Part shown: piece after piece, positions 1 to 64,000 of the stretch
How positions within the stretch are numbered: the first letter of the stretch is position 1
Layout: every line of letters starts with the position of its first letter
Assembly (NCBI GenBank): GCA_964370935.1
Contig: CAYJKI010000002.1
Location: 522,545-586,544, forward strand
Direction of reading: 5' to 3'
Source of the DNA: an uncultured Ignavibacteria bacterium
GTDB taxonomy: Bacteria > Zixibacteria > MSB-5A5 > CAIYYT01
DNA: 64,000 bases
Notes under the pieces: generated by a model
Seen by the model: only the letters and a program-made list of their open reading frames with translations
Told to the model about the DNA's origin: nothing
Database searches by the model: none
Program-made: the position numbers and the translations under genes

Positions 1-758
1 CCCAGACCGCCGATGAGAGCTGAACTCAAGTCGCTGATGATATCGCCGTTCATGTTGGTCGTGATGATAACATCGAATTGTTCCGGCTTCTTCACAAGCT
101 GATGAGCGCAGTTATCGATGATGATATGATAGGACTCAATGTCAGGATATTCCGGTGCAATTGCCTCGAAGGCGCGCTTGAGAGTGCCTTCGGTAAATTT
201 CATTATGTTGGCCTTGGTGGCGCAGTGGACAGTTTTGCGTCCTTCGGCACGGGCAACCTCGAATCCAAGGCGGACGATCTTCTCGCATCCTTTGCGGGAG
301 ATCAGCTTTAGGCACTGGGCGACACCCGGTGTCTGCATATGCTCAATTCCGGCATATAGATCTTCGACGTTTTCACGAACGACGATGAGATCGACGCCGC
401 GTCCGGTGTACGGGGTCTTGACGCCGGGAATTTCGCGGGCCGGACGAATGTTGCCGTAAGTTTCAAACAGCTTGCGTAACGTGACATTCGCGCTCTTCTC
501 GCCATAGCCGACCGGGGTCCCGAGGGGACCTTTTAACACGAGACGAGTTTTCTTGATTGATTCGATTGTTTCGGGCGTTACGCCGGAGGGGATTCCCTGC
601 TTGAAAACGCTTTCGCCAGCGGCACGCTCTTCCCATGCGAGTGGCGCGCCCGTGGCTTCGATCATTTTCTTTGCCGAGTTGACACACTCGGGGCCGATAC
701 CGTCGCCGGGTATTAGAGTAACGAGAACTTTACCATCAGGTGTTTTGAACGGTGACAT
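1..758 (-). CDS. Isocitrate/isopropylmalate dehydrogenase family enzyme, partial (likely NAD(P)-isocitrate dehydrogenase). Only the N-terminal ~252 aa are in the window; the 3' end lies beyond position 1.
   Basis: Own minus-strand translation starts MSPFKTPDGKVLVTLIPGDGIGPE. It contains VRENVEDLYAGIEH and NMNGDIISDLSSALIGGLG, which are IDH/IMDH-family signatures. The ORF is absent from the track because no stop lies within the window. Confidence 0.7.
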   Translation of the reverse strand, partial: MSPFKTPDGKVLVTLIPGDGIGPECVNSAKKMIEATGAPLAWEERAAGESVFKQGIPSGVTPETIESIKKTRLVLKGPLGTPVGYGEKSANVTLRKLFETYGNIRPAREIPGVKTPYTGRGVDLIVVRENVEDLYAGIEHMQTPGVAQCLKLISRKGCEKIVRLGFEVARAEGRKTVHCATKANIMKFTEGTLKRAFEAIAPEYPDIESYHIIIDNCAHQLVKKPEQFDVIITTNMNGDIISDLSSALIGGL

Positions 759-893
759 TTTAAACCAACCTTATCATTAGTGTCGAAGTCTCTGACTTCA
801 ATTGTTTCAGACGGTCGCTTATTTCTGCGCCGCAGGAACGAAGCAATTTACACGAAAGTTGCCTCCGCCAAAAGGAAATCTTGTCGGTCGGGA

Positions 894-2072
894 TTAAAAT
901 AATTGAGGATTTGTTCGATGATTGGGACGCTGCAAAGCAAGCATTTCATCGATGATTTTTCTGTCAATTGCCGGAAGGGGGTAGCCGTCGAGCTTGGAAC
1001 AGGCTACCCAATTGATGTTTGCGGACTTAGGGAACTCGGTGCTTTCGAGCCTGACCACAATTGGTGAAACTTTGTCGATATTCTTGGTGTAGGTATGTGT
1101 CCTCGGGTGGAGTCGCGCTGTTATTTCAAATCCTTGTGTGTCCTCTTTATGCAAGAAGCGAGAGATCATTCGTTCTGCAGAAAGTTTTGATCTGGGCGCC
1201 CGCGGCAGAGACCACATTCCGGCAAACAGACCGGCATTGTTCTTCCGAAGCAGTAATTTATCGCGACAAAGAATCAGTAAGACAAAGGATGCCTTGACAA
1301 CGGAGACCCTCGTCTTCGGTATCGGGATATCCGATTGGATACCGAGAGCACGCGCGCAGCACTTGCTCTTAACTGGGCATACATCACACAATGGGTTCCG
1401 GACGCGGCAAATCGTTTGACCCAACTCCATCATCGCTTCATTGAAATCACCCGGATGCTTAGGCGAGATTGCACTGTGAAGGAATTCGCGGATCTGCTGT
1501 GTGGATTTCGAGCCTTCGATTTCTATGGCAAGAAGCCTTCGCACAACCCGGCGAACATTCGCGTCGAGGACCGGGTACGGCTTTTGAAAGGCAATGCTTA
1601 GAATTGCCGACGCTGTATAGTCTCCAATTCCGGGAAGGTGAACTAATCTCTCATATTGGTCGGGGAGATTCCCACCATCTTGATCAACCAACAGTCGCGC
1701 TGTTTTATGGAGATTCCTTGCGCGAGAGTAGTAGCCGAGTCCTTCCCATTGGCGAAGAACTTCCTTCTCCGATGATGATGCGAGGGACTGGATATCAGGG
1801 AAGCGTTTCATCCAGGCATTGTAGTAGGGAATTACAGCCTGAACGACAGTCTGCTGAAGCATTACCTCTGCGATCCAAATGGAATACGGTGTGGGTTTGA
1901 TTCTCCATGGGTCGGGGCGTTTGTTGCGGGCAAACCATCGGAGCAGTGCAGTGCGTGTATACTTGTCAAGTCCGGTTTGGAAATTCGTCTGCAACATTAC
2001 GGAGATTCTACTCGCGGACAGTTCGATATGTTTGTGCTTGACGCTTGGCGATAACTGCCGTACACTTGCCAT
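894..2072 (-). CDS. mutY: A/G-specific adenine DNA glycosylase MutY
   Basis: 392 aa. Contains the WEGLGYYSRARNLHK motif, the HhH-GPD region (LPGIGDYTA) and a Cys cluster (CxxxxxxCxxCxxxxxC) for the 4Fe-4S site. A C-terminal NUDIX-like domain is present. Confidence 0.85.
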   Translation of the reverse strand: MASVRQLSPSVKHKHIELSASRISVMLQTNFQTGLDKYTRTALLRWFARNKRPDPWRIKPTPYSIWIAEVMLQQTVVQAVIPYYNAWMKRFPDIQSLASSSEKEVLRQWEGLGYYSRARNLHKTARLLVDQDGGNLPDQYERLVHLPGIGDYTASAILSIAFQKPYPVLDANVRRVVRRLLAIEIEGSKSTQQIREFLHSAISPKHPGDFNEAMMELGQTICRVRNPLCDVCPVKSKCCARALGIQSDIPIPKTRVSVVKASFVLLILCRDKLLLRKNNAGLFAGMWSLPRAPRSKLSAERMISRFLHKEDTQGFEITARLHPRTHTYTKNIDKVSPIVVRLESTEFPKSANINWVACSKLDGYPLPAIDRKIIDEMLALQRPNHRTNPQLF

Positions 2073-2137
2073 GCCTCCGACAGACTACAAGAGAATAATC
2101 ATTCACGTTTGCCGGTCGTATCGAATTGGGAGAGTAA

Positions 2138-2893
2138 TTGGAAGTCTGGACATATACTTTAGTAAGTGTCGCGGTGGTGAGTCTGATCTCGCTGGTCGGC
2201 GTATTCACGATGTCGCTCTCGCGCGACCGACTCCAGCGGATAACTCTCTATCTGGTGGCATTTGCAGTCGGCGGACTATTTGGCAACGCGTTTATTCATT
2301 TGCTGCCCGAAGCGTTTCATCATAGCGAGTCCTCGATAATGACGTCGCTTCTGATTGTCGTAGGCATCATGATCTTCTTTGTTCTGGAGAAGTTCCTGCG
2401 CTGGCGGCATTGCCACGTGACTTCGCATCAACACACGCATCCGATGGCGACGCTGAACATCGTGAGCGACGCATTGCACAATCTTATTGACGGCGTCCTG
2501 ATTGGTTCGACCTTTCTGGTCAGTATTCCGCTGGGATTGACAACTTCTGTGGCGATTGTCTTGCATGAAATACCGCAGGAAATCGGTGATTTCGGTATTC
2601 TCATACATAGTGGAATGACCGTTAAGCGGGCACTGATATTTAACTTCTTGTCGGCTTCGGTCGCCATGATCGGAGCAATAGTGGTTTTGACTTTTGGACC
2701 GAGCATTGGACACCTAACCGAGGCGATGATTCCGGTGACTGCCGGAGGATTTCTCTACATTGCCGGTTCTGATCTGATTCCGGAATTGCAACACGATGTC
2801 AAGTTGTCGAACTCGGTGGGTCAATTCATCTGCATCATTCTCGGTGTCGCCACAATGGCGCTTTTGGTAAGCATCAGCTCCCACGCACATTGA
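2138..2893 (+). CDS. zupT: ZIP-family divalent metal (zinc) transporter, ZupT-like
   Basis: 251 aa polytopic membrane protein. Carries the HEIPQEIGDFGIL signature of ZIP transporters and a His-rich loop (HCHVTSHQHTH). Confidence 0.8.
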   Translation: MEVWTYTLVSVAVVSLISLVGVFTMSLSRDRLQRITLYLVAFAVGGLFGNAFIHLLPEAFHHSESSIMTSLLIVVGIMIFFVLEKFLRWRHCHVTSHQHTHPMATLNIVSDALHNLIDGVLIGSTFLVSIPLGLTTSVAIVLHEIPQEIGDFGILIHSGMTVKRALIFNFLSASVAMIGAIVVLTFGPSIGHLTEAMIPVTAGGFLYIAGSDLIPELQHDVKLSNSVGQFICIILGVATMALLVSISSHAH

Positions 2894-2944
2894 TCGCGAA
2901 CAATTTCCCTTGCCGATGCCTAAGCGACAGTTGTAGAATACCTT

Positions 2945-4300
2945 GTGTGGATTCTAACGCGTTACGTCCTTAGGGAGCATCTCGGTCCCTTTCTCTTTGC
3001 TTTTTTCATTATCACATTTGTCCTGATCATCGACTTTATCCCGCGCATGCTGGAGTTGATCATCGGCAAGGACCTTTCGGCCTGGACGGTGGTCAAGTTT
3101 CTGGTCCTGAACCTTGCTTGGATGTTGGCGCTGGCGGTCCCGATGGCAGTATTAGTCGGGACACTGATGGCGTTTGGCCGAATGACCGGCGACAAGGAAA
3201 TTCTGGCGATAAAATCGCTGGGGATCGATCTCTTTCGTTTGATGATTCCGGTCATCATTGCGGCATCATTGATTGGCGGCGGTCTGATCTGGTTTAACAA
3301 CGACGTTTTGCCGGAAGCAAATCACATGGCGTCAAATCTGCGAAGCGATATTGGCCGGCTGCGCCCGGCTTTGCAGATACAGCCCGGTGTTTTTGTGGAC
3401 GATATCCCCGGCTACATCGTCCTGGTGGATGATATTGACCACAAAACTTCGAAGATTAGGGGTGCTGTGATTTATGACCGCACCAACCAGAACCTTAACC
3501 GGACAATTACAGCCGATTCCGGGACAGTAGAATTTTCACCGCGCGATGAGATGATCACATTTCATCTGATGAGCGGACAGGTGCACGAACAAGACCGCGA
3601 CAACGCACGTGACTACCGGATTTCTGCTTTCCGATCACAAACATTCAAAGTCGGCAACCTGGAAACGCGGCTGAAAGAGACACAACAGGATTATCGAGGC
3701 GACCGGGAAATGTCGGCACCGCAGATGCTGGAAAAGGTCCACGGTTGGGAGAAAGAGATTGACGAATATCGAAATGCAGTGGTTCTGGATACCGACTCTT
3801 CGTTGCTCGACATATTAGCCGCCCCACAGAAAGTCGTGGAAGGCGAAAATCGCGGAGCGCGCGAGTGGCTGGCATACGCGGTCGGACAATCCTACAATAA
3901 GATTGTCCAGATGACGAGACTCTTCAAAACCAGACGAACACAGATTGCGACCAACATCAAGTTGATTTCCAAGTATTCCGTGGAGATCCACAAGAAGTAC
4001 TCGCTGCCGGCGGCGTGTCTGGCGTTCATCCTGATTGGCGCGCCGTTGGGAGTCGTCAGCCGTGGCGGCGGAATGGCGCTATCAGTCGGAATTTCGATTG
4101 GTCTGTTTACGGTCTACTGGGCGTTTCTGATCGGAGGCGAACAATTGGCCGATCGATTGATTATCCCAGCCTGGGTCGCGATGTGGGCGGCGAACATACT
4201 GATGGTAGGTCTCGGATTGATTTTGATTTATTGGGTACGGAGCGAGAAGAGCTTTTTGTCGGCGCTACAAACCATCTTCTGGCGGAGCAACCGGAATTGA
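2945..4300 (+). CDS. LptF/LptG-family LPS export permease (YjgP/YjgQ)
   Basis: 451 aa. N-terminus MWILTRYVLREHLGPFLFAFFI... with six predicted TM segments and a periplasmic beta-jellyroll insert. It is paired with a downstream paralog, as expected for lptF/lptG. Confidence 0.75.
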   Translation: MWILTRYVLREHLGPFLFAFFIITFVLIIDFIPRMLELIIGKDLSAWTVVKFLVLNLAWMLALAVPMAVLVGTLMAFGRMTGDKEILAIKSLGIDLFRLMIPVIIAASLIGGGLIWFNNDVLPEANHMASNLRSDIGRLRPALQIQPGVFVDDIPGYIVLVDDIDHKTSKIRGAVIYDRTNQNLNRTITADSGTVEFSPRDEMITFHLMSGQVHEQDRDNARDYRISAFRSQTFKVGNLETRLKETQQDYRGDREMSAPQMLEKVHGWEKEIDEYRNAVVLDTDSSLLDILAAPQKVVEGENRGAREWLAYAVGQSYNKIVQMTRLFKTRRTQIATNIKLISKYSVEIHKKYSLPAACLAFILIGAPLGVVSRGGGMALSVGISIGLFTVYWAFLIGGEQLADRLIIPAWVAMWAANILMVGLGLILIYWVRSEKSFLSALQTIFWRSNRN

Positions 4301-5394
4301 GTATCCTCGCCCGTTATCTGCTTAGGCGTTTTTTCCTGACGTTTGTCGTTTCGATCGCCTGCTTCATCCTGATATTCGACCTCGTCAATCTTGTCGAGAA
4401 CATCGGCAAGTATGTTGAGTCGGGGGCGAGAGCTTCGGATATCGCGCTCTACTATCTGTACTTCACTCCTTTCATCGTCGTATTGACTTGTCCGATTGCG
4501 ACACTGCTTGCTGCGATATTTTCAATCGGGCTACTCGCAAAGACGAATGAACTGACGGCGATGAAAGCCGCAGGCATATCAATTTACCGAATCGCCGTGG
4601 TGTTGATGACGGGAGGCTTCGTGATTGCCGGCGGCCTGTGGGTCTTCGGTGAATTGGTGCTGCCGGAAGCCAATCATCAGAAGAACATTATCAAGACAGA
4701 ACGAATCGAGCGACGAAAATCGGAGAGTGCCGGAGTCTATCGCAATCAACTGTTTCAGGGGTTAGACGGCCGCATATTCCAGTTCGGTAATTACGTGTCC
4801 AAATCGGCGACCGGAGAGGATGTTTTGATTCAAACTTTCGAGGGGCGGTCATTGAGACAAATCATCACAGCCAAAAAGCTGGAATGGCGTGACTCAATCT
4901 GGGTCGGTACCGGTGTCAGCTTGAAGGAAATCGGCGATCTTGACACAGCGAGCCAGCCAATATTGTCAGTTACTCACGACTCGCTCGTATTCTCGAATTT
5001 TCGCGAGCAACCGGGATTCTTTGAAGATTGGTTTACCCGTCAGGACGCTTACTCCATGGACTATTTCAAATTGAAACGTTTCATCGCCGTGAGCCGCGCT
5101 TTGGGTAAGGATGTGACGCCACAGACGGTGGATTTATACAATAAGACCTCATTCCCACTGATCAATGTCATCATCATTCTCATTGGTGTGGCGTTGGCGT
5201 CGAATCCACGCCGTGCAGGAATAGGAATTAGCTTCGGGCTATCGATGGGTATTTCGTTTGTTTTCTTCACAATGGTCAAAGTGGCAATCGAGATGGGACA
5301 TAATGGAATTATCACGCCGATCGTTGCGGCCTGGGGGACCAATGCCGTTTTCTTCGTTCTCGGGTTGATCCTTCTGCTTCGCGTACCCAAGTAG
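4297..5394 (+). CDS. LptF/LptG-family LPS export permease, second copy of the pair
   Basis: The track ORF 4015-5394 extends upstream into the previous gene. The homologous region begins at ...SILARYLLRRFFLTFVV. A TTG at 4297 overlapping the upstream stop (TTGA) is the proposed start. Confidence 0.7.
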   Translation: MSILARYLLRRFFLTFVVSIACFILIFDLVNLVENIGKYVESGARASDIALYYLYFTPFIVVLTCPIATLLAAIFSIGLLAKTNELTAMKAAGISIYRIAVVLMTGGFVIAGGLWVFGELVLPEANHQKNIIKTERIERRKSESAGVYRNQLFQGLDGRIFQFGNYVSKSATGEDVLIQTFEGRSLRQIITAKKLEWRDSIWVGTGVSLKEIGDLDTASQPILSVTHDSLVFSNFREQPGFFEDWFTRQDAYSMDYFKLKRFIAVSRALGKDVTPQTVDLYNKTSFPLINVIIILIGVALASNPRRAGIGISFGLSMGISFVFFTMVKVAIEMGHNGIITPIVAAWGTNAVFFVLGLILLLRVPK

Positions 5395-5577
5395 GTACTT
5401 TCCAGTATCTTTGTTCACAGCATTGCATAGTCTGCAGGTTAAAGTGCAACGACGCGCATAGTATGCATTTTCGTTTCACAACCACGTTTTTCTGTACCTG
5501 CGCGTAACTCCATAACCAACAAGAGAATCCTCGGCTTCCTGTCGAGCCGTCTTCAGAAGACCCGGTCGGCACAGCTA

Positions 5578-6249
5578 TTGCGTAAGAGTATTTCCGCGAA
5601 CGATAGAGAGGGAAGGAGATACACTACGATGGTTGCAGCAGACATGAAGAGAGGATTCGCCGCAAATCGCTTCGAAAAAAGCGTTGAGCCGCGAGTGAAG
5701 AGAGATGACGGGGGATACTTCATCTATACGCTTAGCGAAAATGTGAAGGTCTACTTCGAGGATTATTATGGATTCCTTGAACAGGTCGAATCACGCGCGC
5801 TGAACGATCTAAAAGATATCAAAATGAAACTGTCCGAGGTTCAGCCTCATCAAAACGAGCTTAACGCCTATCTATATGCCCGTAAGAAGGTGATTGAGGT
5901 ATTACTGCAGACGGTTTACAATTTCTATAGCGAAGGCAACAATTTCGGCGTCGTCATGACTCCGTGGTGCTTCGGAACCGTTGTGCTGGAAAAGGTTGAA
6001 GCCTATCGCGACAAATTAAGCAAGGGCAACGCGAACGACGAGGACCTGCCGGAATACACCTATGACGTCGTACGTTATCTCGACGAGATCTACCGTAAGA
6101 CGCTGTTGGACCTGTTTGATTTCCCGGAAAAGGCGTTCTCGATGCGCTGGCAGTACTCGGAGCTGTTGAAAAGATACTCAAAAGCCCTCACAAATATTAC
6201 TACCTCGCTGCAGTCGGTCATGATGTTAGTCAAGAGCTACGGCAGCTGA
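5578..6249 (+). CDS. Hypothetical cytoplasmic protein (no recognisable domain). The true start may be the downstream M at about 5626-5644.
   Basis: 223-aa ORF with coding-like composition. It is followed by a strong intrinsic terminator. Confidence 0.4.
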   Translation: MRKSISANDREGRRYTTMVAADMKRGFAANRFEKSVEPRVKRDDGGYFIYTLSENVKVYFEDYYGFLEQVESRALNDLKDIKMKLSEVQPHQNELNAYLYARKKVIEVLLQTVYNFYSEGNNFGVVMTPWCFGTVVLEKVEAYRDKLSKGNANDEDLPEYTYDVVRYLDEIYRKTLLDLFDFPEKAFSMRWQYSELLKRYSKALTNITTSLQSVMMLVKSYGS

Positions 6250-6297
6250 CAAATCCTCCTCTTTAGTGTAGCCTGTTGGCCCCTCCCTTTCTGTGGA

Positions 6298-6330
6298 CCG
6301 GTCCTGCATAAAGCAGGGCCGGTTTTTTGA
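6298..6330 (+). terminator. Rho-independent terminator
   Basis: CCGGTCCTGC-ATAAA-GCAGGGCCGG forms a 10-bp stem (one G-U pair) with a 5-nt loop. It is followed immediately by TTTTTTGATTT. Confidence 0.8.
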
Positions 6331-6368
6331 TTTCAAGTAAGCCCAAGTCTTTGTCGATACTACTCTTG

Positions 6369-7373
6369 ATGCTCTCGCAATCGGAACACTTGCTGAAAAA
6401 GCGACAGGAGGCTGGACAGCCGGCGTTTATCCCGATCCATGTCGAGTCGCTGCGAATCGACAAGGTATTGGGATTTGATATCTACATCTATGTCGGGCGG
6501 GAGTTGGTGCTCTATCGCTCACAAACGCTCCCCTTCACCAACGAGAATCTCGAGCGGCTCCGTGAGAACAATGTTCAGCAGATCTTTATCGCCCATGATT
6601 CGAAAGCGGCCTATCAACGATATATCGAAGAGAACTTATCGGATATCCTCACCGATCCGAAAATCGAAGAGGTCAAGAAGGCCGAGATCCTTTACGACAC
6701 TTCGAAAGCACTGATTAAGGACGTACTCGCCAATCCGACTTATTCCGAAAATATCAAACGAAGTCAAAGTTTGGTCGAGAACACGATCGACTACATCTTA
6801 AAAGGGCGCGAAGCATTCTTGAGCTTGATGAAGATCACTTCATTCAACTACTACACCTACACTCATTCGGTGAATGTCGCGACATTCTCTTTGGCGTTGG
6901 CGCGACAGCTTGGTATCGATGACCGTGACCAGCTAATGGTACTCGGAACTGGAGCTTTGTTGCATGATGTCGGCAAGAGCAAGGTGCCGGAGCGGATACT
7001 TACGAAGCGCACTTCTCTGAATCGTTCAGAATTTGAGATCATGAAGAAGCATCCCGGCTGGGGCGGAGACATCCTGCGTGAGACCGACATGATCCATGAG
7101 GAATCGTATTATCCAGTATTGCATCATCACGAACGCATGGATGGTTCGGGATACCCGCACGGTTTGGTGGAAGCGGACATGCATCCCTACAGCCGAATAG
7201 TGGCAATCGCCGATGTATTTGATGCTTTGACAACGGAACGAGTGTACCAATCAGCAATAGAGACATTTTCAGCTCTGAAGTTGATGCACGGTATGAAGAA
7301 TAATTTTGACCCGCAGTTGCTCCGCGAGTTTACGGTCTTGATGGGACCAAACAGTCCCGGTGTGCGCTATTAA
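6369..7373 (+). CDS. HD-GYP domain protein (putative c-di-GMP phosphodiesterase) with an N-terminal uncharacterised domain
   Basis: HDVGK ... HHHERMDGSGYPHGL ... IAIADVFDALTTERVYQ are canonical HD-GYP motifs. The track ORF starts at 6327 inside the terminator T-run. The start was moved to the in-frame M at 6369 (MLSQSEH...). Confidence 0.75.
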   Translation: MLSQSEHLLKKRQEAGQPAFIPIHVESLRIDKVLGFDIYIYVGRELVLYRSQTLPFTNENLERLRENNVQQIFIAHDSKAAYQRYIEENLSDILTDPKIEEVKKAEILYDTSKALIKDVLANPTYSENIKRSQSLVENTIDYILKGREAFLSLMKITSFNYYTYTHSVNVATFSLALARQLGIDDRDQLMVLGTGALLHDVGKSKVPERILTKRTSLNRSEFEIMKKHPGWGGDILRETDMIHEESYYPVLHHHERMDGSGYPHGLVEADMHPYSRIVAIADVFDALTTERVYQSAIETFSALKLMHGMKNNFDPQLLREFTVLMGPNSPGVRY

Positions 7374-7428
7374 TCACGCCCAATATTGAACCCGCAATTC
7401 TCACTCAACTAGGAAATCGAATCAACGG

Positions 7429-10400
7429 CTACAGCTCTCTGCCGCGTTTAAGACGATACTCGGCCACGAGGCTGTGCATGACGGGAACCGTCAGCACGGT
7501 AATGAGCGCGATGGTCATTCCGCCAAATGACGGTATTGCCATCGGAATCATGACATCGGATCCTTTGCCGGATGAAGTGAGAACAGGAATCAAAGCCAAG
7601 AGCGTGGTGGCGACAGTCATCAGCGCCGGACGAATTCGAATGGAACCGGCCTGTATAATCGCTTCACGGATTTCCACGGCGGTTGTCGGTTTCTTTTCGG
7701 TAAAGACTTGCTTGATATAGGTCGAAATCAGGACACCGTCATCGGTAGCGACACCGAATAATGCCAGGAATCCGACCCAGACTGCAACAGAGAGATTGTA
7801 CATCTTGATATTGTAGAGCTCGCGGACATTCTCACCAAAGAGTGAGAAGTTCATGAACCAGTCTTGCCCATAGAACCACATCATCAAGAATCCACCGGAC
7901 CACGCCACAAAGATACCGGTGAAGACCAACATTGTGACCGGCACATCTCGGAACTGGAAGTAGATCAGCATAAAGATGATGAAGAGCGCGAGCGGAATGA
8001 CGATTCGCAGCGTTTTCTCGGAGCGAATCTGATTTTCATAACTGCCGGCAAAGCTGTAACTCACACCGGCGGGTATGATAAGCTCACCGGATGCGATTTT
8101 ATCCTTCAGCAGGTGATCGGCTTCCTCGACTACATCAACCTCGGCACGACCTGGCTTCTTGTCGAAGATGACATAACCGGTAAGAAACGTATCTTCGGAT
8201 CGGATCATCATCGGACCGCGAACGTAGTTGATCTGTGCCAACTCAATCAACGGAATCTGCTTGCCGTCGGAGGTTGGAACCAAGACGCGGGCGATGTCTT
8301 CGATGGAACTGCGCAATTCGCGCTGGTAGCGCACGCGGACCGGATAACGCTCGCGACCTTCTACGGTGGTGGTTATCGGCATACCGCCTAGAGCGACCTC
8401 GATAACATCCTGTACATCGCGGATGGATAAGCCGAAGCGGGCGATGGCTTCGCGATCGATCTCAATCTCGAGATATGGATTGCCGACAATTCGATCAGCA
8501 ACAACTGTTGCGGGCTCGACCGAACCGACTTCCTTAAGCAGTCTTTCAACTTCCAAGCCGACGGCATCGACTGTTTCGAGATTTGGTCCTTTGATCTTCA
8601 CACCCATCGGCGCTCGCATTCCGGATTGCAGCATGACGATTCGCGCCGCAATTGGCTGCAGCTTCGGCGCCGAGGTTACCCCAACCACCTTTCCGGCTTC
8701 AACAATTTCTTTCCAGATATCGTTGGTCGATCGAATCTGGTCCCGCCATTGGCGAAACGGTTTGCCGCCCTCGTCCGGAATCAACTTGCCACTCTCATCG
8801 CGGACGAAAGCATTCGAATCATCATCGAATCGAAACTTCAGACGGTTGCCATCTTCACCGCTGATATATTCGGATTTGTAACTTATTACTGTTTCAATCA
8901 TGGATGTCGGCGCCGGGTCGAGTGATGATTCGACGCGGCCAAGTTTGCCGACTACCGATTCGATCTCGGGAATACTCTCGAAGGCCTTGTCCTGAAGCTG
9001 AAGTATGCTCAACGCCTCATCAATTGAGGCATGCGGCATAGTGGTTGGCATGTAGAGGAATGAACCTTCATCAAGGTCAGGCATGAATTCCTTGCCGGTA
9101 CCGGGGAAGGCATGATTAAGCGCGACATACGGTGACGACGAGCGGATGAAGTTCGGGAGGAAACCAAAGATCGAGTCAAAGCCGAGCCACACAACGAAAC
9201 CGATAGAAACCAATCCAACCGGCATTGAAAGAAACAACAGTCTGTTATTCAGGCACCAGCGCAATACCGGTTGATAGACTCGGATGAACATCTGGAACAG
9301 CGCCAAAATCCCGCCGATGACAATGACGACGAAGATGAAATTCAGTAATTCGCCTCTGCCTACGCCCAGCGGCATCCAGTGTTTGGTGAGGATCGAGGCG
9401 ACGAATAAGGCGAGCGCGTAGTTGATGTAGCGCGGCATGTTCCGTTGGAGTGAATCGGAAAGCATTGGCTTGGCAATCATGTAGGCAGCAATTGCCATGA
9501 GCATTAGACCGGCCAACCACAGCGACCAGACGGCAATGAGAGTGACACCCGCGATGCCGAGTCCGATGGGTATGAGACGCGAGCTGCGTTTTTTCCCATC
9601 TGGGTTGCTGAACATCAAGTGTGCTAAAGCCGGTACGATTGTCAAAGCAACGATTACAGACGCGACCAAGGCAAAAGTTTTGGTGTATGCCAGCGGCTTG
9701 AACATCTTGCCTTCAGCTGCAATCATCGTGAACACCGGCAGGAACGAAACAACAGTAGTCGCAATGGTGGTGAGGACCGCCGAGCCGACTTCAGAGGTGG
9801 CGGTGAAAATAATGTCACGGCGCGAAGTCCCGGGTGGGGCTTTATCGAAGTGCCGCAGGATGTTCTCGCAAATGACAATACCCATATCGACAATATCGCC
9901 GATGGCAATCGCAATTCCGGCAAGGGCCATTACATTGGCGTCGACGCCGAACATTTTCATCCCGATAAATGAGCCAAGGACGGCAACTGGCAATAGCCCC
10001 GAAATTAGCAACGAACTCCGCAAGTGCATCACCATCACAAGGACGACGATGATCGTGACGATGATCTCGTCGACGATGGCGGAGTTAAGTGTTCCGAGCG
10101 TTTCATAGATCAGGCCGGTGCGATCGTAGAAAGGCACGATGGTAACTTTCGAGATGGTGCCATCGTTCAGGGTTTTTTGCGGTAACCCGGCAGAGAGTTC
10201 AGCGATCTTGAGTTTAACATTTTTGATTGTTGCCAGCGGGTTTTGCCCGAATCGCGCGACGACAACACCACCGACGACTTCGGCACCGCCTTTATCAAGC
10301 GCGCCGCGCCGCATTGCCGGACCAAGGGTGACCGTGGCAACGTCCTTTAACCGGACGGGCAGGTTATTAGTCTGCTTGATAACTGAATTCTCGAGATCAG

Positions 10401-11217
10401 TGACACTCTTAAGAAACCCGACGCCGCGGATTGTGTATTCGACATTGTTGATTTCAATTGTCCCGGCGCCGACATCAATGTTGGATTTGCGGACAGCTTC
10501 GAAAACGTCCTCGAGCATCACATCGAAGGCGCGTAATGCGCTTGGGTTGACATCAACTTGGTATTCTTTGACGAACCCGCCGATGGACGCAACCTCGGCG
10601 ACGCCTTCAGCAGATTGCAGCGTATAACGCACGGTCCAATCCTGAATCGATCGAAGCTCGTGCAAATCCCAACCACCGGTTGCATTACCCGAAGGATCGC
10701 GCCCTTCAAGCGTATACCAGAAGACCTGCCCCAGCGCGGTCGCATCCGGACCGAGAGCGGGTTTGACGCCGGGAGGGAGAACTTCCGGCGGAAGCGCATT
10801 CAGCTTCTCGAGGATTCGTGTCCGCGACCAGTAGAACTCGACGTCATCGGTGAAGATTATGTAGATCGTGGAGAACCCGAGGTAGGAGTAGCTGCGAATC
10901 GTCTTAACGCCGGGAAGCCCTAACAGCGCCGAGGTCAGTGGATAGGTAATCTGATTCTCGATATCCTGCGCCGAGCGGCCGTCCCATTCGGTAAAAACGA
11001 TCTGCTGATTTTCGCCGATATCGGGTATCGCGTCGACGCCGACCGGGTCGCGCGGAAGAAAGTCAATATCCCAATCGAACGGCGCCACCATCGTGCCCCA
11101 CACGAGCACAGCCAGAGTCATCAGCAGGACGACCAGTTTGTTGTCGAGGCAAAAAGCGATGATGCGGTCGATCAACGACATCTTGGACGGATCGGGGATT
11201 TGATAACGATCGCTCAT
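7429..11217 (-). CDS. cusA: CusA/CzcA-family heavy-metal efflux RND permease, unusually long at 1262 aa
   Basis: HME-RND architecture: twelve TM segments with large periplasmic loops. It directly follows a CusB-like adaptor and a TolC-like gene on the same strand. Confidence 0.9.
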   Translation of the reverse strand: MSDRYQIPDPSKMSLIDRIIAFCLDNKLVVLLMTLAVLVWGTMVAPFDWDIDFLPRDPVGVDAIPDIGENQQIVFTEWDGRSAQDIENQITYPLTSALLGLPGVKTIRSYSYLGFSTIYIIFTDDVEFYWSRTRILEKLNALPPEVLPPGVKPALGPDATALGQVFWYTLEGRDPSGNATGGWDLHELRSIQDWTVRYTLQSAEGVAEVASIGGFVKEYQVDVNPSALRAFDVMLEDVFEAVRKSNIDVGAGTIEINNVEYTIRGVGFLKSVTDLENSVIKQTNNLPVRLKDVATVTLGPAMRRGALDKGGAEVVGGVVVARFGQNPLATIKNVKLKIAELSAGLPQKTLNDGTISKVTIVPFYDRTGLIYETLGTLNSAIVDEIIVTIIVVLVMVMHLRSSLLISGLLPVAVLGSFIGMKMFGVDANVMALAGIAIAIGDIVDMGIVICENILRHFDKAPPGTSRRDIIFTATSEVGSAVLTTIATTVVSFLPVFTMIAAEGKMFKPLAYTKTFALVASVIVALTIVPALAHLMFSNPDGKKRSSRLIPIGLGIAGVTLIAVWSLWLAGLMLMAIAAYMIAKPMLSDSLQRNMPRYINYALALFVASILTKHWMPLGVGRGELLNFIFVVIVIGGILALFQMFIRVYQPVLRWCLNNRLLFLSMPVGLVSIGFVVWLGFDSIFGFLPNFIRSSSPYVALNHAFPGTGKEFMPDLDEGSFLYMPTTMPHASIDEALSILQLQDKAFESIPEIESVVGKLGRVESSLDPAPTSMIETVISYKSEYISGEDGNRLKFRFDDDSNAFVRDESGKLIPDEGGKPFRQWRDQIRSTNDIWKEIVEAGKVVGVTSAPKLQPIAARIVMLQSGMRAPMGVKIKGPNLETVDAVGLEVERLLKEVGSVEPATVVADRIVGNPYLEIEIDREAIARFGLSIRDVQDVIEVALGGMPITTTVEGRERYPVRVRYQRELRSSIEDIARVLVPTSDGKQIPLIELAQINYVRGPMMIRSEDTFLTGYVIFDKKPGRAEVDVVEEADHLLKDKIASGELIIPAGVSYSFAGSYENQIRSEKTLRIVIPLALFIIFMLIYFQFRDVPVTMLVFTGIFVAWSGGFLMMWFYGQDWFMNFSLFGENVRELYNIKMYNLSVAVWVGFLALFGVATDDGVLISTYIKQVFTEKKPTTAVEIREAIIQAGSIRIRPALMTVATTLLALIPVLTSSGKGSDVMIPMAIPSFGGMTIALITVLTVPVMHSLVAEYRLKRGREL

Positions 11218-11220
11218 CGA

Positions 11221-13071
11221 TTAATTCACTGCCTTGAGCGTTTGTTTGGTCTCGCCGCAGCGCAGCATCATCGCGCCATAAAACGAGTTGTAAACCGTGT
11301 CGACAGTCTGCAACCAATAGGCGCCCTTGTTGTCGCGCGCCATCGGGCAAAATGTCAGGTAGTAGTTCATGTCGCTGCCGTGCCCGAAGGCACTCTGAAG
11401 CTCGATGACTGCCTTGGAGAGATAGAAGAAGGCATCGCGTGCGCCTTCAATATCTTCGGCATTCGCCGCCTTCTCCGAAAACTCCTGCATCTGCTGTGAC
11501 AAGTCCATCCAGCGATTATGAGCGGCACCGGAGAAAAGGGACATATCGATGTTAGAAATTGTCTTGGCAAGCTGTGCTGATGATTGTTTGGCAGCGCTGA
11601 TATCGTCCGCCGCCAACGCCATCTGGAACTTGAAATAGTCGTTATAGAGCGGAGCCAGAGCATTGCGAGCGGACTCGGAAACCGTGAGTGCGTCATTCAT
11701 TGCTGCAGGCTCTTTTGCTCCTGAACTGTGATCATGCGATGCTGGTGCGGCCCCGCCTTCGGGTGACATCATGCTTGGCTTCGCCTGAATCTGCAGTTCG
11801 CTGTCGAGTTTGAATGCGCCATTAGTAACCACCATGTCTCCCTCGGTCAATCCTTCGAGCACGACGTAGTGATCGTTGATACGAGAACCGAGTGTGACTT
11901 CCCGGCCTTCAAACAGCGGGCCAACTTCGCTGGGAAGCTGCAAATAAACCACAGCCCGCTTACCGGTAAATAGTACCGCGGATGCCGGCACAAGGAGCGA
12001 ATTGTCGGTTACGTCAGTGCGAGTGCTGATTGCTGATTTTGTCGTTGCCGTTACGAACATGTCGGGTTTCAATCTTCCACCGCCGTTGTCGACGACCGTG
12101 CGCACTTGCACTGTACGAGACATCGGGTCGATTGTCGGGCTGACAAAACTCACCTTCGCCGAAAACTCTTCGCCCGGGACCGACTGTGTGACAAAGTTGA
12201 TTTCGTCACCAGTTTTGAGAAGCGCCAGATCCGATTCGTAGGCTTCGAAGACAGCCCACAATCTTGAGAGGTCAGCGATTCGGAACAAGTCCATTCCGGG
12301 TTCGACATACTGGCCTTCGACGACCATTTTTTCAATGACAGTCCCGCCACCGGGTGCCATAACTGAGATGTGTTCAGTGACATCAGCCTGTGACTCAACG
12401 TTTGCGATTTGCTCATCACTGAAACCAAAAAGCCGCAGCTTCTCTGTTGCGGCTCGAACAGTTGCCTCGGAAGTACTTTTGAGGATCTCGCTGTTTGATT
12501 CAGCCACACTCTTAAGGGAAGCCTTGGCTGCGATAAGTTCCTTCTGCGCGGACAGTAGTTCCGGCGAATAGAGTTCAAGCATTTTTTCACCGCGCCTGAC
12601 AAGCTGACCGGTGGTGTTGATGTACAGCCGATCGATGCGTCCGCCGACGCGAGCAGTTATTCGAAATAGTTTCGTTTCATCGGCGGCCAGTTTGCCGTAG
12701 AGTCTTAGCTCGTTTTGTGCTGTACCGCGTGTGACCGGCGAAGTCGCGATTTGTGCAAGTTGTCTGGAGGACTCGGACATCCGCAGTTGACGCGGACCGA
12801 GGTCTTCCCCGCCGTCAGTAGTAAGTGGAATCAGGTCCATGAAGCAGATCGGACACTTGCCTTCTTTCGGAAGTTTGATCTGCGGATGCATTGAGCAGGT
12901 CCAGACTTGTGGTTCTTTCGACGTTTCCGCCGCGGTGCCAATCTCTGGTGCAGCCGATTTTCCGCCGGAAAGGAGTGCTCCGAGAGCGAAGGCGACAATC
13001 GTCACGGCGGCGATCGCTATCCAGAACGCAGGTTGTCTCATCAGACCATTGCGATTGTTCAACTCACTCAT
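11221..13071 (-). CDS. cusB: CusB-like periplasmic adaptor (membrane fusion protein) with an N-terminal metal-binding motif and a C-terminal DUF3347-like helical domain
   Basis: N-terminal CSMHPQI...CPICFM (heavy-metal-binding domain of CusB-type adaptors). Biotinyl/lipoyl-like and beta-barrel MFP core. C-terminal ~150 aa matches the DUF3347 tail that CusB homologs carry in Bacteroidetes-like lineages. Confidence 0.85.
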   Translation of the reverse strand: MSELNNRNGLMRQPAFWIAIAAVTIVAFALGALLSGGKSAAPEIGTAAETSKEPQVWTCSMHPQIKLPKEGKCPICFMDLIPLTTDGGEDLGPRQLRMSESSRQLAQIATSPVTRGTAQNELRLYGKLAADETKLFRITARVGGRIDRLYINTTGQLVRRGEKMLELYSPELLSAQKELIAAKASLKSVAESNSEILKSTSEATVRAATEKLRLFGFSDEQIANVESQADVTEHISVMAPGGGTVIEKMVVEGQYVEPGMDLFRIADLSRLWAVFEAYESDLALLKTGDEINFVTQSVPGEEFSAKVSFVSPTIDPMSRTVQVRTVVDNGGGRLKPDMFVTATTKSAISTRTDVTDNSLLVPASAVLFTGKRAVVYLQLPSEVGPLFEGREVTLGSRINDHYVVLEGLTEGDMVVTNGAFKLDSELQIQAKPSMMSPEGGAAPASHDHSSGAKEPAAMNDALTVSESARNALAPLYNDYFKFQMALAADDISAAKQSSAQLAKTISNIDMSLFSGAAHNRWMDLSQQMQEFSEKAANAEDIEGARDAFFYLSKAVIELQSAFGHGSDMNYYLTFCPMARDNKGAYWLQTVDTVYNSFYGAMMLRCGETKQTLKAVN

Positions 13072-13113
13072 AACTCTCGGGCTCCTTGTGATTACTTAGT
13101 CATTGCGCGCTAT

Positions 13114-13137
13114 GGGCGGTATCCGAAAATACCGCCC
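13114..13137. other. Perfect 9-bp stem-loop (GGGCGGTAT-CCGAAA-ATACCGCCC) in the intergenic region between the YHS gene and cusB
   Basis: Read directly from the sequence. No adjacent T-tract on the minus (transcribed) strand, so this is more likely an intra-operon processing or stability hairpin than a terminator. Confidence 0.4.
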
Positions 13138-13155
13138 TTCGAGCGTTACTCTCGG

Positions 13156-13656
13156 TTATCCGTGGTTGTGACCCTCGTGGCCAGTTGGTTCCTTCTTCTC
13201 TTCTTTCGGAGCCGGCTTTTGTTCGTCGAGCTTCTTCAGGTATTTTTGTGCATCCTTGGGAAACATGCTCTTGCACTTATTGCAGCAGAAGTAGACGCGA
13301 CGACCTTCAAAATCACTGAAGACGCTCTTGTCTTCAAGTGTTTCACCCGAGACGGGGCAAATGGTCTGAATGTTTTGGAATAGTACACCTTCAGCAGCTG
13401 CTTTCCTGAAATACTTATCCGGTTCCGCTTTCAACTTGGCAATGCACATCGGACAGCAGTGGTAGACGCGCTGACCCTGGATGTCGGTATAGACAGTCGA
13501 ATCAATTTTGCCGCCCATGACCGGGCAGTGCGTTTGATTCTTCAGCTCCTTGGGGGCGTCTTTCTTGGAATCGCTCTTGGACTCTTGGCCCAATGCGGCC
13601 ATCGCGGCGACGACGGTCAGCGCGATGATTGCGAACATGATCTTGCGTAATGTCAT
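13156..13656 (-). CDS. Secreted tandem-YHS-domain metal-binding protein with a His-rich C-terminus (putative periplasmic Cu/Ag chaperone, functional analogue of CusF)
   Basis: Signal peptide. Two YHS-type motifs (CPVMGGKIDSTVYTDIQGQRVYHCCPMC and CPVSGETLEDKSVFSDFEGRRVYFCCNKCK). C-terminal GHEGHNHG. Confidence 0.7.
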   Translation of the reverse strand: MTLRKIMFAIIALTVVAAMAALGQESKSDSKKDAPKELKNQTHCPVMGGKIDSTVYTDIQGQRVYHCCPMCIAKLKAEPDKYFRKAAAEGVLFQNIQTICPVSGETLEDKSVFSDFEGRRVYFCCNKCKSMFPKDAQKYLKKLDEQKPAPKEEKKEPTGHEGHNHG

Positions 13657-13672
13657 TTTGTTCCTCCGTAGA

Positions 13673-14998
13673 TTATTTATTGGTTGTTGGATTACTTAAC
13701 ATCGTTCCAGTGATCATTTCCAATTGTGCGAGCCGGGAGGCGGCATTGGCTTTGGCGCGTTCCGCCGTTAGTTCGAAATCGAACAGTTGTCGCTGGGCGT
13801 CGAGCAACATCAGGAAATCAGTCTGTCCCGACTGGTAGGATGTAAACGAGACGTTGAGCGACTCTTTCGCTTTCGGGATAAGTCCATTGCGATAGAGTCG
13901 AAGTTTTCTCAAGGCATCTGCGTATTCGAAGTTCGCCATCGCAATCATTGAAGCGACGTCATTGCGCTCTTCCTGATACATATACTCGCTCATCCTGACT
14001 CGCGAACGGGCGGCATCGCGCATGGCACGGTTCTTGCCAAACCAAATTGGCAGGGAAACCTGGACAGTAAGCATATATTCGTTCATGGTCTCCTTCTCAA
14101 GGGTCATGTCATTAAGAAGCGTCGCGCGCTCGTATTCAACGCCAAGCATCAGTTCCGGAAAGGTCATCTTCTTAACCACAGAGACTTCCGCTCGCTGCGA
14201 TTCTATTTGTTTTGCTATTGACGCAAGATCGGGACTCGCGATTTCCGCAAGCGCCACGAGTGAGTCCGTAGAAAACTGCAATTCTGAAACCGCGAATTCA
14301 GCAGGTAGTGGAAGAGTGGTGCCAGGCGGCAGATTGAGCAACGCCAACATCCGTGCCCGCGCCGGGACAAGCATCTGCTCCATACTTCGTATCATCTCTT
14401 CCATTTGTCCCAACTCGATTTGTGCCTTGATTAGGTCGGGATGCATTGCCAGACCGGCTTGATAACGTGTTCGAATGACAATCTCGAACTGGCGCATTAA
14501 CTCGAAGTTCTCCTGGGTCAGTGCCAGTTGTCGTGCCGAGAAGTAGTAGTCATAAAAGGCGGACTTGACTTGGTAAATGGTGCGGAGTTGTTCAGCGAGA
14601 TAGGATTGGTAATTCGCGTCGGAATTCAAGGCTGCAGCGTTCTTCTTGGCGCCTAGAGTACCAAACCAGGGAAACGGCTGCATGATTCCGAATTTCTGGC
14701 GATCAGGTCCAACCGGATCGGAGAATTTTGTGTAACCATACGAGTAACTCAAAAGGGGATTATCGAGGGCACCAGCGGAGCCCTTCATCGCGGTTGACTC
14801 TTGCCACTTCTCGTAAGCAGATTTGAGTCCACTGCGATTACGAAGCGCAAGATCAATGTAGGTTTGCAACGTTGCATTGGAATCAATTGCGGGTATGTTC
14901 GAGCCGTTGGGCAACTCACCAACCACATTGGACTGCCCATTCAACAAGGTCGGTAATGCAACAAACACCAGCAGAATTGTGATCATTAGGTTCTTCAC
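13673..14998 (-). CDS. TolC-family outer-membrane efflux protein (CusC/CzcC-like)
   Basis: 441 aa with a signal peptide (MKNLMITILLVFVALPTLLNG). Duplicated OEP-type coiled-coil/beta-strand repeats. First gene of the efflux operon. The apparent start codon is GTG. Confidence 0.8.
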   Translation of the reverse strand: MKNLMITILLVFVALPTLLNGQSNVVGELPNGSNIPAIDSNATLQTYIDLALRNRSGLKSAYEKWQESTAMKGSAGALDNPLLSYSYGYTKFSDPVGPDRQKFGIMQPFPWFGTLGAKKNAAALNSDANYQSYLAEQLRTIYQVKSAFYDYYFSARQLALTQENFELMRQFEIVIRTRYQAGLAMHPDLIKAQIELGQMEEMIRSMEQMLVPARARMLALLNLPPGTTLPLPAEFAVSELQFSTDSLVALAEIASPDLASIAKQIESQRAEVSVVKKMTFPELMLGVEYERATLLNDMTLEKETMNEYMLTVQVSLPIWFGKNRAMRDAARSRVRMSEYMYQEERNDVASMIAMANFEYADALRKLRLYRNGLIPKAKESLNVSFTSYQSGQTDFLMLLDAQRQLFDFELTAERAKANAASRLAQLEMITGTMLSNPTTNK

Positions 14999-15088
14999 AT
15001 GCTGCTTTATATCAATTAGCGTGCCGTTGATCGTAACTTATTTTATGTCAGCATGTTACCAATTGAAAGCCGTGTTAGATTTGAATCA

Positions 15089-15130
15089 ATTTGGAGAATA
15101 TTCTACAACGATGTAGAATATTCTCCAAAT
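15089..15130. promoter_or_regulatory. Perfect 19-bp inverted repeat with a 4-nt spacer (ATTGGAGAATATTCTACA-ACGA-TGTAGAATATTCTCCAAT). It lies in the divergent intergenic region between the metal-efflux operon and the HK/sigma-54 regulator operon and is a candidate operator or upstream activator site.
   Basis: Read directly from the sequence. Each arm also contains the internal palindrome GAATATTC. The arms are AT-rich with no downstream T-tract, so it is unlikely to be a terminator. Confidence 0.55.
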
Positions 15131-15259
15131 GCCCACTTTGGAATTCGTACCATTTAGAAGGTCAAACGGGCGGTTGCTGTTGTGCAACTTGCTCTTAAGA
15201 GTCTTGTAGGGCGGGTCTTCTGAATACGGCATCGGGATTGCTATAGGAATCGATGAACT

Positions 15260-16333
15260 TTGGAAGGAAGCAAATTGATCAGTATTGATGACCGACGGTA
15301 CAAGATTGCCACGATTACCGCGATTACATTATTAACAACGGCCATTCACTATGGCTATGTGCTTGAGCCGATCTTTGGTGATGCTCACTGGATTCATGCT
15401 GTTCATAGTCGATTCTGCTACATCCCAATTGTAATTGCCGCCGCTTGGTTCGGATTGCGTGGCGGGTTGTGGACCGCGACAGCAATCACCATAACGGTTC
15501 TGCCGTACGTATTTGGTTCCCGATCGAGTGAACACAATTTCGCGGGAGAACTGGTTGAGATCGTGTTTTACTTTGCGCTCGCACTACTGATCGGCGCACT
15601 GGTAGACAGAGAGTGGCGGGCGCGCCGGCGTCAGCAGGAGATGCAACTTCAACTCGAGCGATCGCAGAAACTTTCATTAGTCGGACAGGTCGCGGCGGGT
15701 GTCGCACATGAACTGAAGAATCCGCTGGCTTCCATCAAAGGCGCAGTTGAAATCATCAGCGATGAAAATACCGCTGATATTGAGAGAAGCGAGTTCAAGG
15801 AGATTCTCATTCGCGAAATTAAAAGGATGGATGGTACGGTTACCGAGTTTCTGGAATTCGCCCGTCCGAAGCCGACGCGAATGGAGAGGATTGATCTTTC
15901 GCAACTGGTGCAATCAAGCTTGCGTCAGTTGGAAGCACAGGCGGCGAAGGAGTCGATTCGAATCTCGGAAGAGGTCGAAGCCGGCGAGTTGATCGAAGGG
16001 GACCGCGAGAAGCTCCATCAGTTAATTCTGAATATCGTTCTGAATGCAATCCAGGCTTCGAGAGCCGGCGGCACCATAGAAATCGGACTTCGCGGTCGCA
16101 CCAATGAGGTTGAATTGACGTTCCGCGACAGCGGCCAGGGCATAAGCTCTGGCGATCTCGACCGGATTTTTGAGCCCTTTTATACGACGAGAGCCTCGGG
16201 AAGCGGACTGGGGCTGGCAATCGTAAAATCGATCATCGACGCGCACGGCGGTACCATTGACATTCAGAGTGAAGTCAATGCCGGCACGACGGTCACTGTC
16301 AGGCTGCCGCGCCAAGGCGGGATTCGGACATAA
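15260..16333 (+). CDS. Membrane-anchored sensor histidine kinase (HisKA + HATPase_c) with a His/Cys-rich four-TM N-terminal domain
   Basis: H-box VAAGVAHELKNPLASI. The N, G1 and G2 boxes are present (DSGQGI, GSGLGLAIV). N-terminal ~110 aa are hydrophobic and contain HYGY, DAHWIHAVHSRFCY. Confidence 0.85.
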   Translation: MEGSKLISIDDRRYKIATITAITLLTTAIHYGYVLEPIFGDAHWIHAVHSRFCYIPIVIAAAWFGLRGGLWTATAITITVLPYVFGSRSSEHNFAGELVEIVFYFALALLIGALVDREWRARRRQQEMQLQLERSQKLSLVGQVAAGVAHELKNPLASIKGAVEIISDENTADIERSEFKEILIREIKRMDGTVTEFLEFARPKPTRMERIDLSQLVQSSLRQLEAQAAKESIRISEEVEAGELIEGDREKLHQLILNIVLNAIQASRAGGTIEIGLRGRTNEVELTFRDSGQGISSGDLDRIFEPFYTTRASGSGLGLAIVKSIIDAHGGTIDIQSEVNAGTTVTVRLPRQGGIRT

Positions 16334-17667
16334 TGCGAGTTCTTCTTGCCGACGATGACGCCGCCTTGCGCCGTGTTCTGGAGTTCAAACTGAAGAAGAG
16401 CGGATTTGATGTTATGGCGGTTGCCGACGGCGAGGAAGCGCTCGCACAGTTAAAGGTCGGTGCCTTTGATCTGTTACTTGCGGATATTCGCATGCCACGG
16501 TTGACCGGAATCGAGCTTCTCGAGAAGGTGCGGAAACTGGAACCTTCACTCAAAGTGATTCTGATGACAGCTTATGCGACTGTACCGCAGGCGGTCGAAG
16601 CCGTCAAAATGGGCGCGTTTGACTACTTGACCAAGCCATTTGAAGACGAGCAGCTATTGATGACGATTGATCAAGCCCTGAAGTTCAAGCGGCTCGAGGA
16701 TGAGAACCAACGACTCAAGACGGAGCTAAACCTGCGTTCGGGGCTGAATGAGATCATCGGTGACTCGGAGCCCGTGCGGGAATTGAAGGAAATTATAACG
16801 CAAGTCGCGCCGACTGATGCCACAGTCTTGATTAGCGGAGAATCCGGGAGCGGCAAGGAACTTGTGGCGCGGGCGATCCACGCCTTGAGTCCGCGATCAA
16901 GCGCCCAGATGGTGGCAGTCAATTGTGCAGCATTGCCGCATGATTTGCTGGAGTCGGAGTTGTTCGGCCATGTCAAAGGCGCGTTTACCGGTGCCGCGAA
17001 GGATAAACGGGGGAAGTTTGAGATTGCCGGCGGCGGGACTTTGATGCTCGATGAAATCAGCGAGTTGGCGCTCGATCTACAGGCAAAACTTCTGCGGGCA
17101 ATTCAAGAGCGAATTATATCACCCGTTGGGAGCGAATCAGGTCGCGAAGTTGACGTGCGTATTGTCGCAGCTACGAATGTGAACCTGAAGAAGCGAGTGA
17201 GCGAAGGAAAATTCCGTGAAGACCTATTCTATCGATTGAACGTCATTCCGATTCATGTGCCCAGTCTCCGCAAGCGATCTTCCGATATTCCGCTTTTGGT
17301 GAGCCATTTCTTGAGTCGCCTTGCACCCCGGTCTGATGTCGGTTTGGATGCAGAATTGATGTCGATCTTGGCTAAACATCGATGGCCCGGCAATGTTCGT
17401 GAGTTGGAAAACTTGATCGAGCGCATGGTTGTCCTGCGCCGCGGTGACACCTTGACGAAGGCGGATTTGCCACATGACTTCTCTGCCGAAACGGAAAAGT
17501 CAGATATTCAGCAGGCGGTTACATTCCACGAGGCGGAGAAGAGCTTGATTCTGAATGCGCTGGAACGAAGCAATGGTAATCGCACTAAGGCTGCGGAATT
17601 GCTGGCAATTCCGCGACATGTTCTATTGTACCGCCTGAAAAAATATGGAATTGTCGCCGAGGATTGA
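16333..17667 (+). CDS. Sigma-54-dependent response regulator (NtrC/ZraR family: REC + AAA+ sigma-54 activation domain + Fis-type HTH)
   Basis: REC domain (DDD...K). Walker A GESGSGKE. GAFTGA motif (ESELFGHVKGAFTGA). C-terminal HTH. Its start overlaps the kinase stop (TAATG). Confidence 0.9.
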   Translation: MRVLLADDDAALRRVLEFKLKKSGFDVMAVADGEEALAQLKVGAFDLLLADIRMPRLTGIELLEKVRKLEPSLKVILMTAYATVPQAVEAVKMGAFDYLTKPFEDEQLLMTIDQALKFKRLEDENQRLKTELNLRSGLNEIIGDSEPVRELKEIITQVAPTDATVLISGESGSGKELVARAIHALSPRSSAQMVAVNCAALPHDLLESELFGHVKGAFTGAAKDKRGKFEIAGGGTLMLDEISELALDLQAKLLRAIQERIISPVGSESGREVDVRIVAATNVNLKKRVSEGKFREDLFYRLNVIPIHVPSLRKRSSDIPLLVSHFLSRLAPRSDVGLDAELMSILAKHRWPGNVRELENLIERMVVLRRGDTLTKADLPHDFSAETEKSDIQQAVTFHEAEKSLILNALERSNGNRTKAAELLAIPRHVLLYRLKKYGIVAED

Positions 17668-17733
17668 ATCGGCAATCGACGCCTGTAAGAATCGCATTGC
17701 CTCAAGGCCACAAACCTGTAATCTTGGATCACT

Positions 17734-20058
17734 ATGAACTGGAAACGCTTCTTCGTCATATTAGGCCTTTCTGTTGTTGTCCTCGGTGTTGCAGGCATAG
17801 TCGCCGTAAAGATGCTCGTCTCGCCGGAGACAATCACACGGGCGATTGTGCCGAAGATTTCTGCGATGCTCGATCGCGAAGTTACAGTCGGCAAAGCGGA
17901 ATTAGGGCTGTTTCCGATCGGCGTTCGAATTGCCGATGTGACCATCGCAAATAGGGGGCAGTTCGCGGACCGGCCATTGGCAAAGATTGATCATATTGAT
18001 GCGAACCTGCAATATTTGCCATTGCTGCTGGGCCGGATCAAGGTCAAGGAAGTTGCCATCGCCGGTTGGGAGATGTTGCTCTTCAAGGACTCTTTGGGGT
18101 CGACCAACTACGACTTCTTTTCGGCGCGTGCAATGTTGCCCAACGAGCAACAGCAGTTTGAAGAGCCGCTTTGCCGCAAGTTTCGATTGGATAGCGGACG
18201 GCTGCTGATGCGAGATGATTCAACCGGATTTCGTTTTGTACTTGGCAATGTCAGATTGAATTATGACCTGCTCGGAGAGCGGCAATCGGAGATTCTGGGC
18301 AAGCTGGAGATCGATTCGCTGTTCGTGTGGGCCGGAGCAGGAACTTTCCTCATTCAGCCCAATGCACTTTCCACCGACTGGCGAGGCTTCTACTCGCTTA
18401 GCAAGGATTCCCTGTCACTGCGGCGCTGCGAATGGCGTCTTGACAAGTTTGCCGGACGATTGGAAGGCTCGGTGGGCCGGATTACATCGTCACCGTCGAT
18501 TAATCTCCGGGTGCTTTCCGAACGCACGGATCTGTCTACTTGCGCGGAATCCCGCGTGCTGGCGGCCATTCCCTTTCTTCGTGACCTGGACCTTGGCGGA
18601 CAGATTCGAATTGATGTAGCTTATTCGGGCAAGGTGGGTGTACCGACGAGTCGAAGCTTGCGCGGCAAAGTATCCGTAACCGACTTCACCGGCATTCTCC
18701 CGGAGAAGAACATTGACGTGCGCATGAAGCTGTTGGAGGCCAACTTCAACGAGCAGACGCTTTCGCTATTTACCGAGGCCGGTTTCATTGGCTCCTCGCC
18801 GGCATCTTTTCGGTTTACAGCGGATAACTACAGCGATCCGACGTATTCCGGCGAAGTGAATCTGACAAGTGATGCCATGACTCTGGCTCGGATACTTGAT
18901 GCGAAACCGACATTATCGTTTGGAGGCCTGGTCGAGGTCAATCTTTCCGGATTCGTTCGCCCCTCTGCTCCCGAAGAGGGACGCGTTTTCGGTTCGGTTG
19001 TTGTCTCCGGGCTCTCGGTCTCGGATTCATCCGCCGGTTGGTCGCTGGATACTCTGAATGCAGAAGTGCATTGCAGCGGTAACTACGCTCAAATACCACA
19101 GTTCGATTTGAGTATCGGCGCAAATCGACTTCAGGCATATGGCAACGTAACTGATTTCTCACTGTTGTTTGCAGAGGGCAGAAAAGTGCGCAAGCGTCCT
19201 CGATTAGAATTTAGTTTATCCAGCGAGTACTTCAATTTCGATACCTTGACAGCCCTTAGCGATAACAGCCAAGCGCCAGCAGATACCGACGCTGTCATGG
19301 CAATCGTTGATCGATTGATTGACTTCGACGCAGCCGGTCAAGTCCGGGTGATGGCTGGACGCGCCGCCGGGATTGACTTCGAAACACTTGATTCGCGACT
19401 GTCTGTGACTAACCGGATAATTTACAGCGACACAGTATCCGTGGGTGTTTTTGGCGGGTCAGTGAGCGGTGAAATCATCTATGATTTCAATGATCTTCTT
19501 AAGCCAGATTTTGAGCTCGACCTGCGCGGCAGGAACATCGCGGCGGCTCACTTTCTCAATCGCTGCACCGGATTTGGTGAAGTGCTTTCAGGAGAAATCG
19601 ATATGCAGCTGGTTGCGCGTGGACGTGGGCTGACAGCGACGGAGTACCGACCAACACTGAACATCAAGGGACGCGCGATCATTGAAGACGGCAGCATAGA
19701 GGGGTTCGATTTAAGTCGGCGCTTTGAGGATTTCTTCGGCATCAAGGCGTTTGATAACCGGCGTGTCGATGATCTTGTCGCAAACTTTATCTACGCCGAT
19801 CAGACTTTGCGTTTTAACCAACTGGTCTTTGATTCCGACGATATCGAGTATTCGATTGAAGGAACAGTTTCTCAAGACGGTATCGCTGACCTACTAATCA
19901 GTCGGAAACTCTCCAAGGATGATTCACAAGTACTCCAGTCGAATCGAGAGTTTCGTGATTTGAGCGGCGGCAAGCAACCCAAGTTGGCGGCAATCCGAGC
20001 GTCCGGTCCGGTGGGAAGCCCTTCATTTCACGTCGTATCAGTGCGACAAAAAGATTGA
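17734..20058 (+). CDS. AsmA-family outer-membrane biogenesis protein (large periplasmic protein with an N-terminal TM anchor)
   Basis: 774 aa. N-terminal TM helix followed by a long beta-rich region typical of the AsmA/TamB-like family. Confidence 0.55.
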
Positions 20059-20095
20059 CTACACTTTTATCCCCAACCGTCGTAACTTCCTAACT

Positions 20096-20647
20096 ATGGC
20101 ATTCGAAGACATCAAGGCAATCTATCGCAATGACCCGGCGGCACGGGGAATTGAGCCAATTCTCTATTCGGGTCTGCATGCTATTCTCTTCCACCGTGTA
20201 TCTCATCGCCTGTATCGGTGGGGACTCCGTTTCCTGGCGCGAGTTGTCTCGCAAACAGCGCGGTTCCTGACCGGAATTGAGATCCATCCCGGTGCTTCGA
20301 TCGGAAAAGGTCTGTTCATTGATCATGGTATGGCTTTGGTCGTCGGTGAAACGGCGGAAATCGGCAAAGACTGTGTGTTGTTCCACAACGTCACGCTGGG
20401 CGGTACCGGCAAGCATAAGGGCAAGCGTCATCCCACCTTGGGCGATGAGGTGTTTATCGGAACTGGCGCGGTTATCTTGGGTCCGGTGAAGATCGGCAAC
20501 CGCGTCAGGATTGGCGCCAATTCATTTATCTACATGTGTGATGTGCCGGATGATGCTACAGTCGTTGGCAGTCCGGGTCGAATCGTACGACTGCGCGGCG
20601 AGCCCGTGGATCTGCCACTGCCAAAGACAATTCATATCGAAGAGTGA
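20096..20647 (+). CDS. cysE: Serine O-acetyltransferase
   Basis: Hexapeptide-repeat left-handed beta-helix. [44 protein letters not shown] matches the CysE active-site region. Confidence 0.8.
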
Positions 20648-20746
20648 GATCATTCCCAGGCGTGGATACTAATGAGCGGGGCTTCATAGAGTTTCTGCAG
20701 AAGTTTAGTTGAGTGTCAGGGCTACTACCCGCTGGTGTTCCTATTA

Positions 20747-21154
20747 TCAGAGACCTTCGGTTCCGTTATCGAAGTAGTGAAAGTGCGCAAGTTGATTGAT
20801 TGCCGAGTTGATATTCTCGACGGACTCACCCAATGCAACAGCAAGTTTGGCAATTTCCTCTTTGGTCTCCGGAAATGTGGTAATCATGTCGACTACTTCG
20901 AGAAGAATGTGAGAGTCATCCTCTACTGGATTTCCGGCGATAAAGTTGTTCATGATATTGGCGGCAAAGCAGGCTGCGAAGATTCCGATTCGGGGATCGG
21001 CGGACTCGACGAAGAGATCAAAGCGACCTTCCGGTTTCTTCCAACCATTGTTGATGCTTGAGCTACTCGGCGTCTGGCCCAAGTTACCCGGATCGGCAGA
21101 CATCAGATGCTCCAGCAGGTGCGGAAAATCCGCGAGTTCTCCGATTCGTTTCAT
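20747..21154 (-). CDS. Hypothetical protein (135 aa)
   Basis: ORF with coding-like composition. No motif recognised. Confidence 0.35.
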   Translation of the reverse strand: MKRIGELADFPHLLEHLMSADPGNLGQTPSSSSINNGWKKPEGRFDLFVESADPRIGIFAACFAANIMNNFIAGNPVEDDSHILLEVVDMITTFPETKEEIAKLAVALGESVENINSAINQLAHFHYFDNGTEGL

Positions 21155-21439
21155 TCTTGTCGACTTCCTACTCGAGACATAAGACGATGCCGTTTTTCAC
21201 CTTTGGTACTGCTAGAAGCAATAGCGCTGTCACCCCAGTTATCGGACTTAGAAGGACCGACTTTAGTATGTTTGTGGTTCGAATCCCGGACAGGCGCCGT
21301 CGTCAGGGCTGAACGGGCAACAATAATCGAGGCTTGATCAACTCGAATTTGCGCAGGGAGTAATTGCACCGAATGGCGCTTAACGATATATTAGTTGTCT
21401 TCGCGCCGTTGATAATTGTGAACGTTGAGGAAGTAGCCC

Positions 21440-22792
21440 GTGAGCGATCTGTTTGAAGATGATGTTCCGCTGAAAAGAAAACCCAATGCGCCACTTGCCG
21501 AGCGGATGCGTCCGGAGCGACTCGACGAGTTTGTCGGTCAACACGATATCATGGACGAAGGGAAGCCGTTGCGAGCGCTGCTCGATAAGGGCAAGATTCA
21601 CTCGGCGATCTTCTGGGGACCGCCCGGGTCCGGCAAGACAACGTTAGCCTACCTGATCTCCAAGACTCTGAAATTGAAGTTCATTTTCTTCTCGGCCGTG
21701 ACATCGGGAATTAAAGAGATCAAAGAGGTCATGGCCGAAGCCGAAAAGACGGAAGCGCTTTATGGACAGCGGACAGTGCTGTTCGTTGACGAAATACATC
21801 GATTTAATAAGGGGCAGCAGGATGCTTTCCTGCCGTACGTTGAATCGGGTAAGATCGTTCTGTTGGGTGCGACAACGGAAAATCCGTCATTCGAGGTAGT
21901 CGGCGCACTATTGTCACGTCTCAAAGTGTATCTGCTTAAGCCGCTCGATGCGGAGGATCTCGACAGGATCATATCGCGCGCTCTGGCAGACAAGGACAAA
22001 GGTCTGGGAGCCAAGAATGTAAAACTAAGCGCAGACGCGAGATCATACATCATTCAGGTAAGTGGTGGCGATGCGAGGCGAGCGCTGACATTGCTCGATT
22101 TAGCTTGCGAGGCCGATCCTGGTTGGGAGACGGGCTCTGCGGACATCACTTTGGAACGTATCACTGAAGTCCAGCAGAAGAAAGTTTTGCTGTATGACAA
22201 GTCGGGCGAAGAGCATTTCAATTTAATATCGGCACTGCACAAATCGATGCGCGATTCGGACCCCGATGCTTCACTGTACTGGTTGGCACGAATGCTCGCC
22301 GGCGGTGAAGATCCTTTGTACATTGCCAGACGAGTAGTGCGATTTGCCGTCGAGGATGTTGGCTTGGCTGATCCAGGCGCGATGGCCGTTGCCTTGAACG
22401 CCAAAGAGATCTACCACTTTCTCGGAACACCAGAAGGTGAGTTGGCGATTGCTGAAGCTGTAGTATATCTCGCAGCAGCGCCCAAGTCGAATCGGATCTA
22501 CAGAGCGTACCAGAAGGTGATGAAGACCGTGGAAGAAGAGCCCGCTTATGAGGTACCTTATCACATCCGCAATGCCGTGACCGGGATGATGAAAGGTTTC
22601 GGTTATGGCAAAGGCTACCAGTATGCGCACGATGTTGACAATGCCATCACCGGCCAGTCGGATCTCCCGGACCAGTTGAAAACGCGGGTGTTTTATGAGC
22701 CTTCGGAGTACGGGATTGAGAAGAAGATCAAGGAGCGGCTTGAATACTGGGAAGAAATCAGGAAACAGGCGCGTGAACGGGGCAAGAAATAA
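21440..22792 (+). CDS. rarA: Replication-associated recombination protein A (AAA+ ATPase RarA/MgsA)
   Basis: Walker A GPPGSGKTTLA, Walker B VLFVDEIHRFNK, and the C-terminal MgsA-specific helical domain. Confidence 0.85.
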   Translation: MSDLFEDDVPLKRKPNAPLAERMRPERLDEFVGQHDIMDEGKPLRALLDKGKIHSAIFWGPPGSGKTTLAYLISKTLKLKFIFFSAVTSGIKEIKEVMAEAEKTEALYGQRTVLFVDEIHRFNKGQQDAFLPYVESGKIVLLGATTENPSFEVVGALLSRLKVYLLKPLDAEDLDRIISRALADKDKGLGAKNVKLSADARSYIIQVSGGDARRALTLLDLACEADPGWETGSADITLERITEVQQKKVLLYDKSGEEHFNLISALHKSMRDSDPDASLYWLARMLAGGEDPLYIARRVVRFAVEDVGLADPGAMAVALNAKEIYHFLGTPEGELAIAEAVVYLAAAPKSNRIYRAYQKVMKTVEEEPAYEVPYHIRNAVTGMMKGFGYGKGYQYAHDVDNAITGQSDLPDQLKTRVFYEPSEYGIEKKIKERLEYWEEIRKQARERGKK

Positions 22793-22856
22793 TATTTCTT
22801 GAGGGTTTAGGCGGCTTGGACATTGACCTGTATAATCAAAGAGTAAACAACTATCA

Positions 22857-24137
22857 ATGGACGTTATGAAGACGACTCGATTTCTGATATTATCACTCAT
22901 TGGTATGACGCTGTTTTGTTCGCAATCTTTTGCCAACAAGATCTTGATCTATATGGATCGCGAGCAGACCAATCACCTCAAGGCTTACGGAGTAGCTTTC
23001 TGGACACTCAAGCAGAATCGCCCGGTTGAGTGGCTGCTCAATTATCGCGGCGGTTCATTCTTGATGGACGAATTTGAGGGCATCAAGAACTTGTGTGCAT
23101 TGCGCGGCGTCGCGGCGACCACCATCGACGCCGGCGATGAAGCCCTGATCCGCGCTACTATCGAAGAGAACAACATGGAGTCCGTACTGCTGGAGAAAGC
23201 ACCGGCGGTGGCGATTTATAGTCCGCCGAACAACGAGCCATGGGATGATGCGGTGACACTGGCGCTGCAATACGCCGAAATCGAGTACAAGACTCTTTGG
23301 GATCCCGAAGTCCTGGATGGCAAACTCGAGGAATACGACTGGCTGCATCTGCATCACGAAGATTTCACCGGACAATACGGGCGATTCTATAATTCCTTCC
23401 GCAATACACTCTGGTATCAACAGGAGGTAGCGGCGAATGAGCAGACGGCGAGAACGCTCGGCTACCGCAAGGTTTCAGAAATGAAGCGCGACGTAGTACT
23501 CGCAGTGGAAGATTTCGTCGCCCGCGGCGGTTTCATGTTCTCGATGTGTTCGGCGCCCGAGACATTTGATATCATGCTGGCCGCCCAGAACACTGATATC
23601 GTCCCGAAGGAATTCGACGGTGATGCCATCGATCCGAATTTTGCCAGCAAATTGGACTTTAGCAGATGTATGGCGTTCGAGAACTTCACATTATCAGTCA
23701 ATCCACTTGAGTACAAGCACTCGGACATTGATACATATCCGGATCGGCAGCAATTTGCGCCGGTTCCGGATTTGGACTATTTCCAATTATTCGATTTTTC
23801 CGCAAAGCTTGACCCGGTGCCGACGATGTTGGTACAAGATCACGTCGGTATGGTCAAGGGATTCATGGGGCAGTCCACCGCATTTCGAAAATCGCTGGTC
23901 AAGAAATTCGTAACGATACTTGCGGAAGTGGATGGACAGGATGAAGCTCGTTATATTCACGGCAACTATGGCAAGGGAACATTTACGTTTCTGGGCGGTC
24001 ATGACCCGGAAGACTATCAACACATGGTGGGAGACCCACCGACACAGTTGGAGCTATACAAAGATTCGCCCGGCTACCGCTTGATTCTGAACAACATCTT
24101 ATTTCCGGCGGCGAAAAAGAAAGAACGCAAGACATAA
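22857..24137 (+). CDS. Secreted hypothetical protein (426 aa)
   Basis: Signal peptide MKTTRFLILSLIGMTLFCSQSFA. No confidently recognised domain. Confidence 0.4.
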   Translation: MDVMKTTRFLILSLIGMTLFCSQSFANKILIYMDREQTNHLKAYGVAFWTLKQNRPVEWLLNYRGGSFLMDEFEGIKNLCALRGVAATTIDAGDEALIRATIEENNMESVLLEKAPAVAIYSPPNNEPWDDAVTLALQYAEIEYKTLWDPEVLDGKLEEYDWLHLHHEDFTGQYGRFYNSFRNTLWYQQEVAANEQTARTLGYRKVSEMKRDVVLAVEDFVARGGFMFSMCSAPETFDIMLAAQNTDIVPKEFDGDAIDPNFASKLDFSRCMAFENFTLSVNPLEYKHSDIDTYPDRQQFAPVPDLDYFQLFDFSAKLDPVPTMLVQDHVGMVKGFMGQSTAFRKSLVKKFVTILAEVDGQDEARYIHGNYGKGTFTFLGGHDPEDYQHMVGDPPTQLELYKDSPGYRLILNNILFPAAKKKERKT

Positions 24138-24371
24138 GTCGCTGTCAGTGTCAAAGATAGTGATAGTGAATAATTTCTCTTGATTTTCGTAATCGCTTTC
24201 ATTAAATAACAGTATCTTCACTGATCTGAACAGGTCGGATAGACGGCTAAATACCCTTCATCGTTTAGAATGTCGTCAAAGCGTTAACGCAGATTTGCCC
24301 GAGAATCTGGTAGTCCGTCTGTTGATCAAGATAGAAGAAACACAGCACATTACAACAGCTTGGAGGATTAG

Positions 24372-25088
24372 GTGTCCGGTGCGAGCGATATACTCATCGC
24401 AAATATAAAGGAAAAAGGTTCGGAGGTTACCGCCTTCCTGGAGAAGGAAGGAATCAACATCCGCTATACGGCATTGCGTCTAATCGACTATTTGATTGCC
24501 GGAAGAATCGCAGTCATTCGCCGGACAGTACCGGCGTTCATGGAAGATCTGTCGAATAAGTTAGTTTATCGTACGGCGCCGGAATTCAAGCGGACCTTTC
24601 CGGATCCGCTGTACATTGTCGAGGGCGACCGACCGGCATCAACGATATCCTCAACGACCCACGGCCGTTCCGGTGTCACCTATCTGACTTTTGTCAATCG
24701 AATTCCGATCATTTTCTCCAGCACTCCCGAAGAGACCGGGAAATATATAGCGCTCATGATGAAACAAGTGGCATTTGCCTCGACGGCGGAAACCATGTCA
24801 AATGACAACGAAGAAACATCCGAAGAGTCGACAGTTGAGATTGATGCTGAAGTTCAAATGCAGGTGCTTTCGGCGATACCCGGAGTGAAGGAAGAAAATG
24901 CCAAGGCACTTATCGCCAAATTCGGTTCCTTGCGCGCTATCGCAGAAGCTGACGAAGCGGAAATCGCCAAAGTCAAAGGTCTCGGCGGCAAGAGAGCTAA
25001 GGCCATAGCACAGGCTTTTAATGCGTCACTTCTTGAGAGCCAGCCGCGGGTTGAAACAAAGTCTTCCAAGTCATCCGTTACCCGATAG
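24372..25088 (+). CDS. ERCC4 (XPF/Mus81)-like nuclease-fold protein with a C-terminal tandem helix-hairpin-helix (HhH2). The catalytic motif appears degenerate.
   Basis: IDYLIAGRIAVIRRTVPAFMEDL aligns to the archaeal XPF core GDY..(x)..AVERKSxxDLxxSI, but with G->I, E->I, K->R. The C-terminus IPGVKEENAKALIAKFGSLRAIAEADEAEIAKVKGLGGKRAKAI is a classic (HhH)2. Confidence 0.5.
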   Translation: MSGASDILIANIKEKGSEVTAFLEKEGINIRYTALRLIDYLIAGRIAVIRRTVPAFMEDLSNKLVYRTAPEFKRTFPDPLYIVEGDRPASTISSTTHGRSGVTYLTFVNRIPIIFSSTPEETGKYIALMMKQVAFASTAETMSNDNEETSEESTVEIDAEVQMQVLSAIPGVKEENAKALIAKFGSLRAIAEADEAEIAKVKGLGGKRAKAIAQAFNASLLESQPRVETKSSKSSVTR

Positions 25089-25155
25089 ACTATCAAGTAA
25101 TTTTCGAACCAAGTCTCTCTCTTTCCAATTTTAGGATTGCGCGTATATTGGGATC

Positions 25156-27306
25156 GTGACCGATAAACCGCAGATCGATAGAATCTTCGTTGCGCTGGCC
25201 TTAGCGCTGCCGTTCTGCCTCTACCTCCTCACTCTTTGTAGAGGAATCCCGGTCGGTGATGCACCGGAATTGGCATTGGCAGCGGCAAGACTTCAGATTG
25301 CCCATCCACCCGGCTATCCACTGCTGACGATAGTCGGCTACATTTGGAGCCAGGCATTTTCCTTTTTGCGCCCGATTGTCACACTCAATTTGCTTAGCGC
25401 CGTATTTGCAGCCGCGTCATGCGGAGCTTTCTATCTTCTCGCGTCTCGACTTGTCGTGGTGCAGGGAATGACTGGGCGCGTTCTCATGTTGGCCATCGCT
25501 GTTTCCATTGCGGCCGGCCGGACCCTGTGGTCGACGGCAACGAATTTCGAGGTCTATTCCCTGGCGGCACTGTTCACTGTGCTGATTCTCCTACTGCTCA
25601 TTCGATTGATGCAAACCGGCGACCGGCGATTCTTCTTGCTTGCGACGTACCTGCTGGGGCTGTCCCTCTGCAATCATCTTTCATTGCTTGCTTTGCTGCC
25701 GGCTGTGATCATCGCCGCAATCGGCATACGATCAATTTTGGGTTGGCGGCATCTGCTTGCCGGCATCGTGTTGGGAGTCGTTCCGGGAACTCTTTACGGT
25801 TACCTGCTTATTCGTTCGCGATTTGATCTGGTGATGAGTTGGTATAATCCGCAACGGTGGACCGGTTTCAAGCAACAGGTGTTTGCGGAGACCTATCAGC
25901 GCTTTGTCGCCTCACCGAATTTTGCGGACTTAATGCCCTATATGCATCGGCTCCAGGAATTATTCGGTGGCGAATTGGTGCTGCCGTTCACATTGTTGGC
26001 CCTGGGTGGACTAATTGTCCAATGGCGCAGGAATCCAAAAATTGCGTTGATGCTCGGCTCTGTAGCCGTAACCAACTGCATACTCAATTTCAATTACACC
26101 ATCAGCGACATCGCGCCTTATTTCTTGCCGACAATCACTGTGCTGTTGATCTGGATATTCGAGTTATTGAATTGGATGATCAGCAAGTCTCGAGCGACGA
26201 CGGGCGTTGCTGTGACAGTTTCAATTGCTGTCGCAGCGACTTCGATTGTTGGCAACTATGACCGATCTGACCTTTCTACTCGCACTAAGTCCGAAACCTA
26301 TGCGAAGGATCTGTTCAAAAATGTCCCGACGGGAGGAATGCTCTTCTGCGGAAGCGACAATTCGATGTTCCCGGCATTATATCTGCGCTATGTTGAGAAC
26401 TACCGACCTGACAGCGAGGTATTTGGTCACTTGCCGACGATGAGTCATCTGCAACGTGAGCTGGGTTACCAATTCGACGGTGATTGGACGAATTTTCCGG
26501 ACTTGCTCAAACACGCCATTAAATCGGGTTCGCGGCCAGTCGTGATGGCACGCGAACTGATGAATTTCGACAACAACTTCCCGCGCATAGTGGACAACTT
26601 GATAGCTCGAGATTTAGTATATGTTGCCGATTCAGCAATGCAATTGCCTTTGCAGGACTATCGCACACAAATCGACGACATTCCAAATCTGTATGATCCT
26701 AAGGAAGCACTGATGTATGCTGTCTATCAACTGGCGGCGGCGGAGTCAGCCGAAGATGCGAGCGACACTGAAAGCGAGCGGTACTACAACCGCGCGATCA
26801 GAATAGTCAACGCAATGAAGGAACCTTCACTATCGAGCGCCCTGGCCGCCTACTTTGTTGATCGCAATCAACATCGTTACGCAATAGCGGTGATTGAACC
26901 TGCGCTGGCATTGTCGTCACTGCGGCTGAAAGAGCGACTTCAATTGCTCGGAGGACTCGGCACCGCGCAAATGCGACTACAAAACAGGGCGGGCGCAAGG
27001 GCTGTTTTCGAGAAGATGCTGACTCTGGAAGCCGATAATACTGAAGCGCAATTTCAAATCATGACGCTGGATGCTTCGGAAGCAATGAATGGCGGAAATC
27101 TGGAGGCCGCAATTTCGGTGTATGAGCGAATGGCGCAATTGGCACCCGATCAACACCAGGTGACTATGCAGCTGGCAGGACTCTACATCAGGACAGGCAA
27201 CCTCAAGTCAGCCCGGTTGGCTCTGCAGCGTTGCATCGACGCCGATTACCGGCGCGATGAGGCCACCACTTTACTCGGGCAATTGGATTCGACGGGGCTC
27301 AAGTAG
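25156..27306 (+). CDS. DUF2723-family polytopic membrane protein (GT-C/PMT-like putative glycosyltransferase) with C-terminal TPR repeats
   Basis: N-terminal signature PVGDAPELALAAARLQIAHPPGYPL, about eleven TM helices, then a soluble TPR-like C-terminal ~200 aa. Confidence 0.7.
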   Translation: MTDKPQIDRIFVALALALPFCLYLLTLCRGIPVGDAPELALAAARLQIAHPPGYPLLTIVGYIWSQAFSFLRPIVTLNLLSAVFAAASCGAFYLLASRLVVVQGMTGRVLMLAIAVSIAAGRTLWSTATNFEVYSLAALFTVLILLLLIRLMQTGDRRFFLLATYLLGLSLCNHLSLLALLPAVIIAAIGIRSILGWRHLLAGIVLGVVPGTLYGYLLIRSRFDLVMSWYNPQRWTGFKQQVFAETYQRFVASPNFADLMPYMHRLQELFGGELVLPFTLLALGGLIVQWRRNPKIALMLGSVAVTNCILNFNYTISDIAPYFLPTITVLLIWIFELLNWMISKSRATTGVAVTVSIAVAATSIVGNYDRSDLSTRTKSETYAKDLFKNVPTGGMLFCGSDNSMFPALYLRYVENYRPDSEVFGHLPTMSHLQRELGYQFDGDWTNFPDLLKHAIKSGSRPVVMARELMNFDNNFPRIVDNLIARDLVYVADSAMQLPLQDYRTQIDDIPNLYDPKEALMYAVYQLAAAESAEDASDTESERYYNRAIRIVNAMKEPSLSSALAAYFVDRNQHRYAIAVIEPALALSSLRLKERLQLLGGLGTAQMRLQNRAGARAVFEKMLTLEADNTEAQFQIMTLDASEAMNGGNLEAAISVYERMAQLAPDQHQVTMQLAGLYIRTGNLKSARLALQRCIDADYRRDEATTLLGQLDSTGLK

Positions 27307-27318
27307 CCGGTTGCCACG

Positions 27319-28629
27319 CTACGCCACGGAGAGCGTAACGTCCTTGGTTGGGACGGCAACCAAACGATCACCGTCAAGGCTCGTTAGATCAACCGAGCAG
27401 ATTTGATTCTGTAGATTTCGTTCGGACTTCAAGTGAACCCGCATGTAGTTTTCCGTATACCCGGTCCAATAGTAATCTTCCTGCGTTTCAAATAGCACAT
27501 TGACAGTCGTGCCAAGATGCGCGGAGTAATATGCCCGACGTTTGCGCTCGGAGAGCTCAATTAAATTGCGAGTGCGTGCCTTCTTGACTTGATGTGGTAC
27601 TTTGGGTTTCAGATTCCATGAGGGCGTACCCGGACGATCGGAATAGGTGAACACGTGGAAATAGAAAAAGGGGAGATCTGTCAGAACGTCGCGAGTATTT
27701 TGAAATTCGGCCTCGCCCTCGGTGGGATAACCGACCATGATATCTGTACCGAGCCCTATGTCGGGAATCAATTTGGCGGACCACTCAATGAACTTGGCGA
27801 ACGGTTTGATGGTATGTTTGCGCGACATCGAAGAGAGAATCTTGTCATCTCCGCTTTGCAGTGGCACGTGCAAGTAGTGGCACAACTTAGCCGACGAGGC
27901 CATATAGCGCACCAATTCCGCCCCGATAGTGGTCGGTTCGATTGAACTGATGCGGATGCGCGACAGGCCTTCAATCAGCTCGAGACGCTCGATGACTTTG
28001 AGCAGGTTTTTTCCGTCATTCTTGTAGGTGCCAATGTTAACACCGGTGAGGACGAGTTCGCGGTGTCCGGCAGCGACCAGAGCTTCGGCTTCGCGAATAA
28101 TGTCGTTGAAATTCCGGCTGCGAGCACGGCCTCGGACTGTTGGGATAATGCAGAACGAGCAAAAATAATTGCAGCCATCCTGGATTTTCAGGTTAGCTCG
28201 TGTATTGAACGTGTACAGGCCGCTGGTGTCAATGGTGAATTCTTTCTCGGGCAACTTCGGCGAGTGGATTATTTGCGGCGCGGAGTTCTTATTGAGACCA
28301 TTGAGAAAGTCGCCTACACGCAGCTTGTGTTCATTGCCAATGATCAGATCGACGCCGCGAATGGCGCTGATGGCATCGATGCCGTTTTGCGCGTAACAGC
28401 CGACGACTGCAACGAAGGTCGTAGGATTGACACGCAGCGCTGCCCGCACCGCCTGTCGGCATTTGGAATCGGCTTGTTCGGTAACAGTGCAGGTGTTAAT
28501 AACCGTCACATCTGCAGGCTCGCCGAATTCGACGATATCGAATCCGCGGGCAGCCAGACTGTTGGCAATAATCGCGGTCTCGGCCTGATTGAGCCGACAA
28601 CCGAGTGTATGCAGCGAAGCCTTGGGCAA
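27319..28629 (-). CDS. mtaB: MiaB-family radical-SAM methylthiotransferase (MtaB-like tRNA t6A37 methylthiotransferase)
   Basis: UPF0004 domain (LHTLGCRLNQAE). Radical SAM CNYFCSFCIIP. C-terminal TRAM domain. The track ORF extends to 28815, but the homologous region begins about 28629 (TTG) with ...KASLHTLGC. Confidence 0.8.
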   Translation of the reverse strand: MPKASLHTLGCRLNQAETAIIANSLAARGFDIVEFGEPADVTVINTCTVTEQADSKCRQAVRAALRVNPTTFVAVVGCYAQNGIDAISAIRGVDLIIGNEHKLRVGDFLNGLNKNSAPQIIHSPKLPEKEFTIDTSGLYTFNTRANLKIQDGCNYFCSFCIIPTVRGRARSRNFNDIIREAEALVAAGHRELVLTGVNIGTYKNDGKNLLKVIERLELIEGLSRIRISSIEPTTIGAELVRYMASSAKLCHYLHVPLQSGDDKILSSMSRKHTIKPFAKFIEWSAKLIPDIGLGTDIMVGYPTEGEAEFQNTRDVLTDLPFFYFHVFTYSDRPGTPSWNLKPKVPHQVKKARTRNLIELSERKRRAYYSAHLGTTVNVLFETQEDYYWTGYTENYMRVHLKSERNLQNQICSVDLTSLDGDRLVAVPTKDVTLSVA

Positions 28630-28736
28630 GTTCCTGCTCCAGAAATGATCCGTTTTGACGCCGAATTGCCGGCGCCGCTGACAGGGAGCAGAATATAGAC
28701 TCGAGCGAGGAATGTCAAGCGGGAGACAGGCTGAAC

Positions 28737-29042
28737 TTATGTCCTGTGAGGTTTGAAGGCAAACTCGCGGATACTCATCGACTCGGGCACCGGATAGACT
28801 CCAGCGCCGGCGCAAAGCGGGCAGGGGCTCTTGTCGGACTGGCGAATTTCGATCATGCCGGATCCTTTACAGGCGTAACAGTCCTTTCCGGAAGCATCCT
28901 GCCCCTTGCCAAAGCAGTACATGCAGACGTGGGCATGATTCGGTGTCAAGCAGCGGTTGTCAACCCAGCCACGCCCGAGGCATTCCGGACAGGTTTTCGG
29001 CGGCCCTTCACTTGACGGTGGTAGGTGCTTCTCGGTTGACAT
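28737..29042 (-). CDS. Small DnaJ-type zinc-finger protein with four CxxCxGxG repeats and no J domain
   Basis: CPECLGRG, CMYCFGKG, CYACKGSG and CPLCAGAG are the four DnaJ central-domain repeats. The ORF overlaps the 3' end of the hydrogenase maturation protease gene. Confidence 0.5.
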   Translation of the reverse strand: MSTEKHLPPSSEGPPKTCPECLGRGWVDNRCLTPNHAHVCMYCFGKGQDASGKDCYACKGSGMIEIRQSDKSPCPLCAGAGVYPVPESMSIREFAFKPHRT

Positions 29043-29523
29043 AAATTTCCTTTCCAGTATGCAATTCAAGCCATTGATTGATACTCACCAGCGCCGGTTC
29101 GACAGCGGACCTCACCTGTCCCGTCATAGATTCATTCAGAGTAGTCACATCAGCGACTTCGACAGCTAACACATCAATATGTTCCGGCATTTGATATCCG
29201 AGCCGGCGCCCCAACTCCAAGGCGGTCGGGAGACTCATCTGATGGCTGGTGGTGAGATTTCGCGATGGTGTCAGAGTCCCCATGGGGAAGAAGTGCAGAG
29301 TACCGGGTGGTACTCCACCGGTCACTATGCTATCAATAAGAAGGACTTTGTCTCTCCCGTTGAGCAAATCCAGAAGGCCGAATCCGGCAACCGGAGCGAA
29401 AATCACTTCGACATGCTCGCAATCCCGCTGCCTTGTGTTCAGTATTCCGGCGATCGTCGGGCCGAACGCGTCATCCGACAAGACTTCGTTGCCGAGACAA
29501 AGTATCAAGAATGGCTTCAACAT
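29008..29523 (-). CDS. [NiFe]-hydrogenase maturation endopeptidase (HycI/HoxW family)
   Basis: MLKPFLILCLGNEVLSDDAFGPTIAGIL matches the N-terminal signature of hydrogenase maturation proteases. The track ORF extends to 29625. The start was chosen at the M preceding LKPFLILCLGN. Confidence 0.75.
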   Translation of the reverse strand: MLKPFLILCLGNEVLSDDAFGPTIAGILNTRQRDCEHVEVIFAPVAGFGLLDLLNGRDKVLLIDSIVTGGVPPGTLHFFPMGTLTPSRNLTTSHQMSLPTALELGRRLGYQMPEHIDVLAVEVADVTTLNESMTGQVRSAVEPALVSINQWLELHTGKEIYVNREAPTTVK

Positions 29524-31001
29524 TGCCTTTTGACGACCTCGACAACTTCTCCGCTTTCCGCAGAATGAATGACAATTTCGAGCGGCATTTCGCCGGGAAG
29601 CGAATGAGTAGCGCAACCAAAACACGGATCGTACGCACGGAACGCCATCTCGATTCGATTGAGAATGCCGTCGGTGATTGTCGTGCCTTTCTTAATCAAC
29701 CCTTCAGCGGCGCGTTTGATCGACATCGTGATCGGCGCGTTGTTGTTAGTCGTACCGACAATGAGATTTGCCTCGGTGACGATTCCGTTCTGATCGGTTT
29801 TGTAGTGATGCGTCAAGGTTCCGCGCGGCGCCTCGACAATGCCGACACCTTCTCCGACAATGCCAGTCGGTGGTTCGAGGATATGATCGGAAGTGATCTC
29901 GTCATCCTTGGCCTGCTCGAGCGTGGCCTCGCAGGCGAACATCAACTCAACCACACGCGCCCAGTGTGTTGCCAGCGTGGAATTGACCGGTGTCTTGCCG
30001 GTTCGATCTCCGGTGAGCGTTTCGAAATAGCGTTCGTACTCGGCGTGCGCAAGCGGCGTCGCCATACCGTCGGCTACGTTGAGCCTTGCCAGAGGGGTCG
30101 CTTTGTAAACGCCGGAGTCCATACCATCGACGAAACCTTTCCAGCCGACTTTTTTGAGATAAGGATACTTGAGATATGAATAGGGTTCGACGCGCTCTTC
30201 AACATACTGAAGATAATCCTTCGGTTCGTACTTGGCGTGTTCCGTACCATCAGGAGCTGTTACTCGCACTTTGCCGTCATAGAAGGTGACGTGGTTGTTG
30301 GCATCGACCAATCCCATATTATAGGTCTGATGGGCGTAGGAATCGGAGAGAATCATCTCCAGATAGGCTTTATTCGCAAGCACGATATCATTCAATACCT
30401 GAATGGTGAACTTGGCGAATTCGACCATGTCTTCGCCGATCTTGATGATCTCCTGCTGCTCTTCCTTGGTCACGCGCTTGCTCATTCCGCCCGGTAATGC
30501 AGTCACGGGGTGAACTTTCTTCCCACCGATGATCTCGATCACACGTTGACCGCGGGCGCGTTGTGCAATGACCTTCTTGCCGGCATCTAGTCCGACCTTG
30601 GCGATTACGCCGAGAATGTTGCGTTCGGCTTTGGGAGCATCGGGACCGCAAACGAAGTCTGGTCCACCGAGGGCATAGAAGTGAGTTGTGTGGTCACCGG
30701 CATAGAACGCGTTGTAGACTAACTCGCGCAATTTGCGCGCTGCCGACGGAATAGTAACACCATACACAGCATCGGCGGCTTTGGCAGACGCCATGTGATG
30801 CGCGTCGGGACACACGCCGCAGATACGGGTGGTAATGCGCGCCAATTCTTCTACCGGGCGTCCCTGGCAGAATTTTTCGAAGCCGCGCAATTCGGGTACC
30901 TGAAAGTAACAGTTGGCTAATTCACCATCGTCGTTGATGAATAAGTGAATCTTGCCGTGCCCTTCAAGGCGCGTAATCGGATCTATGACAATGCTCTTCA
31001 T
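29517..31001 (-). CDS. mvhA: [NiFe]-hydrogenase large subunit, group 3 (MvhA-like)
   Basis: N-terminal RLEGHG...RICGVC and C-terminal DPCFGCATH Ni-Fe ligand motifs. The size (494 aa) and the MvhD/MvhG neighbours indicate group 3. Confidence 0.9.
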   Translation of the reverse strand: MKSIVIDPITRLEGHGKIHLFINDDGELANCYFQVPELRGFEKFCQGRPVEELARITTRICGVCPDAHHMASAKAADAVYGVTIPSAARKLRELVYNAFYAGDHTTHFYALGGPDFVCGPDAPKAERNILGVIAKVGLDAGKKVIAQRARGQRVIEIIGGKKVHPVTALPGGMSKRVTKEEQQEIIKIGEDMVEFAKFTIQVLNDIVLANKAYLEMILSDSYAHQTYNMGLVDANNHVTFYDGKVRVTAPDGTEHAKYEPKDYLQYVEERVEPYSYLKYPYLKKVGWKGFVDGMDSGVYKATPLARLNVADGMATPLAHAEYERYFETLTGDRTGKTPVNSTLATHWARVVELMFACEATLEQAKDDEITSDHILEPPTGIVGEGVGIVEAPRGTLTHHYKTDQNGIVTEANLIVGTTNNNAPITMSIKRAAEGLIKKGTTITDGILNRIEMAFRAYDPCFGCATHSLPGEMPLEIVIHSAESGEVVEVVKRQC

Positions 31002-31969
31002 ACTTGCACCCTCCGAAGCAGAGAACCGGCCATGCTAAAGCGATAGAATGTTCCAAGTGGATCGGGAATGGTGTTGATGATCTGTTCAATCTCCTCTGGA
31101 TCGGTGGAATCGATCACGCTGGCCAATGCCGAGACCATTTTGGCTCCCTGGTCTTTGATGTTTGACGGGAGTCCATAGCAGCCACGGCACGGCATTCCAG
31201 CCTTAACGCATTTGGCTCCGCACCCGGAACGCGTCGCCGGCCCGAGGCAGACGATGCCCTGCTCCATGAGACAGAGATTCGGATCAGTGACCTTGGCAAA
31301 CGGCCTGGAGAAGGCTTTAATCTTTTTGATATTGCGTTCGCGCGGGCACTCGTCACAACAGCTCTTATCGGTTGCTCCAAGAACGGTTCCCTTGGGAGGC
31401 AGCGGCTTGTTGTTCTGGAGGATGTCGATAACGGCCATAACTGCATTCACGATTTGATCTGACTGGGGCGGGCAGCCGGGAATGTAATAATCAACCTCAA
31501 CTACCTGGTCTAGTGAGCGAACCGTATTCCAGAATTTCGGAATTGTGATGGTTCCTTCTGGAACTTGAACTTCCGGCTGGGGCTCGACACTGCCGCCATT
31601 AGCGAGAGAAGGCGACTTATGATAAACGTAATCGAGAATCGAATCTTTGTTGAAGAAGTTAGCCAACGCTGGAATGCACCCTTCGCCGGCACAACTGCCA
31701 AACGCTACCAGCACCACTGATTTCTGGCGCAGTAGTTCGGCGAGCTCATAATTCTCGCTTGTCCGGATCGCCCCGTTAAACAGTGTTAGAGTAATTGACT
31801 TGTCATCCATTGCGCGGACATCGTCGTACTTGATATCCATCGCGCAGGGCCAGAAGACGAGATCAAAGAAATCTACCACGGCGAGAATCTTTTCCTCGAT
31901 ATCGAGAATCGAAATATCACAGCCGCCGCAGGAGGAAGCCCAATATATCGCAAGTTTCGGTTTAGACAT
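30998..31969 (-). CDS. mvhG: [NiFe]-hydrogenase small subunit, group 3 (MvhG-like)
   Basis: MSKPKLAIYWASSCGGCDISILD (proximal cluster), GSCAGEGCIP, and distal CCDECPRE/CLGPATRSGCGAKC motifs. Confidence 0.85.
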   Translation of the reverse strand: MSKPKLAIYWASSCGGCDISILDIEEKILAVVDFFDLVFWPCAMDIKYDDVRAMDDKSITLTLFNGAIRTSENYELAELLRQKSVVLVAFGSCAGEGCIPALANFFNKDSILDYVYHKSPSLANGGSVEPQPEVQVPEGTITIPKFWNTVRSLDQVVEVDYYIPGCPPQSDQIVNAVMAVIDILQNNKPLPPKGTVLGATDKSCCDECPRERNIKKIKAFSRPFAKVTDPNLCLMEQGIVCLGPATRSGCGAKCVKAGMPCRGCYGLPSNIKDQGAKMVSALASVIDSTDPEEIEQIINTIPDPLGTFYRFSMAGSLLRRVQV

Positions 31970-32411
31970 GTTGATGCACCTCCTCGGCATTGGGGTCGAA
32001 ATCGTAGTCGTGCAATTTCAAAGGTCCCAAGGCGCGAATCTGTTCGGTGAACTCGGTGATGACCTCCTGGAAACGGCCGCCTTCGGAAGCCGAAACCCAT
32101 TCGAGGCGCATGCGGTTGCGATCGATTCCCAATTGTTGAAGTAACAATTGCGTCAGGGGCATTCGGCGCATGCACTTGTAGTTCCCTTCGATGTAATGAC
32201 AATCGCCGGGATGACAGCCGCAAACCAACACGCCATCGGCGCCGCGCCGGAAGGCATCGAGGATAAACGCCGGATCGACGCGCCCGGAACACATCACACG
32301 GATGCTGGTCACATTGGGCGGATAGTGCATGCGTGCAGTACCGGCGAGGTCGGCGCCGGTATAACTACACCAGTTGCAGAGGAAGCCGACAATTCTCGGT
32401 TCAAAACTCAT
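31962..32411 (-). CDS. mvhD: MvhD-like hydrogenase iron-sulfur subunit (Hdr-Mvh electron-transfer adaptor)
   Basis: IVGFLCNWCSYTGADLAG...CSGRVDPAFILDAFRRGADGVLVCGCHPGDCHY is the MvhD/FlxD signature. Confidence 0.85.
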   Translation of the reverse strand: MSFEPRIVGFLCNWCSYTGADLAGTARMHYPPNVTSIRVMCSGRVDPAFILDAFRRGADGVLVCGCHPGDCHYIEGNYKCMRRMPLTQLLLQQLGIDRNRMRLEWVSASEGGRFQEVITEFTEQIRALGPLKLHDYDFDPNAEEVHQHV

Positions 32412-34168
32412 GACAAAATCCCCTCAATCTGCGCATAGATTTGTTCGTCAGTGAAGTGGCGGCCCTTGATCGCACCCGAAGGACAAGCCGCGACGCAGGT
32501 GCCGCAAGCCTTACACAGTGCGGAATTGACGTGGCTGATCTTCTTTTCGGGATCAAAGTCGATCGCATGATATGGACACATGTCATTACAGATTTTGCAT
32601 CCGGAGCAAAGCTCGTCCTGGACCTCGGCGTAGGTTGCATCCATCAGGACTTCGCGTTGGCACAAGAGCCTCATTACCTGTGCGGCAGCCGCCGAACCTT
32701 GTGCGACAGAGTCAGGAATGTCCTTTGCACCCTGACAGACTCCGGCGAGGAAGATTCCCTCGGTTGACGTTGATACCGGCGCCAGCTTGGGATGCGATTC
32801 GATAAACCAGCCATCGGCACCGACGGAGATATTGAAACGGCGGGCAACCTCCTTGGCATCAACTCGTGCTTCAAGAGCGGTGCAGAGGACAATCATGTCG
32901 ACTGGCACTTCGCGATACTTGCCGATCATTGTGTCTTCGCAGCGGACAATCAGGGCGCCTTCGGCTTTTTGTGATTGACTGGCCGGGGCAACTTCGGCGC
33001 CTTTACCGCGGATGACATTGCCGCCTTCATCGAGAATTCGCTGGTAGAATTCTTCGTAGCCCTTTCCGAACGAGCGCATGTCGATGTAGAACTGATAGAC
33101 ATCAGCCTTGGTTTTCTCCATGATCAAGTGCGAGAACTTGAGGGCGTACATGCAGCAAACGCGGCTGCAGTATTTGTGGTGGTTTTCGTCGCGACTACCG
33201 ATGCAGTGGATGATTGCGATCCGGCGCGGTTCTTCGCCATTCTCCAAACAGATCTTTCCACCGGTCGGGCCGGCGGCATTGTTCATTTTCTCAAACTCGA
33301 TTGAGGAAACAACGTTGGGATAGTGGCCATAACCATACTGCTTCATTGGCGTGGGATCGAAATCGTCAAAGCCGGTTGCCAGCACAACGGCGCCGACTTC
33401 AATTTCCTCGAAATCTGCGCGATCGCCGTAGTCGATACAGCCCTTGGGGCACACCTTCTCGCAAATCATACACCCGCCAGTCTTGTAGTGTATGCAATTC
33501 TCGCGCACGATATAGGGTACGTTGGGGACTGCCTGTCGGAAAGGCAATGTAATTGCGGAGTTGGGTCCCAAGTTCAGTTCGCGGTGATTGATGACCCGCT
33601 CTTCAATATCCTCCATTTTAATATGGCCGGTCGGGCAGTATTTGGCGCAGGCGCCGCAGAGAATGCAGGCCTCGGAATCCAGGTTGAACGGAGTTGAGAC
33701 ATCGCGTTCCCGGCCACGATTGACAAAGGTCAGAGCGTGAGCACCGACGACCTCGTCGCAGATACGCACACAGAGTCCGCAGAGAATGCAAGTGTAGGTT
33801 CCATGTCCCCAGCGAGGCTCCTTGACACCGAACTTCGCTGCATAATGCTCCAGCAAGGGGACCGGGGCGCAGTTGGCCATCAACATTTCAAGGTTTGTGC
33901 GGCGTGCATTAACCACTCGCGGAGTTTCGGTGAAAATTTCCAGACCGTCCCAAGCCGGGTAATTGCAGGCCGTTACGATCTTGCTCCAGCCCTTGTTGTT
34001 GCGAGCCTCCACGACACAGATTCGGCAAGCAGCATACGGGCTCATAAATGGGTAGTAGCAGAGAGTCGGGATCTCGATTCCCAACGACTGTGCAGCGCCC
34101 AGGACGTACGAGCCCTCTTCGACCTCGATCGCTTGACCGTCTATTTTAATCTTAACAGTTGCCATCAT
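32408..34168 (-). CDS. Fusion protein: a NuoG/HoxU-like N-terminal module (2Fe-2S plus two [4Fe-4S] motifs) joined to the C-terminal half of HdrA (remainder of the inserted ferredoxin, FAD-domain second half with CSRVCC, C-terminal 2x[4Fe-4S] ferredoxin)
   Basis: N-terminus KIKIDGQAIEVEEGSYVLGAAQSLGIEIPTLCYYP...CRIC (2Fe-2S), CILCGLCVRICDE, CILCGACAKYCP. This is followed by LNLGPNSAITLPFRQAVP, IAIIHCIGSRDENHHKYCSRVCCMYALK, and CSGCKICNDMCP...CKACGTCVAACP, all collinear with methanogen HdrA from about residue 235 onward. Confidence 0.8.
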   Translation of the reverse strand: MMATVKIKIDGQAIEVEEGSYVLGAAQSLGIEIPTLCYYPFMSPYAACRICVVEARNNKGWSKIVTACNYPAWDGLEIFTETPRVVNARRTNLEMLMANCAPVPLLEHYAAKFGVKEPRWGHGTYTCILCGLCVRICDEVVGAHALTFVNRGRERDVSTPFNLDSEACILCGACAKYCPTGHIKMEDIEERVINHRELNLGPNSAITLPFRQAVPNVPYIVRENCIHYKTGGCMICEKVCPKGCIDYGDRADFEEIEVGAVVLATGFDDFDPTPMKQYGYGHYPNVVSSIEFEKMNNAAGPTGGKICLENGEEPRRIAIIHCIGSRDENHHKYCSRVCCMYALKFSHLIMEKTKADVYQFYIDMRSFGKGYEEFYQRILDEGGNVIRGKGAEVAPASQSQKAEGALIVRCEDTMIGKYREVPVDMIVLCTALEARVDAKEVARRFNISVGADGWFIESHPKLAPVSTSTEGIFLAGVCQGAKDIPDSVAQGSAAAAQVMRLLCQREVLMDATYAEVQDELCSGCKICNDMCPYHAIDFDPEKKISHVNSALCKACGTCVAACPSGAIKGRHFTDEQIYAQIEGILS

Positions 34169-34174
34169 AGTCTC

Positions 34175-36193
34175 CTATGCCACGGTCGCCGGCTGTTTTG
34201 CGGTTTCCTTGGGCTGCCAAAGTTCGCGGGCTTTCAGTTGGATCTTGTCGCCTTCGCCGCGCTTGACTCGCTTGATCGAGTTGTAGCGACAGATCTGGTA
34301 ACAAGCTCCACATTGAATGCACTTGTCCTGGATGATCATGTGCAGGCGTTTGGGTTCGCCGACGATAGCGTTAGTCGGGCAGGGTTTGACACAGGCGTGA
34401 CAGCCAGTGCAGGTATTGTCGATGGCGTGCGCCACAAGTTCCTTGCAGACACCGGCTGGGCAGCGTTTGTCACGAACGTGCGCGATGTATTCCTGGCGGA
34501 AGTAACGAATCGTGGAAAGCACCGGATTCGGAGCTGAACCGCCGAGCTGACACAAGCTGGTGTCGATAATAACCTGCGACAGCTCCTCGAGGTACTCGAT
34601 GTCCTCCATCGTGCCTTTGCCTTCGCAGATTTTGTTAAGAATGTTCAGCATCACGACAATGCCTTCACGACAGGGTACGCACTTGCCGCACGACTCCTCC
34701 TGGAGGAATTTCAGGAAGTACCGTGCGACATCGACCATGCAGGAATCTTCATCCATCACGATCATGCCACCCGATCCCATCATCGAACCGGCTTTGGTGA
34801 GTTCATCGAAGTCCACAGGCAAATCGAGCAGGCTGACCGGTTCATCTTCCTCGCGAATGTCGCCATGAGCAACCATACTGGCATGAACGGAGGTTTCGGA
34901 AGTCTCGACAATCAAGGTACCGCCTGACGGGCCACCGGTTTGCACGGCTTTGAAGCGTTTCTTGTTTGGGACTCCGCCGCCGATGTCATAGAGAATCTCG
35001 CGCAGGGTAATCCCCATTGGGACCTCGACCAATCCGGTGTTGTTGATTTTGCCGGTGAGAGCAAATACCTTGGTACCTTTGGAGTTGGCGGTTCCAATCC
35101 CGGCAAAATACTCGGCGCCTTTTTCAATGATGACCGGAATGTTAGCCCACGTTTCAACATTGTTCAGATTCGAGGGCTTTTCCCAGAGACCGGCTTCCAC
35201 CGTGTGGATATATTTGGCTCGCGGTTCACCGACCTTCCCTTCAAGCGAGGCCATCAAGGCAGTTGATTCGCCGCAGACAAATGCGCCACCGCCGCGGGAA
35301 ATCTCAATCTCGAAGTTGAATCCGGTCCCGAGAATATTCTGCCCGATTAGACCATACTCGCGCGCCTGATTCATCGCAATTGTCAGGTTCTTGACCGCCA
35401 ATGGATATTCGTTGCGAACATAAACGAATCCATCATTACTGCCGATGGCGAAAGCGCCGATAACCATCCCTTCAATCACCATGTGGGGATTGCCTTCGAG
35501 CAGAGAACGATCCATGAAGGCTCCGGGGTCGCCCTCGTCAGCGTTACAGATGACGTATTTCGGTTCGCCTTTGGCATTGCGGCATGATTCCCATTTTCTG
35601 CCGGCTGGATATCCACCACCGCCTCGACCGCGCAATCCGGACCGTTTGACCTCATCGATTATTTGCGTCGGCATCATTTGAGTCAGCGCTTTCACCATCG
35701 CCTGATAACCGCCGAGGAGGATGTAGTCGTTGATCGAGGTCGGGTCCATATAACCGTTCCTGCCGAAAATCAGACGCATCTGCTTTTTGTAAAACGGTAT
35801 GTCTTTTTCCAGTTTAATGACCTGCTGCGATTGCGGATCGCGATAGAGCAGTTTATTCACCAGATGACCGCCCTTGATTGTCTGTTCCCAGATCAACTTG
35901 GCGTCCGCAGGGCGGACTTTCTGATAGAAGATTCCTTGTGGCTGGACGACAACCAGCGGACCACGTTCACAGAATCCGTGACAACCTGTGGTCTTGATTT
36001 CAACTTCATTCTCCAGATGGTCATTAACGATTTCTTCCCGGAAGACCTTGGTAACCGCTTCGCAGCCACAGGCCAGGCAGCCGGTTCCGGCACAAACGGT
36101 CAGCACCGTTTTATTGGCGTTGCGATTGTTCTTGATTTGCTCGCGCAACTTGGCCAAATCCTGTGGCGACTTTATTCTGTTTTCTTTCATCAC
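34175..36193 (-). CDS. NuoF/HoxF/HndC-like NAD(P)H-binding flavoprotein (51-kDa type) with an N-terminal thioredoxin-like [2Fe-2S] domain and C-terminal 2x[4Fe-4S]
   Basis: GRGGGGYPAGRKWE (FMN/NADH site), ESCGKCVPCREG (N3 cluster), C-terminal CTGCHACVKPCP and CIQCGACYQICR, N-terminal CAGTGCLACGC...CHGFCERGP. Confidence 0.85.
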   Translation of the reverse strand: MMKENRIKSPQDLAKLREQIKNNRNANKTVLTVCAGTGCLACGCEAVTKVFREEIVNDHLENEVEIKTTGCHGFCERGPLVVVQPQGIFYQKVRPADAKLIWEQTIKGGHLVNKLLYRDPQSQQVIKLEKDIPFYKKQMRLIFGRNGYMDPTSINDYILLGGYQAMVKALTQMMPTQIIDEVKRSGLRGRGGGGYPAGRKWESCRNAKGEPKYVICNADEGDPGAFMDRSLLEGNPHMVIEGMVIGAFAIGSNDGFVYVRNEYPLAVKNLTIAMNQAREYGLIGQNILGTGFNFEIEISRGGGAFVCGESTALMASLEGKVGEPRAKYIHTVEAGLWEKPSNLNNVETWANIPVIIEKGAEYFAGIGTANSKGTKVFALTGKINNTGLVEVPMGITLREILYDIGGGVPNKKRFKAVQTGGPSGGTLIVETSETSVHASMVAHGDIREEDEPVSLLDLPVDFDELTKAGSMMGSGGMIVMDEDSCMVDVARYFLKFLQEESCGKCVPCREGIVVMLNILNKICEGKGTMEDIEYLEELSQVIIDTSLCQLGGSAPNPVLSTIRYFRQEYIAHVRDKRCPAGVCKELVAHAIDNTCTGCHACVKPCPTNAIVGEPKRLHMIIQDKCIQCGACYQICRYNSIKRVKRGEGDKIQLKARELWQPKETAKQPATVA

Positions 36194-36711
36194 TTCGCCT
36201 CCTCGGATTTGTGAACCTTGCCCGCGCGCACATCGTTAAGCATCGTTTCCGTCTTGGTGACTGTCATGTTGCCATAGTAAACCTCATTGGCGGTCACGAG
36301 CGGTCCGAGCGCGCACGCACCGAGGCAGTTTACGGTTTCGAGGCTGATCTCACCGTCCGGCGTCGTTTCTCCGGGCTTGATCTTGAGGTCGCGCTCCAGT
36401 TTGTCAACGATTACGGTCGCTTGCCGAACGTGGCAGGCGGTGCCGGTACAAACACAGATGTGATTCTTACCTTTCGGTTTCAGGCTGAAGGTGCGATAGA
36501 ACGTCGCTACACCGTATATCTGCGCCAGCGGCAGTTTCATCGTTTTGGAGACAGCGCGCATGGCTGACTCCGGCAGGTAGCGATAGTGCTTCTGAATGTC
36601 CTGGAGGATCATGATGAGCGCCGATGCCTTGGCGCCGTACTCGGCCACAATTTGGTCGATGGCTTCTTGAACATCATACTCTTCTTGCGGAGTCGCGGGT
36701 AATGTCGTCAT
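36190..36711 (-). CDS. NuoE/HoxE-like thioredoxin-fold [2Fe-2S] subunit (24-kDa type)
   Basis: CVCTGTACHVRQ...CLGACALGP is the NuoE cluster motif. The gene has 4-nt overlaps with both neighbours. Confidence 0.85.
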   Translation of the reverse strand: MTTLPATPQEEYDVQEAIDQIVAEYGAKASALIMILQDIQKHYRYLPESAMRAVSKTMKLPLAQIYGVATFYRTFSLKPKGKNHICVCTGTACHVRQATVIVDKLERDLKIKPGETTPDGEISLETVNCLGACALGPLVTANEVYYGNMTVTKTETMLNDVRAGKVHKSEEAK

Positions 36712-37673
36712 GATTGTTTCACCTCCGCAGGCAGCAGATCTTTTTCAGGCATGGGTTGAGCCGCTGTGAGAACTGTTAAATCGTGCTTTGGCCCCATTCG
36801 CCATTTGTCCTGAACGTCGAGAAGCCGCCCTTCGCGGTAGACACGATCTCCAAGCATCATGCGACGACGGGTCGGTGTCGGCACGCTGGGACAGGCTTCG
36901 TAGCAGGCGCCGCAGCTGTTGCACTTTGTGGTATCCACGTAACGGGGTTTCTTCTTCAGTTTGACCGTGAAATTCCCCAAATACCCCGAGACTTCCTCAA
37001 CTTCTGTCCAAGTCAAAAGACGAATGTTGGGATGTTTCCCGACCGCAACCATTTTCGGAGTTAGAATACAAGCGGCGCAGTCGAGCGTTGGAAACGTCTT
37101 GTCAAATTGCGCCATGTGACCGCCAATCGTGGTTTCCTTTTCGACAAGGATAACCTTGAAGCCGGCATCGGCAATTTGCAGAGCTGCTTCAATTCCGGCA
37201 ATACCGCCGCCGACAATTAGAACCTGCTGTTTGATTGGGACGCGGCGCATGTCGAGCGGTTCATGAAGCCTGACTCTGGCAACCGCCGCTCGCACCAGTG
37301 AGACCGCCTTGGCCGTCGCAGCTTTGGGATCAAGAGTCACCCAGCTTACCTGCTCGCGAATATTCGCCATTTCAAAAAGATAGCGATTGAGTTGAGCGCG
37401 TTCGCACGCGTTGCGAAATGTCGGTTCATGCATCAGCGGGCTGCAGGCAGCGACCACAACGCGATTGAGTTTAGATTCGCGAATGTCCTTCTGAATCAGT
37501 TCCTGTCCCGGTTCCGAACACATGAATTTGTATTGTCTGGCGACCACCACATTAGGAAGCGCGGCGGCGACCTCGACGACCTTACTTACATCGACCATTT
37601 TGGCGATGTTGTTTCCGCAATGACAGACATAGACGCCGATGCGGATTTCAGAGCCATTTTGCGACTGGTTCAT
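36708..37673 (-). CDS. hdrA: HdrA N-terminal fragment (N-terminal Cys-cluster domain, first half of the FAD-binding domain, first [4Fe-4S] motif of the inserted ferredoxin) ending in a ~50-aa unrelated tail
   Basis: IGVYVCHCGNNIAKMVDV...RVVVAACSPLMHEPTFRNAC...YLFEMANIREQ. VLIVGGGIAGIEAALQIADAGFKVILVEKETTIGGHMAQFDKTFPTLDCAACIL. KPRYVDTTKCNSCGACYEACP. Its stop overlaps the nuoE-like start. Confidence 0.8.
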   Translation of the reverse strand: MNQSQNGSEIRIGVYVCHCGNNIAKMVDVSKVVEVAAALPNVVVARQYKFMCSEPGQELIQKDIRESKLNRVVVAACSPLMHEPTFRNACERAQLNRYLFEMANIREQVSWVTLDPKAATAKAVSLVRAAVARVRLHEPLDMRRVPIKQQVLIVGGGIAGIEAALQIADAGFKVILVEKETTIGGHMAQFDKTFPTLDCAACILTPKMVAVGKHPNIRLLTWTEVEEVSGYLGNFTVKLKKKPRYVDTTKCNSCGACYEACPSVPTPTRRRMMLGDRVYREGRLLDVQDKWRMGPKHDLTVLTAAQPMPEKDLLPAEVKQS

Positions 37674-38554
37674 ACTGCCACCACGCCTTTCATCGCCATA
37701 AGCTTGCTGGGTTCGATGAGCAGTTTATCGAGTCCAAGCTCCTCGGGCGACAGTCCAAGTGCAATTCCGACCAAATGCGTGAAGTATATGACGGGTATGT
37801 TAAAGTCAGTCGAGTACTGCGAATTGACTTTGCCCTGGAAGCCTTCAAGGTTCACGTGGCATAGAGGGCAGGCAGTGGCGATCATCTCACCACCGTTCTC
37901 TGCCGCGGCCTGCAGAAGTTCATGACAGAGCTTCAGCGCAATCTGCTCATCGGTGGTCATTAGCATTCCACCGCAGCAGCGTACTTTGGGCGGGTAGGGA
38001 ACCGACTCGGCGCCGAGGGCGCGGATCAAATTGTCCATCGTTTGCGGATCATCCTTGTCATCGAAGTAGCCGACTGGCCGGACAATCTGACAACCGTAGT
38101 ATGGAGCGACCTTGAGTCCGGTCAGTGGCTGCGTAACCTTTGTCTTGAGCACGTCGATTCCGACATCATTGACGATGATGTCAAGCGGATGACGAACGTT
38201 GACTGGCTTGGTATACGACATCCCCGCAGCGGCGAGGGCTTCATTGATCTTCTTGCCTTCTTTGGGATCCCAGGCGATGTGTCGATTCGTCTTGCGAAGT
38301 ATCGTGTAGCAACTACTGCACGGGGCGCAGATTTCGAGTCCCATCTCCTGCGCCAACGCCAGATTTCGCGCACTGATCGAGTAGCCGACGATCTTCTTGG
38401 CGGACATGTACATTGTGGCGCCGCAACAGTTCCAATCCTCGATTTCACGGAGCCCGATTCCAAGCGATTTGAACACAGCGCGCGTCGACTTGTCGTAAGG
38501 GCTGGCCGTATGCTCAAGGCTGCAGCCGGGGTAGTAAGCAAATTCTAGCATCAC
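37670..38554 (-). CDS. hdrB: Heterodisulfide-reductase subunit B-like protein (two CCG domains)
   Basis: WNCCGA... and RCCGGMLM CCG-domain motifs, plus conserved Cys spacing of HdrB/HdrD. Confidence 0.85.
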   Translation of the reverse strand: MMLEFAYYPGCSLEHTASPYDKSTRAVFKSLGIGLREIEDWNCCGATMYMSAKKIVGYSISARNLALAQEMGLEICAPCSSCYTILRKTNRHIAWDPKEGKKINEALAAAGMSYTKPVNVRHPLDIIVNDVGIDVLKTKVTQPLTGLKVAPYYGCQIVRPVGYFDDKDDPQTMDNLIRALGAESVPYPPKVRCCGGMLMTTDEQIALKLCHELLQAAAENGGEMIATACPLCHVNLEGFQGKVNSQYSTDFNIPVIYFTHLVGIALGLSPEELGLDKLLIEPSKLMAMKGVVAV

Positions 38555-39138
38555 TGTTCTCCAAACTCGTTAGCTTTTTTGATAATGGCCTGGATTTGAT
38601 TGACGCGTTTAATGCGTTTCGGGAGTAGTCCCATTCTGCCCCGCCGGATCATTGCCATCCCGTAACCGGCTGTCGTGAATAATTTCACAATGTGTGAGCG
38701 CATAAAGTACTTTATACCGAGACCGAGTTCATAATTGCGCCCGTACCTGTAGACATTATTCATGAATGTCGAGGAGAGGCTATGGACCGGAAAGTTGGCT
38801 GGGTAGATCTTTCTGTGCATCGCAATTCGCTTCAGCGCATACATGGTATCGGTGACCTTGATTCCAGCAGGACACCTGACCGTGCAAGCGTAGCATGAAG
38901 CGCAGATCCAGATCGTCTTGCTGCGAAGGATGTCCTCCAGGCGGCCAGCTCTGAACATCGCGATGGTTTGGCGGGGCGTGATGTCCATAAACTGCGAAAC
39001 CGGGCAGGTTCCCGTGCAGGTTCCGCACTGAAGGCACTTCTTGATCTTGTGTCCGTCGGGAAAAGAGTCGATTTGCTCCCAAAAGGCGGCATGCAATTCG
39101 GCCTCTGTGGGCGAAGTGGTCTTGATTGCTTCAGTCAT
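38551..39138 (-). CDS. hdrC: Heterodisulfide-reductase subunit C-like 2x[4Fe-4S] ferredoxin
   Basis: CLQCGTCTGTCP and CASCYACTVRCP. First gene of the operon. Confidence 0.85.
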   Translation of the reverse strand: MTEAIKTTSPTEAELHAAFWEQIDSFPDGHKIKKCLQCGTCTGTCPVSQFMDITPRQTIAMFRAGRLEDILRSKTIWICASCYACTVRCPAGIKVTDTMYALKRIAMHRKIYPANFPVHSLSSTFMNNVYRYGRNYELGLGIKYFMRSHIVKLFTTAGYGMAMIRRGRMGLLPKRIKRVNQIQAIIKKANEFGEQ

Positions 39139-39392
39139 AAGACCTCAAAGAGATATAAGTACTCGAATTCGGAAGGAAACACCGACTTAGAATACCAGTC
39201 GCGTCAACAGGATGGCATCGTGACGCAAATCCCATTGTCGATGTCGCTATCTATGATGGAAATAATCAGCTTTTCGGGCAAGTGTCAAGAGAAATATTTC
39301 ACAAAGTCATACTGTAATATGAAACAAAGAATAGCTTCGTTGTGGTGGAATCCGCCCTTTAAAAACCAATCAAGTTGGGCCGCTTTTAATGG

Positions 39393-39983
39393 TTAACGGC
39401 CGATCAGATGGAGAAATTCCGCTCTTGTAGCCGGGTCTTCATGCAATTCGCCAAGCATCGCTGATGTCACCATTACTGAATTCTGCTTTTCTACGCCACG
39501 CATCATCATGCAAAGGTGTTGTGCTTCTATGACAACTCCAACTCCGATAGCTCCGGTGTGGATTTGAATCGTATTAGCGATCTGACGTGTTAGATTCTCC
39601 TGAATCTGAAGCCGGCGGCCAAAGACATCAACAACTCTTGCGACTTTTGAGAGGCCAAGCACCTTTCCATCGGGTATATACCCGACGTGACACTTCCCGA
39701 AGAATGGCAATAGATGGTGCTCACACATTGAGTAGAGCTCGATGTTTTTTACGACCACAAGTTCCTTCGTATCTGACTCAAATAACGCATCGTTAATGAT
39801 TGCGCCGATGTCCTCGCTATATCCTTTCATTAGGAATTCGAATGCCTTGGCGGCGCGGGCGGGAGTTCTTCGAAGACCCTCACGGTTGGGATCTTCACCA
39901 ATGTGGGTTATGAGATTGTGATAGAGTTCTTCAAGCCGCAAAGTCATTTTGTGCTCTCCTGAAAGTCGTGCGCCAATGTTCAA
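39393..39983 (-). CDS. folE: GTP cyclohydrolase I
   Basis: [19 protein letters not shown]...[10 protein letters not shown]...[14 protein letters not shown] motifs of FolE. Confidence 0.85.
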
Positions 39984-40092
39984 TCGCCATCAGGCAGGTG
40001 TGACGGCCAATCAAGCCTTCGGCAATATACACGGATCGTAATTCAAGTGTTGGAATTATCTGCGACAACGGAGGAAGAAGATTCTTGCGGTG

Positions 40093-40674
40093 TCAGTTTT
40101 CCGGCTGGGCAATCGGAAGTGCCGGGTTTGCTTCGGCAGAGATGATCATACGTAACGGCGCTCCAGAAGATTCGGCGGCACTGACCATAATTGTGGTTGA
40201 GCGGCGCACTCGCATCCACTGCGACTGCGGTATTGATGGAGCCAGTGTTGCCTCGAATTGATAGAGCGAGAAGTTGATATCGAATAGAGTCCTGACATTA
40301 AAGCTAAATAATATGTGCGGAGGCTTCTTGATGATATGGGGCAAGTGCTCTTTGTTTTCGTACTCAGAGAAATTGAGCAGCAGAGCTCGTCTTGAACTAG
40401 TGTGACCCAGCAAGTCGCTGGGGATCTCGAAACAGGCGATGAATTTAGTCTGCGAATGCGGCAAGGTAATGATCGAGAAAGTCGCCAACTGCTGAATCAA
40501 CTCTACGTCTTCTGGTCGACTGACGGTGCCGATGATACCGTTGACCGTATGAATGACTTCAAGGAACTCCGGAGTCGAATTCACCATGTAACGAACCGGC
40601 TTCAATACTCCGAATGGAGTAATCGCAGCTTGGCTCAAGACGTGAGTCATAGCGACCGCCTTAGCCACTTGCAA
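40093..40674 (-). CDS. Hypothetical protein (193 aa)
   Basis: ORF only. No motif recognised. Confidence 0.35.
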   Translation of the reverse strand: MQVAKAVAMTHVLSQAAITPFGVLKPVRYMVNSTPEFLEVIHTVNGIIGTVSRPEDVELIQQLATFSIITLPHSQTKFIACFEIPSDLLGHTSSRRALLLNFSEYENKEHLPHIIKKPPHILFSFNVRTLFDINFSLYQFEATLAPSIPQSQWMRVRRSTTIMVSAAESSGAPLRMIISAEANPALPIAQPEN

Positions 40675-40786
40675 ATAAATCGATACATGCTACGATTATC
40701 GGCAAGGATTGAGGAATTGTTAGTAATCACCGGGCCAGAATTAAACGCGGTTTCGCTTCTAATCCATTGCTAGATAGACAATTACA

Positions 40787-42625
40787 TTACTCGGCCAACA
40801 TCACAGAGATTCCCCAATATTGAGGATTCCTTGGTTTTGTGTCGTTCCAGTTTCCGAATGAATGAGATCCATCAGATACATAGTGAAGTCGATACGATCC
40901 GGCATCAAGGAAGATTTGAGTGTCAGCAATTCGGTTCTTATCCGCACCACCGGCAGCAGTGGTCTTGCGGTAGGTCATCTCCCAAACGACATCTCGAGTT
41001 TGGACATCCTCGATCCATCCGTAATCATACATTTCATTCCCGGATCCTTCACCCATGGCAATAATATGTACGCGAGTCGGCTTGCTGATGGTGAATGAAG
41101 TCGACTCCTCGGCGTCATCGCCAACACGGACTATTCTGGCAAGTACGTCCTTCGATTCCGCCTCTTCCTGCAATTCGGCGATAAGAGAGCGGTCGAATGA
41201 ATTGTTAACGGCGAAGAGGGTCACGCCGTAGTTTTTCTGATCGTATGGCGCCCCGGAATTCCATGCTCCATAAGCATGCGAGTCATCGGTAACATAGCCG
41301 AGAACATAATCGCCCTTTGGCAGGGTAACGACTTCATCAGCCAACCGATTCTTTTTCGCTCCGCCGGCCGGTTCGGTGTTGCGTTCCTGCATTAGCCAGA
41401 ATGGTCTCGAGTCACCAAGTCGTTCAATCCAGGCATAGTCGGCGAAATCACCGCTGCCGGTGCTATATTCGCCGAGAGCATAAACACGTACTTCGCAATC
41501 CTGCTTTACACGGAAAGGTTTGACTTCCATAAAATCATCGCCGGCACGAACAATGGATAGAAGTGCCAACTGCGACGAACTTTCGCGGAAGGTGGAAACA
41601 GAGGCTAAATCGGTCTTGGACAATGCAGAAACTCGAACGCCGTAAGCTTCGGGATTATAAGGTGGCGGGCAATTCCAATCATCATAGCTGTGCGAATCAT
41701 CAGTGACGTAATAAAGCAAGTAGTTGCCTTTGTCGAGCTGCAATGTGCGTCGCGCCATTTTGTTTTTCTCGCCGCCACCCGCCCAGCGCAGATGCTCGTC
41801 GGCCATTGACCATTCACGTTTGCGCGTATCGGCATTGATGATCCAGCCGTAATCGGCGTAAGAATCACTCCAGTCGGGGATTTCGCCAATGGCTTGAATT
41901 TCCACTTCCATTGGTTTGGCGAGTGAAAAGCCCACTGAAGTATATTGTTCATGATCCGGATGGAGGATTTCAGCGATGACCCGATCAGACGTGTAGGTGC
42001 AAGTGGCACTGCGAATGTCGCCGTTGTCCCCAGTGATCTCCAGCCGGTATTCGGCGAGCAGCTCCTCCATTTCGGCTGACCAATCGGAATCAACTGTGAC
42101 ATTCCAATTGTTGTCTTTAAGCTGCTTCTCCAATTCGGCCAGATCTTTGGTCTTGTTTCCCAACTCCTTTTTAACTTCCTCCAAAGCGGCTTTGAGCTGC
42201 TCCCAGTCGAGACTGAAGTTCACGTTGTTCCAGAAGTTTACCGGTCCCGCAAAGAAGTACACTTGATATTGGCCGGGCTCGAGTTCCAGATTCCGATCAT
42301 ATTCGCGAAGTCTATCGTCCTTGTTTGAAGGGTCGGTGTTCGTGTCATCCATAATCCAGACCGGCTCAAGCCCGCTGGCAGGAATGATCCAGGCATACGC
42401 GGCCATTTCGCGATCATTACCGGATGCGGCACCGACGGCGTTGATATGTATGGAGGAAGGTTTGTTGACTTCAAAAGCTTTGCAGTAGAGCTCACCTTTG
42501 CGGAAATCGCGCACCTTAACAATCTGGACATTCTCGGCTACAGCGGTTACCGCTAAGACAATTAGAACCAGCGCAACAGAGGCAGTGCCAACGGTGCCAA
42601 TTCGATTTTCCGGTTTAACTCTCAA
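40787..42625 (-). CDS. Secreted/membrane-anchored protein composed of four tandem ~140-aa repeats of an unknown domain
   Basis: N-terminal TM/signal segment. Four copies of the pattern [AD]Y[AG]WI...GG.KN+.A+..L..G.Y.L.YV.DDSH.Y..WN...PY......YGV (AYAWIIP.., DYGWIINAD.., DYAWIERLG.., DYGWIEDVQ..). Confidence 0.5.
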   Translation of the reverse strand: MRVKPENRIGTVGTASVALVLIVLAVTAVAENVQIVKVRDFRKGELYCKAFEVNKPSSIHINAVGAASGNDREMAAYAWIIPASGLEPVWIMDDTNTDPSNKDDRLREYDRNLELEPGQYQVYFFAGPVNFWNNVNFSLDWEQLKAALEEVKKELGNKTKDLAELEKQLKDNNWNVTVDSDWSAEMEELLAEYRLEITGDNGDIRSATCTYTSDRVIAEILHPDHEQYTSVGFSLAKPMEVEIQAIGEIPDWSDSYADYGWIINADTRKREWSMADEHLRWAGGGEKNKMARRTLQLDKGNYLLYYVTDDSHSYDDWNCPPPYNPEAYGVRVSALSKTDLASVSTFRESSSQLALLSIVRAGDDFMEVKPFRVKQDCEVRVYALGEYSTGSGDFADYAWIERLGDSRPFWLMQERNTEPAGGAKKNRLADEVVTLPKGDYVLGYVTDDSHAYGAWNSGAPYDQKNYGVTLFAVNNSFDRSLIAELQEEAESKDVLARIVRVGDDAEESTSFTISKPTRVHIIAMGEGSGNEMYDYGWIEDVQTRDVVWEMTYRKTTAAGGADKNRIADTQIFLDAGSYRLHYVSDGSHSFGNWNDTKPRNPQYWGISVMLAE

Positions 42626-42762
42626 GGTTTCTGTCCTTCCGCGACAAGTTCGACTATCATTAACCGCCCCGATATAGTTACGAATCCCGCCGGTATAAGT
42701 TTCACCCAGTCCAAGCTAATGGTCATTCAGAATTTAATCCGAACTGACTCAATTTGAACCAA

Positions 42763-43698
42763 TTACAACAGCTTCTGACGACGTAATCGATTGAAATCAA
42801 GGTCCTCCACTGAAGCGATTTCGGCACGGGATGTTGCGATCCGAACGGCTATTGCGGTGGCGCTCCGAATCGATGCTTTTGACATTACTGCCGACAAGAA
42901 CGCCGCGGCAAAGACATCCCCACAACCGGTCGTATCGACCACCTTTTTCGTTGCCGGCGGCACAATCTGCTGCACGACAATCGATGTTCCCCGTCGGTAA
43001 CAGACGATACAGCCACGGCTTCCAAGCGTAACCAAGAGTGCTCGAGCTCCCTTATTCATCTCTGTTGCCATAAACTGCTGGCAACGGCTGCGGTCCGGTA
43101 GTTGTCGAGCGAGCAGCTTGAATTCGACTTCGTTCATCTGTAGGAAATCAGCGCAAAGAACAGTCTTTCGCCAATCCCTGGGACGGCGTAGATATCGTGT
43201 TCCGTCGGCCCTGCGACCGAGTGTCCGCGAGTGAAAATCGATATAGATCTTCGCACGAGTTTGACTCTGCAACCACATCAAGTTGGCGGTAGAGATGTCA
43301 CTTCCGGAGATGTAGTTGACAAGGACGTATTCAGAGTCAACAATCTTCCGCAGTTGCTCACGGCCGACACCGCCAACCCAGCCGGACAACTTTTCGGTTT
43401 TGTCAGAAGTATTCTCATATTTCAACAGACAGTGATTATTTGGACTGGATACTGCCCGCACTGAATCAGATCTGATCTTTAGCAGTTCGCTAATCCTCGC
43501 CCTGATTTGCTTGTCATGATCTCTACCGACACTTACGACCGGCCAAATCTCCACTTCGTCATCACTCAAGCGTGAAAGCACGATCAAGCTGTAGAGAATG
43601 CCTCCATATCCTCGACAGAGTGTACCATCGGGTCGGACCACCGTGTCGCAATTGATTGTACCGATTACGGCAATCTTACGAAATTGTGACTTGGTCAT
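42763..43698 (-). CDS. PfkB-family carbohydrate/nucleoside kinase (ribokinase-like)
   Basis: C-terminal DTTGCGDVFAAAFL is the PfkB signature 2. An N-terminal GG dipeptide region is present. Confidence 0.75.
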   Translation of the reverse strand: MTKSQFRKIAVIGTINCDTVVRPDGTLCRGYGGILYSLIVLSRLSDDEVEIWPVVSVGRDHDKQIRARISELLKIRSDSVRAVSSPNNHCLLKYENTSDKTEKLSGWVGGVGREQLRKIVDSEYVLVNYISGSDISTANLMWLQSQTRAKIYIDFHSRTLGRRADGTRYLRRPRDWRKTVLCADFLQMNEVEFKLLARQLPDRSRCQQFMATEMNKGARALLVTLGSRGCIVCYRRGTSIVVQQIVPPATKKVVDTTGCGDVFAAAFLSAVMSKASIRSATAIAVRIATSRAEIASVEDLDFNRLRRQKLL

Positions 43699-43750
43699 TG
43701 CGCGAATCTAAGCAATTCCGTCGAAGGGAGCAACTGGTTGCGAGATTGAC

Positions 43751-44923
43751 TTGCCGGTGGTGAAACGATATTATGCGCAGACTATGAGAATCGGTTTCGA
43801 CGCCAAACGCGCGGTCTTCAATATGACCGGACTCGGCAACTACTCGCGCAATCTTGTCCGGAGTCTTGCCACCCTATATCCGAACGACGAATTCTTTCTG
43901 TATTCGCCGGGCCGGGTTGATAATCCGCGCCTCGAGTTTCTGAATGAACTCTCGCATGCGCGCATCGTTGTGCCGCGCGGTCTTTATGCGGGAGCGCTGA
44001 AAGGCATCTGGAGATCGCTGGGTATCTGCGGCGACATCAAGCGCGACCGCGTCGATTTGTTTCACGGGCTAAGCAATGAACTGCCCTTTGGAATTGGCCG
44101 TGTTCATGTGGCTAAGATTGTCACCATTCATGATCTGATATTCAAGCGCTATCCACATTACTATCCGACTTTAGACCGGCGGATATACGATTTCAAGAGT
44201 CGCTACGCGTGCCGGAATGCTGATATCATCATCGCAGTTAGTGAGCAAACCAAACGTGATATCGTTGAGTTTTATGGCACTGCACCAGAGAAGATTAAGG
44301 TCGTTTACCAGAGTTGTGATGCCAGCTTCTCACACTCGATTACCGAGAGCGAGAAATCGGAAGTCCGATCGCGCTATAGTCTCCCCGCACAATTCGTGCT
44401 CTATGTCGGATCAATTGAAGAACGGAAGAACCTGCTCGGTTTGGTTAAGGCGATCACTTTACTAAGGAAATCGCACGATCTCTTTCTGGTCGCTATCGGT
44501 CGTGGAACAGAATATCTCGGACAAGTCAAGCAGTACATCAATTCGTCAGGCATGAACGATCGGATCCAGATCAGATCGGACATCGCTTTCGCAGACTTCC
44601 CGGCGATCTACCAAATGGCCCAGGTGTTTGTTTACCCTTCGCAATTCGAGGGATTCGGAATACCGATCATCGAGGCCCTCTGGAGTAAGACACCGGTCAT
44701 TACCACTCGCGGCGGATGCTTTGCGGAAGCCGGCGGTCCGGCAAGCATGTACGTGTCACCTGACAATTCCGAAGAGATTGCCTCTGCCATAACGAAAGTT
44801 CTTGGTGATTCCAATCTCCGCGCAAGAATGATTGGCGGCGGATATTCTCACGTACAGAAGTTCCGCGAGGAAAATGTCATTAGGCAAATTATGGAAATCT
44901 ACCAAAGCATCCTAAAGCAGTGA
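43751..44923 (+). CDS. GT4-family (GT-B fold) glycosyltransferase
   Basis: EGFGIPIIEALWSKTPVITT and the surrounding E-x7-E region typical of Glycos_transf_1 proteins. Confidence 0.8.
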   Translation: MPVVKRYYAQTMRIGFDAKRAVFNMTGLGNYSRNLVRSLATLYPNDEFFLYSPGRVDNPRLEFLNELSHARIVVPRGLYAGALKGIWRSLGICGDIKRDRVDLFHGLSNELPFGIGRVHVAKIVTIHDLIFKRYPHYYPTLDRRIYDFKSRYACRNADIIIAVSEQTKRDIVEFYGTAPEKIKVVYQSCDASFSHSITESEKSEVRSRYSLPAQFVLYVGSIEERKNLLGLVKAITLLRKSHDLFLVAIGRGTEYLGQVKQYINSSGMNDRIQIRSDIAFADFPAIYQMAQVFVYPSQFEGFGIPIIEALWSKTPVITTRGGCFAEAGGPASMYVSPDNSEEIASAITKVLGDSNLRARMIGGGYSHVQKFREENVIRQIMEIYQSILKQ

Positions 44924-45646
44924 CTATTGCTTCGGTTTGAATACCACTTTGCCGGCGGTCATTGTGACCCTGGCGAGTTCTTGTTCAGCTGTATCGCGAA
45001 ACACCAAAACAGCCGATTTAGGATCATACCCGCATTTTTGAAGACACTCGCTCCAGTAATTGAATGCTGATTCTGCTGTCGCACGTCGGTCATCTACGGC
45101 AAGTGAGTTCCACTCTTCTGCGGACACGGTTAGTGCTGCGGATGGAGCTTCGCCATCAATGCCGGCTACGCCGGAGATGATCTTGAGTGCCGGGTCGACG
45201 CGGCTGGCATCAAACTTGAAACGAGTCCAGGGGTCAACATAACGTTCTTTGGTCAACAGCGTCTCAAATACAAAGGCTGTACGACCGTCTGAAAGCTGAA
45301 CTTTCCACCACTTGTCCGTTAATTCAATGAGTTTGACTTCAGTACCGCGTGGTAGTTGTGCCACCACATCGGCAGTCGTGGCCGGCTTACTGCGAACGTT
45401 GATAAGATCCTTGATCACCCAACCGGACGCAAATGTCTCGGCCGTCGCGGCAGGTGCTTCTGCTTCCACTTGCGCTGCGGCATCAGTTTCTTGTGCAGTT
45501 GCTTGCTCCTTCGCTTCTTGGTTGACCGGCGGGAGAGTGGATTCGGTTTTCTTGCCGCACCCAACAAAGATCAAGTTGAGCAGTAGGCTTAGCAGGCCCG
45601 CAATAATCACGGCATGCGGAGAATTTTGCTTGATATTCATAAGCAT
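44924..45646 (-). CDS. Lipoprotein with a bacterial SH3 (SH3b) domain
   Basis: Lipobox LIFVGCG. SH3b-like GWVIKDLINVRSKPATTADVVAQLPRGTEVKLIELTDKWWKVQLSDGRTAFV. Confidence 0.55.
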   Translation of the reverse strand: MLMNIKQNSPHAVIIAGLLSLLLNLIFVGCGKKTESTLPPVNQEAKEQATAQETDAAAQVEAEAPAATAETFASGWVIKDLINVRSKPATTADVVAQLPRGTEVKLIELTDKWWKVQLSDGRTAFVFETLLTKERYVDPWTRFKFDASRVDPALKIISGVAGIDGEAPSAALTVSAEEWNSLAVDDRRATAESAFNYWSECLQKCGYDPKSAVLVFRDTAEQELARVTMTAGKVVFKPKQ

Positions 45647-45749
45647 TCAGTTGCCTCCTTGGTATGACAGTATTGTATTGATCAGGAATATTGCGTAGTT
45701 ATCTCCGACTGTCAAGTCGAATCGCCAAGTCGGTGTATTCATCAGGCGC

Positions 45750-46661
45750 TTAATAACCGCCGATGGTTGACTTCCAACGTCGATGTGTCCAGAGCCATTG
45801 GCCGGGGTATCGGCGGACAATATCTCCAAGTAATCCCGAGAACACGGAAATGAGACGAGTAATTTCCTCCTCGCGGGGAGCGTCTCGGTTCGGCTCGACA
45901 ATTGCAGGAATCAGCAGATTCAAGTCATCGCCGTTTCGGATTAGAAAAACTACCACCAACGGTGCGTTATAGTGGTAGGCGAACGAGGCGATACCACGAT
46001 GATAAGACGCCGGCGTGCCCATGAAATCGACTACGATTCCCTCTTTGCCGGCATCCTGATCGGCCACCAACAATATCGGCGCTCCCTGCTTGAGAGCCCG
46101 CGGCAATTCGCGCGCCGCAGCATGGCTATGGATAATGGTGTTATCTTTCATCCGGGCGATACGTAACTTATTAATGTAGCGGTCCACCAGCTTGTTGCTT
46201 TGCTCTTGTGCGACGAAGCGACACTCTTCAAACTCAATTCCAATGTATTGCCCGAGAATCTCCCAGTTGCCGATGTGTCCGGTGGCAAAAACAACCGGGC
46301 GTTTCGCGGCAAGGAAAGTCTTTATTGCAGTTAATTGTGATTGAGCATGCGTCGGTATTTTGATTCGTTCCAGTGCGGCCCTGGCGTCAGCGACATCAAA
46401 GGCATTGCGGGCAATGTTGCGGTAGACGGCACGGATTATGGGTTGAACTTCCGCTGGCGTAGATTCGGAGAAGACGAGATTCAAATTGCGGCGCGCAACC
46501 TTTAACCGTCGAGCGGTGAGCAGTCGAGCGATGTCCGCAAGAAGTCCGGCAAGCGGTACTCGCAGTTTGCCGGGCGTGAGTTTGACCAAGAGGTGGAAGG
46601 CGCGGACAAACAGGTACTCAAATACGTGTTGAATCTTCTTCAGAGTCTTTCCATGGCTCAT
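45750..46661 (-). CDS. LpxL/HtrB-family lipid A (Kdo2-lipid IVA) acyltransferase
   Basis: HIGNWE catalytic motif and an N-terminal membrane anchor. The start was moved to MSHGK... to limit overlap with the upstream gene. Confidence 0.75.
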   Translation of the reverse strand: MSHGKTLKKIQHVFEYLFVRAFHLLVKLTPGKLRVPLAGLLADIARLLTARRLKVARRNLNLVFSESTPAEVQPIIRAVYRNIARNAFDVADARAALERIKIPTHAQSQLTAIKTFLAAKRPVVFATGHIGNWEILGQYIGIEFEECRFVAQEQSNKLVDRYINKLRIARMKDNTIIHSHAAARELPRALKQGAPILLVADQDAGKEGIVVDFMGTPASYHRGIASFAYHYNAPLVVVFLIRNGDDLNLLIPAIVEPNRDAPREEEITRLISVFSGLLGDIVRRYPGQWLWTHRRWKSTIGGY

Positions 46662-47553
46662 CGTCCGATCCGGAATAGTCGAAGTCGGTGCTCTGGTATT
46701 TTTCTTCCTCTTTCCAGCGATCGATCGCGTGTTTCTTACGTTTGCGAATGATGATCCATCCAAAGACTACGATGAGAGCAAGAATAACCCAAAGTCCCGA
46801 CATATCGGAGAGTATAGCAAACAACGTATAATTGTCCGACAGGAATTTTCGATAGTCGGCCTCGAATCGCCAGAACGAGATACCAAGGGTGTTGTGAAAA
46901 GCCTCGCTCATGTTCTGGCCCGAGGCGAAGGCATCGAGCAGATCGAGGAACGCTAATTCGCCATAGCGCGTGAAGATGAAGTTAACAACCAGATAGCTTT
47001 GCGCGTACGCCAGATTAGCCTCGCTCTGATGGAAACGATTCACATCATCAATATCGCGTAATGGTAAAATCGACTTGGTGATCTGCGCCGAAGCAATAGT
47101 TGAAACTTGGGCAAATGCCCACTCGCCGGCAAACCAGGATGCGAACCCTTCGTCGATGAATCGCGGCAAACGCGCGGTCTGCACCCGACGACTCAATGCG
47201 ATATGCGCTAGTTCGTGCTGTAACAAGTCTGCCGTGTTTCCCGGATAGCGATTCATCATCGGCTGGCGCAAGATGATGAGGTTTCTTGACGGTATCGCGG
47301 CTCCGGCGCCCCATTCCGGAATCTTGCCACCGGCGAGAGCATCGAACTGCTCCTGGGTCTGGACGATGGCAATGTCGATGGTGTCGTTGAAGGGTATCCC
47401 GAGCAGTCTTCCCAGTCGCAAAGCGGCAACTTCAAGGACCAGCCGCATCTCTTTATCTTGTGATTCGTTGGGAGGCGTAAATCGGAAAGTCGCCGCTTGG
47501 AGCGAAACAGCTGCGGCAATCAAGATGGTGAAAACAGCGACAATGACCTTCAT
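46618..47553 (-). CDS. Putative HExxH zinc metalloprotease with a C-terminal TM anchor (peptidase-MA-like)
   Basis: Signal peptide. LLQHELAHIAL (HExxH). One C-terminal TM helix followed by an acidic tail. Confidence 0.5.
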   Translation of the reverse strand: MKVIVAVFTILIAAAVSLQAATFRFTPPNESQDKEMRLVLEVAALRLGRLLGIPFNDTIDIAIVQTQEQFDALAGGKIPEWGAGAAIPSRNLIILRQPMMNRYPGNTADLLQHELAHIALSRRVQTARLPRFIDEGFASWFAGEWAFAQVSTIASAQITKSILPLRDIDDVNRFHQSEANLAYAQSYLVVNFIFTRYGELAFLDLLDAFASGQNMSEAFHNTLGISFWRFEADYRKFLSDNYTLFAILSDMSGLWVILALIVVFGWIIIRKRKKHAIDRWKEEEKYQSTDFDYSGSDDEPWKDSEEDSTRI

Positions 47554-47797
47554 AGACAAAGTATACGCAAACAACGTGGTAAAGCAAAAGCCGAGTCGGA
47601 GTCTGTTGGAATTGATTTTGAGTGCAATTCCACGTCCTTTGTCTGAAGATAGTCCTTGGAGATCGGCTGGCTCACCAGCACTATCACCAAGCAGGATATA
47701 TATTTGGCCCGGATAAACACCTTTAATGCTTGACCGATGAGGTGATCGCGTTTAGCTTTGCTTGAGTGTATTCCCTTCATCGAATGGAGTTCTGCAA

Positions 47798-49129
47798 ATG
47801 CGACAATGTCTATTAGTATTCTTATCTGTCCTGCTGATGCTGGCCAATCAGGCCAACGCCGTTGGGTTTGACATCAAGGTCGATGAAAGCAAGCTTGACA
47901 ACGGCTTGACGGTTCTGATCGCGCCGGACTCAACGGCTGTCACTGTCAGTGTATTCACCTTTGTCAATGCCGGATCGCGTGATGAAGATCGCGCCGGAGT
48001 GACTGGACTTGCACACGTTTTTGAGCACATGATGTTTCGGGGAACAGAGAAGTATCCGGTATTTTCGGATGCAGTGTCTCCGCTTGGTGCCGAAACCAAT
48101 GCCTGGACAACCAACGACTACACTGCGTACTTCTTAAACGCCGAGGCGCGATTTCTCGACACGATGCTGAACATCGAATCGGACCGGATTCGCAATTTGA
48201 TATTCACCAACGAAACCTTCCGCACAGAGCTGGGTCCCGTAAAAGAAGAGCGCCGACGCGGCGTTGTGGACGACCCGGAGGGATTTTTGAGCGTTGAACT
48301 CGAACGGCTGGCTTTTACGATTCACACCTATCATCATCCCGTCATCGGTTGGGAAGAAGATCTTGAACAAAACATGACATCTGATGATGGTCTGCAGTTC
48401 AAAAACCGTCACTATGTACCCAACAATTGTGTTCTGATAATCTCTGGTAACGTTGTTGTTGATGAAGCGCGCAAGCTGGTTGACAAGTACTACGGTGATT
48501 GGCAGCGTGGTGAAGCGTATACATCACTGGTATTGCCGGAACCAGTTCAAACCGAGGAGCGAATCAAGAATTTCACTTGGAAGGATGATGAAACCTCGCC
48601 ATTAATGAGAATTGCATTCCATATCCCATCGGCCAGTCAGGACTTTGAGAGTCTGGCCGCAATGAATCTGATCAATGAGGTGCTCTTCTCGAATTCGGGA
48701 CGACTCACCCGCCTATTGCAGAATGATCTCACTTTGGTTGAGTCGATTAGCGGCGACGGTGAGATGCGGAAAGATCCAAGCCTCGAGATAGTTTCCACGC
48801 GATTACGAAAGGGTGTATCACTGACGGAAGTCAGAGACTCAATCTACAGCGAGCTGCGGCGAATAAGCGCAACGGTAATCTCGGCTGAAGAGCTGGATCG
48901 CGCCCGGAACAATCTGCGTGCTCGCATGATTTACGGACTCAATAGCCCATCGCGAATCGCTTCATCGCTCGGTGTGAATCGGGTGATCACCGGCGACTAC
49001 CGCGCTTTGATGCAGTTGTTTGAGCTATATGCTTCGGTGTCCCCAGAAAAGATTCGCAGCCTGGCTTCCGAGGTATTCATACCAACCAACCGGACAGTCG
49101 TAACACTTGTGCCCAAGAGCGGGATTTAA
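47798..49129 (+). CDS. M16-family zinc peptidase, catalytic subunit (pitrilysin-like)
   Basis: Signal peptide. Inverted zinc motif HVFEHMMFRGT...E (HxxEH). Confidence 0.8.
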   Translation: MRQCLLVFLSVLLMLANQANAVGFDIKVDESKLDNGLTVLIAPDSTAVTVSVFTFVNAGSRDEDRAGVTGLAHVFEHMMFRGTEKYPVFSDAVSPLGAETNAWTTNDYTAYFLNAEARFLDTMLNIESDRIRNLIFTNETFRTELGPVKEERRRGVVDDPEGFLSVELERLAFTIHTYHHPVIGWEEDLEQNMTSDDGLQFKNRHYVPNNCVLIISGNVVVDEARKLVDKYYGDWQRGEAYTSLVLPEPVQTEERIKNFTWKDDETSPLMRIAFHIPSASQDFESLAAMNLINEVLFSNSGRLTRLLQNDLTLVESISGDGEMRKDPSLEIVSTRLRKGVSLTEVRDSIYSELRRISATVISAEELDRARNNLRARMIYGLNSPSRIASSLGVNRVITGDYRALMQLFELYASVSPEKIRSLASEVFIPTNRTVVTLVPKSGI

Positions 49130-49138
49130 GGAGCAGGG

Positions 49139-50686
49139 ATGAAGATTAATGACAAACCGACCAATGCTTCGCACCGTTCGGGCGACTGGCAACGCGGGAG
49201 TGGGTGGGTGGCAATGATTGTGTTACTCGCGACGGTCATCGGGTTCTGCATCATCGCGTGCGGTCCCGTTGCCGATGACCAGATTGTCGTGCTCAAGAAG
49301 CCGGGATTGCCGGTAATCTATTATCGCGTCATGATCAACGCCGGCTCGGCGCTTGATCCGGTAGACAAACCGGGATTGGCATACTTCACGGCAAAATTGC
49401 TCGACAAGGGGACGCGGAATCTTTCGAGCGCGGAAATCGAGCGACGTCTTAATCAGATTGGCGCCGATATCACCATTTCAGTTGACAAGGAAGTTGTCGT
49501 CATCACCGGGCGGACACTTTCTGAAAATGCCGGTGAATTCTATAGCATCTTTCGCGAAATTTTGACTGAACCCTCGTTCCCTGAAGATGAGGTCCGAAAG
49601 AGCGCAGCAAGACAGATCGATGAAATTGGGCGAATCCGGGAAGATGACGCATTGCTGTCACAGACTGTTTTCGAAAATGCGGTGTTCGAAGGTCATCGCT
49701 ACGGCCACGCCGTTCAAGGCACGGTTGATGCCGTTAGAAACTTCAATCGTCGGGACGTCGTTGAGTTTTATCATGCCAACTATGTGCGCGGTAATGTCCT
49801 CGCCGGAATCGGCGGGGATGTCGATGACTCGCTTGTGGAGCGGTTCAAGAATGACCTGGGAAGTCTGCCTGCCGGACGAGTCTTGAGGTCAGACGTCGAA
49901 CCGAGCCTGCCAAAGACACCCAAAGTCATTCTGGTCGAAAAGGAAAATCGCACCCAGTCGCATTTGCGAGTAGGGCATGCGCTCGAAGACAATCGCACAT
50001 CTCCGCAGTATTACCCGATGCGATTGCTTGGCTGCTATTTGGGACAGCATCGGGAAATGTTCGGGAGGCTATTCAAGACGGTTCGCGCCGAGCGCGGATT
50101 GGCTTACGGTGCGTACGCATATATAGAGCACTTTCGGCCGTTGGGATGGTCGAAACTGATGGACAACGGAATTGTCCGCAATGACCAGTACTTCCAGATG
50201 TGGACCTACCCCAAAGAAGCAAACTTTGAATTTTGCATCAAATTGATGCTGGCGGAAATGACCAAGCTCACCACTACACCTCTGACTGCGGAGGAAATCG
50301 ATCGAACCAAGGACTACGTAGCCAATAACTTCGCGTTCCAGATGGAGACTCCTGACCGGCAGTTGGGAATGCGCATTGATGAGAAGTGGTACAAACTCCC
50401 CGAATTTGTCGACAAGTTCAAACACAACATCGGTCGCGTCCCGCGCAGCGAACTGCAGACGGTCGCGCTTGACAACCTTCATCCGCAAAGTGTGCTGATC
50501 GTAGCAGTAGTTTCAAATGGTGAGCAAGCCAAACAAGAACTGCTTTCGCTCGACACCAAATTGGAGTTGCCATCCGGGTCGGAGGAAGGAGAACTCAAAG
50601 GTATCAATGACGAAATCAAGGGGCTGGATTTGAAGTTGTTGCCGGAGGACATTGTTATCGTTAAAGCCTCCGAGCTATTCAAGTGA
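49139..50686 (+). CDS. M16-family peptidase, non-catalytic partner subunit
   Basis: M16 fold without an intact HxxEH motif. It sits immediately downstream of the catalytic paralog. Possible lipoprotein start at the later M (..IIACG). Confidence 0.75.
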   Translation: MKINDKPTNASHRSGDWQRGSGWVAMIVLLATVIGFCIIACGPVADDQIVVLKKPGLPVIYYRVMINAGSALDPVDKPGLAYFTAKLLDKGTRNLSSAEIERRLNQIGADITISVDKEVVVITGRTLSENAGEFYSIFREILTEPSFPEDEVRKSAARQIDEIGRIREDDALLSQTVFENAVFEGHRYGHAVQGTVDAVRNFNRRDVVEFYHANYVRGNVLAGIGGDVDDSLVERFKNDLGSLPAGRVLRSDVEPSLPKTPKVILVEKENRTQSHLRVGHALEDNRTSPQYYPMRLLGCYLGQHREMFGRLFKTVRAERGLAYGAYAYIEHFRPLGWSKLMDNGIVRNDQYFQMWTYPKEANFEFCIKLMLAEMTKLTTTPLTAEEIDRTKDYVANNFAFQMETPDRQLGMRIDEKWYKLPEFVDKFKHNIGRVPRSELQTVALDNLHPQSVLIVAVVSNGEQAKQELLSLDTKLELPSGSEEGELKGINDEIKGLDLKLLPEDIVIVKASELFK

Positions 50687-51540
50687 TTTGTAGGCTCTGC
50701 GGTTCACAGCAGGTCTTTGAATCGAAAAACGTTGAGAGTCCGCACTTCGAAGTTGAATATACGCTGTATGAATGTCGCAGCTGTGCGTCGGCGTTTTTTG
50801 AAATTGAGCAACACCAGGTTGATATCGAAAAGCTCTATGACGACGTTGCAACGACCAAGGCGGACATTTATGAAGGTCTGTTCAGGCCGAGCCGCTACTG
50901 GCAACACGAGACGGCGCTGATCCGGCGCTGTGCGAAGATTCCAATTCAATCTGTGCTTGATGTTGGTTGCCGTACGGGTGATTTCCTTAAGCATTGGCCG
51001 GCGGACATTGAACGGGTCGGAGTGGAATTGTCCTTACGATCTGCAGAAGTGGCACGGTCACGCGGATTGATTATACACCAGGGTTACCTGGAGAAAACCG
51101 AGTTCGACCAACCATTTGATGTGGTAACCTGTTACGCCGTGATTGAGCACCTGTCAAATCCGACCACCTTCATTTCGCGACTTGCAAGGCTTGTCAATCC
51201 CGGCGGAGTATTGGCTATCATGGTACCGACCAGAGAGTGTTTGAAGCGGCGGTTAATTGACGCCGTTGGTAAACGTTGGCATATGTACTGCCCGCCCCAA
51301 CACCTGAATTTCATCAGTCGTGCCCGATTGGATCAAAGTCTCTCCAGTAATGATTTCGAGCTTCATCGACGACGATTCACTTCTGGCGGAATGTTCAATC
51401 CTTTAAGCGTAATCCCAATCGCAGACAAAGTTGGAGCAAGGCTAATGGAGATTAACGATCGGCACGGACCTTTGAATTTCCTGCCAATCTTCGACCATAT
51501 GTATAGCTATTACAGACTTGAGAAACAGCCTAAGCACTGA
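50683..51540 (+). CDS. Class I SAM-dependent methyltransferase with an N-terminal Cys4 zinc ribbon
   Basis: CRLC...CRSC ribbon. Motif I VLDVGCRTGDF. Post-I DVVTCYAVIEHL. Confidence 0.7.
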   Translation: MICRLCGSQQVFESKNVESPHFEVEYTLYECRSCASAFFEIEQHQVDIEKLYDDVATTKADIYEGLFRPSRYWQHETALIRRCAKIPIQSVLDVGCRTGDFLKHWPADIERVGVELSLRSAEVARSRGLIIHQGYLEKTEFDQPFDVVTCYAVIEHLSNPTTFISRLARLVNPGGVLAIMVPTRECLKRRLIDAVGKRWHMYCPPQHLNFISRARLDQSLSSNDFELHRRRFTSGGMFNPLSVIPIADKVGARLMEINDRHGPLNFLPIFDHMYSYYRLEKQPKH

Positions 51541-51876
51541 TTCTGGACAGGTGAAAAAACCAAGCCAGTCGCCATTTTCTTCTCATTTATTGGATTACTC
51601 TTTACCCCTTAAAATCAACGAGGGGAAGCAGTCCTCTCCTACTTCACTGATACACCCAATGGAATCAGTCAAGCGCTTCCCCTGTCGATACACAACTGAG
51701 GCGAACCTCGTGTATATTATACATCCGAAACCGAAAAACCGCAACTGTTTTTCCGAATTTTTGTAGACGGATTTACGATCGAAAAGGGGCTGATTGTCCA
51801 TATCAGGGGCGATTTAGCCGTCTTTCTGCGGTCGGTTTGCTTGTAATTCAGCCATTAAGTTGTATCTTCGACAGCG

Positions 51877-53352
51877 ATGAAAGTGTCAAAGTCTTTGCGC
51901 GACTTCAGGAAATGGGCTCCCTTTGCCATTGGTCTTTTGGCGATTCTCGCACTGTTTCTGGCATTCTTCAGTCGCGAGATCCACAATGACGAAGCGTGGA
52001 TTGGGCAGCACGTATGGTCTCTGGCACAACACGGATCGGTCGAGTCGGAGTTATTTCGAGATTGTCCGCCGCTTGACAGAGAAATCGTCGTATACCATAA
52101 GCTATTGGTGTGGAGCGGCTTAGTCGTCACGAAACTCGTTGGCTGGGGGCTGTTTCAGCTTCGTGGAATATCCTTTGTGGCTGGCCTTTTGACCATGATA
52201 CTGGTTTTCTGGCACCTGCAAAAAGGTCACAACCGGCAACTGGGCTGGCGGGTCATTGGCATATTGACGTTTACCCCGGTGTTTTGGCTTCAGATGCTGG
52301 AGTTTCGCCCCGAGGCGTTGCTTCTTCTCTTGGGTATCTCAAGTTTTCTGGTCATCAAAGCAGGGCTTCAAGGTCGAAACCTACTCTGGTTTGCGATCGG
52401 CGGCTTGTTCGCTGGCCTTGCCGGGTTAACGCATGCTTTTGGATTCGTATTTGTGATCGCCGGATTCGGAGCGTTGCTGATAGAGCGGAAATGGTCGCCG
52501 GCGCTTACCGTTTTGGCATTTGGATTGATTGGATTTTCGCCTTACCTGTCAGGATACTTTACAAATCGGGAGCTTTTCATCGAGCAAACAATTCACAACC
52601 CGCTCATGACAACCTCTATGAGTTTTGAGTGGTGGCAACCGTTTGTGAATCTTCTGACTGAACATAAACGAATACTGCGAAAACCCGAGGTGATCGGGTT
52701 GACAGTGTGGTTCATCTTGTCACTACCGTTGATGAATAGCGATTTCTGGCGCAAGAATCGCTTTGCCCTGATTTACCTTATTGTGACTGCTGTCGTGATT
52801 GCAGCATCTCCATTGCCGAAGTTCACCCGTTACATGATTCCGATGGTGCCGCTGATGGCGATAATTGTGGGACGGATATCAGTCAACTTGACAGAGTTGG
52901 CATTGGGCTGGCGTCGATATGCGGCAACGGTCTTCCGGGTGTGGGCGTCGGTGTTCTTCATGTATGGTGCTTTTGCACTTGCGCAAGCGGCACTCACACA
53001 AAGCCAGAATCTAATTGACGCCAACGAAGAGTTAGCCAGCCACATGCAAGCCGGAACATTGGTGATGTCGCCGTTCGATTTCGTTTTCATGCAACAAGGC
53101 AAGTTTGTCATCCAGTCGTGGTGGGGTGCTGATCGCGCAGCCGGCGAGCAGAAATCGATTTCGTTTCTTGAGAACTATGCAGACTCTCTCGGCGTGGAGT
53201 ATCTAATAATAGATCCCGTCATCATGCACGCCTGGAGAGTCGATGAACGGCAATTGGGCAGTGCCTTTAGTCGCTACCAGCTCCTGCACTCATTGCCTGA
53301 GTCTCGACGGTATTTGCTGGGCAGAAGCCATGTACGAATCAAAGAACAGTAA
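51877..53352 (+). CDS. GT-C-fold membrane glycosyltransferase (GT39/ArnT/PMT-like)
   Basis: 491 aa with ~12 TM helices. Conserved N-terminal DE (NDEAW) loop as in ArnT/PMT-type GT-C enzymes. Confidence 0.6.
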   Translation: MKVSKSLRDFRKWAPFAIGLLAILALFLAFFSREIHNDEAWIGQHVWSLAQHGSVESELFRDCPPLDREIVVYHKLLVWSGLVVTKLVGWGLFQLRGISFVAGLLTMILVFWHLQKGHNRQLGWRVIGILTFTPVFWLQMLEFRPEALLLLLGISSFLVIKAGLQGRNLLWFAIGGLFAGLAGLTHAFGFVFVIAGFGALLIERKWSPALTVLAFGLIGFSPYLSGYFTNRELFIEQTIHNPLMTTSMSFEWWQPFVNLLTEHKRILRKPEVIGLTVWFILSLPLMNSDFWRKNRFALIYLIVTAVVIAASPLPKFTRYMIPMVPLMAIIVGRISVNLTELALGWRRYAATVFRVWASVFFMYGAFALAQAALTQSQNLIDANEELASHMQAGTLVMSPFDFVFMQQGKFVIQSWWGADRAAGEQKSISFLENYADSLGVEYLIIDPVIMHAWRVDERQLGSAFSRYQLLHSLPESRRYLLGRSHVRIKEQ

Positions 53353-54736
53353 TCATGCACCCGCTATCGCGGTAGCGGCGCTCTGTGTGCTCGCGCGAAT
53401 CGCTGTACATTGCGCTACTGACTATCAAGTCGATGATGCTCTGATTACTTTTCGCTATGCGGAGAACATCGCAGCCGGCAACGGCTTCGTCTACAATATT
53501 GGCGAACGAGTGTGTGGTACCACGACACCTCTCTTTACAATGCTTCTTGCAGCGCTCGGGGCTATTGGGATTCCGACATCACTGGCAGCGGTGAGTATTT
53601 CGATCTCGTGCTCCGTGGTGACGGCGTTCGCACTCATCCGTCTGGCACAGGCTTGCGGCGCCGGGCAGGCCTCATATCTGCCGGCAATCATCTGCTCACT
53701 CTATCCGCGCAGCATGATCAGCGATATCTGTGGACTCGAGACGGCACTATTCACGATGCTTGTCGTGCTTGGCATCTTCAAGGCTCATCAGAAGGCGCAC
53801 TGGCAGGCAAGTCTAATTGCAGGCTTTGCGGCCTTAACCCGGCCGGAGGGTATTGGCCTGATTGCAGTCGTGGCAGTCACGGCTATTGTGGACCGGGCGC
53901 CTCGCTTGTGGCGAGCCTTTCTTCCACCACTACTTCTTATTGGCGGATGGGTTGTGTTCGCTGTTTCGTATTTTGGTGCTGCGATACCGAATTCACTTGG
54001 CGCAAAATCAGCACTCTATCATACAGCCGGATCTAATCTTCTGGGTCGTTTGGGTGAGATGATGACGCTGGGGCCGACGCTCGGAGTTATCGCATTTGCA
54101 GTGCTTGCTGCGCTAACACTTTGGCTTGCGTTCAAGCGAGACCGGTGCGTCATAGTTGCACTCACTGCGCTGGGACTGGTTTCCGGCCTGGCGATCTTTT
54201 CACCTCGAGTGTTTTTCTGGTACGCGGCACCAGCCCTGCCACTGATCTTTGTGCTGATGGGTAAGTTATTTGCAATGCTCTGCGAAAAATTCAAACTGCG
54301 TGGAGCGGCAACTACCGGCGCGATTGCGGCCATCGTAATCCTCGGTGTGGTTTCGTTTGGCAGGTTATCCGATCTCAAGCGCGAAATGACTTGGTACGAA
54401 GCAAATCACATTGCCGCAGCGGAGTATCTTAATGCAGATTCACGTAACGGCGATATCGTTGTTGCGGAGGATATCGGGCATTTCGGATATCACTATCGCG
54501 GCAAGATCATCGATCGCGACGGCCTGGTCACTCCGCAGGCAATCGAATACAATCTTCGCGGCGATTATCGGCAGTTTATTGACTCGATCAATGCCGATTG
54601 GATCTTTATCGCCAGCGACTACCCGACCTCTCAAGAAATTCTGAATTCTGCGTCGTTGCGCGATCGATACGCAGGAGTGGATTACGGAAATTCTTCGGAC
54701 GTGAAGTCGCATCTGCTTTTCAGACAACTGAAGTGA
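53330..54736 (+). CDS. Second GT-C-like polytopic membrane protein (putative glycosyltransferase), overlapping the upstream gene by ~23 nt
   Basis: ~470 aa with about ten TM helices. N-terminal YQVDDALITFRYAENIAAGNGFVYNIGE loop resembles aminoarabinose- or mannosyltransferase-type GT-C. The track ORF starts at 53243. The start was set at MYESKN. Confidence 0.5.
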   Translation: MYESKNSNHAPAIAVAALCVLARIAVHCATDYQVDDALITFRYAENIAAGNGFVYNIGERVCGTTTPLFTMLLAALGAIGIPTSLAAVSISISCSVVTAFALIRLAQACGAGQASYLPAIICSLYPRSMISDICGLETALFTMLVVLGIFKAHQKAHWQASLIAGFAALTRPEGIGLIAVVAVTAIVDRAPRLWRAFLPPLLLIGGWVVFAVSYFGAAIPNSLGAKSALYHTAGSNLLGRLGEMMTLGPTLGVIAFAVLAALTLWLAFKRDRCVIVALTALGLVSGLAIFSPRVFFWYAAPALPLIFVLMGKLFAMLCEKFKLRGAATTGAIAAIVILGVVSFGRLSDLKREMTWYEANHIAAAEYLNADSRNGDIVVAEDIGHFGYHYRGKIIDRDGLVTPQAIEYNLRGDYRQFIDSINADWIFIASDYPTSQEILNSASLRDRYAGVDYGNSSDVKSHLLFRQLK

Positions 54737-54839
54737 TGCTGGAAACATAAAACCGGCGGTTGCTATGGGCAAAGACCGCCGGCTAAGACAATGGAGCGGG
54801 TCATGCACCCGCCCCACAGGAGGTTAGATTGGTAGATCT

Positions 54840-55409
54840 TTAGAGGCCGCGTCCTCTTCCACCGCCGCGTGGTCCGCGATCATCGCAGTCCATACGATTC
54901 ATTTTCATTCCGCGTTCCATCATGCATTTGCCTTGACCACCCATTTTGCCCATCATCTTCGGCCTGCTGTTCCAGATCTCACGTTGCTCGGGCGTGAGCA
55001 ATTGGCGCATCGCGATACGATGAGCAGCCTGCTTCTTGGCGATGTCAGTTCGCAGTTTGCTGATTTCGTCGATCTTGCTGTTGATCGTACCGATTGCTGC
55101 ATCAGAGTCGAACAAATCGTTCAATTCGATCTGCTTGACCTTCACCTGCGCACGAAGGGGAATCATTTCCTTGCGATTAGTAGAACGCATCTGATCCATT
55201 TTCTGGAGTTGCTCTTTGGTCAGAGCGAGTTCTTCCATCATCGCCTTGCCGGGTCCGTCACCGGGTCCGCCACCGCGTCCCCAGCCGCCGGCCCACACGA
55301 CATCGTCATTGTCGACATCGACGTCATCAGCTTCTTGTGCGAATAGGGGCAGTGCAACGGCGAGAGCCAGAGTCAGCACGGCTACAATTGATGCGAGTTT
55401 CCATTTCAT
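54840..55409 (-). CDS. Spy/CpxP-family periplasmic LTxxQ protein (envelope-stress chaperone-like)
   Basis: Signal peptide. LTKEQ and LTPEQ motifs. Gly-rich termini. Confidence 0.6.
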   Translation of the reverse strand: MKWKLASIVAVLTLALAVALPLFAQEADDVDVDNDDVVWAGGWGRGGGPGDGPGKAMMEELALTKEQLQKMDQMRSTNRKEMIPLRAQVKVKQIELNDLFDSDAAIGTINSKIDEISKLRTDIAKKQAAHRIAMRQLLTPEQREIWNSRPKMMGKMGGQGKCMMERGMKMNRMDCDDRGPRGGGRGRGL

Positions 55410-55438
55410 AATTTTCTCCTTTCGAGAATCCACTCACT

Positions 55439-55930
55439 TTAGAAATCACGGTTCATTCTTCGACCGCCCATATGTTTCCGTTCCTGCCAGCGGCTGCGTT
55501 CTTCAATCATCTTCAGAAGGCGCGCCCGCTGTTCGGGACGAAGCGAATCGCGGTCATTAAGGAACTGGGCTACCATCTGCTTCTGGATTGCGCTCTGCAG
55601 TACGCCAATCTCACCGATCAGTTGGTATACCCGACTGGTATCTGGTTTATCATTCTTCAGCTCATCAAGTAAGTCGCGGCGATAACCACTCATCTTCTCT
55701 GCAAGCGGAGTGATCAGGCTGTCGGCCTGCTGACGCGATTTTTCCATTATCATTCGCTCCTGACTCGAGAGCTTCGGCATATCCGCCGGAGGAGGACCAT
55801 CTTCCGGACCAAACGGCATGCGCATCTCACCTCGCGGCGCCGAAATACGGTAGTACACAATCGTCGAGATTGCCGCGACGTTTACTACTAACAGCAGTAT
55901 GACAAGGTAGACGAGGGTACGAATCTTCAT
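55439..55930 (-). CDS. Second Spy/CpxP-like periplasmic protein
   Basis: N-terminal TM/signal segment. Helical region with an LRPEQ motif. Same operon and similar size. Confidence 0.5.
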   Translation of the reverse strand: MKIRTLVYLVILLLVVNVAAISTIVYYRISAPRGEMRMPFGPEDGPPPADMPKLSSQERMIMEKSRQQADSLITPLAEKMSGYRRDLLDELKNDKPDTSRVYQLIGEIGVLQSAIQKQMVAQFLNDRDSLRPEQRARLLKMIEERSRWQERKHMGGRRMNRDF

Positions 55931-56394
55931 TGACTACCCCCCTGATCCTCACTCACTTGTTCATATACTTCTGTTATTGGCAACACGGTTTCAGTAAGTG
56001 CACCGGCATAGTATGAGGCATACTCGTCTTCGTACGTCGTTTGCTGACTTTCCGGTGATTGTCCAAGTAGCACTCCGGCAATTATCGCTGTGGCGACGCC
56101 GAGAGTTTGAAGAGCATAGCCGAACAAGGGCCGCCGTTTGGGAAACAGGGTAGGCTGTGACTGACGGCCCTCTTCCAGCTCGTTGAGGCTGTACTGAATC
56201 TTGCGCCAAAGCGATTCCGGCGCGATAATCGGAGCACTTGCTTCCGCCTTGAACAGAGTCTGATAGTGCGCGACCAGATTGTGGCAATCAGGGCAGTTTT
56301 GCAGGTGTTCGATAACAGCCGCCGAGTCTGCTTGATTAAGTTCTCCTTCGAGAACCTCCATCAATCTGCTTTCAATGTCACTACATCTAAACAA
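55927..56394 (-). CDS. Anti-sigma factor with a zinc-binding ZAS motif and a single TM segment
   Basis: HLQNCPDCH (HxxxCxxC). TM helix LQTLGVATAIIAGVLL. Start overlaps the downstream gene and directly follows the ECF sigma gene. Confidence 0.65.
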   Translation of the reverse strand: MFRCSDIESRLMEVLEGELNQADSAAVIEHLQNCPDCHNLVAHYQTLFKAEASAPIIAPESLWRKIQYSLNELEEGRQSQPTLFPKRRPLFGYALQTLGVATAIIAGVLLGQSPESQQTTYEDEYASYYAGALTETVLPITEVYEQVSEDQGGSQ

Positions 56395-56438
56395 GTGTCT
56401 CCTCCATCATTCGTATCTTGGACATTACCATCCCCTAC

Positions 56439-57053
56439 TTACTTGCGCTTGTTTTTGAAGCGCTTCAGCATCACTTTTTGAAGGTTCTGTTTTGCCCGGT
56501 GTATCAGCGATTCTACGGACGATAGCGAGAGGTCCATTTCTTCCGCGATTTCCTTGTAACTCAATCCTTCAAGCTTATGCAGCAAATAGATTTCCCGCTG
56601 GCGGCCCGGCAGTTCCGCCATCAGTTCTGCCAGTTGTTCGCCGGCTTCCCGGGACTCCAGTTTCATATCGGGACGCTCCGATTCAGGCGCCGGAAGCTGT
56701 TCGGCAAGCGAGACATCCTCGGTATCGATCGACATGATTTGTTTGATCCTGCTGAAAACACCGCCGCGCTTGCGGTAGTTGATTGATTTGTTGACGGCTA
56801 CTCGGTGAAGCCATGTCGAGAGCTTTGCCTCACCGCGGACGCTACTCGCCTTCTGCCAAAGCGTCAGGAAGACATCCTGTGAAATCTCTTCCGCATCACC
56901 CGGATTGCCAAGCATCCGCAAACACACACTATAGACATGGTTGGAATGGGAATCGAACAGCATTTTGAAGGCAGACCTATCCCCTTGGGCGACCTTGGCT
57001 AATAGCTCAAGTTCGTTTATGTCTGATTCGCGACGCACCGGTGCGTTCAACAT
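56439..57053 (-). CDS. ECF-subfamily RNA polymerase sigma-70 factor (RpoE-like)
   Basis: Sigma-70 region 2 (VYSVCLRMLGNPGDAEEISQDVFLTLW) and region 4 (LSYKEIAEEMDLSLSSVESLIHRAK). Confidence 0.85.
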   Translation of the reverse strand: MLNAPVRRESDINELELLAKVAQGDRSAFKMLFDSHSNHVYSVCLRMLGNPGDAEEISQDVFLTLWQKASSVRGEAKLSTWLHRVAVNKSINYRKRGGVFSRIKQIMSIDTEDVSLAEQLPAPESERPDMKLESREAGEQLAELMAELPGRQREIYLLHKLEGLSYKEIAEEMDLSLSSVESLIHRAKQNLQKVMLKRFKNKRK

Positions 57054-57110
57054 ACGAATGATTGGACAGGAGTCTGTACTAAAAACTGGCGGAGGTTCGT
57101 TGGAGGGGAG

Positions 57111-57791
57111 TTACATCGTCAGAGTATCGCCTGATGACATCAACACACACTCCATTCCTTGTGCCCGCACCAGCTTGGCGAAGTCGTTGGGGTCCTGCTT
57201 GATCGGCGGGAAGGTGTTGTAATGCATGGGCACAACCTTCTTAGGATGCAGAAATTCCGCTGCCTTGGCGGCATCGACTGGTCCCATCGTGTAGTTGTCG
57301 CCAATCGGGAGCAGCGCCAGATCGATGGCATTCATCTCGCCGATCAGCTTCATATCCAGGAACAGCCCGGTGTCGCCGGCGTGATAGATTGTTTTCCCAC
57401 CAATATTCAGCAGAATTCCGGCCGGATTGCCGCCATAGCTTATCTCATCAGGAAGTGTTGAGCCGTGATGCGCAATTGTCAGCTTCACCCATCCGAATGG
57501 AAAGTTCGCTTTGCCGCCGATATGCAAAGAGTGATTTGTGCATCCTTGCCTTGCGGCATAGTCGCCCAACTCGAAATTTGAGATTACCGTTGCGTGGTTG
57601 GATTTGGCAAGTTGTTCCGTGTCGCCCCAGTGATCGCCGTGTCCGTGCGTCACGATGACAAAGTTTGGATGAATGTCGCCCGCATTGACTTTTGCGAATG
57701 GATTACCCGTAATGAACGGATCGATGATTAAGTTGTGCTGACCGTCGGTAATTTCAAAACAGGAATGCCCGTGATAGGTGAGCTTGACCAT
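57111..57791 (-). CDS. Metallo-beta-lactamase-fold metal-dependent hydrolase (UPF0173 family)
   Basis: MVKLTYHGHSCFEI...VIVTHGHGDHWGD (HxHxDH motif). Confidence 0.8.
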   Translation of the reverse strand: MVKLTYHGHSCFEITDGQHNLIIDPFITGNPFAKVNAGDIHPNFVIVTHGHGDHWGDTEQLAKSNHATVISNFELGDYAARQGCTNHSLHIGGKANFPFGWVKLTIAHHGSTLPDEISYGGNPAGILLNIGGKTIYHAGDTGLFLDMKLIGEMNAIDLALLPIGDNYTMGPVDAAKAAEFLHPKKVVPMHYNTFPPIKQDPNDFAKLVRAQGMECVLMSSGDTLTM

Positions 57792-57870
57792 ATTTGCACC
57801 TCGCTAAGGGAATATTACTCGCAAAGCACTACTCTATAAGAATCGGTCCGTTGTGTCAATCACCTAGATT

Positions 57871-59748
57871 TCAGATCAAGATGCTGTAGACGACTTTTAT
57901 TGCCCAGGTGTGACGATATTCGTGTTCACGAGTTTCGTAGTAACCGTGCCACGTAACTCCGTCATAGTCAGAATAGTACTCCTCGGCAGTGAAGTCCATC
58001 CTGAATCGCGTCCCCGGTTGCCAACGAAAATGCGGTCTTACTGTCCATCTGTCGTATCGGTATCGACTTAAGTAGTCAGGGTCATAGGCGGATGTAATCA
58101 CATCTTGTTGATAAGTGGCATCTAACCCGATCTCGACGCCATCGCATACTCCCAGAGCGCTTGAGTAGGACAATATCCACCGGTTATTGGATTCGCCTTT
58201 GAAGAAGTTGAAGATATTCTCTTCGTCATAATAGCCGCTCCACTCATGCGCTGGTGGTGTGACTGATATCGACGCTCGCCAGTCGCGCGGCTGCATCAGT
58301 GGCCCTAAGAGGTAATCGATGTCGTTGATTTGGTTCCAACCGATTGACTGTCGTTTGTCGGAATCCCAGCGGAACGAGTAGTATGATAGCTGAAGATCGA
58401 AATAGTGCCTTTGAGTGTGTCCATAGGACGTCACTTCGTTGTCTCGCGCGCTCCCCGAGACTTTGCGATCCAGAATGAATCGCAACAGCAGATCGAGGTT
58501 GAATTTCGAAAAATAGCTGACTTCGCTTGTTACCGATAAACGATCACGGCGCGATCTGTAGGTAGTGGAATCGCGTATAGATGTGTCGACTCGCTCGGAG
58601 GTACGTTCATATTTCTCTCGCCCGAACGTTAGATCTGCTGATGAACTAATTCGGAATGTCCCTGGTGTAAGTCGATGTCCGTAGTAAGAAGTATGATCAT
58701 CAAGAATCTGACCGAGGGGTACGGTGGCATCATTGGATATCCATGTATGGTCGGCGGAGATGCCATATACATTTGTATCGTCGATAAGTTTGTTTATGGT
58801 TCTGCTTCTTATCTGTGAGTCGTCCCAATTAGTGTTCTCGGACTTGTTGTCATTAACGTAGCTGTGAAAGGATGGCCGAATACTCGCCCAGTGTCGATTA
58901 CTTTTCAAGAGTAACGCTTCAACGAAGATCTCATTACTGCGAAAGGCGTCATCTCTGTCACCTACTGAACGGACGACGTGTGAGTCGAGATCGCTCAAAT
59001 CGTAGGAATCACGAATTTGGCTTGCCGGTCTGTTTTGGCGTCCAAGCTCCCAGCCTAATGTAAGTTGAAGCTTACGGCTGACGCCGTAACTTGAAACGGC
59101 TCCAGCGACCCAATATCTCGAGTCATTCACTTCTTCCGTCTTGACCAATACTGAAGCGGGATTCGATGGAAGGATCTTCGGCCACTGCATCCTACGACTG
59201 TAATCACTGATATTGAGTTGCAGGCTTGCATCCAGACTCCAGTTGCGTGGCTGCAGGACCATTCCTTTGGTGTAGTAGTACAGCGATCGCGAAGGGTCGA
59301 ACTCGATGTCCTTGTGAAGCATTCGCAACGTCTGATCCGACAGAAAGTCCGAGTGTTGGGTAAGACTTACCATTGTCTCGTCAAGTCGGAATTCGGAGTC
59401 TTCCTGCCAATCGAGCCGGTGGATTAGCAGGCGCATTCTCGGACCGAGTCTTGCAGCAGCGCTTAGCTTCGGACGCAGAAACTCTACTTGAAAGACATTT
59501 GATTGGCTGGTCGGACCAATTTCAAACAGTGATCCGACATTGACGCTAACCGCGTCGCCATAGCCGGTTTTGAGACTCGTCGTCAATGACCCGTGCTCGT
59601 CATTGTAGGCATCATGGATGGACTGAATCTGCGTGCGCCCGATGATCCTTCCAAAAAAGTAATCGAACGGTATTGTCTCGGCATTTGCCTGCGAGGCAAA
59701 GCAAAGTGCGATCATTAGCCCTGTGAGAATTCTTCTCTTGCCGATCAT
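57871..59748 (-). CDS. Large secreted protein, putative outer-membrane beta-barrel, paralog 1
   Basis: Signal peptide, then AETIPFDYFFGRIIG. 625 aa. Alternating beta-strand-like pattern rich in Y/W/R. No known family recognised. Confidence 0.45.
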   Translation of the reverse strand: MIGKRRILTGLMIALCFASQANAETIPFDYFFGRIIGRTQIQSIHDAYNDEHGSLTTSLKTGYGDAVSVNVGSLFEIGPTSQSNVFQVEFLRPKLSAAARLGPRMRLLIHRLDWQEDSEFRLDETMVSLTQHSDFLSDQTLRMLHKDIEFDPSRSLYYYTKGMVLQPRNWSLDASLQLNISDYSRRMQWPKILPSNPASVLVKTEEVNDSRYWVAGAVSSYGVSRKLQLTLGWELGRQNRPASQIRDSYDLSDLDSHVVRSVGDRDDAFRSNEIFVEALLLKSNRHWASIRPSFHSYVNDNKSENTNWDDSQIRSRTINKLIDDTNVYGISADHTWISNDATVPLGQILDDHTSYYGHRLTPGTFRISSSADLTFGREKYERTSERVDTSIRDSTTYRSRRDRLSVTSEVSYFSKFNLDLLLRFILDRKVSGSARDNEVTSYGHTQRHYFDLQLSYYSFRWDSDKRQSIGWNQINDIDYLLGPLMQPRDWRASISVTPPAHEWSGYYDEENIFNFFKGESNNRWILSYSSALGVCDGVEIGLDATYQQDVITSAYDPDYLSRYRYDRWTVRPHFRWQPGTRFRMDFTAEEYYSDYDGVTWHGYYETREHEYRHTWAIKVVYSILI

Positions 59749-59841
59749 GGCATTCTCCTTTTGGTGAGAGATCTACTTAGATTCTAACATGCAGTATACT
59801 ATCGATGTTTGGTCGTGTCAAGGGGAGAACGGCGTCTGCAA

Positions 59842-61701
59842 TTAGAAGACTGTGTCGACTTTGACACTAACACTCCAGGTAGCTCCCTCAACTGGACCTT
59901 CGGGATAATAGTCGTCGTCTGCCTCTCTTGAGTAGCTGTACTTGTACAGTAAGGAGAGTCTTGCGAATCGCAACGGCTGCCATTTCAGCGACGATTCCCA
60001 ATCCTGATCAGTGTGTCGCGTCAACCAGTCTGGATCTGGCCATTCAACCTGGCGGTACCTATAACTGAAATTCGACGTAATTTCGCAGTTGTTCGGCAAT
60101 CCGATACCGCCTTGGAGCATCATGTGCCAATCGCGATTCAACGATCCAGGCTGAAACTTCCATAGCTCTCTTGAGTCGGAGGAAGATGACTCTTTAAACC
60201 CCGGAAGTGTAGCTTCAACGCGGATTCGCAGATCCGACGCTCGCAGCATCGGCCCGAGCAAATAATCAATGTCCGAAACCTGATCCCAGGAGATTTCGCG
60301 CCGTTTGTCTGCCTGCCAGCGGTAGTTTCGGAATTCAAGCCAATATGACAGCGTCGTGGATTGCCCGTTGCGAAATTCGGGAGCCTCATTGCCGGGTCGT
60401 TCTTGAACAACTCGAGCTATCCGCAGAATCGCTCCGGTCGACACATTTGAGCGAAGATAGTAACTCAATTCAGTATTTAGTGACAGTTCGTGTGTGCGCT
60501 GGACTGTTCTGATGTCACTTGTTGCTTCGCTACTTGTGCCTCTAAAACGCGTGTCCTGTGTGTTGTACCTCCTTCGATACCACCGGAAATCAGAATTGAT
60601 CATCAGGGTACCGCGCTCGAGTTCCATTCCATAATACTCTCGATAATTATCCAACAATCTCTGCCGCTCTACAATCTGATGCCGCGAAATCCATGTAATC
60701 GCACCAATAAACTCATGTGCGTAGTCACTCGTGTTCGTCAAGTCGATGCGGTGATCAATAAGACCCCAGAGACTTCCTAGGTATTCATTATGGACGAGAC
60801 GATCATAGCGTTGGGACTCGTGCAAATATCGATAGGAGAGCATAGCCCACATTGAAGGTTGAATGAGCCGAGTCAGCTGAATTCCACCAGCACGGTCAAT
60901 TACATCTCGGTACCGTGTTTCGTAACTATCGGTCGTGTCTATTTCTTCTTGTCCTGTATATATCCACGCATACCGACGGCGGGTCAAACGGAGCTCCTTT
61001 CGTCTGTCTGTGTGAACATTAATCTCTGCTTGGAACCCGCGACCCAGACCGATTGTCGTCGACGCACCGATATCGGTTTGCTTATCCGAGGTATCAAACC
61101 TTCCGGTATCCGCCAACGTGGTCAATCCCTGAAATCTGTAAATGTCTCGGTCGTGATTGTTGTCATTACGCAAAATGAGATTGTCAATCAATACATGATA
61201 ACTCTTGGCGGAATACCATGGCCCGCTCAAGAGCGCGTAAGTCGAGGACTGGGGATCGAATTCGAGTGAGTCTCCCGACCAAATCTGAAATCGATGCGAG
61301 AATGAAAACTTGTCTTCATCAATGACTCCAGTACCGCCGTTCGTTGAATAGTCGTACTTCTCATTCGAGAGTTGAAGAAGATTGAAATTATACCGCGAAT
61401 GAAACGGCGTCTTTACAGTCAGGCTCAATCCAGTATTTGTCGACCGAAGCTTGTCGGATTTGATGTTCGGAATGTACCTGTAACGGTCTGGATGATAGAT
61501 TTCGTACTTTCCACTACTGCCAATACCGAGCGACAACAAGTACGTCGCGAGGTTGCTGCGGCTGTCGCGGTACTCCAGCGCTAATCGATCCGCCCCCACA
61601 ATTCGCCCATACCAATAGTCAAACGGTATTGTCTCGGCTAACAATGTTGTGGAAAGAATTAGTGTGAAGATGCCAACCCTTAGAATCCCGCCTGCGAACA
61701 T
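59842..61701 (-). CDS. Large secreted protein, putative outer-membrane beta-barrel, paralog 2
   Basis: Signal peptide, then AETIPFDYWYGRIVG. 619 aa with a C-terminal ...KVDTVF (terminal Phe). Tandem with paralog 1. Confidence 0.45.
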   Translation of the reverse strand: MFAGGILRVGIFTLILSTTLLAETIPFDYWYGRIVGADRLALEYRDSRSNLATYLLSLGIGSSGKYEIYHPDRYRYIPNIKSDKLRSTNTGLSLTVKTPFHSRYNFNLLQLSNEKYDYSTNGGTGVIDEDKFSFSHRFQIWSGDSLEFDPQSSTYALLSGPWYSAKSYHVLIDNLILRNDNNHDRDIYRFQGLTTLADTGRFDTSDKQTDIGASTTIGLGRGFQAEINVHTDRRKELRLTRRRYAWIYTGQEEIDTTDSYETRYRDVIDRAGGIQLTRLIQPSMWAMLSYRYLHESQRYDRLVHNEYLGSLWGLIDHRIDLTNTSDYAHEFIGAITWISRHQIVERQRLLDNYREYYGMELERGTLMINSDFRWYRRRYNTQDTRFRGTSSEATSDIRTVQRTHELSLNTELSYYLRSNVSTGAILRIARVVQERPGNEAPEFRNGQSTTLSYWLEFRNYRWQADKRREISWDQVSDIDYLLGPMLRASDLRIRVEATLPGFKESSSSDSRELWKFQPGSLNRDWHMMLQGGIGLPNNCEITSNFSYRYRQVEWPDPDWLTRHTDQDWESSLKWQPLRFARLSLLYKYSYSREADDDYYPEGPVEGATWSVSVKVDTVF

Positions 61702-61718
61702 AACGCGTCCTTTTGTAA

Positions 61719-62819
61719 TTACGCGATCTTGCCACCTCCCAGGACGATGTCGTCATCATAGAAAACGCAACTCTGACCGGGAGTCACCGCGCGTTGCTTA
61801 TCATGTAGTTTAACTTCCACATTGCCGTTTGTCAAGAGTGTGACGGTGCCCGGCACCGGTTTGTGCAAATAGCGAATGCGCACCAAAGCATCAAACGACT
61901 CGCCATTTCCGGTCGGTTTTTTCGCGACCCAGTTGACCTCCTTGACCTCGAAGGTCTCAAGGAGAAGGTCATCCTCGTCGCCGATCACGATCTCGTTGTT
62001 TGCGGCATCGATCGCCGTGACGAATTTTTTCTCGGTAGTGTTGATCTGAATCCGCTTACGCTGGCCGATCGTGTAGTGGAAATATCCCTCGTGCGTGCCG
62101 ACGACCTTGCCTTGCGTGTCGCGGATCTTGCCCGGCTTGGCGAGTTCCGGATGCTTCTTCTCAACCAGACGCGAGTAGTTGTTGTCGGGCACAAAGCAGA
62201 TCTCGCGTGACTCTTCCCGCTCGGCATTGATCAACCCATACTTGCGGCCAAGATCGCGCACCTGTGTCTTGTGCAGGTCGCCCAGCGGAAACATTGTCCG
62301 CGCCAGCGATTCCTGCTTGAGTCCCCAGAGGAAATACGACTGGTCGCGCGTCGGGTCGATGCCTTTGAGAATCTGGTAGCGGCCATTCGTTTCGTCGCGC
62401 TGGATACGCGCATAGTGTCCGGTCGCAAGATAGTCACAGCCAAGTTGCTTGACTTTGTTCTCCAGCAGTTCCCACTTGATCTTGTAGTTGCAGACGACAC
62501 AGGGATTCGGCGTGCGGCCCTGAACATATTCCGACACGAAGTCATTGATCACCGTGTCGTGGAAATCTTTGTGCATATTGAGGACGTAGTGGGGAATGCC
62601 GTACTTGAAGCAGACACTGCGGGCATCATCAAACATCTCGAGCGAACAGCAACGGCGCGAGACTTGTTTGTCCTCGCCGCCGACTTCAGCGAAGTCCCAC
62701 AACTTCATCGTCAGTCCGATGACATTGTAACCCTGAAGTTTCAGCATCACAGCGGCGACGGAACTGTCGATTCCGCCAGACATGGCAACTGCGACGAGTG
62801 TGTTCGAGTTGTCGGTCAT
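61719..62819 (-). CDS. mnmA: tRNA-specific 2-thiouridylase
   Basis: PP-loop VAVAMSGGIDSSV. Catalytic Cys residues. C-terminal beta-barrel. Lies directly downstream of a cysteine desulfurase gene. Confidence 0.9.
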   Translation of the reverse strand: MTDNSNTLVAVAMSGGIDSSVAAVMLKLQGYNVIGLTMKLWDFAEVGGEDKQVSRRCCSLEMFDDARSVCFKYGIPHYVLNMHKDFHDTVINDFVSEYVQGRTPNPCVVCNYKIKWELLENKVKQLGCDYLATGHYARIQRDETNGRYQILKGIDPTRDQSYFLWGLKQESLARTMFPLGDLHKTQVRDLGRKYGLINAEREESREICFVPDNNYSRLVEKKHPELAKPGKIRDTQGKVVGTHEGYFHYTIGQRKRIQINTTEKKFVTAIDAANNEIVIGDEDDLLLETFEVKEVNWVAKKPTGNGESFDALVRIRYLHKPVPGTVTLLTNGNVEVKLHDKQRAVTPGQSCVFYDDDIVLGGGKIA

Positions 62820-62834
62820 AGTCTTGGCTCCCGT

Positions 62835-63998
62835 CTACTTAGCCACATACTGCGGTGACATTTTACGTAGGCGCTCCACAATCGGAGGCAAGGTCGCAAG
62901 GAGATAGTCAATCTCTTCGGAGGTATTGTCTTTGCCAAGAGAGAATCTGATTGCAGAAGATGCTTCGTGCGGTTGAACGCCCATCGCCAAAAGCACATGC
63001 GACGGCTCGGTAGCGCCGGAAGTGCAGGCTGATCCGGACGACACGGCAATGCCTGCCATATCAAGCGAGAGAATGATCGCCTCGCCGTCAGCGCCGGGAA
63101 AAGTGAAGAACATGGTCCCGCGGTTTCCGCGCATCGGATCGCCGTGTAGGCGCGAATCAGGAATTGTCGCGAGAATTCCGCGGGTCAGCTTGTCGGAAAG
63201 TTCTGCCACATGCTGTGTGACCGTATCAAGCTCTGCAATGCTGTACTCGAGCGCAGTCGCCATTCCGACCGCTCCTGCGACATTCTCGGTGCCGCCGCGT
63301 TTGCCGCGTTCGTGCGCTCCGCCGTGAGTGTGCGGAAGAAAGCGTGTGCCGACTTTTGCGTACAGAAATCCCACACCTTTCGGTCCGTAGAATTTGTGCG
63401 CCGTGCCTGATGCGAGGATGACTCCTATTGAATGCAAGCCGACTGGCATTTTTCCAAGTGCCTGCACAGCATCCGTGTGGAAATATACATTACGTTCGCT
63501 GGCGACATTTGCGAGCGCCGCGATATCCTGCAAAGTCCCGGTTTCGTTGTTTGCCATGATAATCGAGACAAGAATTGTGTCGGGACGAATTGACGAACTC
63601 AATTGGTCGGCATCGACATAACCCTGCGAGTCCACATCGAGATAGGTGACCTCATATTCGTGTTTCTCAAGAAACTTGCACGGCTCAAGCACCGCCTGAT
63701 GTTCAGTCTTGGTGGTGACGATGTGTCGGCCCTTGTGGGCCAGGGCCTCGGCAACACCCTTGATCGCAATGTTATTCGACTCGGTGGCTCCGGAAGTGAA
63801 GTACAATTCATCGGGTCGACAGCCGAGCAGTGATGCGAGCTTTTCGCGCGACTGCTCCAGACCGGCGCGTGCTGACTGACCAACCGAATGCACCGAAGAG
63901 GCATTACCGTAGGTATCCTTCAGATACGGCAACATGGCGTCGAGAACACGAGGGTCAAGAGGCGTGGTGCTGTTATGATCGAAGTAGATTTGTTTCAC
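62835..63998 (-). CDS. Cysteine desulfurase (NifS/IscS family, PLP-dependent)
   Basis: PLP-lysine region ...SGTAHKFYGPKGVG and active-site loop SSGSACTSG. 387 aa. Confidence 0.85.
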   Translation of the reverse strand: MKQIYFDHNSTTPLDPRVLDAMLPYLKDTYGNASSVHSVGQSARAGLEQSREKLASLLGCRPDELYFTSGATESNNIAIKGVAEALAHKGRHIVTTKTEHQAVLEPCKFLEKHEYEVTYLDVDSQGYVDADQLSSSIRPDTILVSIIMANNETGTLQDIAALANVASERNVYFHTDAVQALGKMPVGLHSIGVILASGTAHKFYGPKGVGFLYAKVGTRFLPHTHGGAHERGKRGGTENVAGAVGMATALEYSIAELDTVTQHVAELSDKLTRGILATIPDSRLHGDPMRGNRGTMFFTFPGADGEAIILSLDMAGIAVSSGSACTSGATEPSHVLLAMGVQPHEASSAIRFSLGKDNTSEEIDYLLATLPPIVERLRKMSPQYVAK

Positions 63999-64000
63999 CG

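Follow-up and report, generated by a model that had tools for sequence, protein, structure and literature searches.

The window, i.e., the whole analyzed stretch of 64,000 nucleotides, carries on its minus strand, from 39138 to 29008, a ten-gene operon that starts with an HdrC gene and finishes with that of a maturation protease (Table 1). The open reading frames and coordinates given by the first-pass annotation were correct, and so was the translational coupling it had described: ATGA overlaps were found at hdrB/hdrA_N, hdrA_N/nuoE, nuoE/nuoF, and fusion/mvhD; hdrB overlaps both hdrC and hdrA_N by 4 nt, and the gap from nuoF to the fusion gene is 6 nt, with GGAG upstream. Scores against the NCBIfam profiles were under the family cut-offs for HdrC (CoB_CoM_SS_C, 77.8 bits), HdrB (CoB_CoM_SS_B, 213.6 bits), and the hydrogenase small subunit (VhuG, 208.5 bits). 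The large subunit matched the PDB chain 5odc_F (E 1e-115) and, as second best, 7t2r_D (E 2e-108). The protease gene was syntenic in four related loci (L001, L005, L009, and L010), and its real start is probably internal, near 29523.

Table 1. Features of the operon and of the proteins it encodes, in order of transcription.
Feature	Position	Strand	Description	Basis
hdrC	38551..39138	-	195 aa, 2x[4Fe-4S] subunit, opens the operon	Pfam Fer4_8/Fer4_17; synteny kept
hdrB	37670..38554	-	294 aa, two CCG domains = disulfide-reducing site	Pfam CCG x2, E 5e-27
hdrA_N	36708..37673	-	321 aa: N-terminal cluster domain, GxGxxG half FAD domain, TFPTLDCAAC loop, Cys motif 1, tail	
Cys motif 1, inserted ferredoxin domain	36888..36923	-	codons for CNSCGACYEACP, HdrA_N residues 251-262	CxxCxxCxxxCP
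HdrA_N tail	36711..36884	-	residues 264-321, 58 aa	HdrA alignments end at residues 263-276
NuoE/HydC/BfuC-like [2Fe-2S] subunit	36190..36711	-	173 aa	Pfam 2Fe-2S_thioredx, E 2e-51
NuoF/HydB/BfuB-like flavoprotein	34175..36193	-	672 aa	Pfam domains
BfuA-like::HdrA_C fusion	32408..34168	-	586 aa	
BfuA-like domain of fusion	33578..34168	-	residues 1-197	Pfam Fer2_4 + Fer4
Cys motif 2, inserted ferredoxin domain	33446..33496	-	codons for CIHYKTGGCMICEKVCP, fusion residues 225-241	aligns with CIE-----CMLCDEVC of solved HdrA
HdrA_C part of fusion	32408..33577	-	residues 198-586	PDB HdrA 8rvv_A, E 7e-110
mvhD	31962..32411	-	149 aa, [2Fe-2S] adaptor between hydrogenase and HdrA	Pfam FlpD, E 3e-56
[NiFe] hydrogenase small subunit, MvhG/VhuG-like	30998..31990	-	330 aa	Pfam Oxidored_q6
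[NiFe] hydrogenase large subunit, MvhA-like	29517..31001	-	494 aa	RICGVCPDAHH and DPCFGCATH motifs read from sequence
HycI-type hydrogenase maturation protease	29008..29625	-	last gene of the operon	Pfam HycI, E 9e-9

HdrA is encoded in two pieces. The HdrA_N protein aligned with solved HdrA chains (8rvu_a, residues 10-266, E 8e-104; 5odc_A, E 1e-101), with the similarity running through Cys motif 1, and residues 158-585 of the fusion aligned with HdrA 244-653. On the NCBIfam HdrA2 profile NF040770, HdrA_N occupied positions 1-256, the fusion 258-640, and MvhD 647-774; the two fragments complement each other collinearly on this one profile, and the break point falls inside the inserted ferredoxin domain, after its first Cys motif and before its second. 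Both the PDB alignments and the profile thus bore out the earlier claim of a clean, collinear fission of hdrA inside this domain, and with it the sharing of the thioredoxin-reductase-like FAD fold between two polypeptides. All expected ligands, said in the first-pass annotation to be retained, were invariant in both half-domains across 14-27 orthologues at 41-91% identity. The four Cys of motif 1 were found in 26/26 orthologues whose sequence extends that far; in the HdrA_N of locus L024, an in-frame TGA ends the aligned sequence before the motif, and the read-through translation contains the same motif. On the fusion, motif 2 reads C225-x7-C233-x2-C236-x3-C240-P with its four Cys invariant, and it is presumed to be the partner of motif 1. 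Also invariant among the orthologues were C322, C334, C338, C339, and K344 of HdrA_C; the invariant residues include the Lys next to the flavin that corresponds to K409 of Mt HdrA.

The genes lying between the two halves, together with the N-terminal part of the fusion, had been described as an NAD(P)H module; the PDB and Pfam matches indicated no simple diaphorase like HoxEFU but a bifurcating unit of the HydCBA/Bfu type. From its chain descriptions and the length of 247 aa, we take PDB entry 9MQX to be BamGHI of the Geobacter metallireducens benzoyl-CoA reductase, 9mqx_A, 9mqx_B, and 9mqx_C presumably being BamI, BamH, and BamG. The best PDB matches of the NuoE-like protein were the HydC chains 7p5h_C, 7t2r_C, and 8a6t_C, followed by 9mqx_C, and those of the NuoF-like protein were 7t2r_B (E 2e-230), 9mqx_B (E 5e-225), and 8a6t_B (E 5e-222). 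Residues 5-199 of the fusion aligned with residues 5-200 of 9mqx_A (E 4e-32), a NuoG-like chain matched end to end. This BfuA-like domain contains one [2Fe-2S] site (C37, C48, C51, C68) and 2x[4Fe-4S] (C127-C137, C168-C178), all of whose Cys are invariant among orthologues, and no His-ligated cluster. The CILCGACAKYCP stretch, previously reported as a cluster motif, is indeed one, but its match to HdrA motif 1 was superficial, and it belongs to the BfuA-like 2x[4Fe-4S] domain, as in BamI. In other lineages, the inserted genes were accompanied by genes for a HydS-type sensor and a kinase/phosphatase typical of hydABC operons. A non-bifurcating diaphorase, which would take the low-potential electrons of HdrA straight to NAD+ and make the enzyme a H2:NAD+/disulfide oxidoreductase that does without ferredoxin, is an improbable reading: NuoE, NuoF, and HoxU/NuoG-like domains are present and the NCBIfam models for HoxE (148.6 bits) and HoxU (119.9 bits) were matched weakly, but these scores were under the cut-offs of 224 and 333 bits. 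Moreover, the NuoF-like protein has, by Pfam, the extra N-terminal Trx-like [2Fe-2S] and C-terminal 2x[4Fe-4S] domains of the HydB/BfuB type on either side of the FMN/NADH site, SLBB, and N3-type [4Fe-4S] domains, and its similarity to bifurcating HydB/BamH was about 1e-225, as against only about 1e-100 to complex I NuoF. Judged by these matches, the inserted genes are a HydCBA/Bfu bifurcating module, nearest to NiFe-HydABCSL and BamGHI.

An unusual split of the FAD domain could also come from chimerism in the assembly, from a pseudogene with a frameshift, or from two HdrA remnants that have ceased to cooperate. Beyond the split itself, nothing was found in favor of such an origin, and we regard it as hardly credible. 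The exact HdrA_N protein occurred on at least 23 independently assembled contigs (39 index blocks), with the same neighbors. The order hdrC-hdrB-hdrA_N-E-F-fusion-mvhD-G-A was found again in loci L001-L030, L034, L040, and L046; in all, at least 30 species-level genomes, spread over more than 10 phyla, have it. Among the bacteria, these loci belong to Ignavibacteriota, Zixibacteria, Calditrichaeota, Acidobacteriota, Armatimonadetes, Planctomycetes, Chloroflexi, Verrucomicrobiota, and Desulfobacterales, and others were found in Thermoplasmata, so that the family covers many bacterial phyla and a few archaea. Over whole genes, dN was 0.04-0.09 and dS was >2.2 or too saturated to estimate; hdrA_N gave a dN/dS of 0.026, and all values, the tail included, were up to about 0.07. 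In agreement with the earlier statement that the genes are not decaying, these low ratios came with invariant ligands and translationally coupled junctions. Five lineages (L022, L025, L028, L034, and L040) have HdrA_N and the NuoE-like protein as a single in-frame fusion, and BfuA is fused to HdrA_C in every family member. Because of the 23 contigs, the low dN/dS, the gene order kept across phyla, and the five HdrA_N::NuoE fusions, the locus is neither a pseudogene nor an artefact, an exclusion that holds as far as sequence data without reads allow. By comparison across these genomes, the split HdrA with its Bfu cassette is a conserved, selected design, and the locus is a member of a widespread family and no one-off.

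The 58-aa tail of HdrA_N had been described as having no HdrA similarity. Alignments to solved HdrA chains indeed gave no match, yet the tail is conserved in its own right: HdrA_N homologues formed 120 protein clusters (314-329 aa, 66-91% identity), the tail has the conserved pattern P-x-P-x2-R...LG...G..L...GP.HDLT.LT.AQP.PE, 15 of its residues were invariant in alignment A3, and dN/dS was about 0.07 against L001 (dS 1.28). With HdrA_N modeled alone by AF2, the pLDDT of the tail was <50, and we presume that it is a docking element. In the AF2 monomers, the autonomous domains were confident, with a pLDDT of 85-94 for residues 1-120 of the BfuA domain and about 78-93 for the HdrA N-domain; the value dropped to 58-79 by residue 160 of the fusion, and the HdrA half-folds were poor (mostly 20-65) at an alignment depth equal to that of the autonomous domains.

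The architecture, its conservation, the selection acting on it, the retention of ligands, and the links given by subunit fusions are well supported. The HdrA_N::NuoE and BfuA::HdrA_C fusions tie four proteins into one assembly. It appears that two kinds of electron-bifurcating machine and a [NiFe] hydrogenase are united in one complex. Such an arrangement probably originated when hdrA took up a hydCBA-type (bfuCBA) cassette within its inserted ferredoxin domain, between Cys motifs 1 and 2, which would have left HdrA_N (HdrA_N::BfuC in some lineages), BfuC, BfuB, and BfuA::HdrA_C. Homology and the logic of the fusions suggest that HdrA_N and HdrA_C reassemble in trans; this would rebuild the FAD domain, together with a 2x[4Fe-4S] ferredoxin domain in which each cluster would take Cys ligands from both chains. 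The inserted ferredoxin domain would be the low-potential exit of HdrA, and since only about 20 residues of chain separate it from the BfuA clusters, the electron that the bifurcating FAD sends out at low potential would enter the Bfu module directly, bypassing free ferredoxin. The "rerouted electron path" of the first-pass annotation is plausible given how the fusion is built, although covalent proximity of BfuA is no proof of nearest redox neighbors in three dimensions.

Most likely, MvhAG would oxidize H2, MvhD would deliver the electrons, HdrBC would reduce a disulfide, and Bfu would reduce NAD+ and ferredoxin, giving two bifurcation stages in series; with the exit hard-wired into Bfu, H2 oxidation and disulfide reduction would thus drive the reduction of NAD+ and ferredoxin. 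If true, this series would let the enzyme use H2 when its partial pressure is low. We put the H2 potential at trace pressure near -270 to -300 mV. That of the CoM-S-S-CoB disulfide is quoted as near -140 mV (PMC9304861). By our own arithmetic, the low-potential arm of HdrA would lie near -400 to -450 mV, the mid-potential needed by Bfu for NAD+ and ferredoxin.

We infer both the direction of flow and the nature of the HdrBC substrate, and the same complex might work with Bfu as a confurcating input, NADH and reduced ferredoxin feeding HdrA for disulfide reduction by HdrBC and/or H2 evolution by MvhAG, in a fermentative H2-evolving or redox-balancing enzyme. In the benzoyl-CoA reductase, the Bfu module BamGHI is such an input, via an MvhD-like adaptor, rather than an output attached to the inserted ferredoxin domain (bioRxiv 10.64898/2026.04.10.717634), an arrangement that counts against Bfu as the output here. 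Similarity to the reversible NiFe-HydABCSL is likewise close for the NuoF-like protein and for MvhA, and related loci contain the H2-sensor genes of the hydABC-operon kind. Moreover, a hydrogenase-free version of the module adjoins MetFV in Desulfobacterales, and therefore the unit can serve other donors, possibly in the reverse direction. We nevertheless consider Bfu as the input rather unlikely. The fusion lies at the low-potential port, whereas the input in benzoyl-CoA reductase is by way of MvhD plus the C-terminal ferredoxin domain; every biochemically characterized group 3c hydrogenase oxidizes H2 (PMC11216029); and HdrBC would be needless for simple confurcating H2 evolution, whereas hdrBC are strictly conserved and under selection. 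Collectively, we consider it probable, with some reserve, that the operon encodes Mvh-Hdr-Bfu, one soluble, H2-driven, multi-subunit enzyme with the HdrA halves in trans and Bfu at the low-potential exit.

Compared with known systems, an NADH-handling module with HdrABC and an MvhD-like protein also occurs in FlxABCD-HdrABC of Desulfovibrio, reportedly an NADH-linked Hdr; Flx, however, is unrelated to NuoEF/Bfu and enters via the MvhD-like FlxD, and HdrA is intact. The methanogen MvhAGD-HdrABC (5ODC, 8RVU), a H2:heterodisulfide/ferredoxin oxidoreductase, shares all six subunit types and the hdrCBA-mvhDGA order, with E-values to its solved chains of 1e-101 to 1e-115. It differs in that HdrA here is two polypeptides, broken in the inserted ferredoxin domain, with BfuC, BfuB, and a BfuA domain between the halves; the presumed low-potential acceptor is this bound module and not a free ferredoxin or polyferredoxin, and the host is a bacterium without known CoM-S-S-CoB. 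NiFe-HydABCSL (NiFe-Bfu) of Acetomicrobium mobile (7T2R; PMC8880783, PMC9304861) has the same BfuBC core with a [NiFe] hydrogenase, and it provided the top PDB match of the F subunit and the second of MvhA, but it lacks Hdr subunits and MvhD, and its hydrogenase docks on BfuA directly. Two elements of the present architecture were already known: insertion at this HdrA site, in the form of NfnB, and the pairing of Bfu with Hdr in benzoyl-CoA reductase. The NfnB/GltD-like insertion of ANME-1 HdrA9-11 (PMC9012536), seen also in bacterial HdrAs (L073, L061, L066, L074, and L079), likewise lies between the two Cys motifs and is an NAD(P)H-handling module that may bifurcate in its own right; it is one domain of the Nfn family within one polypeptide, whereas here a three-gene Bfu cassette has led to gene fission. 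A HydBC/Bfu-type module paired with a HdrA-type module has been described in one complex only, the class II benzoyl-CoA reductase Bam(BC)2DEFGHI of Geobacter metallireducens (bioRxiv 10.64898/2026.04.10.717634). For the three inserted parts, BamH, BamG, and BamI ranked among the top PDB matches, and this complex likewise has an MvhD-like adaptor and a subunit resembling HdrBC. Its BamE, however, is an unsplit, fused double HdrA, a tungsten AOR-type reductase serves as its output, and it has no hydrogenase; BamI is a free 247-aa subunit that serves the input side, where the C-terminal ferredoxin domain and BamF, which is MvhD-like, take up its electrons, whereas here HdrA is split and has BfuA fused into its low-potential port.

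The operon comprised ten closely packed minus-strand genes, from 39138 down to 29008, according to our ORF reading, with which Pfam agreed (see the table). Overlaps of 4 nt (ATGA) were found at hdrC/hdrB, hdrB/hdrA_N, hdrA_N/nuoE, nuoE/nuoF, fusion/mvhD, and mvhG/mvhA, and 6 nt separated the nuoF stop from the start of the fusion, with GGAG upstream. The mvhD/mvhG overlap was 29 nt, and that of mvhA with the protease gene was also larger than 4 nt; the real start of the protease is probably internal to the annotated ORF. A promoter and terminator scan of positions 28600-39500 gave counts equal to the shuffled expectation. The window flanks encode CusABC-like efflux, AsmA, M16 peptidases, and glycosyltransferases, and the genes flanking the operon in the window gave no hint of the disulfide substrate. 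The N-terminus of a 612-aa ORF at 40787-42625 (minus strand) resembled a signal anchor, and the ORF contained some four internal repeats (…Y/DYGWI…W.M… DDSH.Y..WN…); no Pfam match at E ≤ 1e-6 was found for it. As for class II benzoyl-CoA reductase genes (the tungsten AOR-type subunit BamB, BamC, and the double-HdrA BamE), no AOR-type or double-HdrA gene was present among the operon's ten genes, each of which was assigned.

Genes of the operon (window positions) and examples from related loci in other genomes (locus:positions)
Feature	Position	Strand	Remark
hdrC	38551-39138	-	Pfam agrees
hdrB	37670-38554	-	Pfam agrees
HdrA_N, 321 aa	36708-37673	-	HdrA N-terminal fragment
NuoE-like gene	36190-36711	-	Pfam agrees
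NuoF-like gene, 672 aa	34175-36193	-	Pfam agrees
Fusion, 586 aa	32408-34168	-	BfuA-like::HdrA_C
mvhD	31962-32411	-	FlpD E 3e-56
[NiFe] hydrogenase small subunit (mvhG)	30998-31990	-	Pfam agrees
[NiFe] hydrogenase large subunit (mvhA)	29517-31001	-	Pfam agrees
HycI-type maturation protease	29008-29625	-	Pfam agrees
HdrA_N::NuoE/BfuC-like fusion, example	L022:1394-2674
Extra operon genes, examples	L010:1957-5331; L022:4936-8020

The splitting of hdrA is a solid observation. Residues 8 to about 263 of HdrA_N matched solved methanogen HdrA chains in PDB alignments, the top matches being 8rvu_a residues 10-266 (E 8e-104) and 5odc_A (E 1e-101), and this part includes the N-terminal cluster domain, GGGIAGIE, and TFPTLDCAAC, while fusion residues 158-585 matched HdrA 244-653 (E 7e-110). 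On the HdrA2 profile (NCBIfam NF040770, 777 positions), HdrA_N covered positions 1-256, the fusion 258-640, and MvhD 647-774, indicating that the two pieces jointly and collinearly span the HdrA fold, as the first-pass annotation had proposed; no single polypeptide reached the curated score for HdrA, with 389.6 and 426.3 bits versus a cut-off of 1100 bits. The break point lay, as had also been claimed, inside the inserted ferredoxin domain, between its two Cys motifs in both profile and PDB alignments. The first CxxCxxCxxxCP motif, CNSCGACYEACP, was at HdrA_N residues 251-262, and the second, supplied by fusion residues 225-241, was C225-x7-C233-x2-C236-x3-C240-P, so on this sequence a complete inserted ferredoxin domain would be possible only in trans. 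The earlier reading of the Cys motifs in the fusion needed one adjustment: CILCGACAKYCP is part of the BfuA-like 2x[4Fe-4S] domain and forms its second motif, as in BamI. The N-terminal Cys-ligated [4Fe-4S] domain (CHCG..C..C) was present, HdrA_N residues 8-135 aligning to solved HdrA, and its C17, C19, C52, and C77 were invariant in the orthologue alignments. Every element of the thioredoxin-reductase-like FAD domain was found, but shared between the two polypeptides in the way first suggested, with GGGIAGIE and TLDCAAC in HdrA_N, and C322, C334, C338, C339, and K344 in the fusion; K344 is the equivalent of Mt K409, the Lys facing flavin N5. The C-terminal ferredoxin domain was at fusion residues 514-570. 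The C-terminal 58 residues of HdrA_N had no HdrA counterpart in the alignments to solved chains, matching the tail of about 50 residues previously noticed.

Both pieces appeared to be intact and under purifying constraint. The identical HdrA_N protein was on 23 contigs examined, in 39 index blocks, 11 of which hold contigs larger than 1 Mb, and all the contigs share the neighboring proteins. Compared with the locus of an Ignavibacteria MAG that is 91% identical (L001), every operon gene showed a dN of 0.04-0.09, and dN/dS was 0.02-0.07 where dS could be estimated, whole-gene synonymous sites being saturated and dS of several genes beyond calculation; the HdrA_N tail gave 0.07. All four Cys of the HdrA_N motif were invariant in the 26 orthologues reaching the motif; the sequence of L024, a Chloroflexia MAG, was cut short in the motif alignment by an in-frame TGA, and when translated through this codon it shows the motif as well. 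In alignments A1 and A2, C225/C233/C236/C240, the ligands of the CSRVCC cluster, and K344 were invariant, confirming that the expected ligands are kept. The shared neighbors on 23 contigs speak against an assembly artefact, and the low dN/dS and invariant ligands against the decaying pseudogene already doubted in the first-pass annotation, making either explanation of the split extremely improbable. The TGA of L024 (3676-3678) falls at the second Cys of TLDCxxC (Cys202 of HdrA_N in the window) with the frame continuing, and from the sequence it probably encodes selenocysteine.

The arrangement was found well beyond this genome. The fusion had at least 120 full-length relatives (90%-identity clusters, 64-100% identity), and 120 relatives of HdrA_N, of 314-329 aa, retained the tail. 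A library-wide search with a 211-aa junction-spanning query located the BfuA::HdrA_C junction in about 15-20 distinct 50%-identity clusters; the representatives P0274, P0275, and P0301, of 1087-1218 aa, are larger fusions. When the window proteins were mapped onto 80 related loci (L001-L080, one genome per species scanned), the order hdrC-hdrB-hdrA_N-nuoE-nuoF-fusion-mvhD-mvhG-mvhA was observed in L001-L030, L034, L040, and L046, a few being interrupted by contig ends and the Desulfobacterales loci being without hydrogenase genes; fusion identity to the window went down to 41% among syntenic loci. Going by record titles, the carriers were Ignavibacteria, Zixibacteria, GN15, Calditrichaeota, Bryobacterales and other Acidobacteriota, Armatimonadetes, Aminicenantes, Dehalococcoidia, Chloroflexia, Planctomycetes, Verrucomicrobiota, Desulfobacterales, and Thermoplasmata. 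Among L031-L080, hdrA was found unsplit, with the genes in the classical hdrCBA-mvhDGA order. In a neighbor-joining tree built on the HdrA C-part of 79 loci, which is poorly resolved and has some contig-truncated loci mislabelled, the split, NfnB-inserted, and intact forms were interleaved.

The genes between the HdrA pieces encode a Bfu (HydCBA-type) module. The F subunit had the HydB/BfuB architecture, in which the FMN site and an N3-type cluster are accompanied by a Trx-like [2Fe-2S] domain at the N-terminus and a 2x[4Fe-4S] domain at the C-terminus; Pfam placed 2Fe-2S_thioredx at residues 24-102 and two Fer4 at 592-641, and also matched Complex1_51K and NADH_4Fe-4S. It matched 7t2r_B, subunit B of NiFe-HydABCSL (E 2e-230), 9mqx_B (E 5e-225), which we take to be BamH, and HydB 8a6t_B (E 5e-222), with HydB/BamH matches overall at E 1e-213 to 2e-230, versus only about 1e-100 for NuoF of complex I. 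The E subunit (Pfam E 2e-51) had HydC chains and 9mqx_C, presumably BamG, as its top PDB matches. Fusion residues 5-199 aligned end to end with residues 5-200 of the 247-aa NuoG-like 9mqx_A (E 4e-32), which from its chain description and length we assume to be BamI of the class II benzoyl-CoA reductase. All 12 Cys for A1 [2Fe-2S] and A2/A4 [4Fe-4S] were present in the BfuA-like domain, and the HxxxCxxC motif of the His-ligated cluster was absent from it, as in BamI. Absence of the His-ligated A3 cluster marks the type 2 BfuA class of Schut et al. (PMC9304861), to which this domain therefore belongs, and by the definition of the same study BfuA, BfuB, and BfuC are all represented in the sequence. 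In comparison, the HoxE and HoxU equivalogs gave 148.6 versus a cut-off of 224 bits and 119.9 versus 333 bits, and no HoxEFU was recognized. With these scores far under the cut-offs and an F subunit carrying HydB-type extra domains, a plain non-bifurcating diaphorase is an improbable reading of E/F/A. The alignment of the NuoF/HydB-like protein (34175-36193) to solved HydB chains fell into two stretches, and an acidic insertion of about 50 aa, at residues ~430-487, separated the SLBB domain from the N3-cluster helix bundle.

Many related loci contain extra genes within the operon, 1.5-3.9 kb in all, either separating hdrA_N from nuoE or lying between nuoF and the fusion gene. Their products are HATPase_c, PHP, DRTGG, and CBS proteins and a sensory [FeFe] hydrogenase resembling HydS (Fe_hyd_lg_C plus FeS domain); the window operon has none of them. 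Such gene sets are typical of hydABC operons, and their presence suggests H2-responsive regulation.

In a 2x[4Fe-4S] ferredoxin, each cluster is bound by three Cys of one motif and one of the other, so that both clusters would bridge HdrA_N and the fusion. Because neither piece has a full FAD domain and the ferredoxin fold needs both motifs, we infer that the HdrA pieces would reassemble in trans. AF2 monomer models had a mean pLDDT of 59 for the fusion and 64.5 for HdrA_N, with autonomous domains alone confident: 85-94 in the first 120 residues of the BfuA-like domain and ~78-93 in the HdrA N-domain, versus mostly 20-65 in the half FAD and ferredoxin parts and below 50 in the HdrA_N tail. This contrast, made at equal alignment depth, lends weak support to predicted reassembly. 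In L022, L025, L028, L034, and L040, the HdrA_N frame runs straight into the NuoE-like protein, with products of about 420-450 aa in Planctomycetes, Desulfobacterales, a Thermoplasmata archaeon, and an unclassified bacterium, and the BfuA::HdrA_C fusion was universal among split-HdrA family members. As HydA, HydB, and HydC form one complex, these fusions argue that HdrA_N, E, F, and the fusion belong to one assembly. The topology is what would be expected if a hydC-hydB-hydA(N) cassette had been inserted in frame into hdrA: of the new ends in the inserted-ferredoxin-domain loop, one would run on into BfuC and the other would continue from BfuA.

The hydrogenase was of the Mvh type. Its large subunit best matched 5odc_F (E 1e-115) and then NiFe-Bfu 7t2r_D (E 2e-108), and the motifs RICGVCPDAHH and DPCFGCATH were read from the sequence; MvhA-like NiFe-binding CxxC pairs, together with MvhG and MvhD beside the hdr genes, identify a group 3c [NiFe] hydrogenase. 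Ignavibacteriota, Zixibacteria, Acidobacteriota, Planctomycetes, and others couple the split-HdrA/Bfu unit to a [NiFe] hydrogenase, and Desulfobacterales couple it to MetFV. In a deltaproteobacterial MAG (L021:91-17981), the unit is without hydrogenase and is flanked by MetV-MetF, HdrA::MvhD, an FrhB-like protein, HdrCB, and an HdrL-like protein of 1154 aa that includes a response-regulator receiver domain; L023 (Desulfococcaceae) and L028 (Desulfobacterales) are similar. The unit thus seems to be portable and could work in either direction.

Flavin-based electron bifurcation is the basis of energy conservation in anaerobes. We favor a route in which electrons from H2 would pass through MvhAG and MvhD to the HdrA FAD, the high-potential electron would go via HdrC and HdrB to a putative disulfide, and the low-potential electron would cross the trans-assembled ferredoxin domain and reach BfuA and BfuBC, reducing NAD+ and ferredoxin. 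Low-potential electrons leave methanogen Hdr through the inserted ferredoxin domain (PMC9012536). As about 20 residues lie between the end of the last BfuA cluster motif and the resumed HdrA segment, the Bfu module is most simply placed at this exit, in the position of ferredoxin, to which it would be wired. By our own arithmetic, taking trace H2 to be at about -270 to -300 mV and the disulfide at around -140 mV, the low-potential arm would be at about -400 to -450 mV, roughly the mid-potential required of a Bfu enzyme that reduces both NAD+ and ferredoxin, so two bifurcation stages in series make energetic sense. We tentatively consider, at somewhat less than even chances, a two-stage redox "voltage multiplier": the HdrA FAD would bifurcate H2-derived electrons against the disulfide, and its low-potential arm, linked by the two-polypeptide 2x[4Fe-4S] ferredoxin domain, would be the mid-potential input of a second, Bfu flavin/FeS bifurcation site. 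The main alternative is the reverse role, with the Bfu module as a confurcating input into HdrA, which we regard as clearly less likely than the favored route; the homologous BamGHI is such an input in class II benzoyl-CoA reductase (bioRxiv 10.64898/2026.04.10.717634), and the unit is found without hydrogenase in L021, L023, and L028. If the two-stage coupling is true, many uncultured anaerobes would make NADH and reduced ferredoxin from trace H2 or, alternatively, an unusually low-potential reductant, and this would be the first HdrA-into-Bfu series coupling, of polarity opposite to that of benzoyl-CoA reductase and far wider spread.

To our knowledge, HdrA-type and Bfu-type bifurcators have so far been treated as separate machines. 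The full-text literature searched contained no description of hdrA fission by a bfuCBA (nuoEF/hydCB) cassette, although an earlier one is possible, nor of two genes that together rebuild an FAD or ferredoxin domain, nor of Bfu on the HdrA low-potential port beside an Mvh hydrogenase, and the supplementary text of PMC9304861 had no Hdr-linked Bfu class. The arrangement is thus apparently widespread yet unremarked. Current annotation labels the pieces "HdrA", "FAD-dependent oxidoreductase", and "4Fe-4S dicluster protein", and with such generic labels metabolic reconstructions will miss the link of the hydrogenase to NAD(H). The interest lies in the wiring and its implications for the H2 metabolism of many uncultured anaerobes; the locus is also a natural case in which fission is tolerated by both an FAD domain and a ferredoxin fold, and a concrete target for how HdrA hands on low-potential electrons.

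Two known systems come close. The HdrA of ANME-1 has an NfnB-like insertion of about 500 aa (PMC9012536), sharing its insertion site with the split HdrA of the window. A bacterial 1165-aa HdrA (L073:5577-9074) has a GltD/NfnB-like NAD(P)H module between the Cys motifs of the inserted ferredoxin domain, and NfnB-type insertions at the window's split site were also found in L061, L066, L074, and L079; in a crude tree these five loci adjoin the split-type loci, and the accessible literature contained no description of such an insertion outside ANME-1 archaea. In benzoyl-CoA reductase, BamGHI feeds the HdrA-like BamE via BamI, the C-terminal ferredoxin domain, and the MvhD-like BamF, and the coexistence of Bfu-type and Hdr-type modules was called previously unreported (bioRxiv 10.64898/2026.04.10.717634, a 2026 preprint). 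That enzyme, by pairing the two module types, is a partial precedent for the complex of the window, and our results suggest that the locus is another combination of Bfu and Hdr, the second of its kind, with different wiring and a much wider distribution.
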